From Candidatus Azophilus sp. (GTDB taxonomy: Bacteria; Pseudomonadota; Gammaproteobacteria; Pseudomonadales; Azotimanducaceae): a stretch of 64,000 nt of DNA. Of the stretch, positions 1-64,000 are shown piece by piece. The position numbers and the translations under genes are program-made. The notes beneath the pieces are model-generated. The model worked only from the letters and a program-made list of their open reading frames with translations. It searched no databases and was not told where the DNA came from. Location of the stretch: contig CBDFGJ010000003.1 in NCBI GenBank assembly GCA_965247035.1, positions 1,252,840-1,316,839 of the forward strand, read 5' to 3'. Positions within the stretch are counted from its first letter, which is position 1. The number at the start of each line of letters is the position of its first letter.

Positions 1-673
1 GTTGTTCGTAGGAATTGTGCCAGGTGCTCCAATAGGCTTGGCGGATGAAGCCGAGCGAGCGGGGGCCGTCCGCGAGTCGCTTAGCTAGCGCCATGGACCC
101 TTCCAGCAAAGCCTTGTTGTCCTCGAAGACGCGGTTCACCAAGCCCCATTCGTAAGCCTGCTCCGCTGGCAGCCGTTCCGCGAGTAGCGAAAGCTCCAAA
201 GCGCGGCCCCAACCGATCAGGCGCGGCAGCATGAAGGTGGAGCCGCCGTCCGGCACTAGACCGATGCGGGCGAACGCCTGCAGGAAGTAGGCGCCTTTTT
301 GGGCGCAGATCATGTCGCCAATGAGGGCGAAGCTCATGCCCACGCCGGCCGCTGGGCCATTGACGGCGGTGACGATGGGCATGTCCAGGTCCCGCAATCC
401 CAGTAGCAGGGGATGGTAGCCCGTGCGCAGGGCGCTGCCGGCACCCCGCCCCGGTTCGTTGCGGCCTTCGTCTTGAAGGTTGGCACCGGCGGAGAAGGCC
501 CGACCCACGCCGGTCAGCAGCAAACAACGGGCACCGTTGGCTGGGTCCTTCAGTTGGTGGAAGGCGGTGGTGAATTCCTCCAGCATTTGGGCGCCGATGG
601 CGTTCAGCACCTCCGGATGGTTGAATTTGAGCACGGCGACGGCGCCATCGAACTCCAGCAGCATCCTCTCCAT
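1..673 (-). CDS. Enoyl-CoA hydratase/isomerase (crotonase) family protein; 3' end runs off the left window edge
   Basis: Manual reverse-complement translation from ATG (complement of 671-673) gives MERMLLEFDGAVAVLKFNHPEVLNAIGAQMLEEFTTAFHQLKDPANGARCLLLTGVGRAFSAGANLQDE...DMPIVTAVNGPAAGVGMSFALIGDMICAQKGAYFLQAFARIGLVPDGGSTFMLPRLIGWGRALELSLL. These are typical crotonase-fold motifs. GAGGGG sits 8 nt upstream of the ATG. The frame is open to position 1, so the ORF has no stop in the window and is missing from the track. Confidence 0.85.
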   Translation of the reverse strand, partial: MERMLLEFDGAVAVLKFNHPEVLNAIGAQMLEEFTTAFHQLKDPANGARCLLLTGVGRAFSAGANLQDEGRNEPGRGAGSALRTGYHPLLLGLRDLDMPIVTAVNGPAAGVGMSFALIGDMICAQKGAYFLQAFARIGLVPDGGSTFMLPRLIGWGRALELSLLAERLPAEQAYEWGLVNRVFEDNKALLEGSMALAKRLADGPRSLGFIRQAYWSTWHNSYEQ

Positions 674-895
674 GGAGACTTCCCCTCGCAAAGCCGCCAA
701 CCATACTGGAAAAGAACGCAGGAGGCGAACGCTGGGCCGGGCGCGCGACCATCCACGGCCATTCTCCGCCGCGACTTCTCCCGTCGCCACGCACAGCGTC
801 TCCACAACGTCCGCCCTCACCATGCCCTCGGCTTGTTGACTCCGGCTGAATTCCCGCGCAAGCTCTCCTTGGCTGCTTGATCGAAAACATTCCGC

Positions 896-916
896 AATGT
901 ACTGAGTACGTACATT
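896..916. promoter_or_regulatory. Candidate operator: perfect inverted repeat AATGTAC-N7-GTACATT in the divergent intergenic region
   Basis: Read directly as aatgtac tgagtac gtacatt. It lies in the 319-bp region between the divergently transcribed crotonase (start 673) and CDF transporter (start 993). ACATTCC also occurs twice as a direct repeat flanking it. Confidence 0.3.
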
Positions 917-992
917 CCATGCTAAGGTAGTTCCATGCAAGATAGGACGGTGCTGATCTCGGGTTCGAGAGGCTGGCACCCGGCAATCCTTA

Positions 993-1889
993 ATGGCGCA
1001 GGAGATGTCATTGGCTGAGCCATCGCTGCGTCACCAAGGCAGCGAGACCCTGTTGGGGCGCTCGTTTCTGCTGATCGCCGCCTTTGCCGTGGTTGAGGTT
1101 GGCGGCGGCATTCTGAGCAATTCGCTGACGCTGCTTGCTGATGCTGGTCATATGACGTTGGACGCTGGCGCTTTGGGCTTGGCTTGGTGCGCCCTGCGCC
1201 TGTCCAAGCGGCCGGCATCCGGCCGGATGACCTATGGCTACCATCGGGTGCAGGTGCTTGCGGCTTTTCTTAACGGCTTGATGCTGATGGCGCTCATCGT
1301 CTGGATTCTCTGGGAGGCTGGGCAAAGATTCCAAACGCCCGAAGCCATGGCCCCCATTCCGGCGCTCATTGTGGCCTGCATCGGCTTGGTTGTGAATCTC
1401 ATCGCCTACAGGTGGCTGGGCCATGCGGAGGACAACGTTAACGTACGCGCCGCAGCGCTGCATGTGCTTGGCGACCTGCTCGGCAGCTTGGCCGCCATCG
1501 CCGCCGCCTTGGTCGTCTACTTCACCGGCTGGATTCAGGTGGACCCACTGCTTGCGCTGGTGGTTGCCGCCATTCTCGCCCGGGGTACTTGGCGCATCCT
1601 GAAGACGTCGGGCCACATTTTGATGGAGGGAGCGCCGAGCCATGTGCGGCAGCAGGAGGTGTGCGATGTGCTGGCGGCCCTGCCCGGCGTCGCCGACGTT
1701 CACCAAGTCCATGTTTGGGGGCTGACGCCGGATCAGCCGTTGGTGACGCTGCATGTGCGCGTTGGCGGCGCCGACGATCCCCAGTCCATCACCAAAAGGT
1801 TGAAAACCGCACTGCAGGAACGGTTTGGGGTGGTCCACTCGGCCATTCAGTTGGAGTGGGGCGAATGCCCGGACTCGGAGCCCGCCTAG
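993..1889 (+). CDS. Cation diffusion facilitator (CDF) family divalent-metal efflux transporter (CzcD/ZitB-like)
   Basis: 298-aa ORF. The N-terminal TM region reads LLIAAFAVVEVGGGILSNSLTLLADAGHMTLDAGALGLAW...GYHRVQVLAAFLNGLMLM, and it is followed by HVLGDLLGSLAAI and a C-terminal cytoplasmic domain (HVWGL). This is the canonical CDF signature layout. Confidence 0.9.
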   Translation: MAQEMSLAEPSLRHQGSETLLGRSFLLIAAFAVVEVGGGILSNSLTLLADAGHMTLDAGALGLAWCALRLSKRPASGRMTYGYHRVQVLAAFLNGLMLMALIVWILWEAGQRFQTPEAMAPIPALIVACIGLVVNLIAYRWLGHAEDNVNVRAAALHVLGDLLGSLAAIAAALVVYFTGWIQVDPLLALVVAAILARGTWRILKTSGHILMEGAPSHVRQQEVCDVLAALPGVADVHQVHVWGLTPDQPLVTLHVRVGGADDPQSITKRLKTALQERFGVVHSAIQLEWGECPDSEPA

Positions 1890-2356
1890 CTACTGCAACA
1901 CAACCGGACACCATTTCCGTTCGTTGCCAGCATATCCCATACAAGCAATCCCAACGGCGGTAGTTGGGTGGCACGACGACTAATTCACGGGCGCAAATTG
2001 GGAGTCGCAGGAAGGTCGGGCATGGACAAGGCTTTCATCTTATTTGGATCACTCCAACATGTTCATCAGAGCGCAGGAGGTCGCCATTGAGCGGGAAGGC
2101 GAGACGGTGCGCGACCGGTCGCGTATCCACTTTCGCAACTTTCCTAGCACCGCCAGCTCCAGGCTGGCCGATTGCTGACTCGCGCGATGCGGCCCCGGTC
2201 GATTTGCGTAGGCGTCCATGACGCGGTTTGTCCTAGGTCCGGGCCTGACAAAGGAGCGAGGCGAACACCCGTTGCTTTCTGCGGGTCAGTCCGCAGCGGG
2301 CCTCCGCAAGGTTCATCCACCGGGATGATTCGGCAAGGCTGCTCTGCAACGGGTTC

Positions 2357-3205
2357 CTATTGGACATGGTCTGCAACCGGGTGCTTTTGCAGCAGGCGTT
2401 TGATCACATCATCCAGGCTCGGTTGTTCTACGTCCTTGAGGTCGGCTAGGCGCTCATAGATAGCTGTTGCCGCCTGATGGAATTCGCCGGGCAGGCCGGC
2501 TTGCTCAAAGGTTGCGGATATTTCCCGCATTTCGTCGGCGAAGCGCCAAGCCTTTGCGCTGACCGAGCGCGCCGCTTGCTCGGAGCGGTTGGCCAGGCCG
2601 GGCTGGGAACGGGCCCACTCCGTAAGCAGGGCCTCGGTGACGCCACCGGAGTCAGCCAGTGCACGAATCGCCAACAACAGGGCGGCCCGCCCCTTGGTGT
2701 AGGCGGCGTAGCACATTTTCAGCATTTTGGCGGCGTTGAGGTCGCCGGTTAGCGGCGCGGGTTCCAGTGGACCATTGGCGAACCAAGCCGCAACCTCATT
2801 GGCATTTGGACCGGAAAGGTACAGGCGGGTCGTCCCCGGCGAGTGCGCGGGAGGACCGATGATGCTCCCGTCAACATAGCCTGCGCCAACGACGTTCGCC
2901 AACTGCCGAGCCAACTGAGGCGAAACGGCGTTGGCGTCCACATAGATTCCACTGAAACCAGCCGTGGCCGTCGCCTCAGCTACGGCAATTGCAGCATGAG
3001 GCGGGCAGACCGAGACCATTCCTTGCGCCTTTGCGGCCAGTTTCTGCAAGGAAGGGTAGGGTGCCAAGCCGGCTTGCTCGGCGCGCCGTGTGCTCGCCGG
3101 GCTTCTTCCTTTGGGCACCCAGCCCACTTGATGGCCGGATTTGACCAAGGCGATACCCAAGGTGACGCCCATCTCCCCCGGATGCAGCAGTCCGATGTCC
3201 ACCAC
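2357..3205 (-). CDS. NAD(P)-binding oxidoreductase (6-phosphogluconate-dehydrogenase-type NAD-binding domain, DUF1932-like C-terminus)
   Basis: 282-aa ORF. The N-terminus IGLLHPGEMGVTLGIALVKSGHQV is Rossmann-like, followed by ...YVDANAVSP...YVDGSIIGPP. It starts 5 nt downstream of the M20 gene stop on the same strand, so the two are probably an operon. Confidence 0.65.
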   Translation of the reverse strand: MVDIGLLHPGEMGVTLGIALVKSGHQVGWVPKGRSPASTRRAEQAGLAPYPSLQKLAAKAQGMVSVCPPHAAIAVAEATATAGFSGIYVDANAVSPQLARQLANVVGAGYVDGSIIGPPAHSPGTTRLYLSGPNANEVAAWFANGPLEPAPLTGDLNAAKMLKMCYAAYTKGRAALLLAIRALADSGGVTEALLTEWARSQPGLANRSEQAARSVSAKAWRFADEMREISATFEQAGLPGEFHQAATAIYERLADLKDVEQPSLDDVIKRLLQKHPVADHVQ

Positions 3206-3210
3206 CTTGC

Positions 3211-4629
3211 CTACAGGCGATAGTCCAGCGGCGGCGCTCGGTCGCCAAGCAGTGCGTCGTACTCGAAATCAGCGCCCCGTTTGCGTTTCAGCTCAACCCA
3301 AGCCTCTTCAACCAATTCAGGGTCTTGAAAGAGATCGACCGCAATCAGCCCTAGCACTTTCGCGGCCAGCATCATGCCTTTGTGACCGATGCTCATGCCG
3401 CCAGCGGCAACGGCCTGCCAGGAATGCGCCGGTGTTCCGGGCACCCAGGTGGCGGTGGTGAAGCCCACGGTGGGCACGGCCCAACTAATGTCGCCGACGT
3501 CAGTCGAGCCCATGCCTTGGCGGAGGAGGAAGGGCTGGACTTCCGCTGCAGCTTCTAGAGGCAACGCCGGAGCCGCAAAGGAGCTCCGCAGCGCCTCGGC
3601 GAACGCTACTTCATCGGCGTCGTAGTCAAAGCCGCCGAGTTGCCGCATCCGGACGTCCGCCTGACGGGCCAAGGTTTCATTTGGCAGCACGGGATAGTTG
3701 CCGTGCATCACTTCGTAGGTCATTTGCGTGCCTGTGCCCAGGGCCGCGGCCTTGGCCGTGGTGACCACCCGTTCAAACAAGGCTTTGACCGTGCTGAGTT
3801 TTGGATGGCGCACGTAGTAGTAGACTTCGGCCTCTTCCGGGACGATGTTGGGGGCGGTGCCGCCATCGGTGATGACATAGTGCATGCGGGCATCCGAGGG
3901 CGTATGTTCGCGCATCAGGTTCACCATGTAATTCATGGCCTCCACCCCATCAAGGGCTGAGCGCCCTCGTTCCGGGGCTGTGGCGGCATGGGCCGCCACG
4001 CCGTGAAAGCGAAAGCGGCCGGACTTGTTGGCCGTGCTGGTTGCCGCTGAGGCTTCGTTGCGGTCCGACGGGTGCCAGTGCAGTACGATGTCCACATCGT
4101 TGAACAGGCCGGCCCGCACCATGTAAACCTTGGCGGAACCGCCTTCTTCGGCCGGCGTGCCATAGACGCGCACCGTGCCCGGCGTGCCGGTTTTCCCAAG
4201 CCAGTTGGCGATGGCTGCGCCGGATGTGGCTGAAGCCGCGCCGAACAAATGATGGCCGCAGGCATGTCCCGGCGCGCCCTCGACTACGGCCTTGCGCATC
4301 GGCACCGTTGTTTGGGATAGGCCGGGCAGGGCGTCAAACTCCGCCAACAGGCCGATGATCGGCTTGCCTTCCCCGTAGCTCGCCACAAAAGCGGTAGGGA
4401 TGCCGGCTACGCCGCTTATCACCTCGAAGCCGGCCGAAGACAGGTATTGCCGCAAGCGCTTTGAGCTTTGGACCTCAAGATAGCCGAGTTCGGGGGCAGC
4501 CCAGAGATCGCCCGCCAAGGCGATGGCGGCGCTTCGTTGCCGCTCCACGGCATCAAGCATGGCCTGATCCGTCGCCGTGGCGCCAACGCCGGCGCACAAC
4601 ATCAGCGTCAGCGCAAGCCATCGAATCAT
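3211..4629 (-). CDS. M20-family amidohydrolase/peptidase (AbgB-like), with signal peptide
   Basis: The track ORF 3211..5058 was trimmed to the internal ATG at 4629. This gives MIRWLALTLMLCAGVGATA, which looks like a signal peptide. M20 motifs are present: PGHACGHHLFG and VRVYGTPAEEGGSAKV. The 5' extension of the track ORF is Arg/Pro-rich and overlaps the divergent cysteine-synthase-family gene. Confidence 0.85.
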   Translation of the reverse strand: MIRWLALTLMLCAGVGATATDQAMLDAVERQRSAAIALAGDLWAAPELGYLEVQSSKRLRQYLSSAGFEVISGVAGIPTAFVASYGEGKPIIGLLAEFDALPGLSQTTVPMRKAVVEGAPGHACGHHLFGAASATSGAAIANWLGKTGTPGTVRVYGTPAEEGGSAKVYMVRAGLFNDVDIVLHWHPSDRNEASAATSTANKSGRFRFHGVAAHAATAPERGRSALDGVEAMNYMVNLMREHTPSDARMHYVITDGGTAPNIVPEEAEVYYYVRHPKLSTVKALFERVVTTAKAAALGTGTQMTYEVMHGNYPVLPNETLARQADVRMRQLGGFDYDADEVAFAEALRSSFAAPALPLEAAAEVQPFLLRQGMGSTDVGDISWAVPTVGFTTATWVPGTPAHSWQAVAAGGMSIGHKGMMLAAKVLGLIAVDLFQDPELVEEAWVELKRKRGADFEYDALLGDRAPPLDYRL

Positions 4630-4807
4630 GCGGCACCTTACCTTAACGGCGCACCTTGCGGGACGCGGCAAACGCCATCGCACGGCAAGAGATTTCGTAA
4701 CCACGAACATCCTTGATTGTTCAGCAACAACGGGATGTTCCCCCGGTTGGCGCGGTGGTTCAAGGAAAAACGGGTTAAACTTCTCATTTACCCGCTGGAA
4801 TTGGTGT

Positions 4808-5788
4808 ATGGGTATCAGAAACGGATTCTCCGGCAGCGTTGGCGACACGCCGTTGATCCGCATTCCATGCTTAAGCGAAGCCACCGGCTGTGAGATTCTC
4901 GGCAAGGCGGAATTCATGAACCCAGGCGGCTCGGTGAAGGATCGGGCGGCCCTGTGGATGGTGCGCGAACACGAAAAAAGCGGTGCGCTCAAGCCCGGCG
5001 GCACCGTGGTGGAGGGCACCGCTGGCAACACGGGCATCGGTCTGGCCCATGTCTGCAACGAGCGGGGCTATCCCTGCGTTATCTACATGCCGGATAACCA
5101 GTCCCAAGAGAAGGTCGATATCTTGAAGACCTTGGGGGCGGAGGTGCGGGTGGTGCCGGCCTTGCCTTATCGAGATGAGATGAATTACCAGAAGCGGGCT
5201 GGGCGCTACGCTGCCGAGTTGCCGAACGCGGTCTGGGCGAATCAGTTTGACAACGTCGCCAACCGGCTGGCGCACTACGAATCCACGGCACCGGAGATTT
5301 GGGCGCAGACCGATGGCGCCCTGAGCGCCTTCACCTGCTCGGTGGGCACGGGCGGCACCTTGGCCGGCGTTTCTCGCTACCTGAAGGAGCGCAATCCGAA
5401 CATTCAGGTGGTGCTCGCCGATCCCTACGGCAGTGCTTTGTACAATTGGGTGAAGACCGGCGAGGCGATCATGACGCCCGGCCCTTCAATCGCCGAGGGC
5501 ATCGGCAACAGCCGGGTGACCGACAATTTGGCTGGTGCCGAGATCGACGACGCCGTGCAGATCAGCGACCGGGAAATGGTGCGCATGGTTTACCATCTCC
5601 TGCGCCGCCAAGGCTGGTTCTTCGGCTCAAGCACCGGCCTTAATCTGTGTGCGGCGGTGCGGGTGGCGGAATCCTTGGGGCCCGGCCACACCATCTTGAC
5701 CATGCTAACCGACACCGGCCACAAGTATCAGTCCAGCCTGTTTAATCCGGATTTCCTAGCCGAGCGTGAACTCGACCCGAACGCTTGA
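4808..5788 (+). CDS. PLP-dependent cysteine synthase family protein (CysK/CysM/CBS fold)
   Basis: The track ORF 4577..5788 was trimmed to ATG 4808 (MGIRNGFSGSVGDTPLIRI...). Motifs present are GKAEFMNPGGSVKDRAA (PLP-lysine motif), GTAGNTGIGLA and SVGTGGTLAG. Confidence 0.85.
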   Translation: MGIRNGFSGSVGDTPLIRIPCLSEATGCEILGKAEFMNPGGSVKDRAALWMVREHEKSGALKPGGTVVEGTAGNTGIGLAHVCNERGYPCVIYMPDNQSQEKVDILKTLGAEVRVVPALPYRDEMNYQKRAGRYAAELPNAVWANQFDNVANRLAHYESTAPEIWAQTDGALSAFTCSVGTGGTLAGVSRYLKERNPNIQVVLADPYGSALYNWVKTGEAIMTPGPSIAEGIGNSRVTDNLAGAEIDDAVQISDREMVRMVYHLLRRQGWFFGSSTGLNLCAAVRVAESLGPGHTILTMLTDTGHKYQSSLFNPDFLAERELDPNA

Positions 5789-5954
5789 TCCGCAGCGTCC
5801 GTGCTAGATCGACGGCGTGCATGGGGGACGCAGGCGATCCGTTCCAACTGCCGCAATCCCGGGCGTCCCTGTCGCCTTGATTGCGGCTATGGGGTGGGTG
5901 ACAGCGCCAGACTTGGGGCCGTAGGGCACCGATGGGTTGCAGCTTGAAGTGCCT

Positions 5955-6392
5955 TTAAGGGACTTCGCCGCGCACATAGTGCTCCAAGTGCTCAATGGTG
6001 CCCGCTTGCTCGTCGATGATGGCGGAGAACAGGTCGCGCGAACTTAGCACGCCGATGATTTCGCCTTGGTCGATGACCGGCAGGTGGCGGATGTGGTGGT
6101 GCCGCATCAGCGCCACGCACTCGTCCACATGCATCGCGGATGTGACCGAAACCACCTCTGTGGTCATGATCTCGGCCACTTTGGTGGCCTTTGACGACTT
6201 GTCCTTCAGGATCACTTTGCGGGTGTAGTCGCGCTCTGAAATGATGCCAGCCAACTGGCCTTCCTGCATGACCAACAGTGCGCCGACTTCCTTCTCCGCC
6301 ATCTTGGCGATGGCGTTGTAAACGGTTTCGGCGGGTTCCACGCAGAAAATCCCGCCGCCTTTATGCCTAAGAATGTTATGGACTAGTTGCAT
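5955..6392 (-). CDS. CBS-pair domain protein
   Basis: 145-aa ORF with two CBS-like repeats: VGALLVMQEGQLAGIISERD and IRHLPVIDQGEIIGVLSSRDL. Confidence 0.85.
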   Translation of the reverse strand: MQLVHNILRHKGGGIFCVEPAETVYNAIAKMAEKEVGALLVMQEGQLAGIISERDYTRKVILKDKSSKATKVAEIMTTEVVSVTSAMHVDECVALMRHHHIRHLPVIDQGEIIGVLSSRDLFSAIIDEQAGTIEHLEHYVRGEVP

Positions 6393-6471
6393 GGGCTGAC
6401 TCCCTCGCCAATCCAGAATTGGGTCAGGGGCAATCTGCCACGGTCGGAGAGTGAATGAAAGCAGTCGATCA

Positions 6472-7272
6472 CTAAATTCCGGGGTCTGGGTCGTTGAAGC
6501 CGTAAGCCTGCGCCAGTTCGGCCACCCCGAACTTGCCGCCGGACTTGCTCATGAGGTCCGGGTCCGTCGCCAAGGCGACCACGCTACGGCCGCTGAACCG
6601 GGGTGACTGGGCCCGCTTGGGGTCCAGCTTGAGGTCGCCGCGGGCGACCGCCTCCAGAATGAACTCTGTCTTCACGGTTGATGGGCTTAAAGACACCGCG
6701 GCTACGTTGTAGGGCTTCAGTTCCAAGGCCATGTCCTTGGCCATGCGGTCCACACCGGACTTGCACACCCCGTAGGAGGCGCTGAAAACGTGTTCATCCC
6801 CGCCCCGCGATGAGATGTTGACAATCAGGCCGCTGCCGCCCTCCACCATGAGCGGAGCGCCGAAGACGCTGGCTACGTAGTAGCCGCGCAAACCGACCCC
6901 GCACTGGTCATCCCAGATCGACACCGGGTGCTGCCAAAAACCGCCACCGAACACCGGCGGGTCGGGAATCTTGTAGGCGTTGTTGACCAACACATCCAAT
7001 CGGCCTTGCTCCTTGCGCACCTGGGCGAACAAGGCTTGCACCTGCTCGTCCCGTTCATGGTCAACGCGAACTGGAATGCCGACGCCGCCCAACTCCTGCA
7101 CGGCGCGGGCGGTTGCCTGGATCGTCCGCTCGGCCGGCGGCTCCGCTTGGCTTTCGCTGCGCCCGGTGATGTAAACCGTAGCGCCAGCTTCCGCCAACCC
7201 CTCGCAGATGCCCCTGCCAACGCCTCGACTGCCGCCCGTAACGACCGCCACCTTGCCTTGTAGATTAGCCAT
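6472..7272 (-). CDS. Short-chain dehydrogenase/reductase (SDR) family oxidoreductase
   Basis: 266-aa ORF. KVAVVTGGSRGVGRGI is the TGxxxGxG motif, LVNNAY is the NNAG-like motif, and SASYGVCKSG is the YxxxK catalytic motif. AGGAGGAA lies upstream of the ATG. Confidence 0.9.
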   Translation of the reverse strand: MANLQGKVAVVTGGSRGVGRGICEGLAEAGATVYITGRSESQAEPPAERTIQATARAVQELGGVGIPVRVDHERDEQVQALFAQVRKEQGRLDVLVNNAYKIPDPPVFGGGFWQHPVSIWDDQCGVGLRGYYVASVFGAPLMVEGGSGLIVNISSRGGDEHVFSASYGVCKSGVDRMAKDMALELKPYNVAAVSLSPSTVKTEFILEAVARGDLKLDPKRAQSPRFSGRSVVALATDPDLMSKSGGKFGVAELAQAYGFNDPDPGI

Positions 7273-7575
7273 TGCAACTTTCCTCCTTACTTATACTTGG
7301 GGTGCTTTGACAGCTTCGACCGCCAACTGACCCTTTAGGTCGGCCATTGAAACCCCCGCCGCTTGGCTTTCGCTGCGCCCGGTGATGTAAACCGTAGCGC
7401 CAGCTTCCGCCAACCCCTCGCAGATGCCCCTGCCAACGCCTCGACTGCCGCCCGTAACGACCGCCACCTTGCCTTGTAGATTAGCCATGGTAACTTTCCT
7501 CCTTACTTAGCTTGGGGTGCTTTGACAGCTTCGACCGCCAACTGACCCTTTAGGTCGGCCATTGAAACCCCCGCC
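7143..7575. repeat. Tandem direct duplication, 2 x ~216 bp (7143-7358 and 7359-7575)
   Basis: Hand alignment shows offset 216 through tagattagccat (7261 vs 7477). The offset becomes 215 after a 1-nt indel (ttatacttgggg vs ttagcttgggg). The copies are otherwise almost identical. The unit contains the first ~130 nt of the SDR gene, its RBS, and ~65 nt of upstream sequence. Confidence 0.9.
7291..7488 (-). pseudogene. Chimeric SDR N-terminal fragment created by the tandem duplication
   Basis: 65-aa ORF. Its first 43 aa (MANLQGKVAVVTGGSRGVGRGICEGLAEAGATVYITGRSESQA) are identical to the SDR at 6472..7272. They are fused at the duplication junction to AGVSMADLKGQLAVEAVKAPQV. Confidence 0.6.
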
Positions 7576-7668
7576 ACTATTGGCTTGGCGCATTTCCTCA
7601 TGGACCGCACAGCAACCCTTTGCCTTTGGGTCTTGCGGCGCCAAGCGAGTTGGCGGCGTCGTTTCATC

Positions 7669-8670
7669 TCATTCGGCGACGCGGACGATGCGTGTGCCCA
7701 CATTGCCGCCGGCGAGCAGGTCAGCGAAGGCCTGCGGCGCTTGGTCCAAACCGTGGAATTCGTCCTGCAGGGGCTTTAGCTGGCCTGCCTCCACCCAGCT
7801 TTTCAGCTTCGCCTGCGCTTCGCGGTAGCGGCGCGCATAGTCAAACACCAGAAAGCCCTCCATGCGCACGCGCTTGTTGACCAGCAAGCCGGGCAGGCCG
7901 CGCGGGCTGGGTGCGGGGTTGCTGGTGTCGTACTGCGAGACCACGCCGCAGCAGACGATGCGCCCGTGGGGTTTCATGCGCCGCAAGGCAGTGCCTAGGA
8001 TGTCGCCGCCGGTGTTGTCAAAGTAGATGTCGATGCCTTGGTCGCAGGCGGCTCGAAATTCAGTGCGGAAATCAGGGCTGCGGTGGTTGACCGCGGCATC
8101 AAAGCCGAGCTTTTGGGTGAGCAGGCTGCATTTTTCATCGCTGCCGGCAACGCCGATGGTGCGGCAGCCGACGATCTTGGCCATCTGTCCGACCAGGTGG
8201 CCCACCGACCCCGCTGCCGCCGATACCACGAGGGTTTGGCCGGGCTGCGGCTCGCCCACATCATGCAGACCGAAATAGGCGGTGAGGCCGTTGGTTCCGT
8301 AAACGCCGAGATGATGGGCTGGGTCGCCATCGGCCTTGACGACCCGAACTGCTTGCGCTTTGTGTACGGAATAGTCCTGCCAGCCGGCGGGGCAGATCAC
8401 CAGCGTTCCAGCGGCGATGGTGTCCGCAGTCGACGCCTCGACCCGGGCCACCGCCGTGCCGCCCATTACAGCGCCGGTTGTGGGCGCTCCGGCGTAGCCG
8501 GCGCTGCCTTGCAGCCCGGCGCGCTGGCCGGCGCCGATGGTGAGCACTAAGGTGCGGCACAACAGTTCGCCTTCCTGCGGCTCAGGCGCTTGAACGGACC
8601 GAAGTGCAAAATTTTCTGGCGCAAGCCTGTCAACGGGCAGCGTTTCAATCACGATTTGGCGGTTGTTCAC
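7669..8670 (-). CDS. NADP-dependent medium-chain (MDR) oxidoreductase, YncB/CurA/alkenal-reductase-like
   Basis: 333-aa ORF. GQTLVVSAAAGSVGHLVGQMAKIVGCRTIGVAGSDEK is a zinc-free MDR nucleotide-binding motif, and the C-terminal GKLKP-like region and overall length fit this family. Confidence 0.88.
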   Translation of the reverse strand: MNNRQIVIETLPVDRLAPENFALRSVQAPEPQEGELLCRTLVLTIGAGQRAGLQGSAGYAGAPTTGAVMGGTAVARVEASTADTIAAGTLVICPAGWQDYSVHKAQAVRVVKADGDPAHHLGVYGTNGLTAYFGLHDVGEPQPGQTLVVSAAAGSVGHLVGQMAKIVGCRTIGVAGSDEKCSLLTQKLGFDAAVNHRSPDFRTEFRAACDQGIDIYFDNTGGDILGTALRRMKPHGRIVCCGVVSQYDTSNPAPSPRGLPGLLVNKRVRMEGFLVFDYARRYREAQAKLKSWVEAGQLKPLQDEFHGLDQAPQAFADLLAGGNVGTRIVRVAE

Positions 8671-8931
8671 GGAAGATTCCCTTGGCGATGCTGATGTGGC
8701 AGCTTAGCGAATCCGGTGCCAGTGGGCTATTAGTTGGGCCGGCGGAGCGGGCCTGATCGGGCCTTGGTTCTGAGACGGCTTGGGGCGCTTACCTGCCGAT
8801 GCCCCGCCCTTAGGCGGCCATCAACTCGATCCGATTGGCCGCTTTCAGCAGGTTCAAAGCCGCTGCTTTGAAGGTCGGTCGGGATTGCGCAACAGTCTTT
8901 CAATTGTTCTCGGCAGGGCGGCATAAATTTG

Positions 8932-8960
8932 TTGTGATAGCCTTTCCGCATCTGTATAGT
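8932..8960 (+). promoter_or_regulatory. Candidate sigma70 promoter of the S10 operon (TTGTGA-17-TATAGT)
   Basis: The hexamers were read directly: ttgtga at 8932-8937, a 17-nt spacer, and tatagt at 8955-8960. This lies ~95 nt upstream of the rpsJ start. The leader contains a GC-rich stretch followed by a T7 run (9031-9037). Confidence 0.45.
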
Positions 8961-9054
8961 CGCCATCCCGGTTTCGTGAGTTCTTTAACAGGAGAGGCGT
9001 CCTATCCCGCGTTGTGTGGGTCGGGGCGCGTTTTTTTGGTTTGGAGATCGTTTG

Positions 9055-9366
9055 GTGGCCGATCAGCGCATCCGCATTCGTCTGAAGGCGTTTGACCACA
9101 AGTTGATTGACGTATCGGCCCAGGAGATTGTCGACACGGTGAAGCGCACTGGAGCCCAAGTTCGGGGTCCCATCCCCTTGCCGACGCGCAAGGAGCGGTT
9201 CACGGTGCTGATATCCCCGCATGTCAACAAGGATGCGCGTGACCAGTACGAAATTCGAACCCACATACGTCTTCTGGATATTGTTCAACCCAGCGAGAAG
9301 ACCGTGGATGCACTGATGAAGCTGGATCTCGCAGCCGGGGTTGAAGTACAAATCAGTTTGAATTGA
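9055..9366 (+). CDS. rpsJ: 30S ribosomal protein S10
   Basis: [69 protein letters not shown]... The start was moved from the track start (9016) to in-frame GTG 9055, which has GGAG 8 nt upstream and gives the canonical ~103 aa. Confidence 0.97.
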
Positions 9367-9587
9367 GAGCAGCGCCGCGTCTGCCAAGGCTGGCGTTTTT
9401 TGCGCACCGCAAGCCTAATGAGGTGTTTCAAGGTTGCTCCCTTGGTGTGCGCTGAATAAGGCCCCGGTTGGGGCCAATGAATGCAGGCGTGTTCCGCTTC
9501 GACCGTAGTTGAAGCGGAAACGGCATCTGCTACGCGCATTTTTTGCGCCAAAGGTTAGGGCAAAGGTCGAAAGGTAAGGATCGAAGA

Positions 9588-10244
9588 ATGGCCATTGGCT
9601 TGGTTGGCAGAAAGAGCGGCATGACTCGCGTATTCACCGACGCGGGCGCTTCCGTGGCCGTCACCGTGGTTGAGGTGGAACCGAATCGCGTCATCCAAAT
9701 CAAGACGGTGGATATCGATGGCTACGACGCCATACAGGTCACCACCGGGGCAGGCCGTCAAGACCGCGTCACCCGGCCATTGGCTGGGCATTTCGCCAAG
9801 GCCGGAGCCGGTCTCGGCCGCGGCCTATGGGAGTTTCGGGCCGAAGCCGTTGATGAATCGCTGCGCCCCGGGGCGGAATTCAGCGTCGAGTTGTTCAAAG
9901 CTGGACAGAAAGTGGATGTCAGCGGCCTGTCCAAGGGCAAGGGTTTCGCCGGCGTCATCAAGAGATGGGGCTTTCGCGGCCAGGACAATAGCCACGGCAA
10001 CTCGATTTCCCATCGGGCACCGGGCTCCATCGGCCAGTGCCAAACCCCGGGACGGGTGTTCAAGGGCAAGAAAATGTCCGGGCATCTCGGCAACGTCCGG
10101 GTCACCACACAGAACTTAGAGGTGGTTAGGGTGGATCAGGAGCGCAACCTGCTGCTGATCAAGGGGTCAATTCCCGGCCCGGCCGGCGCTGACGTGCAAG
10201 TTCGTCCCGCGCTCAAGGCAAAAGCCACAGGGACAGCCGCATGA
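9588..10244 (+). CDS. rplC: 50S ribosomal protein L3
   Basis: [18 protein letters not shown]... and ...[33 protein letters not shown]. Trimmed to ATG 9588 within track ORF 9543..10244. Confidence 0.97.
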
Positions 10245-10329
10245 AGCCGGCTGCTCAAACAAACGGCTGTGCGTTGCCCGCGGCGATGTTTTTCGCCCGT
10301 GGCGAAGCCCGCAGTTCGTGGGTGGGTGC

Positions 10330-10929
10330 ATGAATATCGCTCTGCATGCAGGCGGCGGCCTTGAATTGTCGGCCGCTGTCTTTGATCGCAGCTTCAACGA
10401 AGCCTTAGTGCATCAGGTGGTCACAGCCTACTTGGCCGGCGGCCGCAGTGGTTCGCGGGCGCAGAAATCGCGTTCGGAACAGCGTGGCGGCGGCCGCAAG
10501 CCCTGGCGACAGAAAGGCACCGGGCGGGCCCGGGTCGGCTCCATCCGCAATCCCATTTGGGGGGGCTTCCCGGCCTTTGCGGCCAAGCCGCAAGACCATT
10601 TGCAAAAAGTCAATCGAAAGATGTACCGCGGCGCATTGAGCTGTATTTTGTCTGAACTCATACGCCAAGAGCGGGTTGTCGCCCTGAGCGATTTCCCGGT
10701 CAACACACCAAAAACCCAGTCCTTGCTCAAGAGGCTTGAATCCTTGGGGCTCGCCAACGTGCTCATAGTCGCTGATGGCGTACCGGAGAACCTGCTGTTC
10801 GCGACGCGCAATCTCAAGCATGTGGAGGTCGTTGAGGCCGGTGCTTTGAATCCGGTCAGCCTCATTAGCTTTGACAAGGTGCTCTTGACCGCCAGCGCCC
10901 TGAAGAAAATTGAGCAGGCCCTGACGTGA
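10330..10929 (+). CDS. rplD: 50S ribosomal protein L4
   Basis: [51 protein letters not shown] 10330 is preferred over the GTG at 10318. Confidence 0.96.
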
Positions 10930-11222
10930 ACGAGGAGCGCCTATACGCCGTGCTGCGTTCGCCGCACATTTCGGAGAAGGCCTCCAGCCTCGGCGACAGC
11001 AGCAATCAGTACGCCTTCAAGGTGGATGTCAACGCCACCAAGGGGGAAATCAAGCAAGCAGTTGAGCAGCTCTTTGGCGTCAATGTGGTGAATGTCACCA
11101 CATTGAACGTTCGTGGCAAGGTCAAACGCAACCGTTACCGCGCCACGCGCCGAAGAAACTGGAAGAAAGCTTATGTCCGCATCGCTGCGGATGAGGAGCT
11201 CGACTACATGGTGACGGAGTAG
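10926..11222 (+). CDS. rplW: 50S ribosomal protein L23
   Basis: [11 protein letters not shown]...[27 protein letters not shown]. The GTG start overlaps the rplD stop, and the operon position fits. Confidence 0.95.
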
Positions 11223-11226
11223 AACC

Positions 11227-12066
11227 ATGGCGGTGGTCAAGGCTAAGCCAACTTCCCCCGGGCGCCGCTTTGTCGTTCGCGTGGTCAATGCGGACCTGCA
11301 CAAGGGCGCGTCCCACAAGGCCCTGCTAAAGGGGCTGAGCAAGAGCGGCGGGCGCAACAACCACGGCCGCATCACCACCCGCCATCGAGGCGGGGGCCAC
11401 AAGCGCCACTATCGGGTCATCGATTTCAAACGCACCAAGGACGGCGTGCCAGCCAAGGTGGAACGGCTGGAGTACGACCCCAACCGCACCGCCAACATCG
11501 CACTGCTCAAGTATGCGGATGGCGAACGGCGCTACATCATTGCGCCGACTGGCCTGCGCACGGGCGATCCCGTGATGAGCGGGGCTAGCGCCCCGATCCG
11601 TTCCGGCAACGCCATGCTGTTGCGCAACATCCCGGTTGGTAGCGTCATCCATTGCGTTGAGCTGAAGCCGGGCAAGGGCGCTCAGATCGCGCGCAGCGCC
11701 GGCGCTGCGGTTCAACTAGTGGCGCGGGAAGGTGCCTACGCCACGTTGCGCCTGCAATCCGGTGAAATGCGCCGGGTGTTGGCGGAGTGCCGGGCGACCT
11801 TGGGTGAGGTTGGCAACAGCGAGCACAGCTTGCGCTCCCTCGGCAAAGCCGGTGCCAAGCGCTGGCGCGGGGTGCGTCCGACGGTGCGGGGCGTGGCCAT
11901 GAATCCAGTGGACCATCCCCACGGCGGCGGCGAAGGCAAAACCTCCGGCGGCCGCCACCCGGTATCGCCTTGGGGCGTACCGACCAAAGGCCACAAGACG
12001 CGCAAGAACAGACGCACGGACAAGCTGATCGTGCGTCGGCGGGCCTCCCGTCAGACTAGGAGATAA
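11227..12066 (+). CDS. rplB: 50S ribosomal protein L2
   Basis: [15 protein letters not shown]... and ...[30 protein letters not shown]. Confidence 0.98.
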
Positions 12067-12069
12067 GCC

Positions 12070-12345
12070 GTGCCGAGATCTTTGCGCAAGGGGCCGTTTG
12101 TCGATTTGCACCTGATGAAGAAGGTGGATGAGGCCGTGCGCAGCGGCAGCAAACGGCCAATCAAGACCTGGTCGCGCCGTTCCATGGTCCTGCCGGACAT
12201 GGTGGGGCTGACCATCGCCGTCCATAACGGTCGCCAGCATGTGCCGGTTTACATCAGTGAAGAGATGGTCGGCCATAAATTGGGTGAGTTTGCGCCAACG
12301 CGCACGTATCGCGGCCATGCGGCGGACCGCACAGCGCGGCGCTAG
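12070..12345 (+). CDS. rpsS: 30S ribosomal protein S19
   Basis: [19 protein letters not shown]...[39 protein letters not shown] start. Confidence 0.97.
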
Positions 12346-12416
12346 GGCAAGGAGCTGGATATGGCAAGTCAACTGAACAAAGCCTTGGCCCAAGGCGGTT
12401 TCAAGGAGCAAGCGCC

Positions 12417-12749
12417 ATGCGGGTGAGCGCCACCGCCAAACGCCTTGCCATCTCGCCGCAAAAAGCGCGATTGGTGGCTGGCCAGGTGCGCGGCCAACGT
12501 TTGGGTGCGGCGATGGATGTGCTCAACTTCAGCACCGCCAAGGCTGCTTTCTTGGTGAGCAAGGTGTTGGATTCCGCCATCGCCAATGCGGAGAACAATG
12601 AAGGTGCGGATGTTGACGAACTCTGGGTGGCGGAAATTCAGGTGAACGAGGGCAGGACCTTGAAGCGAATCAAACCCCGCGCCAAGGGCCGGGCGAACCG
12701 CATCTTAAAGCGCACCAGCCATGTGACCGTGACGTTGTCGGACGAGTAG
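12417..12749 (+). CDS. rplV: 50S ribosomal protein L22
   Basis: [14 protein letters not shown]...[20 protein letters not shown]...[23 protein letters not shown]. Confidence 0.97.
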
Positions 12750-12753
12750 GGCA

Positions 12754-13404
12754 ATGGGACAGAAAGTACATCCAATCGGCATGCGTCTGGGCATTGTCAA
12801 GGAGCATACGTCCATCTGGTATGCCGAGAAGGCGCTCTATTCGGAGTACCTGTTGAAGGATCTTGAGGTGCGCGAGTACCTGCGCAAACGGCTCGCCAAC
12901 GCTTCGGTTAGCGGCATTGAAATCAAGCGCTCCGCGCAGACAGCCCGCATCACCATCCACACCGCCCGCCCCGGCATCGTGATCGGTAAGAAGGGCGAGG
13001 ATGTGGAGAAGCTGCGTCTGGAATTGACCCGCCTCATGGGCTTGCAGTTCGTGCAGGTCATCATTGAGGAAATCCGCAAGCCGGAGCTCGACGCCCTGTT
13101 GGCGGCGCAGAACGTGGCGCAGCAGTTGGAGAAGCGGGTGCAGGTTCGCCGCGCCATGCGCCGCGTCATCCAAAACGCCATGCGTCTTGGCGCGGAAGGC
13201 ATCAAAGTGCGGGTGGCAGGTCGCTTGGGCGGCGCGGAAATTGCCCGTTCGGAGGTTTATCACGAAGGGCGGGTTCCCTTGCACACCCTGCGAGCGGACA
13301 TCGACTATGCAAGCTGGAATGCGAAGACCACCTATGGCGTGCTGGGCATCAAGGTTTGGATATTCAAGGGCGAGATCATGGCTGCGTCGCCGGCTGAAGC
13401 TTAG
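12754..13404 (+). CDS. rpsC: 30S ribosomal protein S3
   Basis: [24 protein letters not shown]... and ...[19 protein letters not shown]...[12 protein letters not shown]. Confidence 0.98.
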
Positions 13405-13458
13405 GCGTGCGGCTGGCATCCACCGGCGGGCGTTGGACGGCTTGAGGCGTTAAGGACA

Positions 13459-13875
13459 ATGCAACAACCAAAAAGAACGAAATACAGGAAACAGCACAAG
13501 GGCCGCAACCGGGGCCTTGCCAGTTGCGGCAATCTGGTCAGCTTTGGCGAGTTCGGCCTAAAGGCGGTTGGCCGTGGCAGGTTGACGGCGCGGCAAATCG
13601 AAGCCGGACGTCGAGCCATGACGCGCCACATCCGTCGCGGCGGCAAGATATGGATTCGGGTTTTCCCGGACAAGCCCGTTACCAAGAAGCCCTTGGAAGT
13701 GCGCCAAGGCAAGGGCAAGGGCAGTGTTGAGTATTGGGTTGCCTTGGTGCAACCCGGGCGCGTTCTCTATGAGATGGAGGGTGTCTCGGAGGAGGTGGCG
13801 CGGCGCGCCTTCGAGTTGGCGGGTGCCAAGTTGCCCTTCGCCACCAGTTTTGTGAAACGGATGGTCGCCGCTTAG
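13459..13875 (+). CDS. rplP: 50S ribosomal protein L16
   Basis: [19 protein letters not shown]...[43 protein letters not shown]. Confidence 0.98.
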
Positions 13876-13902
13876 GGCGATCGGTTTGAAGGTGATTTGA
13901 AG

Positions 13903-14109
13903 GTGAAAGCGTCGGAACTTAGAAACATGATGCCGGATGAACTGAGAAAGCATCTGATGCAGTTGCTTAAGGAGTGTTTCAACCTGCGCATGCAGTTTGC
14001 CAGCGGCCAACTTGGCCAATCGCATCTGCTGCGGGAAACCAGGCGCGAGATCGCTCGGGTGAAGACTTTGATGCGGGAGAAGGCAAATGGCGGCAGCAGC
14101 AACCCGTAA
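13903..14109 (+). CDS. rpmC: 50S ribosomal protein L29
   Basis: [60 protein letters not shown] 13903 is preferred over TTG 13897 because GAAGG lies upstream and the N-terminus then aligns with the canonical MKAKELR. Confidence 0.93.
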
Positions 14110-14353
14110 GCGTCGGGTGTCCGGGGTGGTCACCAGCGACGGCATGGACAAGACCATCACCGTCTTAGTGGAGAGAAAGGTGCAGCACCCGGTGTACAAA
14201 AAGGTCATTCGCCGCTCCACCAAGCTGTACGCTCATGATGCAAGGAATCAGGGCCGGGTTGGTGATCTCGTCACTATTGAGGAGTGCCGGCCCATCTCGA
14301 AAACCAAGGCTTGGTTGCTCAAAAGCATCGATGAGGGAGCGGCGGCGGATTGA
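14087..14353 (+). CDS. rpsQ: 30S ribosomal protein S17
   Basis: [64 protein letters not shown]. Overlaps the rpmC 3' end by 23 nt. Confidence 0.95.
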
Positions 14354-14366
14354 TGGTTGAGCGCAT

Positions 14367-14735
14367 ATGATTCAGACGGAAACCATGTTGGCCATTGCCG
14401 ACAACAGCGGCGCACGGCGAGTGCAGTGCATCAAGGTGCTTGGCGGCTCCCATCGGCGCTACGCCGGCATTGGCGATGTCATCAAAGTTGCGGTGAAGGA
14501 GGCCATTCCCCGCGGTCGTGTGCGTAAGGGCCAGGTGATGAACGCCGTGGTCGTGCGCACGAGAAAGGGCGTTCGGCGCCCCGATGGCTCGTTGATTCGG
14601 TTCGACGAAAACGCGGCTGTGTTGCTGAACCAACAAAACCAACCTCTGGGCACGAGGGTTTTCGGTCCGGTCACGCGGGAGCTTCGGCGCGAGCAGTTCA
14701 TGCGTATCGTCTCCTTAGCGCCCGAGGTGCTCTAG
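14367..14735 (+). CDS. rplN: 50S ribosomal protein L14
   Basis: [50 protein letters not shown]. Confidence 0.98.
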
Positions 14736-14767
14736 GGGAATTGCGGCCTGTGCAGTGGGTTTTGAAG

Positions 14768-15085
14768 ATGTTGAAGATCAAGAAAAACGACGAGGTCATC
14801 GTCATCGCTGGCCGGGACAAGGGCAAGCGGGGCGAAGTGCTTAGCGTGCGCAGCGACGGGCGCCTGGTGGTGTCTGGCGCGCAGGTGCTGAAGAAGCATC
14901 AGCGGGCCAACCCTAGCCTTGGCCAGAAGGGGGGGATCGTGGAGCGGGAAGGGCCGATTCAAGCCTCCAACGTGGCCATCTGGAATGAGGAGGCGGAGTG
15001 CGCCGACCGGGTGGGCTTCCGCGTTGGCGAAAATGGCGAGAAGGTGCGCTACTTCAAGTCAACCGGCAAGAGCATTGAGGATTAG
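14768..15085 (+). CDS. rplX: 50S ribosomal protein L24
   Basis: [27 protein letters not shown]. Trimmed to ATG 14768 inside track ORF 14741..15085. Confidence 0.95.
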
Positions 15086-15095
15086 AGAGCGCGCT

Positions 15096-15644
15096 ATGGC
15101 CAGTCTCCATCAACGCTACTTGACTGAAATCCGCCCGGCGCTGAAGGAGGCGCTCGGCTGCGGCAGCATCATGCAGGTGCCAAGGCTTGAGAAGATCACG
15201 CTGAATATGGGCGTGGGCGAGGCTGTCAACGACCGTAAGATCATGGGCAGCGCGGTTGCCGACCTGACTGCGATCTCGGGCCAGAAGCCCATCGTCACCA
15301 AGGCAAGAAAGTCGGAGGCGGGCTTCAAGATTCGTGAGGGCTATCCAGTTGGCTGCAAGGTCACCCTACGGCGGCTGCGCATGTATGAATTCGTGGAGCG
15401 TTTGGTGGGCGTGGCCATACCGCGCATGCGGGATTTTCGGGGCCTGAACCCCAAGTCGTTCGATGGGCGCGGCAACTTCTCAATGGGCATTGCGGAGCAG
15501 ATTGTGTTTGCGGAAATCGATTACGACAAGATCGACAAGCTTCGTGGCCTCGACATCACCATTACCACAACGGCCAATACTGATGAGCAAGGCTTGGCCC
15601 TGCTGCGGGGGCTCAATTTCCCCTTCCGCGGCCAAGCAGCCTGA
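15096..15644 (+). CDS. rplE: 50S ribosomal protein L5
   Basis: [21 protein letters not shown]...[15 protein letters not shown]...[33 protein letters not shown]. Trimmed to ATG 15096 inside track ORF 14919..15644. Confidence 0.97.
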
Positions 15645-15685
15645 AGGTTTGGCGTTAGCAAAGGAATTATAGGCGGGAACGGAAT

Positions 15686-15991
15686 ATGGCCAAGACATCG
15701 ATGATTGAGCGGGAAAAGAAGCGGGCCAGGATTGTCGCCAAATATCAGGCGCGACGGGCTGAACTCAAGGCTCTTGTCAACAACCGCCACCTGTCGGACG
15801 ATGAACGCTGGCAGGCGCAGCTTAAGCTGCAGAAGCTGCCGCGCAACGCCTCGCCCGTGCGGCGCCGCAGCCGTTGCGCCGAGACCGGCCGGTCGCGGGC
15901 CGTTTACCGGAAGTTCGGCCTAGGCCGCAGCAAGCTGCGCGAGGCGGCGATGCGCGGCGATGTGCCCGGCCTGGTCAAGGCCAGTTGGTAG
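15686..15991 (+). CDS. rpsN: 30S ribosomal protein S14
   Basis: [28 protein letters not shown]...[39 protein letters not shown]. Confidence 0.97.
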
Positions 15992-16000
15992 GCCGCCGCG

Positions 16001-16396
16001 ATGACCATGCAGGACCCCATCGCCGACCTCCTCACCCGGGTGCGTAATGCCCAAACGGCCCGCCATGTGGATGTGAGCGCACCCCTCTCCAAAGTGAAGG
16101 TGGCCATTTGCAAGGTGCTTGAGCAGGAAGGCTACATCGACCGCTACGCCGTTGTTGGCGAGGGCGATAGGCGTTGCCTGCAAGTGCAGTTGAAATACCA
16201 CGAAGGCGTTCCCGTCATTGAGGAGGTCGCCCGCGTCAGCCGACCGGGGCTGCGCATATACAAAGGTGCCTCGGAGTTGCCTAAGGTGCGCGGTGGCCTC
16301 GGAGTAGCCATCGTCAGCACCAACAAGGGCGTGATGACCGACCGTCGGGCGCGGCAGTTGCGCATCGGCGGAGAAGTTCTTTGCACCGTTTTTTAG
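16001..16396 (+). CDS. rpsH: 30S ribosomal protein S8
   Basis: [20 protein letters not shown]...[40 protein letters not shown]. Confidence 0.98.
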
Positions 16397-16416
16397 CAAG
16401 GTGGGCAGCGTAGGCT

Positions 16417-16950
16417 ATGTCTCGCATAGGGGATAGTCCGGTGGCGGTGCCGGATGGCGTTGAAGTCGCCGTCGATAGCCAGGATGTGCGCGTGTCCGGG
16501 CCCAAGGGTGCTCTGTCCATGCGCGTCCATCAAGACGTTGAAGTGATGCGGGAGGACGGGCTGGTGCGGTTTAAGGCCCGCTCCGGCGGGAAGAATGTGA
16601 AGGCCCTGGTGGGCACTGCCCGTTCCTTGGTGAGCAACATGGTGCGGGGCGTCAGCGTTGGCTTTGAAAAGAAGCTGGAACTGCAAGGCGTTGGTTATCG
16701 GGCCACCGCCAAGGGCTCGATGCTGCGGTTGCAGCTAGGCTTTTCCCACCCAATTGAATACCAGCTTCCGGCCGGGGTGGCGGCGGCAACGCCCAGCCAG
16801 ACCGAGATCGTTCTTTCCGGCGTTGACAAGCAACTTGTTGGTCAAGTGGGTGCGGAGATTCGCGGCTTCCGGCCACCGGAGCCCTATAAGGGCAAGGGCG
16901 TGCGCTACGCCGGTGAGCTTGTGCGGCGGAAGGATGCCAAGAAGAAGTAG
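16417..16950 (+). CDS. rplF: 50S ribosomal protein L6
   Basis: MSRIGDSPVAVPDGVEV...LELQGVGYRA...GFSHPIEYQLPAGV...PEPYKGKGVRY. Confidence 0.97.
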   Translation: MSRIGDSPVAVPDGVEVAVDSQDVRVSGPKGALSMRVHQDVEVMREDGLVRFKARSGGKNVKALVGTARSLVSNMVRGVSVGFEKKLELQGVGYRATAKGSMLRLQLGFSHPIEYQLPAGVAAATPSQTEIVLSGVDKQLVGQVGAEIRGFRPPEPYKGKGVRYAGELVRRKDAKKK

Positions 16951-16986
16951 GCCGTGGTGGCCGGCGCCAATTTGGATGACGAACGG

Positions 16987-17337
16987 ATGAGCAACAAAAA
17001 GCAAGCCAGATTGCGACGCGCCCGCCGAGGGCGCATGAAGATGCGCGAATTGGGGGTTTGCCGGCTAACCGTCAACCGGACACCTCGGCACATCTACGCC
17101 CAGGTGATCTCGGCCAATGGCGGCGGCGTTCTCGCTCAGGCATCCACCTTGGACAAGTCCTTGCGCACGGGCTCAACCGGCAACCTTGAGGCCGCCGCCA
17201 AGGTGGGTGCATTGATTGCCGAGCGTAGCAAGAGCGCCGGCGTGAAGAAGGTCGCTTTTGATCGATCTGGGTACAAGTTTCATGGGCGGGTTCGGGCGCT
17301 GGCTGAAGCCGCCCGCAATGGCGGATTGGAGTTCTAG
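16987..17337 (+). CDS. rplR: 50S ribosomal protein L18
   Basis: [40 protein letters not shown]...[28 protein letters not shown]. Trimmed to ATG 16987. Confidence 0.96.
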
Positions 17338-17338
17338 G

Positions 17339-17842
17339 ATGGCCTACACCGAAAGGATACGTGAAGAAGGGCTGCTGGAGAAGACGGTCAGAATCAACCG
17401 CGTGGCCAAGGCGGTCAAGGGCGGGCGGCTGTTCGGCTTCACCGCCTTGACCGTGGTGGGCGATGGCAAGGGCAAGGTGGGATTCGGACGCGGCAAGGCG
17501 CGGGAGGTGCCGGTGGCGATTCAGAAGGCCATGGAGTCGGCCCGGCGCAACATGGTTGAGGTGGAACTGAACGGAACCACCCTTTGGTATGCGGTGACCG
17601 AGCGCCACGGCGCCTCCAAGATCTACATGCAGCCAGCCTCGGACGGCACCGGCATTATCGCCGGCGGCGCCATGCGCGCTGTTCTTGAGGCGGTCGGCGT
17701 GCAAAACGTGTTGACCAAGTGCTACGGCTCCACCAACCCAGACAACGTGGTGCGGGCAACCTTCAATGCGTTGCGGAACATACGCTCGCCAGCGGCGGTT
17801 GCGAAAAAGCGCGGCAAAACGGTTGAGGAGATCAGCGCCTAA
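17339..17842 (+). CDS. rpsE: 30S ribosomal protein S5
   Basis: [53 protein letters not shown]. Trimmed to ATG 17339, 1 nt after the rplR stop. Confidence 0.97.
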
Positions 17843-17900
17843 CCACGATGGTGTTGGCGGCGCCGGCGGCGGTGAATGAGTGGTGAGTGGAACAACGGTG

Positions 17901-18128
17901 ATGGCTGAACAGAAAGCGGCAAGCAAGCAAGCAGCGGCGGCGCAGCCGAAGGCGATGTTGCGCGTGACCCTAGCCAAGAGCGTGGTCGGTCGGCTCAAGC
18001 GGCATCAGGCTTGCGTGGCTGGGCTGGGCCTGCGCCGCATCGGCCACACCGTGCAGGTGGAGGATACCCCGGCGGTGCGAGGCATGATCAATCGGGTCAG
18101 CTATCTAGTACGCATTGTTGAGGAGTGA
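17901..18128 (+). CDS. rpmD: 50S ribosomal protein L30 (start uncertain: 17901 or 17955)
   Basis: [57 protein letters not shown] is the canonical L30 core. Upstream in-frame ATG 17901 would add an 18-aa Ala/Lys/Gln-rich extension. Confidence 0.9.
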
Positions 18129-18589
18129 TGAGAGTGCGTTTGAACCAACTGCATCCGGCCAAGGGCAGCAAGCGGGCGAGACGGCGTGTGGGCCGCGGCG
18201 CCGGCTCGGGTTGGGGCAAGACTTCCGGACGCGGGCAGAAGGGGCAGAACTCGCGCTCCGGCGGCGGCGTACGGCCAGGCTTTGAAGGAGGGCAGTTGCC
18301 GTTGCAACTGCGGGTGCCCAAATTCGGCTTCCGTTCCCGCGTTGGCGCGACGACAGCTGAGGTTCGGCTAGGGGAATTGGCTAAGGTCGAGGGCGACCTC
18401 GTGGATTTGGACAGCCTGAAGGCAGCGAAGCTGGTTTCCCGCCGCATGAAGCGGGTGCGCATCGTGCTTTCCGGTTCGATAGAGCGGGCGCTGACGGTGC
18501 GCCGGGCAACGGAGAGCGGGGTCAGCATTCATGTGACCAGAGGGGCCGCACTGGCCATAGAAGCAGCAGGAGGTCAGATCGAGAGTTGA
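18128..18589 (+). CDS. rplO: 50S ribosomal protein L15
   Basis: [62 protein letters not shown] 18128 overlaps the rpmD stop (ATGA-type overlap). Confidence 0.96.
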
Positions 18590-18653
18590 GATGCGACGGG
18601 GTTGGTCGATCCAAGACCAGCTCAGTTGAAGGGCAACTGATCGGAATCGAAAC

Positions 18654-19976
18654 ATGGTGGCGAATCAAGGACAACTCGGCGGCGTTCAGGGGGGGCTTGC
18701 GGAATTACGCAACCGGCTGCTGTTCGTGCTCGTCGCCTTGTTGGTCTATCGCATCGGCACCCACATTCCCTTGCCCGGCATCAACCCGGAGCGGCTGCGC
18801 ACGCTGTTCGAGCAAAACCAAGGCGGCATCCTGGAGTTGTTCAACATGTTCTCCGGCGGCGCCTTGGAGCGGATGAGCATTCTGGCCTTGAACGTGGTGC
18901 CCTACATCACTGCCAGCATCATTATGAACCTGATGAGCATGATGTATCCCTCCCTTCAGCAACTGCGCAAGGAGGGCGAATCGGGGCGGCGCAAGATCAC
19001 CCAATACACCCGCTACGGCACGCTGCTCATCGCGTTCGTGCAAGGGCTGTCACTGTCCGTCACCCTGGCCAACCAAGGCTTGGCCTTCTACACCGGATTT
19101 TCGTTCTACTTCGTGGCCACCACCACGCTCGTGACTGGCGCCCTGTTCATGATGTGGTTGGGGGAGCAGATCACCGAACGGGGCGTCGGCAACGGCATCT
19201 CGCTGATCATCTTCTCCGGCATCGTTTCCGGCTTTCCGTCTGCTATTGGGCAGTCCTTCGAAGCCGCCCGTCAGGGCGACATCAACATCATCGCCCTGCT
19301 TGCCATTGGCATGCTCGCCGTCTTGGTGGTCGGCTTTGTTGTCTTCGTGGAGCGGGGGCAGCGACGCATCACCGTCAATTACGCCAAGCGGCAGCAGGGG
19401 CGGCGCATGTACCAAGGCCAAGCCAGCCACCTGCCGCTCAAAATCAACATGGCGGGAGTGATTCCCGCCATTTTCGCTTCTAGCCTGTTGTTGGCGCCCG
19501 CGTCGGTGACGCAGTGGTTTGGCCAAAGCCCGGGCATGGGCTGGCTTCAGCAGGTGGCCTTGGTGCTTTCCCCTGGCCAGCCCCTTTACATTCTGATGTT
19601 TGCCGGCGGCATTATCTTCTTCAGCTTTTTCTACACCGCCATTCAGTTCGACCCCAAGGACATGGCGGACAATCTGAAGCGGCAGGGCGCTTATGTGCCG
19701 GGCATTCGCCCAGGCCAGCAGACGGCGCGCTACATAGACAATGTGGTCACTCGGCTGACCGTCTTTGGCTCGCTCTACGTCACCTTGGTGTGCCTGTTGC
19801 CGGAGTTCATGGTGTTGGCCTCCAACATCACCTTCCAGCTTGGCGGCACCGCCTTGCTGATTGTGGTGGTGGTGGCCATGGACTTCATGTCCCAGGTGCA
19901 GGCGCATCTGATGTCAAGCCAGTACGCGAAACTCATGGAGAAATCGAACCTGAAGGGAATTGGCCGCCGGCGATAG
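18654..19976 (+). CDS. secY: Preprotein translocase subunit SecY
   Basis: 440-aa polytopic membrane protein. Motifs are [50 protein letters not shown] and [11 protein letters not shown]. Positioned between rplO and rpmJ. Confidence 0.98.
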
Positions 19977-20005
19977 GTGGCGCTCGAAGGATCAAGGAGA
20001 CCGCA

Positions 20006-20122
20006 ATGAAAGTCAGAGCATCGGTTAAGAAAATGTGCCGCAATTGCAAGATTGTCCGGCGCAAAAAGGTGGTGCGGGTCATCTGCGGCGCCGAGCCTCG
20101 CCACAAGCAGCGCCAAGGTTGA
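20006..20122 (+). CDS. rpmJ: 50S ribosomal protein L36
   Basis: [38 protein letters not shown] (38 aa). AAGGAGA lies upstream. It is embedded in spurious track ORF 19514..20122. Confidence 0.96.
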
Positions 20123-20155
20123 ATAAGGGATATTGAAGACTATGGAAGGAAGCAC

Positions 20156-20512
20156 ATGGCCCGCATAGCTGGCGTCAACATCCCCGACAACAAGCATGTC
20201 GGCGTCTCCCTCACCTACATATTCGGCATTGGGCTGAGCACGGCGCATCGCCTGTGCGCCGCCGCCGGCGTCTCCCCGGTGGTGCAGGTGCAGGATCTGT
20301 CCGGAGCGGATCACGACGCGCTGCGGGCCGAAGTGGCCAAGCTGCAGGTCGAAGGCGACCTTCGGCGCGAAGTGAACATGAACATCAAGCGCTTGATGGA
20401 CTTGGGCTGCTACCGAGGCATGCGCCATCGGCGCGGGCTGCCGGTGCGCGGGCAGCGCACAAGAACAAACGCCCGAACCCGCAAGGGTCCCCGGCGACTC
20501 ATCCGCAAGTAG
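20156..20512 (+). CDS. rpsM: 30S ribosomal protein S13
   Basis: [26 protein letters not shown]...[35 protein letters not shown]. Confidence 0.98.
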
Positions 20513-20534
20513 CAAGGAGCAGCAGTAAGCAACT

Positions 20535-20909
20535 ATGGCCGAACGAAGCAAAGCCAAGCGGGTTGTGACCGATGGCGTGGCGCACGTCCACGCCTCCTTC
20601 AACAACACCATCATCACTATATCGGACCGGCAGGGCAATACGCTCTGCTGGACCACGGCCGGCGGCTCCGGCTTCCGCGGTTCGCGCAAGAGCACGTCCT
20701 TTGCGGCCCAAGTGGCGGCGGAGCGGGCTTGTGAAGTGGTCATGGACGTCGGCATGAAGAGTGTGGATGTGTTGGTCAAGGGGCCGGGGCCGGGGCGCGA
20801 ATCCGCGGTGCGGGCGCTGAATGCGGCTGGCTTGCGGATCAACAGCATCGCCGATGTCACGCCCATTCCGCACAATGGCTGCCGTCCGCCCAAACGGCGG
20901 CGAGGTTAG
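20535..20909 (+). CDS. rpsK: 30S ribosomal protein S11
   Basis: [50 protein letters not shown]...[16 protein letters not shown]. Confidence 0.98.
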
Positions 20910-20941
20910 GGAGGTTATAGCAGGATATGGAAACCTAAGAC

Positions 20942-21574
20942 ATGGCTCGCTACATAGGACCGAAGCTCAAGCTGTCGCGCCGGGAGGGAACGGATCTCTA
21001 CCTTAAGAGCGGCGTTCGCCCCATCGACGACAAGTGCAAGATTGATCAGCCGCCAGGCGGGCACGGCCTGCGCCGTGGCCGACCATCGGACTACGCCGTG
21101 CAGTTGCGTGAAAAGCAGAAAGTGCGGCGGCTCTACGGCGTGCTGGAGAAGCAGTTCCGCAACTATTACAAAACGGCGGACCGAAGGAAGGGTGCCACCG
21201 GCGAAAACCTGCTGCACCTGCTCGAGGGCCGGCTGGACAACGTGGTTTACCGCATGGGCTTTGGAGCCACCCGGGCCGAAGCGCGGCAATTGGTCTCCCA
21301 CAAGTTGATTGCGGTGAATGGAAAGGCCGTGAACATCTCCTCCTACCAAGTCAGCGCGGGTGATGTGGTCGCGGTTCTGCCCAAAGCCTGCAAGCAGCTC
21401 AGGATTCAATCGGCGTTGCAAATGGCGGCTCAGCGTTCACCCGTTGAGTGGGTGGACACGGACGTGGACATCGACCATGACAAGATCGAAGGCACCTTCC
21501 GGCGTTTTCCTGACCGCGGCGAACTGCCCACCGAAATCAATGAAAACCTCATTGTCGAGCTCTATTCGAAGTAA
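20942..21574 (+). CDS. rpsD: 30S ribosomal protein S4
   Basis: [19 protein letters not shown]...[44 protein letters not shown]. Confidence 0.98.
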
Positions 21575-21638
21575 ACCGGCAAGCATTGCTTGAGGTTTAT
21601 TGAATGGCGCTTTCACCTTAGAGATTGGAGAAGCAACC

Positions 21639-22655
21639 ATGGCACAGGCATCGTCGCAGTCATTTTTGGATTTGCCCCCGAAAAAGAAGGATATTCAGCA
21701 AGTCAGCCCCTATCGGGCCAAGATCAGCATTGAGCCCTATGAGAGGGGCTTTGGACACACCATCGGCAACACCTATCGCCGCATCCTGCTTTCCTCCATT
21801 CCCGGCGCCGCCATCACGGAAGTGATGATCGACAATGTGAAGCACGAGTATGAGACCCTGAACGGTGTGCGCGAGGATGTGATCGACATCCTGCTCAACC
21901 TCAAGGGCATCGCGCTGATGCTGCACAATGTGGACGACGTCAGCATCAGCCTGTCGTGCACCGGTGAAGGTGAGGAAACCGTCGTGCGCGCCGGGGACTT
22001 CACGCTCAACCAGGATGTGGAGATCGTCAACAAGGATCATGTGATCTGCACCTTGAACAACGATGGTGCCATCCGCATGGAGGCCAAGGTCACCCGGGGG
22101 CGGGGATACGTGCCGGTGGATAGACACCAACCGGAGGAGGATGAGCCCGAGTCCAGACCCATCGGTGTGTTGCGTCTTGACGCCACCTACAGCCCCATAC
22201 GGCGAGTGTCCTACAGCGTGGAGAACGCCCGGGTGGAGCAGCGCACGGACTTGGACAAGCTGATCTTGGATCTGGAGACCAACGGCACCATTGGCCCGGA
22301 GGAGTGCATGCGCGAGGCGGAGAGAATTCTGTTTGAACAAGCGGTGTTTGCCGGCAACAGCATGCGCGAGCCCAGCCAAGGGGTGCGGGAGGAACCCATC
22401 GACCCATTGCTGCTGCAACCGGTGGATGATCTTGAACTCACTGTTCGCTCGGCCAATTGCCTGAAGGCGGAGAACATCCATTTCATCGGTGACCTCGTTC
22501 AGCGCACCGAAGTGGACCTGTTGAAGACGCCGAACTTGGGCAAGAAGTCCTTGACGGAGATCAAGGACCTCCTGCAGCAGCGAAAGTTGTCTTTGGGCAT
22601 GCAGTTGTCCAACTGGCCGGCGCAAGGCATGCGGGTGGAAGACAAGACCGCCTGA
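21639..22655 (+). CDS. rpoA: DNA-directed RNA polymerase subunit alpha
   Basis: [30 protein letters not shown], and a C-terminal domain with [46 protein letters not shown]. Trimmed to ATG 21639, which has GGAG 9 nt upstream. Confidence 0.98.
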
Positions 22656-22685
22656 GGGTCGGCGCGGAAATAGAGGAAATCAGCA

Positions 22686-23159
22686 ATGCGTCATCGAAAA
22701 AGCGGGCGTCACTTGAACCGGACCAGCGCGCATCGGCAAGCGATGTTCCGCAACATGGCCGTGTCGCTGATCAAACATGAACTGATCAAGACGACCCTAG
22801 TCAAGGCCAAGGAGTTGCGCCGGGTGGTGGAGCCGCTGATTACGCTCGGCAAGCGGGACACCTTGGCCAACAGGCGCTTGGCGTTTGCCCGCACCCGCAG
22901 CGCCGAGGCGGTGGCCAAGCTATTTGTGAACCTTGGCCCACGCTACAGCGAGCGGCCCGGCGGCTACACCCGCATCCTGAAGTGCGGGTACCGGTCCGGC
23001 GACGCCGCTCCCAGAGCCTATATCGAACTCGTGGCGCGGCCGGTCAAGGAGGCGCAGGACGCCGACGCAAAAATCGGGCCGATGGAGACGGAAGATGCTC
23101 CTGAAGTTGCGCCAACGGCGGCGGAGGTTGAATCCGAGGGCGGAACCAGCAAGAGCTGA
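22686..23159 (+). CDS. rplQ: 50S ribosomal protein L17 (with ~30-aa acidic C-terminal tail)
   Basis: [56 protein letters not shown]. It carries an extra tail, [37 protein letters not shown]. Confidence 0.97.
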
Positions 23160-23212
23160 AACCCAAGCGGAGGCTGAGGTGCCGCCATTCGTTTTTGGCA
23201 TTGGAGTGCAAC

Positions 23213-24214
23213 GTGATTGAGAACAGGCGCATAGGCGCATATTCGGTGAAGGCAGTCGGGCTCGGCTGCATGAACCTAAGCCACGCCTACGGCCCAGCCC
23301 TGCCGATTGACGAATCGACCAAGCTATTGCAGCAGGCGTTGGACCTCGGCTATGACTTCTTCGATACGGCTTCCTTGTACGGCGACGGCGGCAACGAGGA
23401 ACTGATCGGCGAGGCGCTGAAGCATCGGCGCGATGAGTTCTTTCTGGCCAGCAAGTGCGTGCTCGGATTCGTCGACGGCAAGAGAGCGCTCGACGGCCGC
23501 CCGGAAATCATCAAGCAACATTGCGAGGACAGCCTGCGTCGGCTGCAAACCGATCATGTGGATCTCTACTACATGCACCGGCTCGACCGCAGGGTGCCGG
23601 TGGAGGATTCGGTCGGAGCGCTCGCCGATCTGGTTGCGGATGGCAAGGTCGGCAACATCGGCATCTCTGAAGTTTCGGCCGAGACGTTGCACCGGGCTCA
23701 TGCGACCCATCCCATTGCCGCCATTCAGTCCGAATACTCTCTTACGACGCGCAATCCCGAGATCGCTGTGTTGGATGCCTGCCGTGAACTCGGCATCGCT
23801 TTCGTCGCATTCAGTCCGGTCGGCCGGGGCTTTTTCGGCGACCAGCCGCTCGACCCAGACGGTTTCCATGAATCCGATCTGCGAAGAACCCTGCCCCGTT
23901 TCTCCGACGACAACTTCGCACGGAACATGGTGCTGCGAGAAGCGGCTCGCGCAATCGCCGACAAATTAGGCTGCGGCTTGCCGCAATTGGCGTTGGCTTG
24001 GGTGCTGGCCCGGAGCGAGCAGGTTCTGGTTATTCCAGGAACCCGAAGGCTCAATCATATGAAGCAGAATTTGGACGCGCTGAAGCTCGATTTGCCGGCC
24101 GATGTGGTCGGTGAACTAGGCCGACACTTCGCTCCTGAGCGAGTTGCCGGCAATCGTTACTCGGATTGGGCGCAGAGGACAGTAGATACGGAGCGCTTTG
24201 ATTTCGAGACTTAG
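23213..24214 (+). CDS. Aldo/keto reductase family oxidoreductase
   Basis: GLGCMNLSHAYG, FFDTASLYGDGGNEELIGEAL, HVDLYYMHRLD, GISEVSAETLHRAHATHPIAAIQSEYSL and VIPGTRRLNHMKQNLDA. GTG 23213 (GGAG 6 nt upstream) is preferred over the TTG at 23195. Confidence 0.9.
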   Translation: MIENRRIGAYSVKAVGLGCMNLSHAYGPALPIDESTKLLQQALDLGYDFFDTASLYGDGGNEELIGEALKHRRDEFFLASKCVLGFVDGKRALDGRPEIIKQHCEDSLRRLQTDHVDLYYMHRLDRRVPVEDSVGALADLVADGKVGNIGISEVSAETLHRAHATHPIAAIQSEYSLTTRNPEIAVLDACRELGIAFVAFSPVGRGFFGDQPLDPDGFHESDLRRTLPRFSDDNFARNMVLREAARAIADKLGCGLPQLALAWVLARSEQVLVIPGTRRLNHMKQNLDALKLDLPADVVGELGRHFAPERVAGNRYSDWAQRTVDTERFDFET

Positions 24215-24215
24215 T

Positions 24216-24368
24216 CAGTTCGGTCTTGCCCGCAGCGCAAGAGCGCACGCCGCCTCCTTGGCGTTCTTGTTGTTGAATGAGCGCGCCTTCTCCGCAACCC
24301 GCGCGTCGAACCCCGGCAACAGCCAGGGTTGGGAGTTCCTGATCATCGACGATCCGGCCATCAAGTAA
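24216..24368 (+). pseudogene. Possible nitroreductase-family gene remnant (N-terminal motif only, no start codon, premature stop)
   Basis: The plus-frame translation ...AFSATRASNPGNSQGWEFLIIDDPAIK* resembles the conserved nitroreductase N-terminal motif (compare STNSQPWHFIV in NfsB-type enzymes). No ATG was found, and the frame ends at TAA 24366-24368. Confidence 0.3.
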
Positions 24369-24536
24369 CCGGTCGGTGACAAGGTGCTTGCCGGCATGGC
24401 GCCGTTCGACCAGCTTGGCGGGGTCGGGCAGCGGGATTTGGTCTGAGCCTCCCAACAGGGCTGCGCCATCCCGCTGTCGCGCAAACAACAGGGTATGTGC
24501 CTGGAAAGGCGATAGTTGGATCATGCATCGGTACCC

Positions 24537-24625
24537 GGAGGGGTGGCTGAGCGGTCGAAAGCACTGGTCTTGAAAACCAGCGAGGTGACAAGCCTCCCAG
24601 GGTTCGAATCCCTGCCCCTCCACCA
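24537..24625 (+). tRNA. tRNA-Ser (anticodon UGA), CCA encoded
   Basis: Hand-folded cloverleaf. The acceptor stem is GGAGGGG/CCCCTCC. The anticodon stem CTGGT/ACCAG carries loop CTTGAAA (anticodon TGA). A long variable arm (GAGGTGACAAGCCTC) fits a class II tRNA, and the T arm is CAGGG-TTCGAAT-CCCTG. Discriminator A is followed by CCA. Confidence 0.93.
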
Positions 24626-24907
24626 AAGCCGCGCTAAAGCGTTGGGTCTTTTGACCCAGCGGTTACTTATCCAACGCGGTCGGAAGGGCCAGTCAAACCC
24701 CGCTAGGGAGAGCTGGCGGTGACCGCGTGCTCGAATCATAGGTGCATGCTTTTTGCGGGCTGTGGATTATTTTCGTGCATTGTCATACCCCTACATTGCC
24801 GTGTTTTCTATTTGCGGCTTTTTTGCAGTAATCGGGGCTGCCGACTGAGCCGTGGCGCTAGGCGGCAAACAGTGACGCTTGTTCACAAGCGGCAAAACGG
24901 CGACACT

Positions 24908-25375
24908 ATGCACTTCTACAGGGCGGGAGCTAGATCGGTGGCAAAGCGTTTGGTGGTTAGTGGCGAAAGCGTCAATCTGCACACGCCGCTGTTTGATCGT
25001 TTTGAGTCCGGGCGTCCCGCTGATCTCGGCAGCTTGGCGCGGGATATCGCCGACATCCTTGGGGCGCGCCGCGCCCACCGGGGGGCGTTGCCTGGCGTAC
25101 TGAGTTGGGGGCTGCCCGATATGTCGGGGCTCACGCCCACGTCGGAGAAGGACCAAGAGACCATCGCCGCCATGGTTGAGAGGGTGATTGAACGCTTCGA
25201 GCCGCGCTTGGAGAACGTGCGCGTCATCCCAGTGCGCGACGCCGTGGACTTCACTTTCACGCTTGAGGCGGATCTTGTGCAGTCAAAGGATGATTCCATC
25301 ACGCTGCGCATACTGTCGCCACGTCGGGGGGGAGCCCTCGGCGCGGACATTGAGGTCATCGGCGGTCGAAGATGA
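24908..25375 (+). CDS. tssE: Type VI secretion baseplate protein TssE (gp25/GPW-like); alternative GTG start at 24938
   Basis: The C-terminal part of track ORF 24719..25375 reads PLFDRFESG...LARDIADILGARR...LPGVLSWGLPDMSGL....QETIAAMVERVIERFEPRLENVRVIPV...FTFTLEADLV, which follows the TssE/gp25 pattern. GTG 24938 has GGGAG 8 nt upstream; ATG 24908 has no Shine-Dalgarno sequence. Confidence 0.8.
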   Translation: MHFYRAGARSVAKRLVVSGESVNLHTPLFDRFESGRPADLGSLARDIADILGARRAHRGALPGVLSWGLPDMSGLTPTSEKDQETIAAMVERVIERFEPRLENVRVIPVRDAVDFTFTLEADLVQSKDDSITLRILSPRRGGALGADIEVIGGRR

Positions 25376-25448
25376 CGTGCGCAGGCAGTGGCATCAGGCT
25401 CATTCGCACACTTTGCTTGTGCGTCGGAACAATGGTTGAGGTGGCGCC

Positions 25449-27071
25449 GTGATCGACGACAAGCTGCTGCGGGCCTACATCGTGGAACTCGAAGCCCTGC
25501 GGGATCATGGCCGGGATTTCGCGATTGCCTTTCCGGACATCGCTTCGCGGCTCGACATCAGCGCGCAGCGATCGCGTGATCCCCATGTGGAGCGGGTGGT
25601 CGAAAGCGCTGCGATGCTGGCCGCTCGCCTGCGGCAAATGATCGAAGAGGATGCCGCCGGGCTGCCGTTGGCGGCGTTGTCGGTGCTTGCCCCTACGCTT
25701 GTCGAGCCGGTGCCTTCAATAACGATGGCACAGCTTTTAGGCGGCTCCGAAGTGCGCACAATTCCCCGCGGCACACGTTTCGACTGCTCCGTGGCTAGCG
25801 GCACCCAAGTCTGCTTCAGCACGACGATGCCGATCACTGTCGCCCCGCTCGCCACGGTGACGCGCCGCTTGGACCCTATGGCCGGCTACGCGGACGGCAT
25901 CGCCGTGCGCCTGAACGGCCGCCCGCCGAATAATTTGCTGCTGTCGGTTGGCGATAGCCGACAGTCGGGGGCGATGCTCATTGATGCCTTCGACGAGCAT
26001 CTCGCCGCAATTGAGGTCCTGACCCCAGATGGCGAGCGGTCGAGCCGGCCGGCAGCGGGCCTGCGCATACACGGCTTCTCCAACGAGGACGCCGCCTTGC
26101 CGGTGCGCCCCGGCGCTCATCAAGCGTACCGCAACCTGACGGAGTTCCTCGTTTTCCCTGACAAGTATCGACTCATTTCGGTTGGCAACCTGCCGCCGGA
26201 AGCGGGAACCGAAATCCGTTTTCTGTTCAATGCGCCGTTGCCGTTGGCAGGGGCCGTGCCGCCGAACTTCTTTTTTGTCAATAGGGTGCCCGTGGTGAAT
26301 TTGTGGCGCACCGGTGGAACGCCGATCGATATCAACGGGCGGCAGCTTGAATACCCGGTTCGGGTGGACGCCCTGCGCTACCGAACGGTGGAGTGCCACT
26401 CAGTGGAGACCGTTGATCTGTATGCGTCCGACCAATCGCGCCCACAACGGCTCGATCCCGTGGTGGCCTTCGGCAACTTGCGCGGCACCATGGTGCGCTG
26501 GGGCGTCCGTCGCAAGGTGTCCAAGCGCGGTGGCGAGGTGCTGTTGTATTTCCAAGGTCTTGACTACCGCACCTTGGGGCGGCAGCGACTGCTCGCCACC
26601 ACCAACGTCCTCGCCAGCAATCGCGACCTCGCGCAGCACGTTCGCGCTGGTACGCCGATGTTGCCGGTTGAGGGGATGGGCAGTTGGCGTGGCAGCCTAG
26701 TCAGAGCGCCAACGGCTTTCCAACCGGCGCTGGTCAGTTCCGCGGCCATGGCGGCGATGGTTGGATTCCTGCAAAGTGCCATAGTCAGCCTGCCGCCGGA
26801 AGGCCGGACGGCGGTGATTAAGGAGTTTCTTAAACGCTTTCCGGGTGGCGAGAATGCTGGCTGGATTGATGGTCTCGGGACGCCCACCCATCGGTCGGTG
26901 GCGGTGCTGCGCGGTGGGCAACCGCAGTCCGGGATCGCCATCTCTATCCCCTTCGACACCTACCGCCACCCCACCACCAGTCGCGCCGTAGTCCGGCGTG
27001 TACTCGGCCAGATATTCGACAGCCAGCGCGGCCTCAACCGCGTAGAGGAGGTTTCGGTTGATGTTGGCTGA
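25449..27071 (+). CDS. tssF: Type VI secretion baseplate protein TssF (ImpG/VasA family)
   Basis: The N-terminus KLLRAYIVELEALRDHGRDFAIAFPDIASRLDISAQRSRDPHVERVVESAAMLAARLRQMIEED matches the conserved TssF N-terminal signature (LL.YY..EL.YLR..G.EFA...P..A..L......DP.VERLLEGFAFL.AR). At 540 aa it is somewhat shorter than the usual ~580-620 aa. GTG start with GAGGTG upstream. Confidence 0.85.
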   Translation: MIDDKLLRAYIVELEALRDHGRDFAIAFPDIASRLDISAQRSRDPHVERVVESAAMLAARLRQMIEEDAAGLPLAALSVLAPTLVEPVPSITMAQLLGGSEVRTIPRGTRFDCSVASGTQVCFSTTMPITVAPLATVTRRLDPMAGYADGIAVRLNGRPPNNLLLSVGDSRQSGAMLIDAFDEHLAAIEVLTPDGERSSRPAAGLRIHGFSNEDAALPVRPGAHQAYRNLTEFLVFPDKYRLISVGNLPPEAGTEIRFLFNAPLPLAGAVPPNFFFVNRVPVVNLWRTGGTPIDINGRQLEYPVRVDALRYRTVECHSVETVDLYASDQSRPQRLDPVVAFGNLRGTMVRWGVRRKVSKRGGEVLLYFQGLDYRTLGRQRLLATTNVLASNRDLAQHVRAGTPMLPVEGMGSWRGSLVRAPTAFQPALVSSAAMAAMVGFLQSAIVSLPPEGRTAVIKEFLKRFPGGENAGWIDGLGTPTHRSVAVLRGGQPQSGIAISIPFDTYRHPTTSRAVVRRVLGQIFDSQRGLNRVEEVSVDVG

Positions 27072-28113
27072 TCAGGAACCCCGTGCGGCGACGTTCACCG
27101 ATTTGCCGACAGACGTCAAAACGACGCCTGACGCGGTTGCCGCCGTGCAGCCTGAGGTTGAAGAAAACCGCTTGCAGCATCCGTTGGCCCAAGATCTGCT
27201 GTTCAACCCTCGGCGCTGGCGGATTTGGCCCGCGGTCGCCATCCTGCGCTGGCTGCTGCGCGACGCCCGCTTGACATTGCGCGGCCTGATCTACCGTTCG
27301 AGGCCATCCTTGGGCTTTGCCGGCTCGGAAGTTGACGACATCGCCCTGCAGCCCGAGAGCATCGATCTGGTCCTGACGGCGCCTGGACTGGCGGCCGCCG
27401 GGTCGCCGTTGCCGACGGTCGACATCGCACGGATCGTCGCCGATTCGATTCCGCCCGGCCGAGGTGCCTTGGCGGCTTGGCTTGATGGCCCGGGCGACCG
27501 CTTCATGCAAGCTGTCGAAGCCGCCAAGGCACGCAACAATGCGGCCTTCGCGCTGGCCACCGGCGGGCGCATTGAGGCGCTGGCCACGGTAGCGGAGCTC
27601 GCCGGTCGGTCGGCGCCGCTGGCGGCGCGGCAGGGCGGCCTTCTGTCCACCACGTTCGATACCGAACCAGAAGGGGCAATTGGACTGGGGGCGCTGTTTG
27701 TCGGCACAATTTCCGCGGTGGGCTTGGAGACGCTGGTGGTGGGGTTCACTGAACTTCCGGCCCGCGTTGAGGAGTTCACGGGCGGCCGGGCGGAGGTCGC
27801 ATCTTCAGCGCGGCTGGGTTCTCCGGCCGGGCGGATGCTAGGTGCCGCCTGCGAATTACCGGCGGCGGGAGTTTCCGTGTTCGTGCAGGGCGGCAGCGTG
27901 CCGACGGCCCCGTCTTTGGCCCAAGGGGCTGGCCGCCGACGCTCCCTGCTGAGCCTTTGCAGGGCCTATGTCGGCACGCCTTGTCCAGAGGTGAGCATGT
28001 ACCTCGAACTCAATGCGGACAACGCGCCCCCGGCGAAGCTGGGGGTGGCCGCGCTCGGCGGCTTGGCGATCTTGGGGCAGGCGGAGGCACCGGTATGCCT
28101 GCCCCTGCATTAG
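27061..28113 (+). CDS. tssG: Type VI secretion baseplate protein TssG (ImpH/VasB family), divergent
   Basis: ~350 aa, overlapping the tssF stop by 11 nt (ATG 27061, GAGGAG 10 nt upstream). It contains RRWRIWPAVAILRWLL, LVLTAPGLAAAGSPLPTVDIARIV and ALAAWLDGPGDRFMQAVEAAKARNNAAF. These correspond to the TssG FFQAvRLLE, GL.G..GPLP and FlD.F.HR...L.yrAW blocks. Position immediately after tssF fits. Confidence 0.7.
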   Translation: MLADQEPRAATFTDLPTDVKTTPDAVAAVQPEVEENRLQHPLAQDLLFNPRRWRIWPAVAILRWLLRDARLTLRGLIYRSRPSLGFAGSEVDDIALQPESIDLVLTAPGLAAAGSPLPTVDIARIVADSIPPGRGALAAWLDGPGDRFMQAVEAAKARNNAAFALATGGRIEALATVAELAGRSAPLAARQGGLLSTTFDTEPEGAIGLGALFVGTISAVGLETLVVGFTELPARVEEFTGGRAEVASSARLGSPAGRMLGAACELPAAGVSVFVQGGSVPTAPSLAQGAGRRRSLLSLCRAYVGTPCPEVSMYLELNADNAPPAKLGVAALGGLAILGQAEAPVCLPLH

Positions 28114-28148
28114 ACCCAACGAACCCAACGAACCAACGGAGCAATGTC

Positions 28149-29336
28149 ATGACTAACTCCATCTCCCACAGCCGCCGGCTCATCTCGCGGGCGTTTGTCG
28201 CCTGCGTCCTTCTGCGGGCCTGGCCGCGCAGGCACACGCCCAGGCCTGTCTGGCTTGGCTGTTTCGCCTGGCACCTTGTCGCCCGCGTTTGATCCTGACG
28301 TTATTGATTACAGCGTCCAGGTGGCTGGTGATGTGACATCAATCGAATTTACGCTAACTTCGGATACAGATATCACCGTGGATGGAGCAGGATTTACCAG
28401 TGGAGAGACCAAGTCATTCTCTTTTGGCGCTGACCTTAATACAAAAGATTTCGTCATTATTGTAGGCACTTTTTCCGGCACCCGAGGCCACTTCGTCACC
28501 CTGACCCGCGACACCGTAGATCTCCTCAACGGAGCCGGGTTTGAACACACCGGCGGTAAGAACAGGGCGATACGACCTATTTGAATCGTGGTGACAGCAT
28601 CACGGTATTCGTGCAGTCCGACGAATCGCTGCCTGCGAATTCCCTTGTGGATGTTGCCAGATTTACCTTTTCCGGCACCCCCTTCCCGGCGCAAAGTTTG
28701 CTGCCGGTGTCCGGCATCGCGAACCGATATTCGGCGACCCGTACAATCAGAAACAGTGACCACGGAGAGTCGCTAAGTTTAGTTGTTCGCGGTGTCAGGA
28801 ACGCTGATGGCAACCTGGTGACCGACCTTACTGTAGACCTCCAAACAAGGGTAACCATCGACACCCGCGCACCGGCGATTGAACTGGCAGGCAATTCAGC
28901 CGTGACCGTTGCCCATGGCGTCGAGTACTCCGATGATGGCGTGCGTGGGCTGGATACGGCGGCTGGCGAGCAACTGGAAACGGCTGTTGTCGGACCTGGC
29001 AGTGAGACCACAGTGAACACCCGCGTCGCCGGCGCCTACACCATCACCTACACCGCGACCGACCGCGCCGGCAATACCGACACGGAGACCCGCACCGTGA
29101 CCGTGTCCGACCCGCCAGCCGCGAAGCCGATTGCCGATGCGGGAGCCGATGTCACCCTGGCTACCAACGCGGAAATGACGCTGGACGGCTCCAGTAGCAA
29201 CAGTGTCGGTCAGACGATCAATTTCTATACCTGGACGCAGACCGTCGGCGATCAAGTCGACTTAGATGTCAACGCCTTGCGCCCGACCGCGACCTTCACC
29301 GCGCCGGTTGCGGCGGCGGCTTTGCCGCCGCTTTGA
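28149..29336 (+). pseudogene. Frameshifted, C-terminally truncated secreted adhesin fragment (signal peptide + cadherin-like beta-sandwich + Ig-like/DUF5011-like + partial PKD)
   Basis: The reading frame must change three times, near 28215, 28245 and 28575. The pieces are: MTNSISHSRRLISRAFVACVLL (frame 0); GLAAQAHAQA (frame 2); LSGLAVSPGTLSPAFDPDVIDYSVQVAGDVTSIEFTLT...FEHTGGKNRAIRP (frame 1, track ORF 28195..28584); and YLNRGDSITVFVQSDESL...TIDTRAPAIELAGNSAVTVAHGVEYSDDG...YTITYTATDRAGNTDTETRTVTV...PIADAGADVTLATNAEMTLDGSSS (frame 0, track ORF 28581..29336). The joined sequence is colinear with FTHTGGVEVGTTVFFNVGDTLTAFVNSDEAL... in the 2,909-aa protein. It ends inside the PKD domain. Confidence 0.7.
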
Positions 29337-29551
29337 GTCACACTAGGGCGTAACGACATTAAAAGCCTGGCAAAGCCGGACTTGGGCGGGCAACGATAAA
29401 TCGGGCGGGATTGACCACAGAGCCCCTCCCTGATGGTATTTTTTGCCAATTCTCTGTATTTTATGGGATTCAATACCCTGAACGCAGGTTCCATGCTGGT
29501 GTCAGTGCGGGTTGCCCAAACCAACTTCATTTACATTATGAGGCAAACATC

Positions 29552-29677
29552 GTGAACAAAATAACCACCGACATACACAAAACAATCACCAACATTGGTT
29601 TTTGCCTCGGTGCTACTGGCAGCGATGAGCGTCGCCCCCCCCCAGCCAGCCACGCAGCAGAGAGGCAAGTGCTATGA
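29552..29677 (+). other. Upstream leader ORF: degenerate, frameshifted copy of the downstream gene's start and signal peptide; its stop overlaps the main ATG (ctATGAat)
   Basis: gtgaacaaaataacc...aaaacaatcaccaacattggtttttgcctcggtgctactggcagcgatgagcgtcgcc aligns with the real 5' end atgaataaaacaatcacccaattcgttttcgccgcggcgttgctggtggcgatgctggcgtcaacc. Its stop TGA (29675-29677) overlaps ATG 29674-29676. It is in the same frame as track ORF 29411..29677. Confidence 0.6.
29635..29643. repeat. Homopolymeric C9 tract 31 nt upstream of the autotransporter start codon, inside the leader ORF
   Basis: Counted directly: gtcg CCCCCCCCC agcc. Confidence 0.95.
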
Positions 29678-32600
29678 ATAAAACAATCACCCAATTCGTT
29701 TTCGCCGCGGCGTTGCTGGTGGCGATGCTGGCGTCAACCGGCATCGCCCATGCTCAATCGGTAACTTACGCAGATGGCCAGACGGCAATCCGGGCAGACT
29801 CTTTTAGTATTCGCACTTCTGGAACCCAGACATCGGTAAACTTTTTCCCCCTCAAGACAGGAACATACACGGTTGTGGCGGGCGGACAGACCAAAAATGT
29901 AACGGTTACGGCAGATGACGCGGGTGACGAAGCAAGTATCGTATTTACTTTGGGGGATGCTGTTGTTGGTGATGCCGTCTTGTCATTTGGCAGCGTCGAG
30001 GTGGCAAGGCAGCGTATAGGGACACCCCCCCCGACCATCTCCCTGCGTGGTCCGTTCGCGGGTAACGCGCAGCGCATCACCAGAATTAGAGAGATAGATT
30101 TTGTTATAGCGGATGATTTTAATGGCGGCCGGCAGCCGGTCATAGACTACTGGGAATTATCCATCAATGGCGGTACTAATTACGATTTTACAAAGGTAAT
30201 CACGCCCTTCCGCCGCCCCAATATTGCCTTCACCCTGCCCGAAGGCAGATATGACGACGATCAGGTGCGAGTGCGCCAGAGCATAGATCAGGTTCTTTCC
30301 CCATTTGCCGGTCTTGACGCATTTATCTTTGATTCCACGCCGCCAGACATCACCCTGAAAGGTGACGCCAGGATTGTCCTGCAAGTGGGCGATACCTACG
30401 ACGACATGGGCGCCACCGTCACCGATAATCTGGATACCGACATCCAGTCCAGGTTGATGGTGGATAGCAGCGCAGTGGACACCAGCACCGCCGGCACCTA
30501 CACGGTTAGGTACAGCGCAACCGACCACACCGAGCACGGCGCGAATACTGGCCGGGCTACCCGCGAAGTCGTCGTGCAAGGTCAACTTGCCTTTGCCGTG
30601 GGCGGGGCACCCATGCTCACCAGCGATGGCGCGACGGTAGGGGGCGTAACCTTCGCCAAAGCCGGCGACATCCTGACCCTTGCCTTCACCACCAATCTGG
30701 CATTGGCAAGCACCCCAACCGTGACCATCTTCGTCGGTTCGTCCGGCCGGGGCGCCAGGGTGACCAAAGGCGCGGGCAATGCGTATAGCGCGACCTACAC
30801 GGTGGCCGCGGCGCATTTTCCGGACAGCGACGGCGTGGCGGCGCGGTATCACATTGACACAATGGTAGCCGCTGATGATGCCAGCAATACCTTTAACCCG
30901 CCTGGGGTTACCAGTGCGATTCTGGTTGATGTGGTCTCGCCGGTGGTGACCTTTCCCGAAATTGTCGGTCGTGGTGTGGTTGGCGATGAGCAAAGCCACA
31001 GCATCACCTTCTCCGAAGCGGTAACCGCGACGGTGGCTTCTTTCTCCAGTTCCACGGGCCTGATGGTGGATAGGGTGAGCGGTAGCGGTAGCGACACCCT
31101 TACCGTTGCCTACACCCCGAAAGCGGAAAGCTTCACCCTGGCCGTTAACCTCCGTGGCGTAACCGACCGGGCCGGCAACCGGGGGCCCAGCAGCAGAACG
31201 AGCCGGGGTGGCTTTGCGGACCCGGCGGTGCTTGGTCCGGCTCCGGGCATTGCCCTGGAGAGGGACACGGCTGCCGATGGTGCTGTTAATACGGACCGCC
31301 TCACCAGAAATAGAGGGATAGTCGTTACGCTGGCAAGCGATTTTGATACCAACAGGGACACCTGGGAATACTCCATCAATGGCGGTACCACCGATTACCT
31401 CCCCGGCACCGGCACCAGTTTCAGTTTATTACCCGCAGGCAGTGCCGCATATAGCGCCGACCAAGTGCGAGCGCGCCAGACCGTGGATGGCGTTGTTTCC
31501 GCATTTGCCGGTCTTGACGCATTTATCATTGATATTGATCCGCCGACGGCGAACCTCGGCAGCATTGCCGGTGCTGTGATTGACCGGGCCGGGCAGACGC
31601 ACGACATCACTTTCTCCGAGAATGTGGCCGGTTTGGCTGCGGGTGATTTCTCCGCTTCCACAGGTATTACGGTGACTGCTGTGAGCGGTAGCGATGGCGG
31701 TACTGATTACACCCTCACCTACACCGCGACTGCGGCAGCCTTCACTCTGCTCCTTAGCGCGGGTAGCGTGACCGACATCGCCGGCAATCTCGTTGTCGAG
31801 ACCAGCCTAGCCGGCACGGCTACGGCACCAGTCAACCAGAGGCCGACTGCCAATGCCGGGCCCGATCAACCTAATGCGGTTGTCAACCGGGAAGTAACCC
31901 TGAGCGGCTCCGGCGACGACCCCGATGGCGATAACAGTGCGCTGATTTATTTCTGGGGTCAGGCCAGCGGCCCGGATGTCGACTTGAGCAATGACGGCGT
32001 TGCTCGCCCGACCTTCACGCCTGCCAAGGCCGGGATTTATACCTTCGACTTGACCGTCATCGATGACGGCGGTGTCGCGCGGGGAACCACCGACAGGGTA
32101 ATCATCACCGTGAGTGCGGCGACTACCGACACCACCGCGCCGGTGATTACCTTCGACCGGTTTACACACACTGGTGGTGTAGAGGTTGGCACTACGGTCT
32201 TTTTTAATGTTGGTGACACCCTCACCGCGTTCGTGAACTCCGACGAAGCGCTTGCCGCCACGTCGCTTGAGGATGCTGCCTTTTTTGACTTTGACGGATC
32301 AGTACGCCCTGTGCAAGATCTGCTGCCGGTAGTCGGCGTCGCCAACCAATATAGTGCGACCTATACCATCAAACCTGAGGATAACGATGCAGGGCCACAA
32401 TTTAATGTTCGCGGTGTCACGGACACTGCCGACCCCGTGAACCCGGCACCTAATTTCAGACATCCTGTCGGAGCAGTGACTATCGACACCAGCGTGCCGG
32501 TCATCGCTCTGGAGGGCACTTCACCCGTTACCGTTGCCCACGGCGGCACTTACACCGAAGCGGAAGATGCGGGCATTAGTGGGGCGTCGCGGGGCGACAC

Positions 32601-35600
32601 TACGGCGATGACGACTACCGGACCCGACGCTATGGCAGTAAATGGCATAGCAGTGGACACCGACACCGCCGGCGACTACCTCATCACCTACATCGTGACC
32701 GACCGCGCCGGCAATGTCTCCAACACGCTGACCCGCACCGTGACCGTTGGCGCGGCACCCGTAGCCAACACCGCGCCGGTGGTCAGTGGCAATACAGCAC
32801 CGAATTATGCCGAGAACGCCGACGTGGCCACCCTGCCGGTGGCGACCTACGCCGCAACCGATGCCGAGAGCAACGCCTTCGCCTGGTCAGTCGCCGGCGC
32901 GGATGCGAATTTGTTTGCGATTGATGCGGATGGCGTATTGACTTTCAAGGCTTCGCCGAACTTTGAAGACGCGGCGGATGCTGACGGCGGCAACACATAC
33001 GAAATCACCATTATCGCCACCGAAACCGATGGCAACCCAAGCAACCTGCCAAGCGCACCGCTGATGGTTACGGTGACGGTTACCAATGTGGATGAAGCCG
33101 GCACGGTTATCATCAGCGGCACCGCCCAGGTTGGCGTGGAATTGACCGCCAGCGTGACCGACCCGGATGGCGCGGTTACTGATGCATTGTATCAATGGCG
33201 AAGCTCGGGAGCAGGCGGCGGCGTGGTCAGCGGTGACCCCAGAGTCAGCGCGACCTACCAGCCGGTGGCAGCCGATGTCGGCAGGACTCTGTCGGTCACC
33301 GTCGTCTATTCCGACCCGGTACCCGGTGGCAAGAACATCACCAGCGCGCCGACCGCCGCCGTGATTGCCGCGCCCGACACCACCGCGCCGATGGTTACCA
33401 TCCCCGCTCTGGGCGAATCCACGGCGGGTAATACGGCAAGCGTGAAAATTACCTTCGACGAGGCGGTTACCGGTTTGACGAGTGGCGATTTCACCGCTGA
33501 CAACGCCACGGTGAATAGCGTTAGCCCGGACAGCGGCTCCGACACCACCTACCTCGTCACCTATACCCCGGGCGCGGCGGGCGCGGTACGCCTGACTCTC
33601 ACCGCCGATAGCGTGTCCGACACCGCCAGTCCCACCCCGAACACCGGTCCCGCCAGCCCGGTAACCGCAACCGGCACTGCGGCGGCAGAGGCAACCGAAG
33701 ACACTACCAAACCACGCATCACTGCCACCATGACCATTGCCGGGCTCACCACCGCCGAGTTTGATGCGGACGAGTTCCGCATGGGCATTGCGAGATTGTT
33801 GAACGTGCGTTCCAGTGATGTGACCATCCTCAGTATCACCGCCGCTAGCGTGATCGTGGAGTATGAAGTAGTCACCACAGCGGACCAACTCGCTGCATTG
33901 GCAGCGACCTTGTCCGGCGCCAGCGCGTCGCAGTTACGCACCGCCAGCGGTCAAACTCTCCCCGGCACCGCGGTGGTGACCAACACCGAAGCGCAGACCC
34001 GCCAGCCGCCGGTTGCCCATGCCGGGTTTGATCAGCGGAATGTGGATACCGGCGCGACCGTGACCCTGGACGGCTCCAGAAGCACGGGCGATGATCTGAC
34101 TTACGAATGGACGGTGCCCACGGCATTAGGCGGGACTATCAACTTGAGCAGTACCACTGCCGTCCAGCCGACCTTCACCGCGCCGCCTCAAGCCAATGAC
34201 TTGATGTTCACCCTGACCGTTACCGATAATGATGGTGTTACCGCCACCGACACGGTAACCATCTTCGTAACCCCGGCGGACTCGTTTCGCATCGCCTTGG
34301 CTGATGACACCGGCATTGACGGCGATGGCATCACCAGCAATGGCGTGGTGAATGTGATGAATCTGCCCAGCGGAGGCACCTGGACATACTCCACCAATGG
34401 CGGCACCAGTTCCACCCCCGGCTCCGGCACCAGCTTCGATCTGGATGAAGGCGTGTATGACGCTGACGATGTGGTAGCCACTCTGGCTGGAGTTGGAGAG
34501 GGCGAGGACGAAACTGTCGAACTCGGTCCGGTTACCGTGGACAGCACCCCGCTGACGGTTGTGACCTTCGGCGCTATTGCCGCAGGCGTGATTGGCACGC
34601 CGCAGGAGCACGACATCATCTTCGCCGAAGCGGAGGACTTTGATCGCACCGACATCACCGCCGCAGGCGCCACGGTGAATCGGGTGACCAGCAACGATGG
34701 CATCACCCATACCATCAACTTCACCCCGAACGCGGCAGACTTCAGCCTGACCCTTGCCATGGACAGCGTGGTCGATGTCGCCGGCAACAGCGGTCCCGCG
34801 GCAGCGGCGGTCGCATCCGGCACCGCCACCGAAGCCCTTGCCTTTACCGTGGGAGAGGAACCCACGCTCACTAGCGATAACTCCATCAATAGTAATTACG
34901 CCAGAGACGGCGACACCCTGACCCTTGCCTTCACGCTCAATCAGGCAGTGGCAGCCCTCCCAGCCGTCACCATCGCCGGGGGGACTGCCACGGTGACAAA
35001 AGGCGCGGGCAATGATTACACTGCAACCTACACGGTGGTCGCGAATGATGTTACCGACAACACGTTGGTGGGTTATAACATTGACGCAATGGCCGCCGCC
35101 GATAATCTGGCAAATACGCTTGCCGCGACAGATGGCAGTACTGACATTCGAATTGATGTAACCGCGCCAACCGTGACCCTCGGCGCCATTACCGCAGGTG
35201 TGATTGACACCGAACAGACGCACGACATTACCTTCTCCGAGGCGGTAACCGGTTTGGCGGTGGGTGATTTCTCCGTTTCCAACAACATTGTGGCGTCCGG
35301 CGACCTCGTGGTGAATAGTGTGACCCCGGCCAGCGGCCCCAGCACCACCTACACCATCAGCATCACCCCGCGAGCGACAGCCTTCACCCTGGTCCTTGCC
35401 GCCGGCCAAGTAGCCGATGTCGCCGGCAACGCCGGTCCCGCGGTAGAGGCGAGCGCGAGCGGCACCGCCACCGAACCACCCAACCAGCCGCCGGTCGCCG
35501 ACGCCGGAGACAATCAGGATGTGAAGACCGGCGTGAGCGTGACCCTGAACGGCTCCCGCAGCAGCGACACCGATGGAACTATCGAGAGTTATGCTTGGGC

Positions 35601-38403
35601 GCATACCCAAACCGATGGCGCCACGCCTGCTCCGGCAGTTAATTTGACTGGTGCCAACCCCGCCAGCCCGACCTTCACCGCGCCGGCTACTGCCGGGACG
35701 CTAGTGTTCACCCTGACCGTCACCGATGATGATGGCGCCAGCCACACCGACACGGTAACCATCACCGTGTCTGAGTCAATGGACACAACCACGCCGGTGA
35801 TCACCCTTCTGGGGGACAGCCCCCTTGAGGTCGATCAGGGCGCCACCTACACCGACCCGGGCGCCACGGCGAGGGATGGCGGGGGTGGCCCTCTCACTGG
35901 CATCGTCGTTGGCGGCGACACGGTGGAGACCGACATGGTCGGCGAATACATCGTCACATATAATGTATTCGACAACGACGGCAATGCCGCCAGGACTGTT
36001 GCCCGCATCGTCCGCGTCGTCGAGCCGGACACGGTTCCCCCCGTGATCACCCTTCTGGGGGACAGCCCCCTTGAGGTCGATCAGGGCGCCACCTACACCG
36101 ACCCGGGCGCCACGGCGAGCGATGATCGGGATGACGATCTCAGCGCCGGCATCGTCGTTGGCGGCGACACGGTGGAGATCGACACTGTCGGCGAATACAC
36201 CGTCACCTATGATGTGTCCGACGCCGCCGGCAATGCCGCCGAGCAGGTCACCCGCATCGTCCGCGTCGTCCTGCTGGACACGGTTCCCCCCGTGATCACC
36301 CTTCTGGGGGACAGCCCCCTTGAGGTCGATCAGGGCGCCACCTACACCGACCCGGGGGCCACGGCGGGTGATGACCGGGATGGCGATCTCAGCAACCGCA
36401 TCGTCGTTGGCGGCGACACGGTGGAGACCGACACTGTCGGCGAATACACCGTCACCTATGATGTGTCCGACGCCGCCGGCAATGCCGCCGAGCAGGTCAC
36501 CCGCATTGTCCGCGTCGTCCTGCCGGACACGGTTGCCCCCGTGATCACCCTTCTGGGGGACAGCCCCCTTGAGGTCGATCAGGGCGCCACCTACACCGAC
36601 CCGGGGGCCACGGCGAGCGATGACCGGGATGGCGATCTCAGCGCCGGCATCGTCGTTGGCGGCGACACGGTGGAGACCGACACCGTCGGCGAATACGCCG
36701 TCACCTATGATGTGTCCGACGCCGCCGGCAATGCCGCCGAGCAGGCCACCCGCATCGTCCGCGTCGTCCTGCCGCCGGACACGGTTGCCCCCGTGATCAC
36801 CCTTCTGGGGGACAGCCCCCTTGAGGTCGGTCAGCGCGCCGCCTACACCGACCCGGGCGCCACGGCGAGCGATGACCGGGATGGCGACATCAGCGCCGGC
36901 ATCGTCGTTGGCGGCGATACGGTGGAGACCGACACCGCCGGCGAATACGCCGTCACCTATGATGTGTCCGACGCCGCCGGCAATGCCGCCGAGCAGGTCA
37001 CCCGCATCGTCCGCGTCGTCGTGGTGCGCGACCTTGATGCCTTGAACCGTGCGATTCTGCCCGAAGTGGCGCGCGACATAGCGGACCAGAACGTCAGCGC
37101 CATTGCGCGGCGCCTTGAGCAGGCGCGGCTGCCCTCGAGAGCCGCCGGCAGCGCCAGCCTCGGCGGCGCCTCCAGCCTGGCGGAGATCGCCAACTCCCAG
37201 GGACGCAGCATCGCCGATGACCGGTTTGACATGAAGCGGCTCCTGGGCAATTCCGATTTTGTCCTGCCGCTGAGCGCAGCCGGCGAAGGCGAAGCGGACG
37301 ACACCCAGCTGACCCTTTGGGGAGCGGGCGACTACCGCAACCTGAAAGGCGCCGATGGCGTGCGTTGGGACGGCGATCTGTTCAGCCTGCGAATGGGTCT
37401 GGATGTGCACCTGAATGAGAACACCATCGTTGGCGTATCCATCTCCGGGAGCCAAGCGAAGCTGGACTACACCAACCCCAGCATGGCCACCAGCGGCGAC
37501 TATGATCTGGATATGGCCAGTGTCCATCCTTATCTGGGCTGGGCTGCGGGAAGCATGGACTTCTGGGCGACCGCCGGCTACGGCAAGGGCGAACTGGAGA
37601 TCAGTGAAGACGGCGCGCAGACGGATATCCCCTCAAGCGACCTGAGCATGCAGACCTTGGCGCTGGGCGCTAACGGTGTGCTGATGGAAACCAACACCAC
37701 CACCCTGCTGCTCAAAACCGAGGCCTTGAGCACCGAACTGGAAGTGGATGCAAGTGAAGGGATAACGGCACTCACCCAGAAAGCCCACCGAGTGCGCATG
37801 ACCCTGGAAGCGATTCGCGGTTTCAGCCTGGATAGTGGCGCACGATTGGAAACCAGCCTGGAGGCCGGTTTGCGGTATGACGGCGGCGACGGCACGACCG
37901 GCACCGGCGCAGAGATTGGCGGCGGCCTGCGCTATGCGGGCCTTGGCGAGCGCCTGGTGATGGAAGGCAAGGCGCGGGCGCTGGTGGGCGGCAAGGGCGA
38001 TGCCGAGGAATGGGGGCTCAGCGGGCTGATCAAACTCAGCCCCTCGGCGAACGGGCGCGGCCTGTCCTTCAGCCTGGCGCCGGGTTATGGGGCGACCGCC
38101 AGCGGCGTGGAACGACTTTGGCAACAAGGGCTGGATGATGGCCTGGGGGCGCAGGGCGGTCAGGGCGGCAACAACTACAGCCCGAATCTGGACATCCGTT
38201 TGGATTACGGCATGGATGTTCCCGGGAGGCCTGGCCTCATGACGCCCTACACTGAATTCAGCCTTGGCGACAGGAACACCTATCGCCTGGGCCTGCAGTG
38301 GCGGCACAGCAAGTGGTTTGATCTGAAACTTGTCGGCGAGCGCGAAGAAAGCGGGACCACCGCTGAGCACCGCATCTACCTGAAGGGCGAGATAGCGTTC
38401 TAA
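29674..38403 (+). CDS. Giant autotransporter-type adhesin (2,909 aa): Sec signal peptide, multi-domain Ig-like/cadherin/PKD/DUF5011-like passenger, C-terminal outer-membrane beta-barrel
   Basis: The signal peptide is MNKTITQFVFAAALLVAMLASTGIAHA|QS. Ig-like modules carry the D.G..D.ITSNG and W.YS.NGG motifs. A cadherin repeat is present (YAENADVATLPVATYAATDAESNAFAWSVAGADANLFAIDADGVLTFKASPNFED...TVTNVDE). PKD-like units follow the pattern ANAGPDQ...TLSGSGDDPDGD. There are five tandem DUF5011-like repeats. The C-terminus (LTLWGAGDYRNL...YRLGLQWRHSKWFDLKLVGERE...IYLKGEIAF) has alternating-hydrophobic beta-strand patterns and a terminal aromatic residue, as in autotransporter barrels (PF03797-type). 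Confidence 0.9.
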   Translation: MNKTITQFVFAAALLVAMLASTGIAHAQSVTYADGQTAIRADSFSIRTSGTQTSVNFFPLKTGTYTVVAGGQTKNVTVTADDAGDEASIVFTLGDAVVGDAVLSFGSVEVARQRIGTPPPTISLRGPFAGNAQRITRIREIDFVIADDFNGGRQPVIDYWELSINGGTNYDFTKVITPFRRPNIAFTLPEGRYDDDQVRVRQSIDQVLSPFAGLDAFIFDSTPPDITLKGDARIVLQVGDTYDDMGATVTDNLDTDIQSRLMVDSSAVDTSTAGTYTVRYSATDHTEHGANTGRATREVVVQGQLAFAVGGAPMLTSDGATVGGVTFAKAGDILTLAFTTNLALASTPTVTIFVGSSGRGARVTKGAGNAYSATYTVAAAHFPDSDGVAARYHIDTMVAADDASNTFNPPGVTSAILVDVVSPVVTFPEIVGRGVVGDEQSHSITFSEAVTATVASFSSSTGLMVDRVSGSGSDTLTVAYTPKAESFTLAVNLRGVTDRAGNRGPSSRTSRGGFADPAVLGPAPGIALERDTAADGAVNTDRLTRNRGIVVTLASDFDTNRDTWEYSINGGTTDYLPGTGTSFSLLPAGSAAYSADQVRARQTVDGVVSAFAGLDAFIIDIDPPTANLGSIAGAVIDRAGQTHDITFSENVAGLAAGDFSASTGITVTAVSGSDGGTDYTLTYTATAAAFTLLLSAGSVTDIAGNLVVETSLAGTATAPVNQRPTANAGPDQPNAVVNREVTLSGSGDDPDGDNSALIYFWGQASGPDVDLSNDGVARPTFTPAKAGIYTFDLTVIDDGGVARGTTDRVIITVSAATTDTTAPVITFDRFTHTGGVEVGTTVFFNVGDTLTAFVNSDEALAATSLEDAAFFDFDGSVRPVQDLLPVVGVANQYSATYTIKPEDNDAGPQFNVRGVTDTADPVNPAPNFRHPVGAVTIDTSVPVIALEGTSPVTVAHGGTYTEAEDAGISGASRGDTTAMTTTGPDAMAVNGIAVDTDTAGDYLITYIVTDRAGNVSNTLTRTVTVGAAPVANTAPVVSGNTAPNYAENADVATLPVATYAATDAESNAFAWSVAGADANLFAIDADGVLTFKASPNFEDAADADGGNTYEITIIATETDGNPSNLPSAPLMVTVTVTNVDEAGTVIISGTAQVGVELTASVTDPDGAVTDALYQWRSSGAGGGVVSGDPRVSATYQPVAADVGRTLSVTVVYSDPVPGGKNITSAPTAAVIAAPDTTAPMVTIPALGESTAGNTASVKITFDEAVTGLTSGDFTADNATVNSVSPDSGSDTTYLVTYTPGAAGAVRLTLTADSVSDTASPTPNTGPASPVTATGTAAAEATEDTTKPRITATMTIAGLTTAEFDADEFRMGIARLLNVRSSDVTILSITAASVIVEYEVVTTADQLAALAATLSGASASQLRTASGQTLPGTAVVTNTEAQTRQPPVAHAGFDQRNVDTGATVTLDGSRSTGDDLTYEWTVPTALGGTINLSSTTAVQPTFTAPPQANDLMFTLTVTDNDGVTATDTVTIFVTPADSFRIALADDTGIDGDGITSNGVVNVMNLPSGGTWTYSTNGGTSSTPGSGTSFDLDEGVYDADDVVATLAGVGEGEDETVELGPVTVDSTPLTVVTFGAIAAGVIGTPQEHDIIFAEAEDFDRTDITAAGATVNRVTSNDGITHTINFTPNAADFSLTLAMDSVVDVAGNSGPAAAAVASGTATEALAFTVGEEPTLTSDNSINSNYARDGDTLTLAFTLNQAVAALPAVTIAGGTATVTKGAGNDYTATYTVVANDVTDNTLVGYNIDAMAAADNLANTLAATDGSTDIRIDVTAPTVTLGAITAGVIDTEQTHDITFSEAVTGLAVGDFSVSNNIVASGDLVVNSVTPASGPSTTYTISITPRATAFTLVLAAGQVADVAGNAGPAVEASASGTATEPPNQPPVADAGDNQDVKTGVSVTLNGSRSSDTDGTIESYAWAHTQTDGATPAPAVNLTGANPASPTFTAPATAGTLVFTLTVTDDDGASHTDTVTITVSESMDTTTPVITLLGDSPLEVDQGATYTDPGATARDGGGGPLTGIVVGGDTVETDMVGEYIVTYNVFDNDGNAARTVARIVRVVEPDTVPPVITLLGDSPLEVDQGATYTDPGATASDDRDDDLSAGIVVGGDTVEIDTVGEYTVTYDVSDAAGNAAEQVTRIVRVVLLDTVPPVITLLGDSPLEVDQGATYTDPGATAGDDRDGDLSNRIVVGGDTVETDTVGEYTVTYDVSDAAGNAAEQVTRIVRVVLPDTVAPVITLLGDSPLEVDQGATYTDPGATASDDRDGDLSAGIVVGGDTVETDTVGEYAVTYDVSDAAGNAAEQATRIVRVVLPPDTVAPVITLLGDSPLEVGQRAAYTDPGATASDDRDGDISAGIVVGGDTVETDTAGEYAVTYDVSDAAGNAAEQVTRIVRVVVVRDLDALNRAILPEVARDIADQNVSAIARRLEQARLPSRAAGSASLGGASSLAEIANSQGRSIADDRFDMKRLLGNSDFVLPLSAAGEGEADDTQLTLWGAGDYRNLKGADGVRWDGDLFSLRMGLDVHLNENTIVGVSISGSQAKLDYTNPSMATSGDYDLDMASVHPYLGWAAGSMDFWATAGYGKGELEISEDGAQTDIPSSDLSMQTLALGANGVLMETNTTTLLLKTEALSTELEVDASEGITALTQKAHRVRMTLEAIRGFSLDSGARLETSLEAGLRYDGGDGTTGTGAEIGGGLRYAGLGERLVMEGKARALVGGKGDAEEWGLSGLIKLSPSANGRGLSFSLAPGYGATASGVERLWQQGLDDGLGAQGGQGGNNYSPNLDIRLDYGMDVPGRPGLMTPYTEFSLGDRNTYRLGLQWRHSKWFDLKLVGEREESGTTAEHRIYLKGEIAF
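30025..30032. repeat. Homopolymeric C8 tract inside the autotransporter coding region (codons ~118-120, GTPPPT)
   Basis: Counted directly: gaca CCCCCCCC gacc. Confidence 0.95.
35782..37020 (+). repeat. Five in-frame tandem repeats (246/249/249/252-bp spacing) each encoding a DUF5011-like Ig domain
   Basis: Repeat starts (GAC of D-T-[TV]-x-P-V-I-T-L-L-G-D-S-P-L-E-V) are at 35782, 36028, 36277, 36526 and 36778. Copies 2-5 are near-identical at nucleotide level (PVITLLGDSPLEVDQGATYTDPGATASDDRDGDLSAGIVVGGDTVETDTVGEYTVTYDVSDAAGNAAEQVTRIVRVV). The periodic off-frame ORFs in the track at 35825, 36071, 36320, 36569 and 36821 mirror this. Confidence 0.95.
37309..38400 (+). other. Autotransporter translocator (beta-barrel) domain of the 2,909-aa protein, preceded by a helical linker (37021-37308)
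   Basis: It runs from LTLWGAGDYRNLKG to the terminal ...EHRIYLKGEIAF. Amphipathic strand patterns are repeated, Gly and aromatic residues are abundant, and the last residue is Phe. The linker is VVVRDLDALNRAILPEVARDIADQNVSAIARRLEQARL. Confidence 0.8.
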
Positions 38404-38511
38404 GTTCCGCCATCCTCGCCGCAGGCGGGGGTCCAGAACGGCGAAGCCGTAATCCTTTCGCCATTCCCGCCTTTTCCTTCGTCATTGCCCGGCTGGCAGT
38501 AATACTCTGAT

Positions 38512-38543
38512 AGCGAGGCTCCGCCCGGGGCTTCGCTTTTTTT
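38512..38543 (+). terminator. Rho-independent terminator after the autotransporter gene
   Basis: Stem AGCGAGGC (38512-38519) pairs with GCTTCGCT (38530-38537), including one G-U pair. The loop is GC-rich and a T7 run follows (38537-38543). Confidence 0.7.
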
Positions 38544-38615
38544 GTCTGTCATCCCCGCCGCACCCCGTCATTCGCGGTGTCAAAGCGCCTCAATTCCCTC
38601 CCCCTGTGATATCCC

Positions 38616-38644
38616 TTGCTAATTCCATGGTGTTTTTGTATAAA
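38616..38644 (+). promoter_or_regulatory. Candidate sigma70 promoter for the giant ORF (TTGCTA-17-TATAAA); a second candidate TTGCAT-16-TAGATT lies at 38649-38676
   Basis: The hexamers and spacers were read directly from the sequence, in the 430-bp intergenic region between the terminator and ATG 38832. Confidence 0.4.
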
Positions 38645-38727
38645 CGCCTTGCATGCAGGCTATCCGCCGCTAGATTTGGGCAGACCAACAATCAGCTTTG
38701 TTCGTGCATAGTAGGGACCAAAGCATC

Positions 38728-38835
38728 ATGAACAAGCTAATCACCCGATTCGCTTTTGCCTCCGCGTTACCGGTAGCAATAGGTATCCCCCCGCACACAC
38801 AGCGGGGGCCAGGCATCATGAAAAAAGTGCTATGA
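38728..38835 (+). other. Upstream 35-codon leader ORF resembling a decayed signal peptide; its stop overlaps the giant ORF start (ctATGAac)
   Basis: ATG 38728 opens MNKLITRFAFASALPVAIGIPPHTQRGPGIMKKVL*, with TGA at 38833-38835 overlapping ATG 38832-38834. The N-terminus MNKLITRFAFASAL parallels the real MNKIVTQFALVSAL. It contains a C6 tract, (CA)4 and a G5 tract. Confidence 0.6.
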
Positions 38836-41800
38836 ACAAAATAGTCACTCAATTCGCTCTCGTCTCGGCGTTGCTGGTGGCGATGATGGCATCAATGGGC
38901 ACCGCCCATGCGCAAACGCTGCGTATCACTGGCTCCCTGACCCCATCGTTTACCGAGAATGTTGCCCGCGCCGCGGCAGTGTACGCCGCGAATGTCGACG
39001 GCGTCAGGGTCACCAGACCTGACTGGTCGGTCAGAGGTGAGAATGCGCACTTATTCTCGATTAGTCGTAGGAATGATGGTAACGGCTTATTGACCTTTAA
39101 CGAGCCGCCGGACTTTGAAGCCCTCGGTGCCACAGTCGAGATAAACGTCATCGCCACCCGGTCTGTCGGGGGTTCACTACAGACAGCTTCGCGGTCGGTA
39201 TTGGTCAAAATCATCAATGTGGATGAACCGGGCAGAGTCAACATCGCAGGTGAGTCACGGCTTGGGGCGACCTTGACCGCCACAGTGGATGACCCGGATG
39301 GTAATGTCAGAGACATCACTTACCAATGGTATCGAACATCGAGAGTCGATGTAACGGCGTTCCGCCTCATTGATGGTGAAACCTCCCGCACCTTCACGAT
39401 AAGGCCCCCAAGCGTCGATTTTAGCGGCGACCGCGACCGAAACATCCAAGTCAGGGTCGAATATAAGGACGTTCATGGCGACCAGACCGCCACCAGCCAC
39501 CAAGTCATCCGGGCAGAAGCAATAAGTTTCCCTTACTCCACAATCCACACAGCCCACACAATTGAAGCCTCGGGGCCCGCCAGAGTTAGCCCGGGGCAAT
39601 CTTATACCTACCGCGTGGGTGCGAATCAGGTCGTAGGAGTGAATACCCATGCGGTGGGCATATTCAGCAACATCAGTCGCCAGGGGCAGATCGTTGCCCG
39701 GCATACCGATTGCGCAGCACATAAGCCTTTGTTTTGTCTGCTTACCACCAGCACCAGCGCCTCTGACCGGTACTCCAATGCGAGGTTGACCTTCCGGGAT
39801 GGTGCATCGGACTACTTGACTCCCTCCTCGACCCGTCAATCCTGGACCTACACAATCACCGTCAGCCGCGACGTCGAGGATGGCGACACCATCAAACTGA
39901 TCTACGCCCACAGAAACACGTTGGCGGCGCCGAGCGGTCTTGGTATGGAGTTTTTCGACATAGTAGCGGTGGTTCCTATCCCTGAACCGCCGCGCAATCT
40001 GGCTGTGCGCGGCGCGGATGAAGAGGTGACGCTCAGTTGGAATGAGCCGAGCAATGTCGCAGATGCGGGCGTCCTTCGTTATGAATACCAACAAAGCACA
40101 ACTCCAGGAAACTTCAGCGGTGGCTGGAGTGCCATTGAAAGTGGCGATTCGATCAGCAACCTGAGAAACGGCGTCAGATACTACTATCAGTTGCGCGCCG
40201 TAACCACGAGGGGTGCGGGGGCCATGGTCTATGGTAATGCTGAGGTAGGACCCAGACCGGTCGTCACCTTTTTTCAATTGCCGACCGACATGACCGCCAC
40301 CATGGACTCCACGGCGACCATGAGATTCGCCACGCCAGTGCGTGGCTTGAGCCGGAATGAAGCGGAATGGAGGACTAATATCAGCACTACCAATGCCCGT
40401 ATCGTCAGCATATACAATGTTGATCAGGACAAAACCTACCGAGGTTCCGGTGCTGCACCGCTCGGTTTTGACGGGCTCACCGGAAGTTACGAAGTCACCC
40501 TTAGACCGCTTGCCGCCGGCGGAGTAAGCCTGGTCGTGCATAGCAGTTCAGTATTCAGCGCAGCGGGGCACCCAAGTACTATCTTTAGTGCCAGTGGTAC
40601 TGCGCTTTCGATGCCGCCGCCCGGCGTGCCGGTCAACTTCGCTGCGCACGCCGGCGATGGGAGCATCGGTTTGACCTGGGAGCAGCCGGTCACGGGCGGC
40701 GTGGTTGTCTCTTATCGCACCGAGTGCGTGGCTGGCGACAGTCGAAGCGTCAAGGACACACCAGAACTGGGCGTTATGCACACCAGCCTGGTCAACTCGA
40801 GGGAATACCGATGCACCCTGAGTGCGCAAAACTCGCAAGGAGAAAGCGCCGAAGCGGTTGCCACGGCACGCCCGCTTGTTGGTGAAGGCGTGGTGGTAGA
40901 TGGGACGAACTTTGACCCTGCGGGCGCCCGCGTATTCACACTCCGAGGCCCGGTCACGATTAGAGCCGGCGGTGTCTATAGATTTGAATTGAGCAAGCCG
41001 TTCGGCGATGTGGAACAAGATGGGCAACAAAGCGTGGCTTTGTATAGCGAGAATAATGCCGATTCCATCGCACTCGGCGGCAGTGGCTGTGGCAGTCGTT
41101 TCTGCTTCTCAACCAATTCCCCGGCCGGTGCCTACTCCGGCTTGGATGGTCAAGCCGACTCGGCCGGTAATAACCTGCAGGAAGGCGGAGCCTTCTGGAT
41201 ATTAACCCTCCATGTTGGCGAGGATGTCACCGAAGGCGAGCAGGTTTTCATCGGCATGCGAGAGCATGGCACATCGGAAGGCAACCGGCTTGGGCGGATG
41301 CTTACCCTGAATGTGGAGGTTGCCCAGCCGTCGCCGCCGCGTAATCTGCGGGTGATTAGTTCATCCGGACGCGCCACTTTGATTTGGGTGCAACCGGAAA
41401 GCGATGGCGGCACACCAGTCACTCGCTATGAATACCGCGTCAGCCAGAGCCCGGGAAACTACCCCCCGGACGCAGAGAGCAGATGGATGGGGATTCCTGA
41501 CAGCGCCTTCAAAATCCAGCATGTTGTGCCGAACCTGCAAAACAACACGCGCTATTACTTTCAAATACGTGCGGTCAACGTTGTGGGGGCCAGCCCGCCG
41601 TCTGGCGAGGTAAGCGTTGTCATCAGAGAAAGGCCCGAACTCGCCGTGCCATTTACTCTACCGGATGACATGATCGCGGGCAGAGCGTCCACGGTGACCC
41701 TCACCTTCGTGTCGCCGGTCAATGGTCTCGGCGTAGACCCTGCGGATTGGGTATCCGACTTTCTCGGCAGCAACAATGTGGTGATCAACAGCGTGCGCAA

Positions 41801-44800
41801 TGTTGACCAGAACAAAACCTACAACGGTCAAGGCACCGCGCCAGTTGACTTTGACCGCGAGACTCAAAGTTATGTCATCACCTTCACGCCACAGATATTC
41901 GGCACAACCAGCGTTGAGATCGGCATAGGCGGTGTGCGCATCGGTGGTCTTGACGGCGCGGCCGCGGATTACAATGAAATTCTATTCCTCGCCATCAACA
42001 ATTCTGGTGTACCGCTGCCACCCGCCGCCCCGACTAATCTTATCGCTCGGTCTTTTAGCACAGAGGATATTGAGCTCTATTGGGACCGTTCCATCGGTGA
42101 CAGTCCGGTGATTGATTACTCTGCGACCTGCACCACAACCGCCCCGTCAATTGATCCACCCTTAACCCATACCGCAACCACCACCGATACCGAGGTTGTC
42201 ATTCAGGGCGCGCGCCCTGATGCGGTATACGAATGTCGTGTGGTTGCTCGCAACCCGGGCGGCTCCAGTGGTTTTGCTTCGGCAATCATACGACCAGGCT
42301 TTACCGGAGAGCATACTGAAGACTATAGAGATGGCGGGTTCGGCATCCAACTCGTCGGCCACAGAACTGTCTTTGCGGGCACCACCAATAGATACCTTCT
42401 CCGCAAACCTTCCGGCGACATCACCAGAAACGATGATGTCGCCATCGGCATATACAGCAGGACGGCGGGCAAGGTTGGGCTCACCGGGCATGGTTGCACT
42501 TCGACTTTTTGTATGGAAGTCGACTCCACTATTCCCGGCACCCTCTTTACCGGCAGAGGTTACGCTGACGGTGCCGCCCAGTATCTGGATGCGGGCGGAA
42601 ATTTCTGGACCATTGAAATTAAGATTGCTGCAGATGCTCGCGACGGCGAAACGTTTGACTTCGCCCTAGTGCAAACGCCACGCGGCACGGACAAAACAAC
42701 ACGACTGTTCAGCGTCACCGTGCAAAGCTCGGCACCCCTCTCACCTGTATTGGCGAGCCCGGTCGCCGGGGATAAACAAGTCCGGTTGTCATGGCAGTTG
42801 AACTCCGTTCAGGTTGGTTCGACCATTGCCACCGAGTATCGCCAAACCACGACTGCGGGATCATATCCCCGCCAAACCAGCCCCTGGACACGCATCTCCA
42901 ATAGTGCCGCCAGCCGCCTGTCCTACACCGTCGGGGGGCTACGCAACAACATAAACTACTACTATCAGGTGCGCGCAATCAACGAGGTTGGTCCCGGCAC
43001 ACCGAGTAATGAGGTTTCAGTGCATGCCGGACCGAGGCCCCAACTCTCCGGCACCTTCGCCTTGCCGGACACAATGATTGCAGGCGACGAATACGATACG
43101 ACTGTCACCTTCGCCACGCCGGTCAACGGTCTTGGTATCAGCCCGTCAGACTGGGTGAGTGATTTCGCCTCATCTTCTAATATGCGGATTATTCGCGTAC
43201 ACAATGTTGATCAAAATAAAACCTACAACGGGCTGGGTAACGCGCCAGGGGGATATTCTGCCGAGACCAGAAGTTACACCATCACCTTCTCGCCAACCAA
43301 CCGAGGCTTTGCCATATTGACAATAGGAGCGGGAGCGGTGCGCATCGGTGATACCAATGACTTTTTCAGTACTCAGACCTTCAGCGCCAGAGAGGTCGCC
43401 GGAGCGCCGGAACTGCCGGGTACCCCCACTGATTTTGGAGCCATCCCCGGCGACGGCAGCATCACCCTGTTCTGGGGAGCACCGACCAGCGGTGGCACCC
43501 CCACTAGATACGAGACGAAATGCTCTGGCCCGACTTCTCCGGACACAACTACGGATACGGAAACCTTCACCCGCACCTTCACCGGGCTCACGAATGACAG
43601 GGAATATCGTTGCCAGGTGTTAGCCCACAACTCGGCTGGCAACCAGGGCACGTCGGAAATAACCGTTTGGCCACGCGTACTGGCTGCCGGCGTGGATGCG
43701 AGAACGGAAGATATTGCGGTGCGTGGCGTCACGTTTAATCTGGACGGTCCGACCACAATCCGACCCGGGAACACCTATCGTTATGAACTGCGCAAGCCTG
43801 GCGGCGATATCAGTGGTAATGAAAGCATCAGTTTTGCTATCAATTCCGACGACCAAAGCGTCGGCGCCGGCGGTGAGGATAACGCAGGCAATGATAACGG
43901 TTGCCGTGATAGCCGGTTTTGTATATCTACAACGAGCCAGATTGCCGCAACAGACCACCGTGCGATTGGATACACTGACAGTGCGGGATGGTTTTTGCAG
44001 GGAGGTGGAAATTACTGGGAATTTGATCTCGGGGTTAAATCGGCAGCGGTTAATGGCGATCAGATAGTCTTTACCATCAGAGGTCCGGCAGGCGATACCG
44101 ATACTCAAGCGATACTCACCGCCACCGTCGAACTTGCGTCCTCCAGCGCGCCGATCAATCTACGGGCGACCAGCGCACTCAACGGCGTCAGACTGATATG
44201 GGATGCGCCGGCTGACTTCGGTGGTCGAGCCATCAGTCGTTACGAGGTTCAGTATCGGCAAAGTAATACCAACGATGCTTGGAGAAGTGCCGACGCCGAC
44301 CTCACCGGCACCCGCACCCGCACGATCAGTGGTCTGGTTAGCCGACGGGCTTATGTTTTCCGCGTGCGCGCCATAACTTCCGTGGGTGTTGGCAACTGGT
44401 CCGATGAAGTCACCAGGGAGGCGGGAACAAGACCAGTCCTGACTTTTGACGCCACGCCGTCCAACACCGCTGTCGGTGCGCAGAGCAGGGTGGTGCTTGA
44501 GTTTGCAACTCCGGTTGAAGGTCTCGGTGTCAACCCGACTGACTGGATAGATGATTTTGCCGCTAGTACCAATGTGGACATCGACCGCGTGGAGAATGTT
44601 GCGGAAGGGGTGACCTACGACGGTGTTGGCGAGCCGCCGGCAAATTATCACCTCCCGACCAGATCATTTGTCATCTACTTCACACCACTTGCTCTCGGTG
44701 CTGCGGATATCACCATCCGCACGGGCGGAATACGAAGCGAACTTTTCAATGATGCACCGATTATCCTTGGCAGCACGGTGGATCGACTGGGGAGACCGGA

Positions 44801-47800
44801 CGCTCCGGTTAATTTTGTCATAGTTCCGAGCGACCAGACGCTCACTTTCAACTGGGACGCACCGACCACCCGCACGGTCATCCACAGATACGAACTCAGA
44901 TGTGATAGCCCCAACAGTGCCGTCCGGGTCACGGCCATTGACGCGCCAGCCACCACCGCCACCTTCACGGGCCTTATCAACGGGGATGAATATGTTTGTG
45001 ATCTCAATTCCGAAAACACCCACGCTGGCACGACTAAAGACAGCGGAAATGTAAGACGCAGAGGGCAACCACTGGAGGCCGTTGGTGTCTCGGAAAACGC
45101 GGAGCGGAGTTATCCCAATGGCAACGTGAGGTTCACCGTCAGCGGTGAAACTACTCTGCAGCCGGGCAGCACCTACACCTACGAACTCAGGAAACCCAAC
45201 GGCAACATTCATGGGGATGATGTATTTGCCGTCGGCATACGCAGCAAGACCGCCAACCAAGTGGGATATGGCAGCGCCTGCGGCGATACTTTTTGCCTTG
45301 TAGTCGAGCCGGGCCGCGCAACCTCGGACACGACGCCTTCGGGTTATAACGATGTTGCCGAGAGATTTCTGGAACAAGGCGGGGAGTTCTGGCAAGCCAC
45401 CGTTCTGGTCTCCCCAACCGCACCGACTGGGGCATCGGTTGAACTCTTCACCAGATTTGCCGGCACCAACACTGATGCGGCGGAGTCTCACAGAGCGTTC
45501 ATCCTCACCGTGAAACCCGCAAGCGTGGATATAAATTTCTCGCCCATCGGCAATGCCGGGCCAAACCAAATCCTGCTCAGCGGTACCCGGGTGAGCCTGA
45601 ACGGCAGTGCTTTTGATCAAAACAACGATCCCCTGACCTATAACTGGGAACACACCAGCACCGATGGTGTTGAGCCAACCACGCCAATCAGCATCATCGA
45701 TAGCACCAAAGCCGGCGCATCCTTCATCGCGCCGATCGTGGACAAACCCACCCAATATCGATTCACCCTGAGGGTGGCAGATGCCGACACTGCGCACTCC
45801 GACCGTGTAGACATAGTAGTGGCACCGAGTGGCTCGATTGTCATCCCCGAATACATGTCGGCATTCACCATTGCCGGTTCGTCAAATCTGGGTAGCGGGT
45901 TGAATACTTTCACCGTCAAGCGCACCTACGGCAATTACTCCAGCCAAATCCGCGCAACCCTCAGCACCGATTCGTCCACTCCTAATCAGTATTCCGTGTT
46001 TGTGGACGGAAAGGCATACGGCCGTATTGAAGATACTGACACGCTCGGGGCATTTGTCTGGAAGATACCACTGCCATCAAAAAATCAATGGCGAATCGGG
46101 ATTGACCCAACCTCCGGGGCGCGGGTGGGTGACACGCTGACCCTGGGCATGGCAACCGATAACCCCGCTCGCTACTATCAACCAACCAGGACGCTGCGTT
46201 ATCGCACGCAAGTAAGTTTGATTGCCAACGCCGGTGCCGATCAACTCGCGGCGAACGGTGATCGGATAACTTTGGATGCAAGCGACAGTAGCGGCGATTC
46301 GGTCGCTTATTCCTGGCGACAGACCGGCGGACACATGGTTACGCTGACAAATGCGGACACTGCCACGCCATTTTTCATCGCACCGCGCCTTGGTGAAATG
46401 ACCGATCTGGTATTTGAATTGACGGCGACAGACGCCGCCAGCACCACCGAAACCGACACCGTAATCGTCTCGGTGGTGCCGCCCGGTGCAATCATCATCG
46501 ACGACCCCGAACGTGCGGCAGGGCAATCGGCGGTGTTCACGCTGGAAGGTCCCACCACGCTGATACCCGACACTCCCCAGACCTACACCTTGCGACTCAT
46601 TCATGGTGGCTATACCGAATCAGGCACTCTATCCGAGCAGATTGGCGTGGGTATATTCAGCGATGTTGCCGCCGATGACAGCAAGTTCTCGCTCGCCATA
46701 GATCCGGTGGTTGCCGGCGGGGTGAACCCAATAACCTGTAATAGTTGTGGCGTATTTGCTTCGGCCGGCGGGCTGGCGGCGAACTCGCAAAACATCTGGG
46801 AGCTCACCGTTACCGCATCCGGCGCGGCGGTAGAAGGCGATCAGGTCCAATTCGGTTTGGTCACCTTTACCCAGCCGGCGCAAGCACATGTGCCCACCAT
46901 GACGCTGACTACCGGGAAGAGCGCGCAGAATAACCCGCCTGCCATTCTCGGTGTAACGACAGTGCAGTATGCCGAGAATGACAGCGTCCTCGTAGCGGAG
47001 TTCACCGCCACCGATGCCGAGCGGGATGACATCACCTTCGGTTTGACCGGTCTGGATGCGGGTTTCTTTGAAATCGGCAACGGCGGTGATGACCACGGCA
47101 AATTATTTTTCCAGGTCAACCCGGATTTTGAGAATCCGGACCGCTTTGACATCAACGCCGGCGCCACGGACAACACCTATCAGGTAACCATTACTGCCAC
47201 TGATAACGGCAGCCCGCAGGCGGTCGGCAACCATCCGGTGGTCATCACGCTCTCCGATGTCAGCGAGCCGGGCACGGTTACCGTCACCGGCAACAGTCAA
47301 GTCGGGCAGGAGTTGACCGCCACTTTGCAAGACGGAGATGCGATTCAAGGCGAAGTGAGTTGGCAATGGCAACGCAGCAATGTGCCGCCTGTCTATAACG
47401 ACATCGACAGTGCCACCGAAGCGATCTACACTCCGACCAACGACGATCAAGGCCGAATCCTGCGTGCCAGGGCGAGTTACACCGACAGCCATGGATCTCA
47501 GAGTGCCGCCGATTTGTCCAGAAGGATAGTGAGCGCAGTCGATCTGGTTGCAACGATCGCTGAGTTGGGCACACCCACAGCCGGTCAGCCGGCAAGCGTG
47601 AGAGTTGATTTCACCTCGATGGTTACCGACTTGACGCTGGAAAGATTCTCTGCCACCAACGCCAACCTGAACTCCCTCGCCGGTAGCAACACCGAGTATG
47701 TCGTCGTCTACACCCCGGTCACGGAGGACGCGGTAACCCTGAGCCTTGCCGCCGATTTCGCCAAAAACAGGGATGGCACCAGCAACCCGGCAACGGCAAG

Positions 47801-50800
47801 CGGCACGGCGGTGATGGCAGTCGCCGAATCATCATCGGCCATCCCGAGTTTTACCGCCGAAGCTACCTTTGTCGGCATCACCACCGGTGAGTGGAGTTAT
47901 GACAACGAATTCAAAACTGCCATAGCGGACTTGATACGCAGGGGGGCGCAATCGGCTGATGTCAGGATAAACGGCCTCCGTGCTACCGCCACTGCACTGA
48001 CGGTGGAATTTGAAGTAGTAGCAGCCGATGTCACCCGACTCAACGCCCGTTTGTTGGCATACAACGCCCTGCCTGCCGCAGCATTCAGCCGCACCTTGGC
48101 TAAGGTCGCCGCCGGTGCCACCAGCGTCACCACCACTATCGCCACAGCATCGCTGCTCACCGCCAACGACAAGCCGGTCGCCAGGGCGGGTTCTAACCAA
48201 ACGGTATTGCAAGGCGAAGGCGTGACGCTGGACGGCGGCGCCAGCACCGACTCCGATGGCAGCATCACGACCTACGCCTGGCGGCAAATCAGCGGCACCG
48301 TGGTTGCCTTGACTCGTGGAGCCACCGCCAGTCAGTCGGTATTCACCGCTCTGCACTCTCCCGAGACTTTGATTTTTGAACTGACCGTAACCGATAACCA
48401 TGGCGACATCGACAGCGAGCAAATAATGGTCACCATCCTGCCGGACGCTGATGCGAGCCTGTCCGGTTTGACCATTTCCTCAGGCACCCTGGCTCCCTTG
48501 TTCTTGTCCACCCATCCGACCTATACCGCGGAAGTGCCGATTGGAGTGGAAAGAATCACCGTTACACCGACCGTGAACAACGATGGTGCAACCCTGATGG
48601 TGAACCGCGTTGACTTGGAAAGGGGCAGTGCCAGCCAAGCGATTCCGCTGACCGTCGGCGTCCCCGCCGAGGTTGTTATCAAGGTCACCGCCGAGGACGG
48701 CGAAGCATCGCAAACCTATACGGTCACCGTCACCCGCACATCTAACGCGGGCCCAAGAATCACCGGCACTAGACAGGTAGGATATAACGAAAATCACGAT
48801 GGTACTGTGGCGACCTACACTGCGGTCGATGTCGAGGGAGATGCCTTTGCCTGGTCGCTCGGCGGTGAAGGCGCGCCCTTCTTCTCAATTGATCGCGGTG
48901 TCTTGACTTTTAGCGACCCACCGGACTTTGAATACGCGGAACACGACAACACCTACGACATACTCATCACCGCCACCGAAACCAATCGAGTTCCGCCGGC
49001 GGTGAGCGAACTGCCGGTAACGATCACGGTCATCAATGTGAATGAACCGGGCAGCGTCATCGTCACAGGTGATTTGCGGGTCGGGGCAACCTTGACCGCC
49101 GAACTGGAGGATCCGGATGGTGGTATCCTTGAAACCGAATACCTCTGGGCACGCCAGCCGGTCAGCGCGTCGGGTTTCCAGAGGATTGCCGGGGAAACGA
49201 ATCAGACCTATACCCTGACCACAGACGATATCAACCACATAATAAGATCCAGAGTTAATTATAAAGACAGATTTGGTGGCGCGTTTGTTACCATCGACAC
49301 AGAAACCGAAGCCATACTCAGCCGGGAATACGACACTGGCAGAAATACCAACAGCGGAGATTTCACTATCAAAGCCGAAGGTCCCTCCACGATTAGACCG
49401 GGGGAAAATAATTTCACCGTGACGGTAGTGCGAGGCTCTTACTCTAGTTCGGAATTTCATGCGGTGGGTATCTACAGCGATGTCGCTGTCTCCGGCGAGG
49501 AAACCATTGCCCGTAGTGTGGATTGTGGGCGGCTACAGCCTTTATTTTGCCTCCGTTCCAGCAGTAGCAGTGGCATCACCGAATATTCCAATGCGGGATT
49601 GACCTACGCTGATGGTGCGGCGGACTATTTGAATGTCACCGGCTCTCGTAATAATGCCTCCGGCGCAACCTGGACTTACACCATCATTGTCAGCCCCAAG
49701 GCACTGCATGACCAGGTCATTAGCCTGGCTTACGCCACCACTGACGAGTTTGTTCAGGGCAGCACTGCCTACAAGTTTTTCGACCTGACAGTGGAGGTTC
49801 CGGTTCCTGAAGCACCGCGCAATCTGGTTGTGCGCGGCGACGATGAAGAGGTGACGCTCACTTGGGATGCGCCGGCAAATGTCGCAGATGCGGGCGTCCT
49901 TCGTTATGAATACCGACAAAGCACAATACCAAGAAACTTCAGCGGCGTCTGGAGTGCCATTGAAAGTGGCGACGCCATCTTTAATCTAGAAAACGGCATC
50001 AGATACTACTATCAGGTGCGCGCCGTAACCTCGAGGGGAGAAGGAGCTGCCGCCGAAGCGAGCGCGGAGGTAGTACCCAGACCCGAAGTCGCTTATTTTG
50101 AGTTGCCGACCGACATGGCCGCCACCATGGCCGCCACGGCGACCATGACATTCGCCACGCCGGTGCGTGGCTTGAGCCGAAATGAAGCGGAATGGAGGAC
50201 TAATATCACCACTACCAATGCCCGCATCGAAAGTATACGCAATGTTGATCAGGACAAAATCTACCGAGGTATTGGTGCCGCACCGCTCGGTTTTGACGGG
50301 CTCACCAGAAGTTACGAAGTCACCTTTAGACCGCTTACCGCTGGGCGAATAAACCTGGTCGTGCATAGCAGTTCAGTATCCAGCGCAGCGGGCCACCAAA
50401 ATGTTGTGTTTAGTGCCAGTGGTATTGTGCGCTCGATGCCGCCGCCCGGCGTGCCTGCCAACTTCGCCGTGCGCGCCGGCGATAAAAGCATCAGCATGAC
50501 CTGGGAGCAGCCGGTCACGGGCGGCATGGTTGCCACTTATCTCACCGAGTGTGTGTCCGGCGACAGTCGAAGCGCCATGGACACATCAGAACTGCGCGTT
50601 ACGCACACCAGCCTAATCAACACCAGGCAATACCGATGCACCCTGAGTGCGCGAAACTCGGAAGGCGAAAGCGCCCAAGCGATTGCCGAGGCACGTCCGC
50701 TTGTGGATGAAGGCACGGCGGTAGATGGGACAAACTTTAACCCTGCGGGCAACCGCGTATTCACAATCCGAGGCCCGGTCACGATTAGAGCCGGCGGTGT

Positions 50801-53800
50801 CTATAGATTTGAATTGAGCAAGCCGTTCGGCGATGTGGAACACGATAGGCAACAAAGCGTGGCTTTGTATAGCGAGAGTAGTGCCGATTCCATCGCCCTC
50901 GGCGACAGTGGCTGTGGCAGTCGTTTCTGCTTCTCAACCGATTCCTCGGTCGATGCCTACTCCGGCTTGGATGGTCAAGCCGACTCGGCCGGTAATTACC
51001 TGCAGAAGGGCGGAGCCTTCTGGATGTTAACCCTCCATGTTGGCGAGGATGTCACCGAAGGCGAGCAGGTTTTCATCGGCATGCGAGAGCATGGCACATC
51101 GGAAGGCAACCGGCTTGGGCGGATGCTTACCCTGAATGTGGAGGTTGCCCAGCCGTCGGAGCCGCGTAATCTGCGGGTGATCGGTTCCTCCGGACGCGCC
51201 ACTTTGATTTGGGTGCAACCGGAAAGCGATGGCGGCACACCGGTCACTCGCTATGAATACCGCGTCAGCCAGACTGCAGGACAGTATTCAAACGCCCAGG
51301 GCAGATGGATGGCGATTCCTGACAGTGCCTTCAAAAACCAGTATGTTGTGCCGAACCTGCAAAACGGCAGACGATATTACTTTCAAACGCGTGCGGTAAA
51401 CGTTGCGGGGCCGGGCCAGCCATCGGTTGAGGCAAACGTTGTCATCAGAGAAAGGCCCGAACTCGCCGTGCCATTTACTCTACCGGAGGACATGATCGCG
51501 GGCAGAGCATCCACGGTGACCATCACCTTCGTGTCGGCGGTCAATGGTCTCGGCGTAGACCCTGTTGATTGGGTATCCGACTTTCTCGGCAGCAACAATG
51601 TGGTGATCAACAGCGTGCGCAATGTTGACCAGAACAAAACCTACAACGGTCAAGGCGCCGCGCCGAGTGGCTTTGATCGCGAGACTCGAAGTTACGTCAT
51701 CACCTTCACGCCACAGATATTCGGCATAACCAGCGTTGAGATCGGCATAGACGGTGTGCGCATCGGTGGTCTTGACAGCACCATCGGGTATGGCAATGAA
51801 AACCTGCTCACCGCCATCAGCCATTCTCTGGAACCGCCGCGACCCTCCACCCCCACTGGCCTGGTCGCTCGACTAGACGGTGATGACGATATTGCTCTGG
51901 ATTGGGATCCTGCACCCCAAGACGACACTGTGGTTGATTATCTGGTGACCTGCACCACTACCAACTCGGCAATTGATCCGCCCTTAATCCATACCGCAAC
52001 CACCACCAATACCGAGGCTGTCATTGTGGACCCGCGCCTTGCAGCGGAATATGAATGTCGCGTGATTGCCCGCAATCAGGGCGGTTCCAGTGGTCATGCT
52101 TCAGCAACAATCGTGCCACGCTCATCTGAAATAATACCGGATGAAACCTTGACCTATTCGGACCCGGATAGCAACTTTGCCATCCAATTGAGCCGTGGTC
52201 CCAGAACGGTCTCTCCGGGCGAAACCTATCGATACCATCTCCGGCTTGCCGACGGCTCTATCGATGAGGTCACCCATGTCGCCATAGGTATATACAGCAG
52301 GACGGCGAATAAGGTTGAACTCATTGACAATGATTGCTCTTTGACTTTCTGCATGGATGTTGCCAACACCGGCGCTAGCGGCACCCTCCTTACCAACAGA
52401 GGTTACGCTGACGGTGCCGCCCAGTATCTGCAGAGGAGCATGATCGGCAATAACTGGACCCTTGTAATTGAGATTGCTGCTGATGCGGCTGACGGTGAAA
52501 CATTTGACATCGCCGTAGTGCAAACGCCACGCGGCGTGGACAAAACATCACCACTGCTCAGCGTCATCGTGCACGCCGAGCCACCCCTGCCACCTATTTT
52601 CATGGATCCGGTCGGTGCGGATGGCGAGGTCACGTTGGCATGGGGGCCGAACACTGAAAAAAACAACGCGATTGCCGGATATGAGTATCGCCAAACCACG
52701 ACTGCGGGATCATATCCCAGCCGAACCAGCCCCTGGACACGCGTCTCCAACAGCGCCGCCAGCAGCAGAGTCTGGAACATCACCGGGCTACTCAACAATG
52801 TGCGCTACTACTACCAGATACGTGCGATTGGCGAGACCACTGGCGCCGGCTCGCCAAGCGCAGAGAAATCAGTCGCGGTTGGACCCAGGCCCCAACTCTC
52901 CGGCACCTTCTCCTTGCCGGGCGGAATAGTTGCGGGCGAAGAAGCCAATACGACTGTCACCTTCGCCACGTCGGTCAACGGTCTTGCTATCAGCCCGACG
53001 GACTGGGCGAGTGATTTCCGCAACTCTGTTAATACGCGGGTTATTCGCGTACGCAATGTTGATCAAGATAAAACCTACAACGGGCTGGGTAACGCACCAG
53101 AGGGGTATGCTGCCGAGACCAGAAGTTACACCATCACCTTCTCGCCAATGAACGACGGCAATACCAGTTTGACGATAAGCGAGGGAGCGGTGCGCATCGG
53201 TGACAGCAATGACTTTTTCAGTGCCCGGCAATTCTCCGCCCGCGGGAGTGCCAGTAGGCCGGCAAGACCGGGTGCCCCCATCGATTTTGGAGTCATTCCC
53301 GGCGACGGTAGCGCCACCCTCTTCTGGGGAGCACCGACCAGCGGTGGCACCCCCACCGAATACGAGGTGCAATGCGTGGTGGGCTCGACTGGTACGGGGA
53401 CTCGGACGGATACGGAAACCTTCACCCACACCATCACCGGGCTCACCAATGACAGGGAATATGTTTGCCATGTGGTATCCGTCAACTCTGGGGGCAGCAG
53501 CCCGCGCACACCGGAAATAAGCGTTTGGCCACGCGCACTGACTGTTGGCGTGGATGCGACAACGGAAGATATTGCGGTGCGTGGCGTCACGTTTAATCTG
53601 ATCGGTGCGACCACACTCCGACCCATGCGCGCCTATCGTTATGAACTGCGCAAGCCCACCGGCGATATCAATGGTGATACAAGCATCAGTTTTGCTATCA
53701 ATTCCGCCGAAACAAGCGTCGGTGCCGGCCGTCAGGATGACCCAGGCGATGATAACGGTTGCAGTAGCCGATTTTGTATATATACAACGAACCGCACCGA

Positions 53801-56800
53801 GATTGCCAAACTAGACCACCGTCCGATTGGATACACTGATAGTGCAGGATGGTTTTTGCAGGATGGTGGAAATTTCTGGACATTTAGTCTTGAAGTTAAA
53901 TCGGAAGCCGTTAATGGCGATCAGATAGTCTTTACCATCAGAGGTCCGGCAGGCGATACCGATATTCAAGAGATACTCACCGCCACCGTCGAAATTGTGG
54001 CTTCCGGCGCACCGACCAATCTGCAGGCGACCAACCAGGGCAACGACATCAGACTGTCATGGGATGAGCCCGATGACAATGGTGGTGAAAGCATCACTCG
54101 TTACGAGGCTCAGTATCGGCAAAGGAATACCAACGACGCCTGGAGTTCTGTGAGAGCCCCAAGGACCGACAACCCCAACGTCGTGATCACGAATTTGGTT
54201 AGCATGCAGGGATATGTTTTCCGCGTGCGCGTCATAACCTCGGTGGGTGTTGGCATCTGGTCCGACGAAATCGTCAGGGCGGCGGGAACAAGACCAGACC
54301 TGACTTCGCCCGCCGGCTTGCCGGACGACATGGCTGTCGGTGCGCAGAGCAGGCTGGTGCTTGATTTTGCAGCCCCGGTCGAAGGTCTCGGCATCAACCC
54401 GACTGACTGGATAGATGATTTTTCCGCTAGTACCAATGTGATCATCGAGCGCGTGGAGAATGTTACTGAAGCGGTGACCTACGATGGTGTTGGCGACCCG
54501 CCGGCAAATTTTCACCTCCCAAGCAGATCATTTGTCATCCACTTCACGCCCATTGCTCTCGGTGTTGCGGATATCACCATCCGCACGCGCGCAATACGAA
54601 GAGAACTTTTCAATGATGTACCGATTGTGCTTGGCGGCGAGGTGAATCAACTGGGCAGACCGGACGCTCCGGTTAATTTTGTCGTAACTTCGGGTGCCAA
54701 TACGCTCATCCTCAACTGGGACGCACCGGCAACCGGCACGGTCATCCACAGATACCGGGCAAGATGTGTAGATTCCAGCAGAGACGTCGAGCGGAGCGCG
54801 ACCATTGACGCGCCAGCCACCACCACCACTTTCACTGGCCTGACCAACGGAGAAGACTATTTTTGTGAACTCTTTTCCGAAAACACCCACGCCGGCACGA
54901 CTAAAAACAGCGGGAGTGTGAGACGTAGCGGGCGACCCCTGGCGATCAGCGGCGCCTCCTCGTCATCGGATCAGAGTTATCCCAATGGCAACGTGAGGTT
55001 CACCGTCAACGGTGAGACCACGCTGGATCGGAATGGCGACTACACCTACGAACTCAGGAAACCCGGCGGCAACATTCATGGGGATGATGTATATGCCGTC
55101 GGCATACGCAGCAAGATCGCCGATCAAGTGGGGTATGGCGACGACTGCGGCAATACTTTTTGCCTTGAAGTCCACACTGGCCGCGAAATTTCGCACACGC
55201 CGCCTTCGGGTTATCTTGATGTTGCCGAGAGATTCTTGCAACGAGGCGGGAATTACTGGCGCATCACCGTGCAGGTCGCCACATTTGCACCGACTGGGGC
55301 ATCGGTTGAACTCTTCACCAGATTTGCCGGCACCAACAATGATGCGGCGGAGTCTCACAGAATGCTCTTTCTCACCGTGCAGCCACCGGGTGCTGATGCA
55401 AATATCTCGCCCGAAGCCGATGCCGGTGAAGACCAAATCCTGCTCAGCGGTGTCCAAGTGAGCCTGAGCGGCACTGGCTTCGACCAGAATGGCGACGAAC
55501 TGACCTACGAGTGGGAACACACCAGCACCAATGGTGTTGAGCCAAGCCAGCGGATCAATATCACCAATAGCACCGAAGCCACCGCATCCTTCACCGCACC
55601 GAGCGCGAGTTCGACAGACGCCATTGAGTATGAGTTCTCCCTGAAGGTGGAAGATGCCACTGCTGCCGACTTTGACACAGTATCCGTTGTAGTGGTGCCG
55701 GATGGTTCAATCATCATTCCCCAACGCAACCTGGCATTCGCCATTGAGGGACCCACAACACTGGAACTGGGTGATAATCAATTTACCCTGATTCGCCTCT
55801 ATGGAGGTTACACCAACGTTCACGCTGGCAATATAGAAACTCAGGTCGGGCTGGTCCTCAGTACCGCACTGGAACCAAATCTGGCACGCGCATTTGACCT
55901 CGTTCCGCCTGCCGGTTTTTTCAGCAGTAAAAATGTGGTTGAAAACGGAGCCTTCGGCAGGTATGCCGTGGAAGCAGTGCTTACATCCAACATCTTCGGG
56001 CGCGTTTTCAAGGTAAACGCCAAGACAAGCGCAAGAACGGGCGACCTCCTGACTCTGGGCTTGGCAACCTATCAACCGGATCGCTTCTGGCAACCGACCT
56101 TGGCATTGCGTTATCAAGAACTGGAGGAATTAGTCGCCGACGCCGGTGCCGATCAAATCGTGCCGAGCGGTGCGTCGGTAGCGTTAAACGCAGGCGACAG
56201 CACCGGCGATTCAGTCGGTTATGTCTGGCGACAGACCGAGGGGGCTCCCGCGGTTACGCTGACAGGAGAGAACACTGCCACCCCGACCTTCACCGCGCCG
56301 GCTGTGACCGCAATGACTGACCTCGTATTTGAGGTGACGGTGACCGATAGCACGACCAGCAGTCAAACCGACACCCTGACCATCTCGGTGGCGCCGCCCG
56401 ATGCGATCATCATCAACCACCCCGGTCGTGCCGGCGGACAAGCGGCGGTGTTCACGCTGGAGGGTCCCACCACGCTGATACCCGGCGCCCAGCAGGACTA
56501 CACCCTGAACCTCATCCACGGTGCCTATACCCAGGCAGCGATTCGGTCTGAGCAGATTGGCGTGGGCATATTCAGCGATGTTGTCACCGATGGCAGCAAG
56601 TTCTCGCTCTCCATAGACCCGGCAGTTGCCGCGGGTCTGGCTCCACTAACGAACTGTGGTTGCGGCGAATTTACTTCCGCCAGCGGGCTGGCACCGAACG
56701 TGCAAAACACCTGGGCTCTCGCCGTCACCGCAACAAACGAGGCGGAAGAAAACGATCAACTCAGGCTCGGTTTGGTAACTTTTGCACCGACAGAATTAGC

Positions 56801-59800
56801 CCATCAACCGTTTTTGACGCTGATCACCGGGCAATCTGAAGCCAACAACCCGCCGGCAATTAGCGGTGGACAAACACACAACTACGCCGAGAACAGCGAT
56901 GCCGTAGTGGCGACCTTCGCCGCCACCGATGCCGAGGGAGATGCCTTCACCTTCGGTTTGACCGGTCTGGATTCGGGTTTATTTGAAATCGGCAACAATG
57001 ATGCCGAGGGCGCCATCAATGATGCCGTGGGTGCTTTGATTTTCAAACGCATGCCGAATTTTGAGGATCCGGCACGCTTTGATTCCGTCACCGAGATCTT
57101 TGACAATACCTATCAGGTAACCATTACTGCCACTGAGGACGACGAACCGACGGTGGTCGGCACCTATTCGGTGGTCATCACGGTCACCGATGTCGACGAG
57201 CCGGGCACAGTTACCATCGCCGGCAGCGGTCAAGCCGGGCAGGAATTGACCGCCACTTTGCAGGACGAGGATACGATTGCAGGCGAAGTGAGTTGGCAAT
57301 GGCATCGCGGCAACCAGCCCGACAATGGCAGGGATAACCCCATCAACAGTGCCACCGCCGCGGCCTACACTCCGACCAGCGACGATCAAGGCCGAATCCT
57401 GCGTGCCAGGGCGAGTTACACCGACACCCATGGTGCTAAGACCGCCTCCGCCGTGACCGAAGCGATAACCATGGAGAACATACTCCTGGCAACCATCGCT
57501 GAGTTGGGCGTATCCACAGTGGGTCTGCCGGCGAGCGTGAGAATTAGTTTCTCGGCAGCGGTTACCGGCTTGGCGACCGGCCACTTCGCCATCACCAACG
57601 CCAGCATCGCATCCCTCGCCGGCAGCAACACCGAGTATGTCCTGATTTACACCCCGGCCGGGCCGGGCAGGGTAACCCTGAGCCTGGCAGCCGATAGTGT
57701 TCAGGATAGTGAGCGTAGAGGAAACGTTGCAGCAACGGCAAGTGGCACGGCAGAGGCGGAAGTAGCGATATCATTGCCGACCATCCCGAGTTTCACCGCC
57801 GCCGTCTCCTTTGACGGCATCACCACCGGTGAGTGGAGTTTTGACGACCAATTCAAAACGGCCATAGCGAGTTTCATCACCGGAGTAACGGCCGCTGATG
57901 TCAAGATACTGGGCCGCAGTGCCACCGCCACTGATCTGGCGGTGAATTTTGAAGTAGTAGCACCCGACCAGGAAAACATTGACGCTCATGTGCAAACATA
58001 CAACGCCGTGGCCACTGCAGTATTCAACCAGACTTTATCTGCAATCGTCGCCGCTGCCGCTGCCACCGGTGTTACCACCACTACCGCCATGCCGGGCGCC
58101 ACGCTGGCAAGCACCGACGCGACCTTGTCCCGCCTGGCGGTTTTCCACAAGGATGGAAGTCAGGCAACCGTGACCCCGGCACTTACCGCCGGCACATTTG
58201 ATTACGCCGTGACCCTGCCGTTTAGTTCGGATACCTTTACCTTCACGGCGCGGGGTGACGGCGACGCAACCATAACCACCCAGGGGCAGACATTTCCCAG
58301 CGGCCAGTCCAGCCCTGATATTGCCGTGCCGGTTGGCGCCACCACCGTGAATTTTCTGGTAACCGCCGAGGACGGCAGCAGCACGCAACCCTACACCCTC
58401 CACGTCACCCGCACCGCGGTGGCAACTGATGCGACCCTGTCCGACTTGATTATTTCGGCAGGCATCTTGTCGCCTGAATTCGATTCTGCCGCCGCCGAGG
58501 GTACGGCTTACGCCATCACCGTGGGGCGTGAGGTGTCAAGCGTCACGGTTACGCCGACCGTGAATAACGCTTTCGCGAGGGTGACTGTGAACAACGTCGC
58601 GGTGATCAGTGGCCAACCCTCAAATGATATTGCCCTGAACCTGGATGCGGAGACCAGCATCACCACCACCGACATCACCATCGTGGTCACCGCCGAGGAC
58701 GGCACCACGAGAAATTATGTGATAACCGTCACCCACATATCGAACTTCCCACCGATGCTTGACGGTAATCCTGCGCGGGATTATCTGGAGACCGATACCG
58801 GCTCTGTGGATTATAAAATAACAGATGAGAATGCCAATGACGAAGACAGAGCCAGTTGGGTAATCAGTGGAGGCATGGATGCGGCTCTCTTCCGCATCAG
58901 GGCTATCTCCACAGACACGGCCAGCGTGACTTTCAAGCGCCAGCCGGACTTTGAAACCCCGCACGATGCAGACCGGGATCAAGTATACGAGGTCACCCTG
59001 ACCGCCACCGATGCCGGCACGCCGCCGTTGAGTGTCACTGTGGAGGCAAGGATAACGGTCACCGATGTGGATGAGGATGGCGCGGTGATTATTGAAGGCA
59101 TCGCGCAGGTCGGCAAGACCCTGGAAGTCATCCTGACCGACCCGGATGCTGTCACCCAGACCAACTCGAATGGCACGGTTGCTGCTGCTGACATCACCCA
59201 TAAATGGCAAAATTCGCCGTCCGACAGCCCCGACTACGCCGACATCAGCGGTGCCACCGAAGCAACCTACACCCTGAAAGAAAGTGATGCCGGCAGGACC
59301 ATTCGGGTCATGCCCACTTATACCGACACGCACGGCTCCAAGACCCTCACCAGCGCGGAGACCAACGCCGTGGCACTCGAAACCGCATCCGCCGCACCGG
59401 GCATCGCCTTGGTGGACACCGGTTTTAGTAACAGCGATGGCATCACCAACAATGGTGTGGTGAATGTGACGCTGGCGAACGATTTTGTTCTCGACAGGGA
59501 CACCTGGCATTACTCCACCGATGGCAGTGCCCCCGACACCGCCGGCACCAACCCCGATTCCGGCACCGCCGCCAGTTTTGATTTGGGCGACGAGGGCTTG
59601 GACTTGGCAGACGGCACCTATCAAATCCGCGTCCGCCAGACCATCGATGGTACCGTGTCTGTTATCGCCTCTTTGCAGATGACGCTGGACCAAACCGCAC
59701 CGACGGTTGTGACCTTTGACGACCCCGCCGAAGGCGTGTTTGGGGTGCCGCAGTTGCTCGACGTCACCTTCTCTGAGCCAGTAACGGGTTTTGCATTTGG

Positions 59801-62800
59801 AGACTTAGCTGGAGCAGGTGCATTCACAGGAGGTAGTGTTACCGACACTAATAGCGACCGCACCACTTACACCCTTAGCCTCATCCCGGCCTTCGTATCC
59901 ATCACCTTAGGCGTCCCTGCCAACGGCGTGGCCGACATCGCCGGCAACACGGGTCCCGCTAGCGTTGCCGAGGTGGCCATCACTGCGCAAGCCGCACCAC
60001 CGGTAGTCGCTCTTCTGGCGGACACCGGCATTGACGGCGATGGCATCACCAGCGATGGAAGGATAGAGGTTACTCTGGATGAGTTTTTTGGTAACCAGGC
60101 TACTAACACCTGGGAATACTCCATCAATGACGGCGCGGATTACACCCCCGTCACCGACACCACCGGCACCAGCGCTCAGTTTGAATTGCCCGAAGGCGTA
60201 TATACCGCCAATCAGGTGCGAGTGCTTCAGGTAGTGAGGGAATCTGAGTCCCTACCTGCCAGTCTCGGCGCAGTTACCATTGACACCACCGCACCGATGG
60301 CGAGACTCGGCAGCATTACCGGTGCTGTGATTGACCAGACGGGGCAGACGCACGACATCACCTTCACCGAGAATGTGACCGATTTGGTTGCGGGTGATTT
60401 CTCCACTTCCACAGGTATCACGGTGACTGCTGTGAGCGGTAGCGGTGCTGCTTATACCATCACCTACACCGCGACTTTGGCATCCTTCACTCTGACCCTT
60501 ACCGCGGCCAGCGTGTCCGACATTGCCGGCAATCCTGTTGCCGAAACCAGCATGACCGGCATTGCGACTGCGGCACCGGCAAACCAGCCGCCGGTGATTA
60601 CCTTCGACCGGTTTGACGACACCGGTGGTGTAGACTTCATGGGCGTTGCGATCTATTTGAATGAAGGCGACACCCTCACGGTGTTCGTGAACTCCGACAA
60701 ACCGCTTGCCGCTACGTCGCTTGTGGGTGCTGCCTTGTTTGGCTTTGACGGATCAGTACGCCTTGCGCAAAATCTGCTGCGGGTAGCCGGCACCACCGAC
60801 CCATATCAATATTCGGCGACCTATACCATCACAACTGCTGATCACGATGCAGGGGTAGAATTTAATGTTCGCGGTGTTACGGACACTGCCGACCCCGCGA
60901 ACCCGGCACCTGATTTCGAACACTCTCTCAGAACAGTGAATATCGACACCGAGGCACCGGACATCGACCTGGTCGGCATTGCTGCAGTTACCGTCCCCCA
61001 CGACGGCACATACACCGATGATGGCGTGAGTGGAGAGGGGCGTGAGGATACTCTGGAGACGACTATTACCGGACCCGACGGTTCGGCAGTGAACGTAGTG
61101 GACCCCACCGCGGAAGGCGACTACCTCATCACCTACACCGCGACCGACCGCGCCGGCAATGTCGCCACGGAGACCCGCACCGTGACCGTGAGCGAGCCGG
61201 TGGCCGCGACCAACACCGCGCCGGTAGTCAGTGGCGAGGCAGCACCGGATTATGCCGAGAACACCCCCGTCACCACGCCAGTGGCGACCTACACCGCGAC
61301 CGATGCCGAGAGCAACGCCGTTGAATGGTCAGTCGGTGGCACGGGTGCGGGAGACCTCACGATTGATTCCGCAAGCGGCGTCTTGACATTCAAAAACCCG
61401 CCGAATTTTGAAGCCCCGAGCGATGCCAACGCCGACCGTGTTTATGACATCATCATTACCGCCACGGAAACCGATGGTAACCCAAGCAACCTGGTAAGCG
61501 AACCACTTGCGGTAACGGTAACGGTTACCAATGTGGAAGAGGGCGTCGGCACGGTCAGCATCAGCGGCACCCCCCAGGTTGGCATGGCATTGACCGCCGA
61601 CACAGTAGCCGGTGACCCGGATGGCTTTGTTTCGGTTGATAGTCGCCAATGGCAGAGCGTGGACGGTGCCACCATCACCGACGTCGGCACCGATGTGACC
61701 TACACGCCGCTTGCGGCGGATGTCGGCAAGACCATTCAAGTAGTCGTTACTTACACCGATGGTTTTGGTGGCGGCAATACCGTCACCAGCGCGCGCACCC
61801 TGGCCGTGGTTGCCGCCGACGCACCCGCGGCACCGACTATCGCCCTGGCTGCGGACACCGGTTCTGATACCAGCGATGGCATCACCAGCAATGGCCAGGT
61901 GAATGTGACTCTGGCGGAAGGTTTTGATAGCACCACGGACACCTGGCAGTACTCCACCGATGGCAGTGTCCCCGTCACCGCCGGCACCAACCCCGGCACC
62001 GGCACCGCCGCCAGTTTTGATTTGGGCGAAGCGGGCTTGGGCTTGGACGACGGCACCTATCAATTACGCGTCCACCAGACCATTGATGATACCGTGTCTG
62101 CTGTCGCCTCTTTGGCAGTAACGCTGGACACCACCGCACCGATGGTGGACTTCAACATCAACAACCTTGCCGATGGTGTGGTTAACGTCTTGCAGAACCA
62201 CGACATCACCTTCTCCGAGGCGGTAACCGATTTGGCAACGGATGATATTTCCGGTTCCTTGGATGCCGCAGTGGCGCTCGTGAGCGGTAGCGGTAGTACG
62301 TACACCATCTCCATCACTCCGGACGACACACAGTACACCCTAATCCTTGCCGCCAACGCAGTAACCGACCTCGCCGGTAACGCCAATGCCGAGGTGAGGG
62401 TATCCGTAGACGGCAAAGTAAACCGACTGCCGGTTGCCGAAGCGGGGGACAATCAACCTGATGCGGTTACCGGCACGCAAGTAACGCTGGACGGCTCTGG
62501 CAGCACCGACGCCGATAGCGGTGATGATCTGGCATACTCCTGGGCGCATACCTCGACCGATGGCAACCCGCCGGGTACTCCTGTGGCGATTACCGAGGAC
62601 GGCACCGCTGCTGACGACCCCGCCACCCCGACCGCGGTCTTCACGCCCACGGCGGAGGGGGCTTATACCTTCACCCTGACCGTTACCGATAAATTCTCAA
62701 CCCCGGCAAGCGACACCGCCACGGTAGTCATCACCGTAACGCCAGCCGCACCTGCAACTCCCGCACCTGTTCTCGGAGCAGTCACTGATACCAGTATAGT

Positions 62801-64000
62801 GCTCTCATGGGCCGCAGTGGATAATGCCGACACCTACACCCTGACCAGAGTTGTTGATGGCGGTGCTAATGTAGTAGTGGCATCTGCAATCACTGAACTG
62901 ACTGCCACTGATACCGGCCTGACTGCCGCAACTGATTACAAGTATTCCCTTATAGCGACAAATTCCGGTGGATCAAGCGTAGCTGCTGAGGCTGATGCAA
63001 GGACTGCTGATGCCCCAACTGCTGCACCTGGCCTTGCGACACTTAGAGCAGGAGAAATCACTCATAACACTATAACGCTATTATGGGATGCAGTTACTGG
63101 TGTTGACAGTTACACCGTGTTCAGAGTTGTTACAGGCAGTGCTGATGTGGTAGTGGCAACAGTGACAGTAGGCAATGCATTGACTGCCACTGATTCTGGC
63201 TTGACTGCTGAAACAGAGTATAAGTATGTCATTACCGCAAGAAATTCTATTGGGACAAGTAATTCTGTAGAGCTTCCTGTAACTACTAATGCAGCACCTA
63301 CCACCAACGCCGCGCCGACCATCACCAGAACCATTGACGATAACGCATTGAGTTATGCCGAAAACGGCAACGGAGCAGTGTGGAACTACGCCGCGACCGA
63401 TACCGATGGCGATGATGCCGCCATCACCTGGTCACTCGGCGGAACGGATGAGGAAGACTTCACGCTTGATGCCACAAGCGGCGCATTGACTTTCAACGCC
63501 ACGCCGAACTATGAGGCACCGGCGGATGCCGACACCAACAACGTTTATCGAATCACCGTAACCGCCACCGATGACGGGAGTGCGACAAGCGATTTGGCGG
63601 TAATGGTAACGGTTACTAATGCGGAAGATGCCGGAAGCGTCAACGCCATCACCGGCACCGCGCAGGTCGGGCAGACCCTGACTGCCGGCGACACGGTAAC
63701 TGACGAGGATAGCGCGGGCATGATTGCCATCACCGGCCATCAATGGCAACGGTTGCCGTCCGGCGGCGGCGCGCCCGTAGACATCGGCACTGACCAAGAT
63801 ACCTACGATGTGGTGGCTGCTGATCTCGGAGCCACCCTGCGCGTGGTCGTCTCTTATACCGATGATTTTGGCGGCAACACCGACACCGCCACCAGCGCAC
63901 CGACCGAAGCCGTGATTGCCGCGCCGGTCACGACCACACCTGCCGTGTACACTCTAAACGATGAACCTCATGCTACTGACGGAGATAAAGTAGTTATAAC
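38832..64000 (+). CDS. Giant secreted multi-domain adhesin-like protein, 3' end beyond the window (at least 8,389 codons): cadherin, FN3, PKD, Ig-like and unassigned Cys-containing domains
   Basis: ATG 38832 is the first start after in-frame TAG 38712 and opens MNKIVTQFALVSALLVAMMASMGTAHA|QT. I translated by hand continuously from 38832 to about 44100 and spot-checked frames at 49440 (YSSSEFHAVG) and 63960 (DEPHATDGDKVVI) without meeting a stop. None of the 18 plus-strand track ORFs between 38.9 and 64 kb is in this frame. That is the expected picture for one ORF with no stop in the window. Confidence 0.85.
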   Translation, partial: MNKIVTQFALVSALLVAMMASMGTAHAQTLRITGSLTPSFTENVARAAAVYAANVDGVRVTRPDWSVRGENAHLFSISRRNDGNGLLTFNEPPDFEALGATVEINVIATRSVGGSLQTASRSVLVKIINVDEPGRVNIAGESRLGATLTATVDDPDGNVRDITYQWYRTSRVDVTAFRLIDGETSRTFTIRPPSVDFSGDRDRNIQVRVEYKDVHGDQTATSHQVIRAEAISFPYSTIHTAHTIEASGPARVSPGQSYTYRVGANQVVGVNTHAVGIFSNISRQGQIVARHTDCAAHKPLFCLLTTSTSASDRYSNARLTFRDGASDYLTPSSTRQSWTYTITVSRDVEDGDTIKLIYAHRNTLAAPSGLGMEFFDIVAVVPIPEPPRNLAVRGADEEVTLSWNEPSNVADAGVLRYEYQQSTTPGNFSGGWSAIESGDSISNLRNGVRYYYQLRAVTTRGAGAMVYGNAEVGPRPVVTFFQLPTDMTATMDSTATMRFATPVRGLSRNEAEWRTNISTTNARIVSIYNVDQDKTYRGSGAAPLGFDGLTGSYEVTLRPLAAGGVSLVVHSSSVFSAAGHPSTIFSASGTALSMPPPGVPVNFAAHAGDGSIGLTWEQPVTGGVVVSYRTECVAGDSRSVKDTPELGVMHTSLVNSREYRCTLSAQNSQGESAEAVATARPLVGEGVVVDGTNFDPAGARVFTLRGPVTIRAGGVYRFELSKPFGDVEQDGQQSVALYSENNADSIALGGSGCGSRFCFSTNSPAGAYSGLDGQADSAGNNLQEGGAFWILTLHVGEDVTEGEQVFIGMREHGTSEGNRLGRMLTLNVEVAQPSPPRNLRVISSSGRATLIWVQPESDGGTPVTRYEYRVSQSPGNYPPDAESRWMGIPDSAFKIQHVVPNLQNNTRYYFQIRAVNVVGASPPSGEVSVVIRERPELAVPFTLPDDMIAGRASTVTLTFVSPVNGLGVDPADWVSDFLGSNNVVINSVRNVDQNKTYNGQGTAPVDFDRETQSYVITFTPQIFGTTSVEIGIGGVRIGGLDGAAADYNEILFLAINNSGVPLPPAAPTNLIARSFSTEDIELYWDRSIGDSPVIDYSATCTTTAPSIDPPLTHTATTTDTEVVIQGARPDAVYECRVVARNPGGSSGFASAIIRPGFTGEHTEDYRDGGFGIQLVGHRTVFAGTTNRYLLRKPSGDITRNDDVAIGIYSRTAGKVGLTGHGCTSTFCMEVDSTIPGTLFTGRGYADGAAQYLDAGGNFWTIEIKIAADARDGETFDFALVQTPRGTDKTTRLFSVTVQSSAPLSPVLASPVAGDKQVRLSWQLNSVQVGSTIATEYRQTTTAGSYPRQTSPWTRISNSAASRLSYTVGGLRNNINYYYQVRAINEVGPGTPSNEVSVHAGPRPQLSGTFALPDTMIAGDEYDTTVTFATPVNGLGISPSDWVSDFASSSNMRIIRVHNVDQNKTYNGLGNAPGGYSAETRSYTITFSPTNRGFAILTIGAGAVRIGDTNDFFSTQTFSAREVAGAPELPGTPTDFGAIPGDGSITLFWGAPTSGGTPTRYETKCSGPTSPDTTTDTETFTRTFTGLTNDREYRCQVLAHNSAGNQGTSEITVWPRVLAAGVDARTEDIAVRGVTFNLDGPTTIRPGNTYRYELRKPGGDISGNESISFAINSDDQSVGAGGEDNAGNDNGCRDSRFCISTTSQIAATDHRAIGYTDSAGWFLQGGGNYWEFDLGVKSAAVNGDQIVFTIRGPAGDTDTQAILTATVELASSSAPINLRATSALNGVRLIWDAPADFGGRAISRYEVQYRQSNTNDAWRSADADLTGTRTRTISGLVSRRAYVFRVRAITSVGVGNWSDEVTREAGTRPVLTFDATPSNTAVGAQSRVVLEFATPVEGLGVNPTDWIDDFAASTNVDIDRVENVAEGVTYDGVGEPPANYHLPTRSFVIYFTPLALGAADITIRTGGIRSELFNDAPIILGSTVDRLGRPDAPVNFVIVPSDQTLTFNWDAPTTRTVIHRYELRCDSPNSAVRVTAIDAPATTATFTGLINGDEYVCDLNSENTHAGTTKDSGNVRRRGQPLEAVGVSENAERSYPNGNVRFTVSGETTLQPGSTYTYELRKPNGNIHGDDVFAVGIRSKTANQVGYGSACGDTFCLVVEPGRATSDTTPSGYNDVAERFLEQGGEFWQATVLVSPTAPTGASVELFTRFAGTNTDAAESHRAFILTVKPASVDINFSPIGNAGPNQILLSGTRVSLNGSAFDQNNDPLTYNWEHTSTDGVEPTTPISIIDSTKAGASFIAPIVDKPTQYRFTLRVADADTAHSDRVDIVVAPSGSIVIPEYMSAFTIAGSSNLGSGLNTFTVKRTYGNYSSQIRATLSTDSSTPNQYSVFVDGKAYGRIEDTDTLGAFVWKIPLPSKNQWRIGIDPTSGARVGDTLTLGMATDNPARYYQPTRTLRYRTQVSLIANAGADQLAANGDRITLDASDSSGDSVAYSWRQTGGHMVTLTNADTATPFFIAPRLGEMTDLVFELTATDAASTTETDTVIVSVVPPGAIIIDDPERAAGQSAVFTLEGPTTLIPDTPQTYTLRLIHGGYTESGTLSEQIGVGIFSDVAADDSKFSLAIDPVVAGGVNPITCNSCGVFASAGGLAANSQNIWELTVTASGAAVEGDQVQFGLVTFTQPAQAHVPTMTLTTGKSAQNNPPAILGVTTVQYAENDSVLVAEFTATDAERDDITFGLTGLDAGFFEIGNGGDDHGKLFFQVNPDFENPDRFDINAGATDNTYQVTITATDNGSPQAVGNHPVVITLSDVSEPGTVTVTGNSQVGQELTATLQDGDAIQGEVSWQWQRSNVPPVYNDIDSATEAIYTPTNDDQGRILRARASYTDSHGSQSAADLSRRIVSAVDLVATIAELGTPTAGQPASVRVDFTSMVTDLTLERFSATNANLNSLAGSNTEYVVVYTPVTEDAVTLSLAADFAKNRDGTSNPATASGTAVMAVAESSSAIPSFTAEATFVGITTGEWSYDNEFKTAIADLIRRGAQSADVRINGLRATATALTVEFEVVAADVTRLNARLLAYNALPAAAFSRTLAKVAAGATSVTTTIATASLLTANDKPVARAGSNQTVLQGEGVTLDGGASTDSDGSITTYAWRQISGTVVALTRGATASQSVFTALHSPETLIFELTVTDNHGDIDSEQIMVTILPDADASLSGLTISSGTLAPLFLSTHPTYTAEVPIGVERITVTPTVNNDGATLMVNRVDLERGSASQAIPLTVGVPAEVVIKVTAEDGEASQTYTVTVTRTSNAGPRITGTRQVGYNENHDGTVATYTAVDVEGDAFAWSLGGEGAPFFSIDRGVLTFSDPPDFEYAEHDNTYDILITATETNRVPPAVSELPVTITVINVNEPGSVIVTGDLRVGATLTAELEDPDGGILETEYLWARQPVSASGFQRIAGETNQTYTLTTDDINHIIRSRVNYKDRFGGAFVTIDTETEAILSREYDTGRNTNSGDFTIKAEGPSTIRPGENNFTVTVVRGSYSSSEFHAVGIYSDVAVSGEETIARSVDCGRLQPLFCLRSSSSSGITEYSNAGLTYADGAADYLNVTGSRNNASGATWTYTIIVSPKALHDQVISLAYATTDEFVQGSTAYKFFDLTVEVPVPEAPRNLVVRGDDEEVTLTWDAPANVADAGVLRYEYRQSTIPRNFSGVWSAIESGDAIFNLENGIRYYYQVRAVTSRGEGAAAEASAEVVPRPEVAYFELPTDMAATMAATATMTFATPVRGLSRNEAEWRTNITTTNARIESIRNVDQDKIYRGIGAAPLGFDGLTRSYEVTFRPLTAGRINLVVHSSSVSSAAGHQNVVFSASGIVRSMPPPGVPANFAVRAGDKSISMTWEQPVTGGMVATYLTECVSGDSRSAMDTSELRVTHTSLINTRQYRCTLSARNSEGESAQAIAEARPLVDEGTAVDGTNFNPAGNRVFTIRGPVTIRAGGVYRFELSKPFGDVEHDRQQSVALYSESSADSIALGDSGCGSRFCFSTDSSVDAYSGLDGQADSAGNYLQKGGAFWMLTLHVGEDVTEGEQVFIGMREHGTSEGNRLGRMLTLNVEVAQPSEPRNLRVIGSSGRATLIWVQPESDGGTPVTRYEYRVSQTAGQYSNAQGRWMAIPDSAFKNQYVVPNLQNGRRYYFQTRAVNVAGPGQPSVEANVVIRERPELAVPFTLPEDMIAGRASTVTITFVSAVNGLGVDPVDWVSDFLGSNNVVINSVRNVDQNKTYNGQGAAPSGFDRETRSYVITFTPQIFGITSVEIGIDGVRIGGLDSTIGYGNENLLTAISHSLEPPRPSTPTGLVARLDGDDDIALDWDPAPQDDTVVDYLVTCTTTNSAIDPPLIHTATTTNTEAVIVDPRLAAEYECRVIARNQGGSSGHASATIVPRSSEIIPDETLTYSDPDSNFAIQLSRGPRTVSPGETYRYHLRLADGSIDEVTHVAIGIYSRTANKVELIDNDCSLTFCMDVANTGASGTLLTNRGYADGAAQYLQRSMIGNNWTLVIEIAADAADGETFDIAVVQTPRGVDKTSPLLSVIVHAEPPLPPIFMDPVGADGEVTLAWGPNTEKNNAIAGYEYRQTTTAGSYPSRTSPWTRVSNSAASSRVWNITGLLNNVRYYYQIRAIGETTGAGSPSAEKSVAVGPRPQLSGTFSLPGGIVAGEEANTTVTFATSVNGLAISPTDWASDFRNSVNTRVIRVRNVDQDKTYNGLGNAPEGYAAETRSYTITFSPMNDGNTSLTISEGAVRIGDSNDFFSARQFSARGSASRPARPGAPIDFGVIPGDGSATLFWGAPTSGGTPTEYEVQCVVGSTGTGTRTDTETFTHTITGLTNDREYVCHVVSVNSGGSSPRTPEISVWPRALTVGVDATTEDIAVRGVTFNLIGATTLRPMRAYRYELRKPTGDINGDTSISFAINSAETSVGAGRQDDPGDDNGCSSRFCIYTTNRTEIAKLDHRPIGYTDSAGWFLQDGGNFWTFSLEVKSEAVNGDQIVFTIRGPAGDTDIQEILTATVEIVASGAPTNLQATNQGNDIRLSWDEPDDNGGESITRYEAQYRQRNTNDAWSSVRAPRTDNPNVVITNLVSMQGYVFRVRVITSVGVGIWSDEIVRAAGTRPDLTSPAGLPDDMAVGAQSRLVLDFAAPVEGLGINPTDWIDDFSASTNVIIERVENVTEAVTYDGVGDPPANFHLPSRSFVIHFTPIALGVADITIRTRAIRRELFNDVPIVLGGEVNQLGRPDAPVNFVVTSGANTLILNWDAPATGTVIHRYRARCVDSSRDVERSATIDAPATTTTFTGLTNGEDYFCELFSENTHAGTTKNSGSVRRSGRPLAISGASSSSDQSYPNGNVRFTVNGETTLDRNGDYTYELRKPGGNIHGDDVYAVGIRSKIADQVGYGDDCGNTFCLEVHTGREISHTPPSGYLDVAERFLQRGGNYWRITVQVATFAPTGASVELFTRFAGTNNDAAESHRMLFLTVQPPGADANISPEADAGEDQILLSGVQVSLSGTGFDQNGDELTYEWEHTSTNGVEPSQRINITNSTEATASFTAPSASSTDAIEYEFSLKVEDATAADFDTVSVVVVPDGSIIIPQRNLAFAIEGPTTLELGDNQFTLIRLYGGYTNVHAGNIETQVGLVLSTALEPNLARAFDLVPPAGFFSSKNVVENGAFGRYAVEAVLTSNIFGRVFKVNAKTSARTGDLLTLGLATYQPDRFWQPTLALRYQELEELVADAGADQIVPSGASVALNAGDSTGDSVGYVWRQTEGAPAVTLTGENTATPTFTAPAVTAMTDLVFEVTVTDSTTSSQTDTLTISVAPPDAIIINHPGRAGGQAAVFTLEGPTTLIPGAQQDYTLNLIHGAYTQAAIRSEQIGVGIFSDVVTDGSKFSLSIDPAVAAGLAPLTNCGCGEFTSASGLAPNVQNTWALAVTATNEAEENDQLRLGLVTFAPTELAHQPFLTLITGQSEANNPPAISGGQTHNYAENSDAVVATFAATDAEGDAFTFGLTGLDSGLFEIGNNDAEGAINDAVGALIFKRMPNFEDPARFDSVTEIFDNTYQVTITATEDDEPTVVGTYSVVITVTDVDEPGTVTIAGSGQAGQELTATLQDEDTIAGEVSWQWHRGNQPDNGRDNPINSATAAAYTPTSDDQGRILRARASYTDTHGAKTASAVTEAITMENILLATIAELGVSTVGLPASVRISFSAAVTGLATGHFAITNASIASLAGSNTEYVLIYTPAGPGRVTLSLAADSVQDSERRGNVAATASGTAEAEVAISLPTIPSFTAAVSFDGITTGEWSFDDQFKTAIASFITGVTAADVKILGRSATATDLAVNFEVVAPDQENIDAHVQTYNAVATAVFNQTLSAIVAAAAATGVTTTTAMPGATLASTDATLSRLAVFHKDGSQATVTPALTAGTFDYAVTLPFSSDTFTFTARGDGDATITTQGQTFPSGQSSPDIAVPVGATTVNFLVTAEDGSSTQPYTLHVTRTAVATDATLSDLIISAGILSPEFDSAAAEGTAYAITVGREVSSVTVTPTVNNAFARVTVNNVAVISGQPSNDIALNLDAETSITTTDITIVVTAEDGTTRNYVITVTHISNFPPMLDGNPARDYLETDTGSVDYKITDENANDEDRASWVISGGMDAALFRIRAISTDTASVTFKRQPDFETPHDADRDQVYEVTLTATDAGTPPLSVTVEARITVTDVDEDGAVIIEGIAQVGKTLEVILTDPDAVTQTNSNGTVAAADITHKWQNSPSDSPDYADISGATEATYTLKESDAGRTIRVMPTYTDTHGSKTLTSAETNAVALETASAAPGIALVDTGFSNSDGITNNGVVNVTLANDFVLDRDTWHYSTDGSAPDTAGTNPDSGTAASFDLGDEGLDLADGTYQIRVRQTIDGTVSVIASLQMTLDQTAPTVVTFDDPAEGVFGVPQLLDVTFSEPVTGFAFGDLAGAGAFTGGSVTDTNSDRTTYTLSLIPAFVSITLGVPANGVADIAGNTGPASVAEVAITAQAAPPVVALLADTGIDGDGITSDGRIEVTLDEFFGNQATNTWEYSINDGADYTPVTDTTGTSAQFELPEGVYTANQVRVLQVVRESESLPASLGAVTIDTTAPMARLGSITGAVIDQTGQTHDITFTENVTDLVAGDFSTSTGITVTAVSGSGAAYTITYTATLASFTLTLTAASVSDIAGNPVAETSMTGIATAAPANQPPVITFDRFDDTGGVDFMGVAIYLNEGDTLTVFVNSDKPLAATSLVGAALFGFDGSVRLAQNLLRVAGTTDPYQYSATYTITTADHDAGVEFNVRGVTDTADPANPAPDFEHSLRTVNIDTEAPDIDLVGIAAVTVPHDGTYTDDGVSGEGREDTLETTITGPDGSAVNVVDPTAEGDYLITYTATDRAGNVATETRTVTVSEPVAATNTAPVVSGEAAPDYAENTPVTTPVATYTATDAESNAVEWSVGGTGAGDLTIDSASGVLTFKNPPNFEAPSDANADRVYDIIITATETDGNPSNLVSEPLAVTVTVTNVEEGVGTVSISGTPQVGMALTADTVAGDPDGFVSVDSRQWQSVDGATITDVGTDVTYTPLAADVGKTIQVVVTYTDGFGGGNTVTSARTLAVVAADAPAAPTIALAADTGSDTSDGITSNGQVNVTLAEGFDSTTDTWQYSTDGSVPVTAGTNPGTGTAASFDLGEAGLGLDDGTYQLRVHQTIDDTVSAVASLAVTLDTTAPMVDFNINNLADGVVNVLQNHDITFSEAVTDLATDDISGSLDAAVALVSGSGSTYTISITPDDTQYTLILAANAVTDLAGNANAEVRVSVDGKVNRLPVAEAGDNQPDAVTGTQVTLDGSGSTDADSGDDLAYSWAHTSTDGNPPGTPVAITEDGTAADDPATPTAVFTPTAEGAYTFTLTVTDKFSTPASDTATVVITVTPAAPATPAPVLGAVTDTSIVLSWAAVDNADTYTLTRVVDGGANVVVASAITELTATDTGLTAATDYKYSLIATNSGGSSVAAEADARTADAPTAAPGLATLRAGEITHNTITLLWDAVTGVDSYTVFRVVTGSADVVVATVTVGNALTATDSGLTAETEYKYVITARNSIGTSNSVELPVTTNAAPTTNAAPTITRTIDDNALSYAENGNGAVWNYAATDTDGDDAAITWSLGGTDEEDFTLDATSGALTFNATPNYEAPADADTNNVYRITVTATDDGSATSDLAVMVTVTNAEDAGSVNAITGTAQVGQTLTAGDTVTDEDSAGMIAITGHQWQRLPSGGGAPVDIGTDQDTYDVVAADLGATLRVVVSYTDDFGGNTDTATSAPTEAVIAAPVTTTPAVYTLNDEPHATDGDKVVI
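38930..48750 (+). repeat. Super-repeat copy A (~9.8 kb) inside the giant ORF
   Basis: It is colinear with copy B at the following offsets: 9,819 (atcaatgtg[ga]atgaaccggg, 39213 vs 49032); 9,825 (41008 vs 50833); 9,852 (43348 vs 53200); 9,864 (44641 vs 54505); and 9,916 (46932 vs 56848). The domain order is the same from the cadherin domain to the cadherin-like beta-sandwich. Confidence 0.85.
39984..45520 (+). repeat. Four tandem four-domain modules (FN3a, Ig-like, Cys-pair FN3b, unassigned Cys domain) in super-repeat A
   Basis: Module starts are at about 39984 (PEPPRNLAVRG), 41328 (QPSPPRNLRVIS), 42725 (APLSPVLASPVAGDKQVRLSW) and 44140 (SSAPINLRATS). The periods are about 1,344, 1,397 and 1,415 bp, and the last module is about 1,380 bp. 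Confidence 0.8.
48751..58740 (+). repeat. Super-repeat copy B (~10.0 kb) inside the giant ORF
   Basis: Same evidence as for copy A. Copy B ends with two cadherin-like beta-sandwich units (58,110-58,740) where copy A has one (48,450-48,750). Confidence 0.85.
49809..55385 (+). repeat. Four tandem four-domain modules in super-repeat B
   Basis: Module starts are at about 49809 (PEAPRNLVVRG), 51153 (QPSEPRNLRVIG), 52565 (EPPLPPIFMDPVGADGEVTLAW) and 54000 (ASGAPTNLQATN). Confidence 0.8.
62770..63300 (+). other. Low-GC in-frame patch encoding two FN3 domains within the giant ORF
   Basis: Hand GC counts on 60-nt lines give 50% (62821), 52% (62881), 42% (63061), 43% (63181) and 38% (63241). A flanking line at 63841 gives ~60%. 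The patch encodes VLGAVTDTSIVLSWAAVDNADTYTLTRVV...TDYKYSLIATNSGGSS and LRAGEITHNTITLLWDAVTGVDSYTVFRVV...TEYKYVITARNSIGTS. Confidence 0.8.

What the first reader, a model, noticed from the sequence alone, without database searches (positions are those of the whole stretch)
39520..45520. Recurring ~140-150-aa Cys-containing domain with no family I can name, embedded in a 4x repeated four-domain module
Seen: each module consists of four parts. The first is FN3a (PPRNL..V.LSW..P...G....RYEY.........W..I......L.N..RYY.Q.RAV). The second is an Ig-like unit (RP.L...F.LP..M..G.......F..PV.GLG..P.DW...F......I..V.NVDQ.KTY.G.G..P). The third is an FN3b variant with a conserved Cys pair: SYRTEC...EYRCTL, DYSATC...VYECRV, RYETKC...EYRCQV and RYELRC...EYVCDL. 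The fourth is a domain that begins G(P).T[IL]R.G..Y.[FY].L.KP.G[DN]I. It has a central C-x(2-5)-FC motif (DCAAHKPLFC, GSGCGSRFCFS, GHGCTSTFCME, DNGCRDSRFCIS, GSACGDTFCLV), then G..FW....[LV], and ends ...L[TS][LV].V. Copy A alone has five instances, counting the one before module 1. Inference: this is probably a disulfide-stabilised extracellular domain, possibly a ligand-binding unit displayed repeatedly. I do not recognise it as cadherin, FN3, PKD or Big.
Basis: partly seen in the sequence, partly recalled or inferred. Interest (0 to 1): 0.65.

Follow-up and report, generated by a model that had tools for sequence, protein, structure and literature searches.

The report
Unclassified disulfide β-sandwich domain, giant adhesin
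A giant secreted surface protein of an uncultured marine-type gammaproteobacterium repeats, 14 times, a roughly 135-residue β-sandwich domain with a conserved cysteine pair that matches no catalogued family; it is real and very rare, but it is an ordinary kind of adhesin building block.

Summary
One open frame runs from ATG 38832 off the window end at 63998 (over 8,380 aa) and starts with a Sec-type signal peptide. It contains the four-part module FN3, Ig-like unit, FN3 with a Cys pair, and domain X. The module occurs four times in each of two diverged macro-repeats of about 9.8 kb (59% aa identity).

Domain X occurs 14 times, not about 10. Ten copies carry C-x4-7-[F]C. Two carry a relocated CxxC or CxC. 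Two degenerate copies have no Cys.

Every X copy here and in relatives has exactly 0 or 2 Cys, apart from one fragmentary relative (P0026). All 40 Cys of the protein lie in homologous pairs, which points to disulfides.

Pfam, NCBIfam and PDB sequence searches give no family. AlphaFold gives a confident all-β, 11-strand model (pLDDT 88). Foldseek finds only generic Ig, cohesin or DUF11-like sandwiches (TM at most about 0.5).

In 1.84 billion representative proteins only about 9 carry the domain, including one close relative with 7 copies. Several remote relatives carry it at the N-terminal tip, with the Cys pair conserved.

The nearest sequence signal is a sub-threshold match of the N-terminal hairpin to NCBIfam choice-of-anchor V and to DUF11.

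Verdict: a new, rare sequence family of a familiar kind, a disulfide-stapled β-sandwich adhesin module. Ligand binding is only inferred.

The parts
38832..63998 (+). Giant surface-protein gene. It is over 8,380 codons long and open to the window end, so the C-terminus is not seen. It begins with a Sec-type signal peptide (38832-38912).
   Evidence: Pfam finds fn3, K319L-like PKD, Cadherin-like, Cadherin, Big_12 and AIR9-type Ig domains.
39024..48761 (+). Macro-repeat A, which contains 7 X copies and the 4x four-domain module.
   Evidence: blastp of aa 104-3349 against aa 3380-6682 gives 59.5% identity. DNA 39949-45873 against 49774-55746 is 81% identical.
48852..58760 (+). Macro-repeat B, the diverged tandem duplicate of A.
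39552..39983 (+). X0-A, the domain X copy before module 1. Cys motif CAAHKPLFC.
39984..40250 (+). FN3a of module 1.
   Evidence: Pfam fn3, 26.8 bits against a cut-off of 25.
40251..40610 (+). Ig-like unit of module 1 (8 copies in all). It has no Pfam family.
   Evidence: No Pfam hit. The AF2 model was built from the module-2 copy (41631-42008) with the 8-copy alignment A4: pLDDT 88.9. Best PDB TMq for that model is 0.40-0.46.
40611..40889 (+). FN3b of module 1, with a Cys pair (aa 671 and 700).
   Evidence: Pfam fn3, 30 bits. Cys positions.
40926..41324 (+). X1-A, Cys motif CGSRFC. This is the copy that was modelled.
   Evidence: AF2 pLDDT 87.8, pTM 0.84, 11 strands.
42336..42734 (+). X2-A, Cys motif CTSTFC.
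43725..44150 (+). X3-A, Cys motif CRDSRFC.
45126..45524 (+). X4-A, Cys motif CGDTFC.
45858..46229 (+). X5-A, a degenerate copy between PKD domains with no Cys.
   Evidence: Weak jackhmmer hit. It aligns over the whole length. The P0001 counterpart scores E 1.7e-14.
46527..46928 (+). X6-A, a divergent copy. The usual Cys pair is lost and CNSC appears in a later loop.
49362..49808 (+). X0-B, Cys motif CGRLQPLFC.
50751..51152 (+). X1-B, Cys motif CGSRFC.
52179..52589 (+). X2-B, Cys motif CSLTFC.
53583..54008 (+). X3-B, Cys motif CSSRFC.
54993..55394 (+). X4-B, Cys motif CGNTFC.
55752..56129 (+). X5-B, a degenerate copy with no Cys.
56442..56843 (+). X6-B, a divergent copy with CGC in the later loop.

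Best explanation
Domain X is a genuine, previously uncatalogued extracellular β-sandwich (Ig-like) domain of about 135 residues. A short-range disulfide (C-x4-7-C) most likely staples the loop that leads into its central β-strand.

It is one building block of a Sec-exported surface fibre or adhesin of more than 0.85 MDa, from an uncultured gammaproteobacterium related to Pseudomonadales. The gene grew in steps. First came a four-domain module (FN3, Ig-like unit, FN3 with disulfide, X with disulfide). The module was then amplified four times. Finally the whole unit of about 9.8 kb was duplicated.

Inferred mode of action: the protein crosses the inner membrane unfolded through Sec, and the periplasmic Dsb system oxidises the Cys pairs. 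The rigid, protease-resistant sandwich domains then form an extended stalk. X is presented many times as an adhesive or binding surface, giving multivalent attachment to host matrix or to other cells.

Shown here: the domain, its repeats, the fold class, the pairing of Cys, its rarity and its absence from the family libraries searched. Inferred: the disulfide itself, export to the surface, and any binding role.
For: - **Repeat significance.** Twelve copies score E 1e-36 to 1e-62, and two degenerate copies are also found.
- **Fold.** The AF2 model is confident: pLDDT 87.8, pTM 0.84, all-β with 11 strands.
- **No known family.** Pfam, NCBIfam and PDB sequence searches find none.
- **No close structure.** Foldseek TMq is 0.36-0.48 to cohesin, VH or nanobody domains, TTHA1873 and integrin Ig-like domains, and at most 0.56 in BFVD, including a DUF11 protein at 0.50.
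- **Cysteine pattern.** 30 of the 31 X copies examined have 0 or 2 Cys at homologous sites; the exception is the fragment P0026. The giant has 40 Cys in about 8,390 aa, all in pairs: 10 X pairs, 2 relocated pairs and 8 FN3b pairs.
- **Conservation at distance.** The Cys pair, the N-terminal T-W-x-L-x-G-x-x-x-V-x-x-G-x-x-Y-x-Y motif and the C-terminal A-x-x-G-x-x-I-x-x-G...L-x-I-T-V motif are conserved in proteins only 20-30% identical.
- **Tip position in relatives.** In P0014, P0021, P0022 and P0023 the domain directly follows the signal peptide.
- **Export.** A signal peptide is present. Adhesion-type neighbours include FN3, PKD, cadherin, Big_12 and AIR9-Ig.
- **Ecological context.** Cadherin- and FN3-containing attachment genes are reported as enriched in sponge-associated MAGs (PMC8163846). 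The RpoA relatives retrieved are all uncultured gammaproteobacterial MAGs; that two of them are sponge MAGs is from my memory only.
Against: - No binding ligand, conserved pocket or catalytic motif was identified.
- Four of 14 copies lack the canonical Cys pair, so the disulfide is not essential to the fold.
- dN/dS between macro-repeat copies is high (0.44-2.0). This fits a loosely constrained spacer as well as a diversifying binding surface.
- The C-terminus, and so the anchoring or secretion route, lies outside the window.
- The environment of origin could not be confirmed, because the window's proteins are not on record.
Confidence: 0.7

Rival explanations
1. X is only a structural spacer. 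It is one more rigid β-sandwich bead that lengthens the stalk, as Big or FN3 repeats do in other giant adhesins, and has no ligand-binding role of its own.
For: - It is interleaved regularly with FN3 and Ig-like beads.
- Constraint is relaxed: dN/dS is about 0.5-2 between paralogues.
- Two copies have degenerated yet are retained.
- No conserved pocket or known binding motif was found.
Against: - Remote homologues carry a single copy at the N-terminal tip, right after the signal peptide. That is the usual place for a binding head, not a spacer.
- The motif [YF]-x-D-x-A-x-x-x-[FY]-L-x-x-G-G-x-[FY]-W is conserved across the main copies.
Confidence: 0.4
2. X is not a new family. It is an extremely diverged member of the DUF11, CARDB or choice-of-anchor V group of bacterial surface β-sandwich domains.
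For: - 6 of 13 window copies and 8 of 14 family members hit NCBIfam NF041895 (choice-of-anchor V). The best is E 1.5e-4 and 21.9 bits.
- The profile search pulled in DUF11-repeat proteins through the same N-terminal hairpin.
- hhalign against DUF11 repeats gives E 2e-4 over 25-29 columns.
- DUF11 repeats also carry a mid-domain Cys pair.
- A Tupanvirus DUF11 protein reaches TMq 0.50.
Against: - Every match covers only the first 25-50 residues.
- Scores are 13-22 bits against a cut-off of 42.
- hhalign probability is only 45-49%.
- Pfam DUF11 gives no hit even at E of 10 or less.
- The C-terminal two thirds show no detectable similarity.
Confidence: 0.3
3. X is a cohesin-like docking module. 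It pairs with dockerin-like tails to assemble extracellular multi-protein scaffolds.
For: - The top Foldseek PDB hits include Clostridium perfringens cohesin modules 2w1n, 2vo8 and 2jh2.
- The one close relative, P0001, ends in two dockerin or EF-hand-like repeats: DGDSDDVSLDDAKFLYYAYAL and DLNGDGDTDDEDAAVLYYSFAL.
Against: - TMq is only 0.36-0.44 with rmsd 6-7 Å, and nanobodies score equally well.
- There is no Pfam cohesin or dockerin hit.
- No dockerin-like motif occurs anywhere in the window.
Confidence: 0.06
4. The repeats are an artefact: an assembly collapse or expansion, or a decaying pseudogene.
For: - dN/dS is near 1 in several segments.
- The relative's gene is followed by an IS transposase.
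Against: - A 25.2-kb frame with no stop codon at 57% GC cannot persist by chance.
- Copies are well diverged, 81% DNA identity between macro-repeats and 15-40% aa identity between modules, so they are not assembly duplicates.
- An independent metagenome carries the same architecture.
Confidence: 0.02

Closest known systems
NCBIfam NF041895, choice-of-anchor V domain (and NF041894, the MXAN_6652 family)
   Same: Both are domains of about 150 aa in secreted or surface-anchored bacterial proteins. There is a recurrent sub-threshold match to the first β-hairpin(s) of X in 8 of 14 family members.
   Different: Scores are 13-22 bits against a cut-off of 42, and only profile positions about 38-86 of 150 are matched. 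The rest of X is not recognised. Membership was tested and not met.
DUF11 / TIGR01451 'conserved repeat domain' and CARDB-like β-sandwiches
   Same: They share the N-terminal motif G-P-x-T-V-x-P-G-x-x-[VY]-T-Y-T, a mid-domain Cys pair, tandem use in giant surface proteins, and an Ig-like sandwich fold.
   Different: hhalign probability is 45-49% over 25-29 columns only. Pfam DUF11 gives no hit. The Cys spacing differs (x4-7 against about x6-12), and the C-terminal halves differ.
Cohesin modules (for example C. perfringens 2w1n, 2vo8) and Ig V-type domains
   Same: These are the best Foldseek matches, and they are β-sandwiches of similar size.
   Different: TMq is 0.36-0.48 with rmsd 6-9 Å and 9-14% identity. 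X has no B-F disulfide and core Trp in the Ig arrangement, and no cohesin Pfam hit.
Giant bacterial repeat adhesins (LapA, MpIBP, SiiE, SwmB type)
   Same: All are proteins approaching or exceeding a megadalton, built from tens of β-sandwich repeats, with modular amplification and a presumed adhesion role. AIR9/SWM-type Ig, cadherin and PKD domains are present.
   Different: From general knowledge, RTX-type adhesins lack a Sec signal peptide and are Cys-poor. This protein has an N-terminal Sec-type signal peptide and 20 conserved Cys pairs. Its C-terminus is not visible, so an RTX or T1SS signal cannot be checked.

Membership tests
Pfam fn3 (PF00041), for the FN3a and FN3b parts of the module | Score above the Pfam gathering threshold (25 bits) | tested here: met
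   FN3a scores 26.8 and 45.6 bits. FN3b scores 30.0 and 36.3 bits. There are 8 fn3 stretches in the first 2,500 aa.
Any Pfam-A family, for domain X | hmmscan hit over the domain at or above the gathering score | tested here: not met
   13 copies were scanned at E of 10 or less. Only three single-member chance-level hits appeared: Nodulin 0.039, DUF7927 0.1 and ASF1 0.12.
NCBIfam choice-of-anchor V (NF041895) | Score of at least 42 bits over the 150-position domain model | tested here: not met
   Scores are 13.6-21.9 bits, and only profile positions about 38-86 are matched.
DUF11 / TIGR01451 repeat | Full-length profile similarity to DUF11 repeats | tested here: not met
   hhalign of A1 and A2 against an alignment of 12 DUF11 repeats gives probability 45-49% over 25-29 aligned columns. 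No Pfam DUF11 hit.
Cohesin | Close structural superposition (TM above 0.5-0.6) or a Pfam cohesin hit | tested here: not met
   TMq 0.36-0.44, rmsd 6.3-7.1 Å. No Pfam hit.
Solved structures (PDB), any | Sequence-profile hit at E below 1e-3 | tested here: not met
   The best E-values are 0.8 (A1) and 0.29 (A2), both to unrelated proteins.
Disulfide-bonded extracellular domain | The two Cys are present or absent together, and the protein is exported to an oxidising compartment | tested here: met
   30 of 31 copies have 0 or 2 Cys at homologous positions; the exception is the fragment P0026. A Sec-type signal peptide is present. The bond geometry itself could not be tested, because no coordinates are returned.
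RTX / T1SS giant adhesins | C-terminal RTX repeats and a T1SS signal, with no N-terminal Sec signal peptide | not testable with these tools
   The C-terminus lies beyond the window end. The N-terminus looks like a Sec signal peptide, which argues against membership.

The most novel reading that the evidence does not exclude
X defines a symbiont-restricted binding module stapled by a disulfide. It would be the host-matrix- or glycan-recognising head of small tip adhesins, displayed 14 times on a megadalton fibre. Alternatively it would be a cohesin-like partner for the dockerin-like tail seen in the one close relative, which would make these giants self-assembling extracellular scaffolds outside the cellulosome world.
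Probability: 0.1. Interest if true: 0.55.

Novelty: new variant of a known kind. Interest (0 to 1): 0.3.

Why it matters
It adds a well-defined and very rare sequence family to the set of β-sandwich modules that build giant bacterial surface proteins. About 9 proteins among 1.84 billion representatives carry it. The family has a confident predicted fold, a conserved Cys pair and clear boundaries, so it could be curated as a new Pfam or InterPro entry.

The strict pairing of all 40 Cys in a protein of over 8,000 residues that carries a signal peptide is also a useful marker. It suggests this class of giant protein passes through the periplasm, unlike the Cys-poor RTX adhesins.

It does not change how such proteins are thought to work, and no function can yet be assigned.

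Tried and rejected
- **Word-indexed search of 5.8 billion proteins with the window copies (A1).** No hit. With remote members added (A2) it found only three short fragments related to P0014 and P0021.
- **PDB sequence-profile searches with A1 and A2.** Nothing.
- **Foldseek against BFVD.** Only generic Ig-like hits.
- **hhalign of X against the module's own Ig-like unit.** Unrelated, probability 0.2%.
- **hhalign against DUF11 repeats.** Only the N-terminal hairpin aligns.
- **Short-stretch hits in the representative search.** P0002-P0010, P0012, P0013, P0016-P0019 and P0024 are repetitive SprB, FN3, DUF11 or Calx-type proteins. They match only 25-50 profile positions and were rejected as family members. 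P0004 repeats match weakly over most of the profile at 14 bits, but they look like SpaA or prealbumin-type repeats with differently placed Cys.
- **Dockerin-like motif search in all six frames of the window.** None.
- **Finding the window's own contig through exact protein look-up (2909-aa ORF, SecY).** Not on record.
- **Neighbourhoods of rpoA in 34 related genomes.** No X domain within ±10 kb.
- **JGI metagenome and IMG/VR scans with X1-to-X2.** No relatives.
- **Literature searches.** 'Azophilus' returned no papers, and the 'choice-of-anchor' titles and abstracts listed nothing evidently relevant to domain V.

Full report
**What is in the sequence**

The window holds a ribosomal-protein gene cluster: L3, L4, L2, L5, L6, SecY, S4, RpoA and L17. 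After it come an aldo-keto reductase, three T6SS baseplate-type genes (gp25/TssE-like, TssF, TssG), and a 2,909-aa Ig-repeat protein at 29674-38403.

Last comes one enormous + strand open frame from 38715 to the window end. Its ATG is at 38832 and encodes a typical Sec signal peptide, MNKIVTQFALVSALLVAMMASMGTAHA|Q. The gene runs off the window after about 8,390 codons.

RpoA is 74-78% identical to that of uncultured Pseudomonadales and 'Candidatus Azophilus' MAGs, and to two unclassified gammaproteobacterial MAGs. I recall those two (RHO2_bin_33 and SB0675_bin_3) as sponge MAGs, but that is from memory only.

**Check of the observation**

A jackhmmer search seeded with one copy of the unnamed domain (X) finds 12 copies in the giant, at domain E-values of 1e-36 to 1e-62, plus one weak copy. 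The weak copy's counterpart in the second macro-repeat was found by alignment. The neighbouring 2,909-aa protein has none.

The module is confirmed:
- FN3a and FN3b pass Pfam's fn3 threshold.
- The 'Ig-like unit' (8 copies) and X have no Pfam hit.

The architecture of each macro-repeat is: X0, then [FN3a, Ig, FN3b, X] four times, then PKD, X5 (degenerate, no Cys), PKD, X6 (Cys pair relocated to CNSC or CGC), then cadherin, AIR9-type Ig, Big_12 and further domains.

The macro-repeat of about 9.8 kb is present twice, at 39024-48761 and 48852-58760. The copies share 59.5% aa identity overall and 81% DNA identity across the module region. They are diverged paralogues, not an assembly artefact.

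There are therefore 14 visible copies rather than about 10, and 10 of them have C-x(4-7)-FC.

**Cysteines**

Every X copy examined has exactly 0 or 2 Cys, apart from one fragment. That covers 14 copies in the window, 7 in the close relative P0001 and 10 in remote relatives. The fragment, P0026, reads DWSPEQFC at the motif and has a second Cys elsewhere.

The whole visible protein has only 40 Cys:
- 10 X-motif pairs,
- 2 relocated X pairs,
- 8 pairs in FN3b.

There are none in the last 2,445 residues. Where the canonical pair is lost, both Cys are lost together. In an exported protein this co-occurrence is the classic signature of disulfides. The bond itself is inferred, because the structure tool returns no coordinates.

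**Fold**

AlphaFold2 was run with the 13-copy alignment. It gives a confident all-β model of 11 strands (pLDDT 87.8, pTM 0.84).

Foldseek against the PDB returns only generic sandwiches: C. perfringens cohesins, TTHA1873, VH or nanobody domains, and integrin Ig-like domains. TMq is 0.36-0.48, rmsd 6-9 Å and identity 9-14%.

BFVD gives the same picture. A Tupanvirus DUF11 protein reaches TMq 0.50 and the best hit reaches 0.56. X is thus an Ig-like β-sandwich without a close solved relative.

**Family searches**

- Pfam on each copy at E of 10 or less: nothing meaningful.
- PDB sequence profiles: nothing.
- NCBIfam: a recurrent weak hit to choice-of-anchor V (NF041895). It appears in 6 of 13 window copies and 8 of 14 members of the wider family. 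The best is 21.9 bits against a cut-off of 42, always limited to the first 25-50 residues.
- DUF11: the same N-terminal hairpin (G-P-x-T-V-x-P-G-x-x-Y-T-Y-T) attracts DUF11-repeat proteins in the profile search. It gives hhalign probability 45-49% over 25-29 columns against DUF11 repeats.
- The module's own Ig-like unit: X is unrelated to it.

A distant superfamily link to DUF11 or choice-of-anchor V remains possible.

**Distribution**

HMMER against 1.84 billion representative proteins gives 24 hits at E of 1e-3 or less. Only about nine are real.

P0001 (2,890 aa, E 5e-199) has the same seven X copies and the same module order. It comes from an ENA metagenome contig, and the gene is followed by a DDE transposase and then a 2,689-aa continuation.

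P0011, P0015, P0014, P0021, P0022, P0023 and P0020 match over the whole domain at 20-30% identity. They keep the C-x4-6-[FLV]-C pair and the N- and C-terminal motifs.
- In P0014, P0021, P0022 and P0023 the domain sits directly after the signal peptide.
- In P0011 and P0015 it follows an FN3.
- In P0020, an S8 peptidase with HYR repeats and a LamG domain, it occurs twice.

All are singleton clusters without names. The wider-profile word search added three fragments. JGI metagenomes and IMG/VR gave nothing. The family is real but very rare.

**How it most likely works**

Shown: a repeated, confidently folded β-sandwich with a conserved Cys pair, in a giant protein that carries a signal peptide and is otherwise made of adhesion-type domains.

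Inferred:
- The protein is exported through Sec and the Cys pairs are oxidised in the periplasm.
- The sandwiches then form a long stalk or fibre.
- X serves as a repeated adhesive or binding surface. The hints are its tip position in small relatives and the loop motif [YF]-x-D-x-A-x-x-x-[FY]-L-x-x-G-G-x-[FY]-W, conserved in the main copies.

A pure spacer role is nearly as likely. dN/dS between macro-repeat paralogues is high (0.44-2.0). dS is mosaic, from 0.02 in X1 to 1.2 in X5, which suggests gene conversion together with relaxed or diversifying selection.

A cohesin-like role is a long shot. It rests on weak Foldseek hits and on the dockerin-like tail of P0001, and no dockerin-like motif exists in the window.

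**Novelty and verdict**

This is a new, rare sequence family of a familiar kind: a disulfide-stapled Ig-like module in a giant bacterial adhesin. It merits a family entry and perhaps a structure, but it would not surprise a specialist. Interest 0.3.

Noticed in passing
window 24719-28113 (+): Three T6SS baseplate-wedge genes sit alone between the ribosomal alpha operon and aldo-keto reductase on one side and the giant Ig-repeat genes on the other. They are gp25/TssE-like (24719-25375), TssF (25449-27071) and TssG (27058-28113). TssF and TssG score below the NCBIfam equivalog cut-offs. No sheath, Hcp or VgrG gene was seen among the window ORFs examined.
   Followed up: partly
window 40251-40610 and 7 further copies (aa 513-632, 973-1098, 1441-1559, 1906-2019 and the B counterparts): The 'Ig-like unit' of the module is itself unclassified. 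It has no Pfam hit. Its AF2 model is confident (pLDDT 88.9) and shows a β-sandwich with one short helix. The best PDB Foldseek matches are S-layer SbsC domains and a cohesin, at TMq of only 0.40-0.46.
   Followed up: yes
window 38729-38836 (+, other frame): A short upstream ORF encodes MNKLITRFAFASALPVAI..., which resembles the giant's own signal peptide (MNKIVTQFALVSALLVAM). Its stop codon overlaps the giant's start codon as ATGA. It may be a relic of a duplicated 5' end, or a leader peptide.
   Followed up: no
window 28581-29336 and 29674-38403 (+): A 251-aa ORF with Bact_surface_Ig-like and PKD domains precedes a 2,909-aa protein. That protein carries the same domain types (7 Bact_surface_Ig-like, PKD, Big_12) and has no X domain. 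The small ORF may be a split N-terminal piece of the large one. An intrinsic-terminator-like hairpin at about 38514-38545 separates the large protein from the giant gene.
   Followed up: partly
window 39552-46928 against 49362-56843: Between the two macro-repeats, per-domain dS ranges from 0.02 (X1) to 1.2 (X5), and dN/dS from 0.44 to 2.0. This mosaic pattern suggests patchy gene conversion together with relaxed or diversifying selection on a surface protein.
   Followed up: partly
L035 1780-20452 (relative P0001): The closest relative encodes one macro-repeat (2,890 aa) that ends in two dockerin or EF-hand-like repeats. It is followed by a DDE transposase and then a 2,689-aa protein with PKD, FN3 and cadherin domains. 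The giant gene may be split or rearranged by an IS element in that genome.
   Followed up: partly
window about 47830-48140 and about 57760-58060 (aa about 3040-3140 and about 6350-6450): A region of about 100 aa with helical-looking sequence follows each Big_12 domain (SFTAEATFVGITTGEWSYDNEFKTAIADLIRRG...). It received no Pfam assignment in the whole-protein scans.
   Followed up: no
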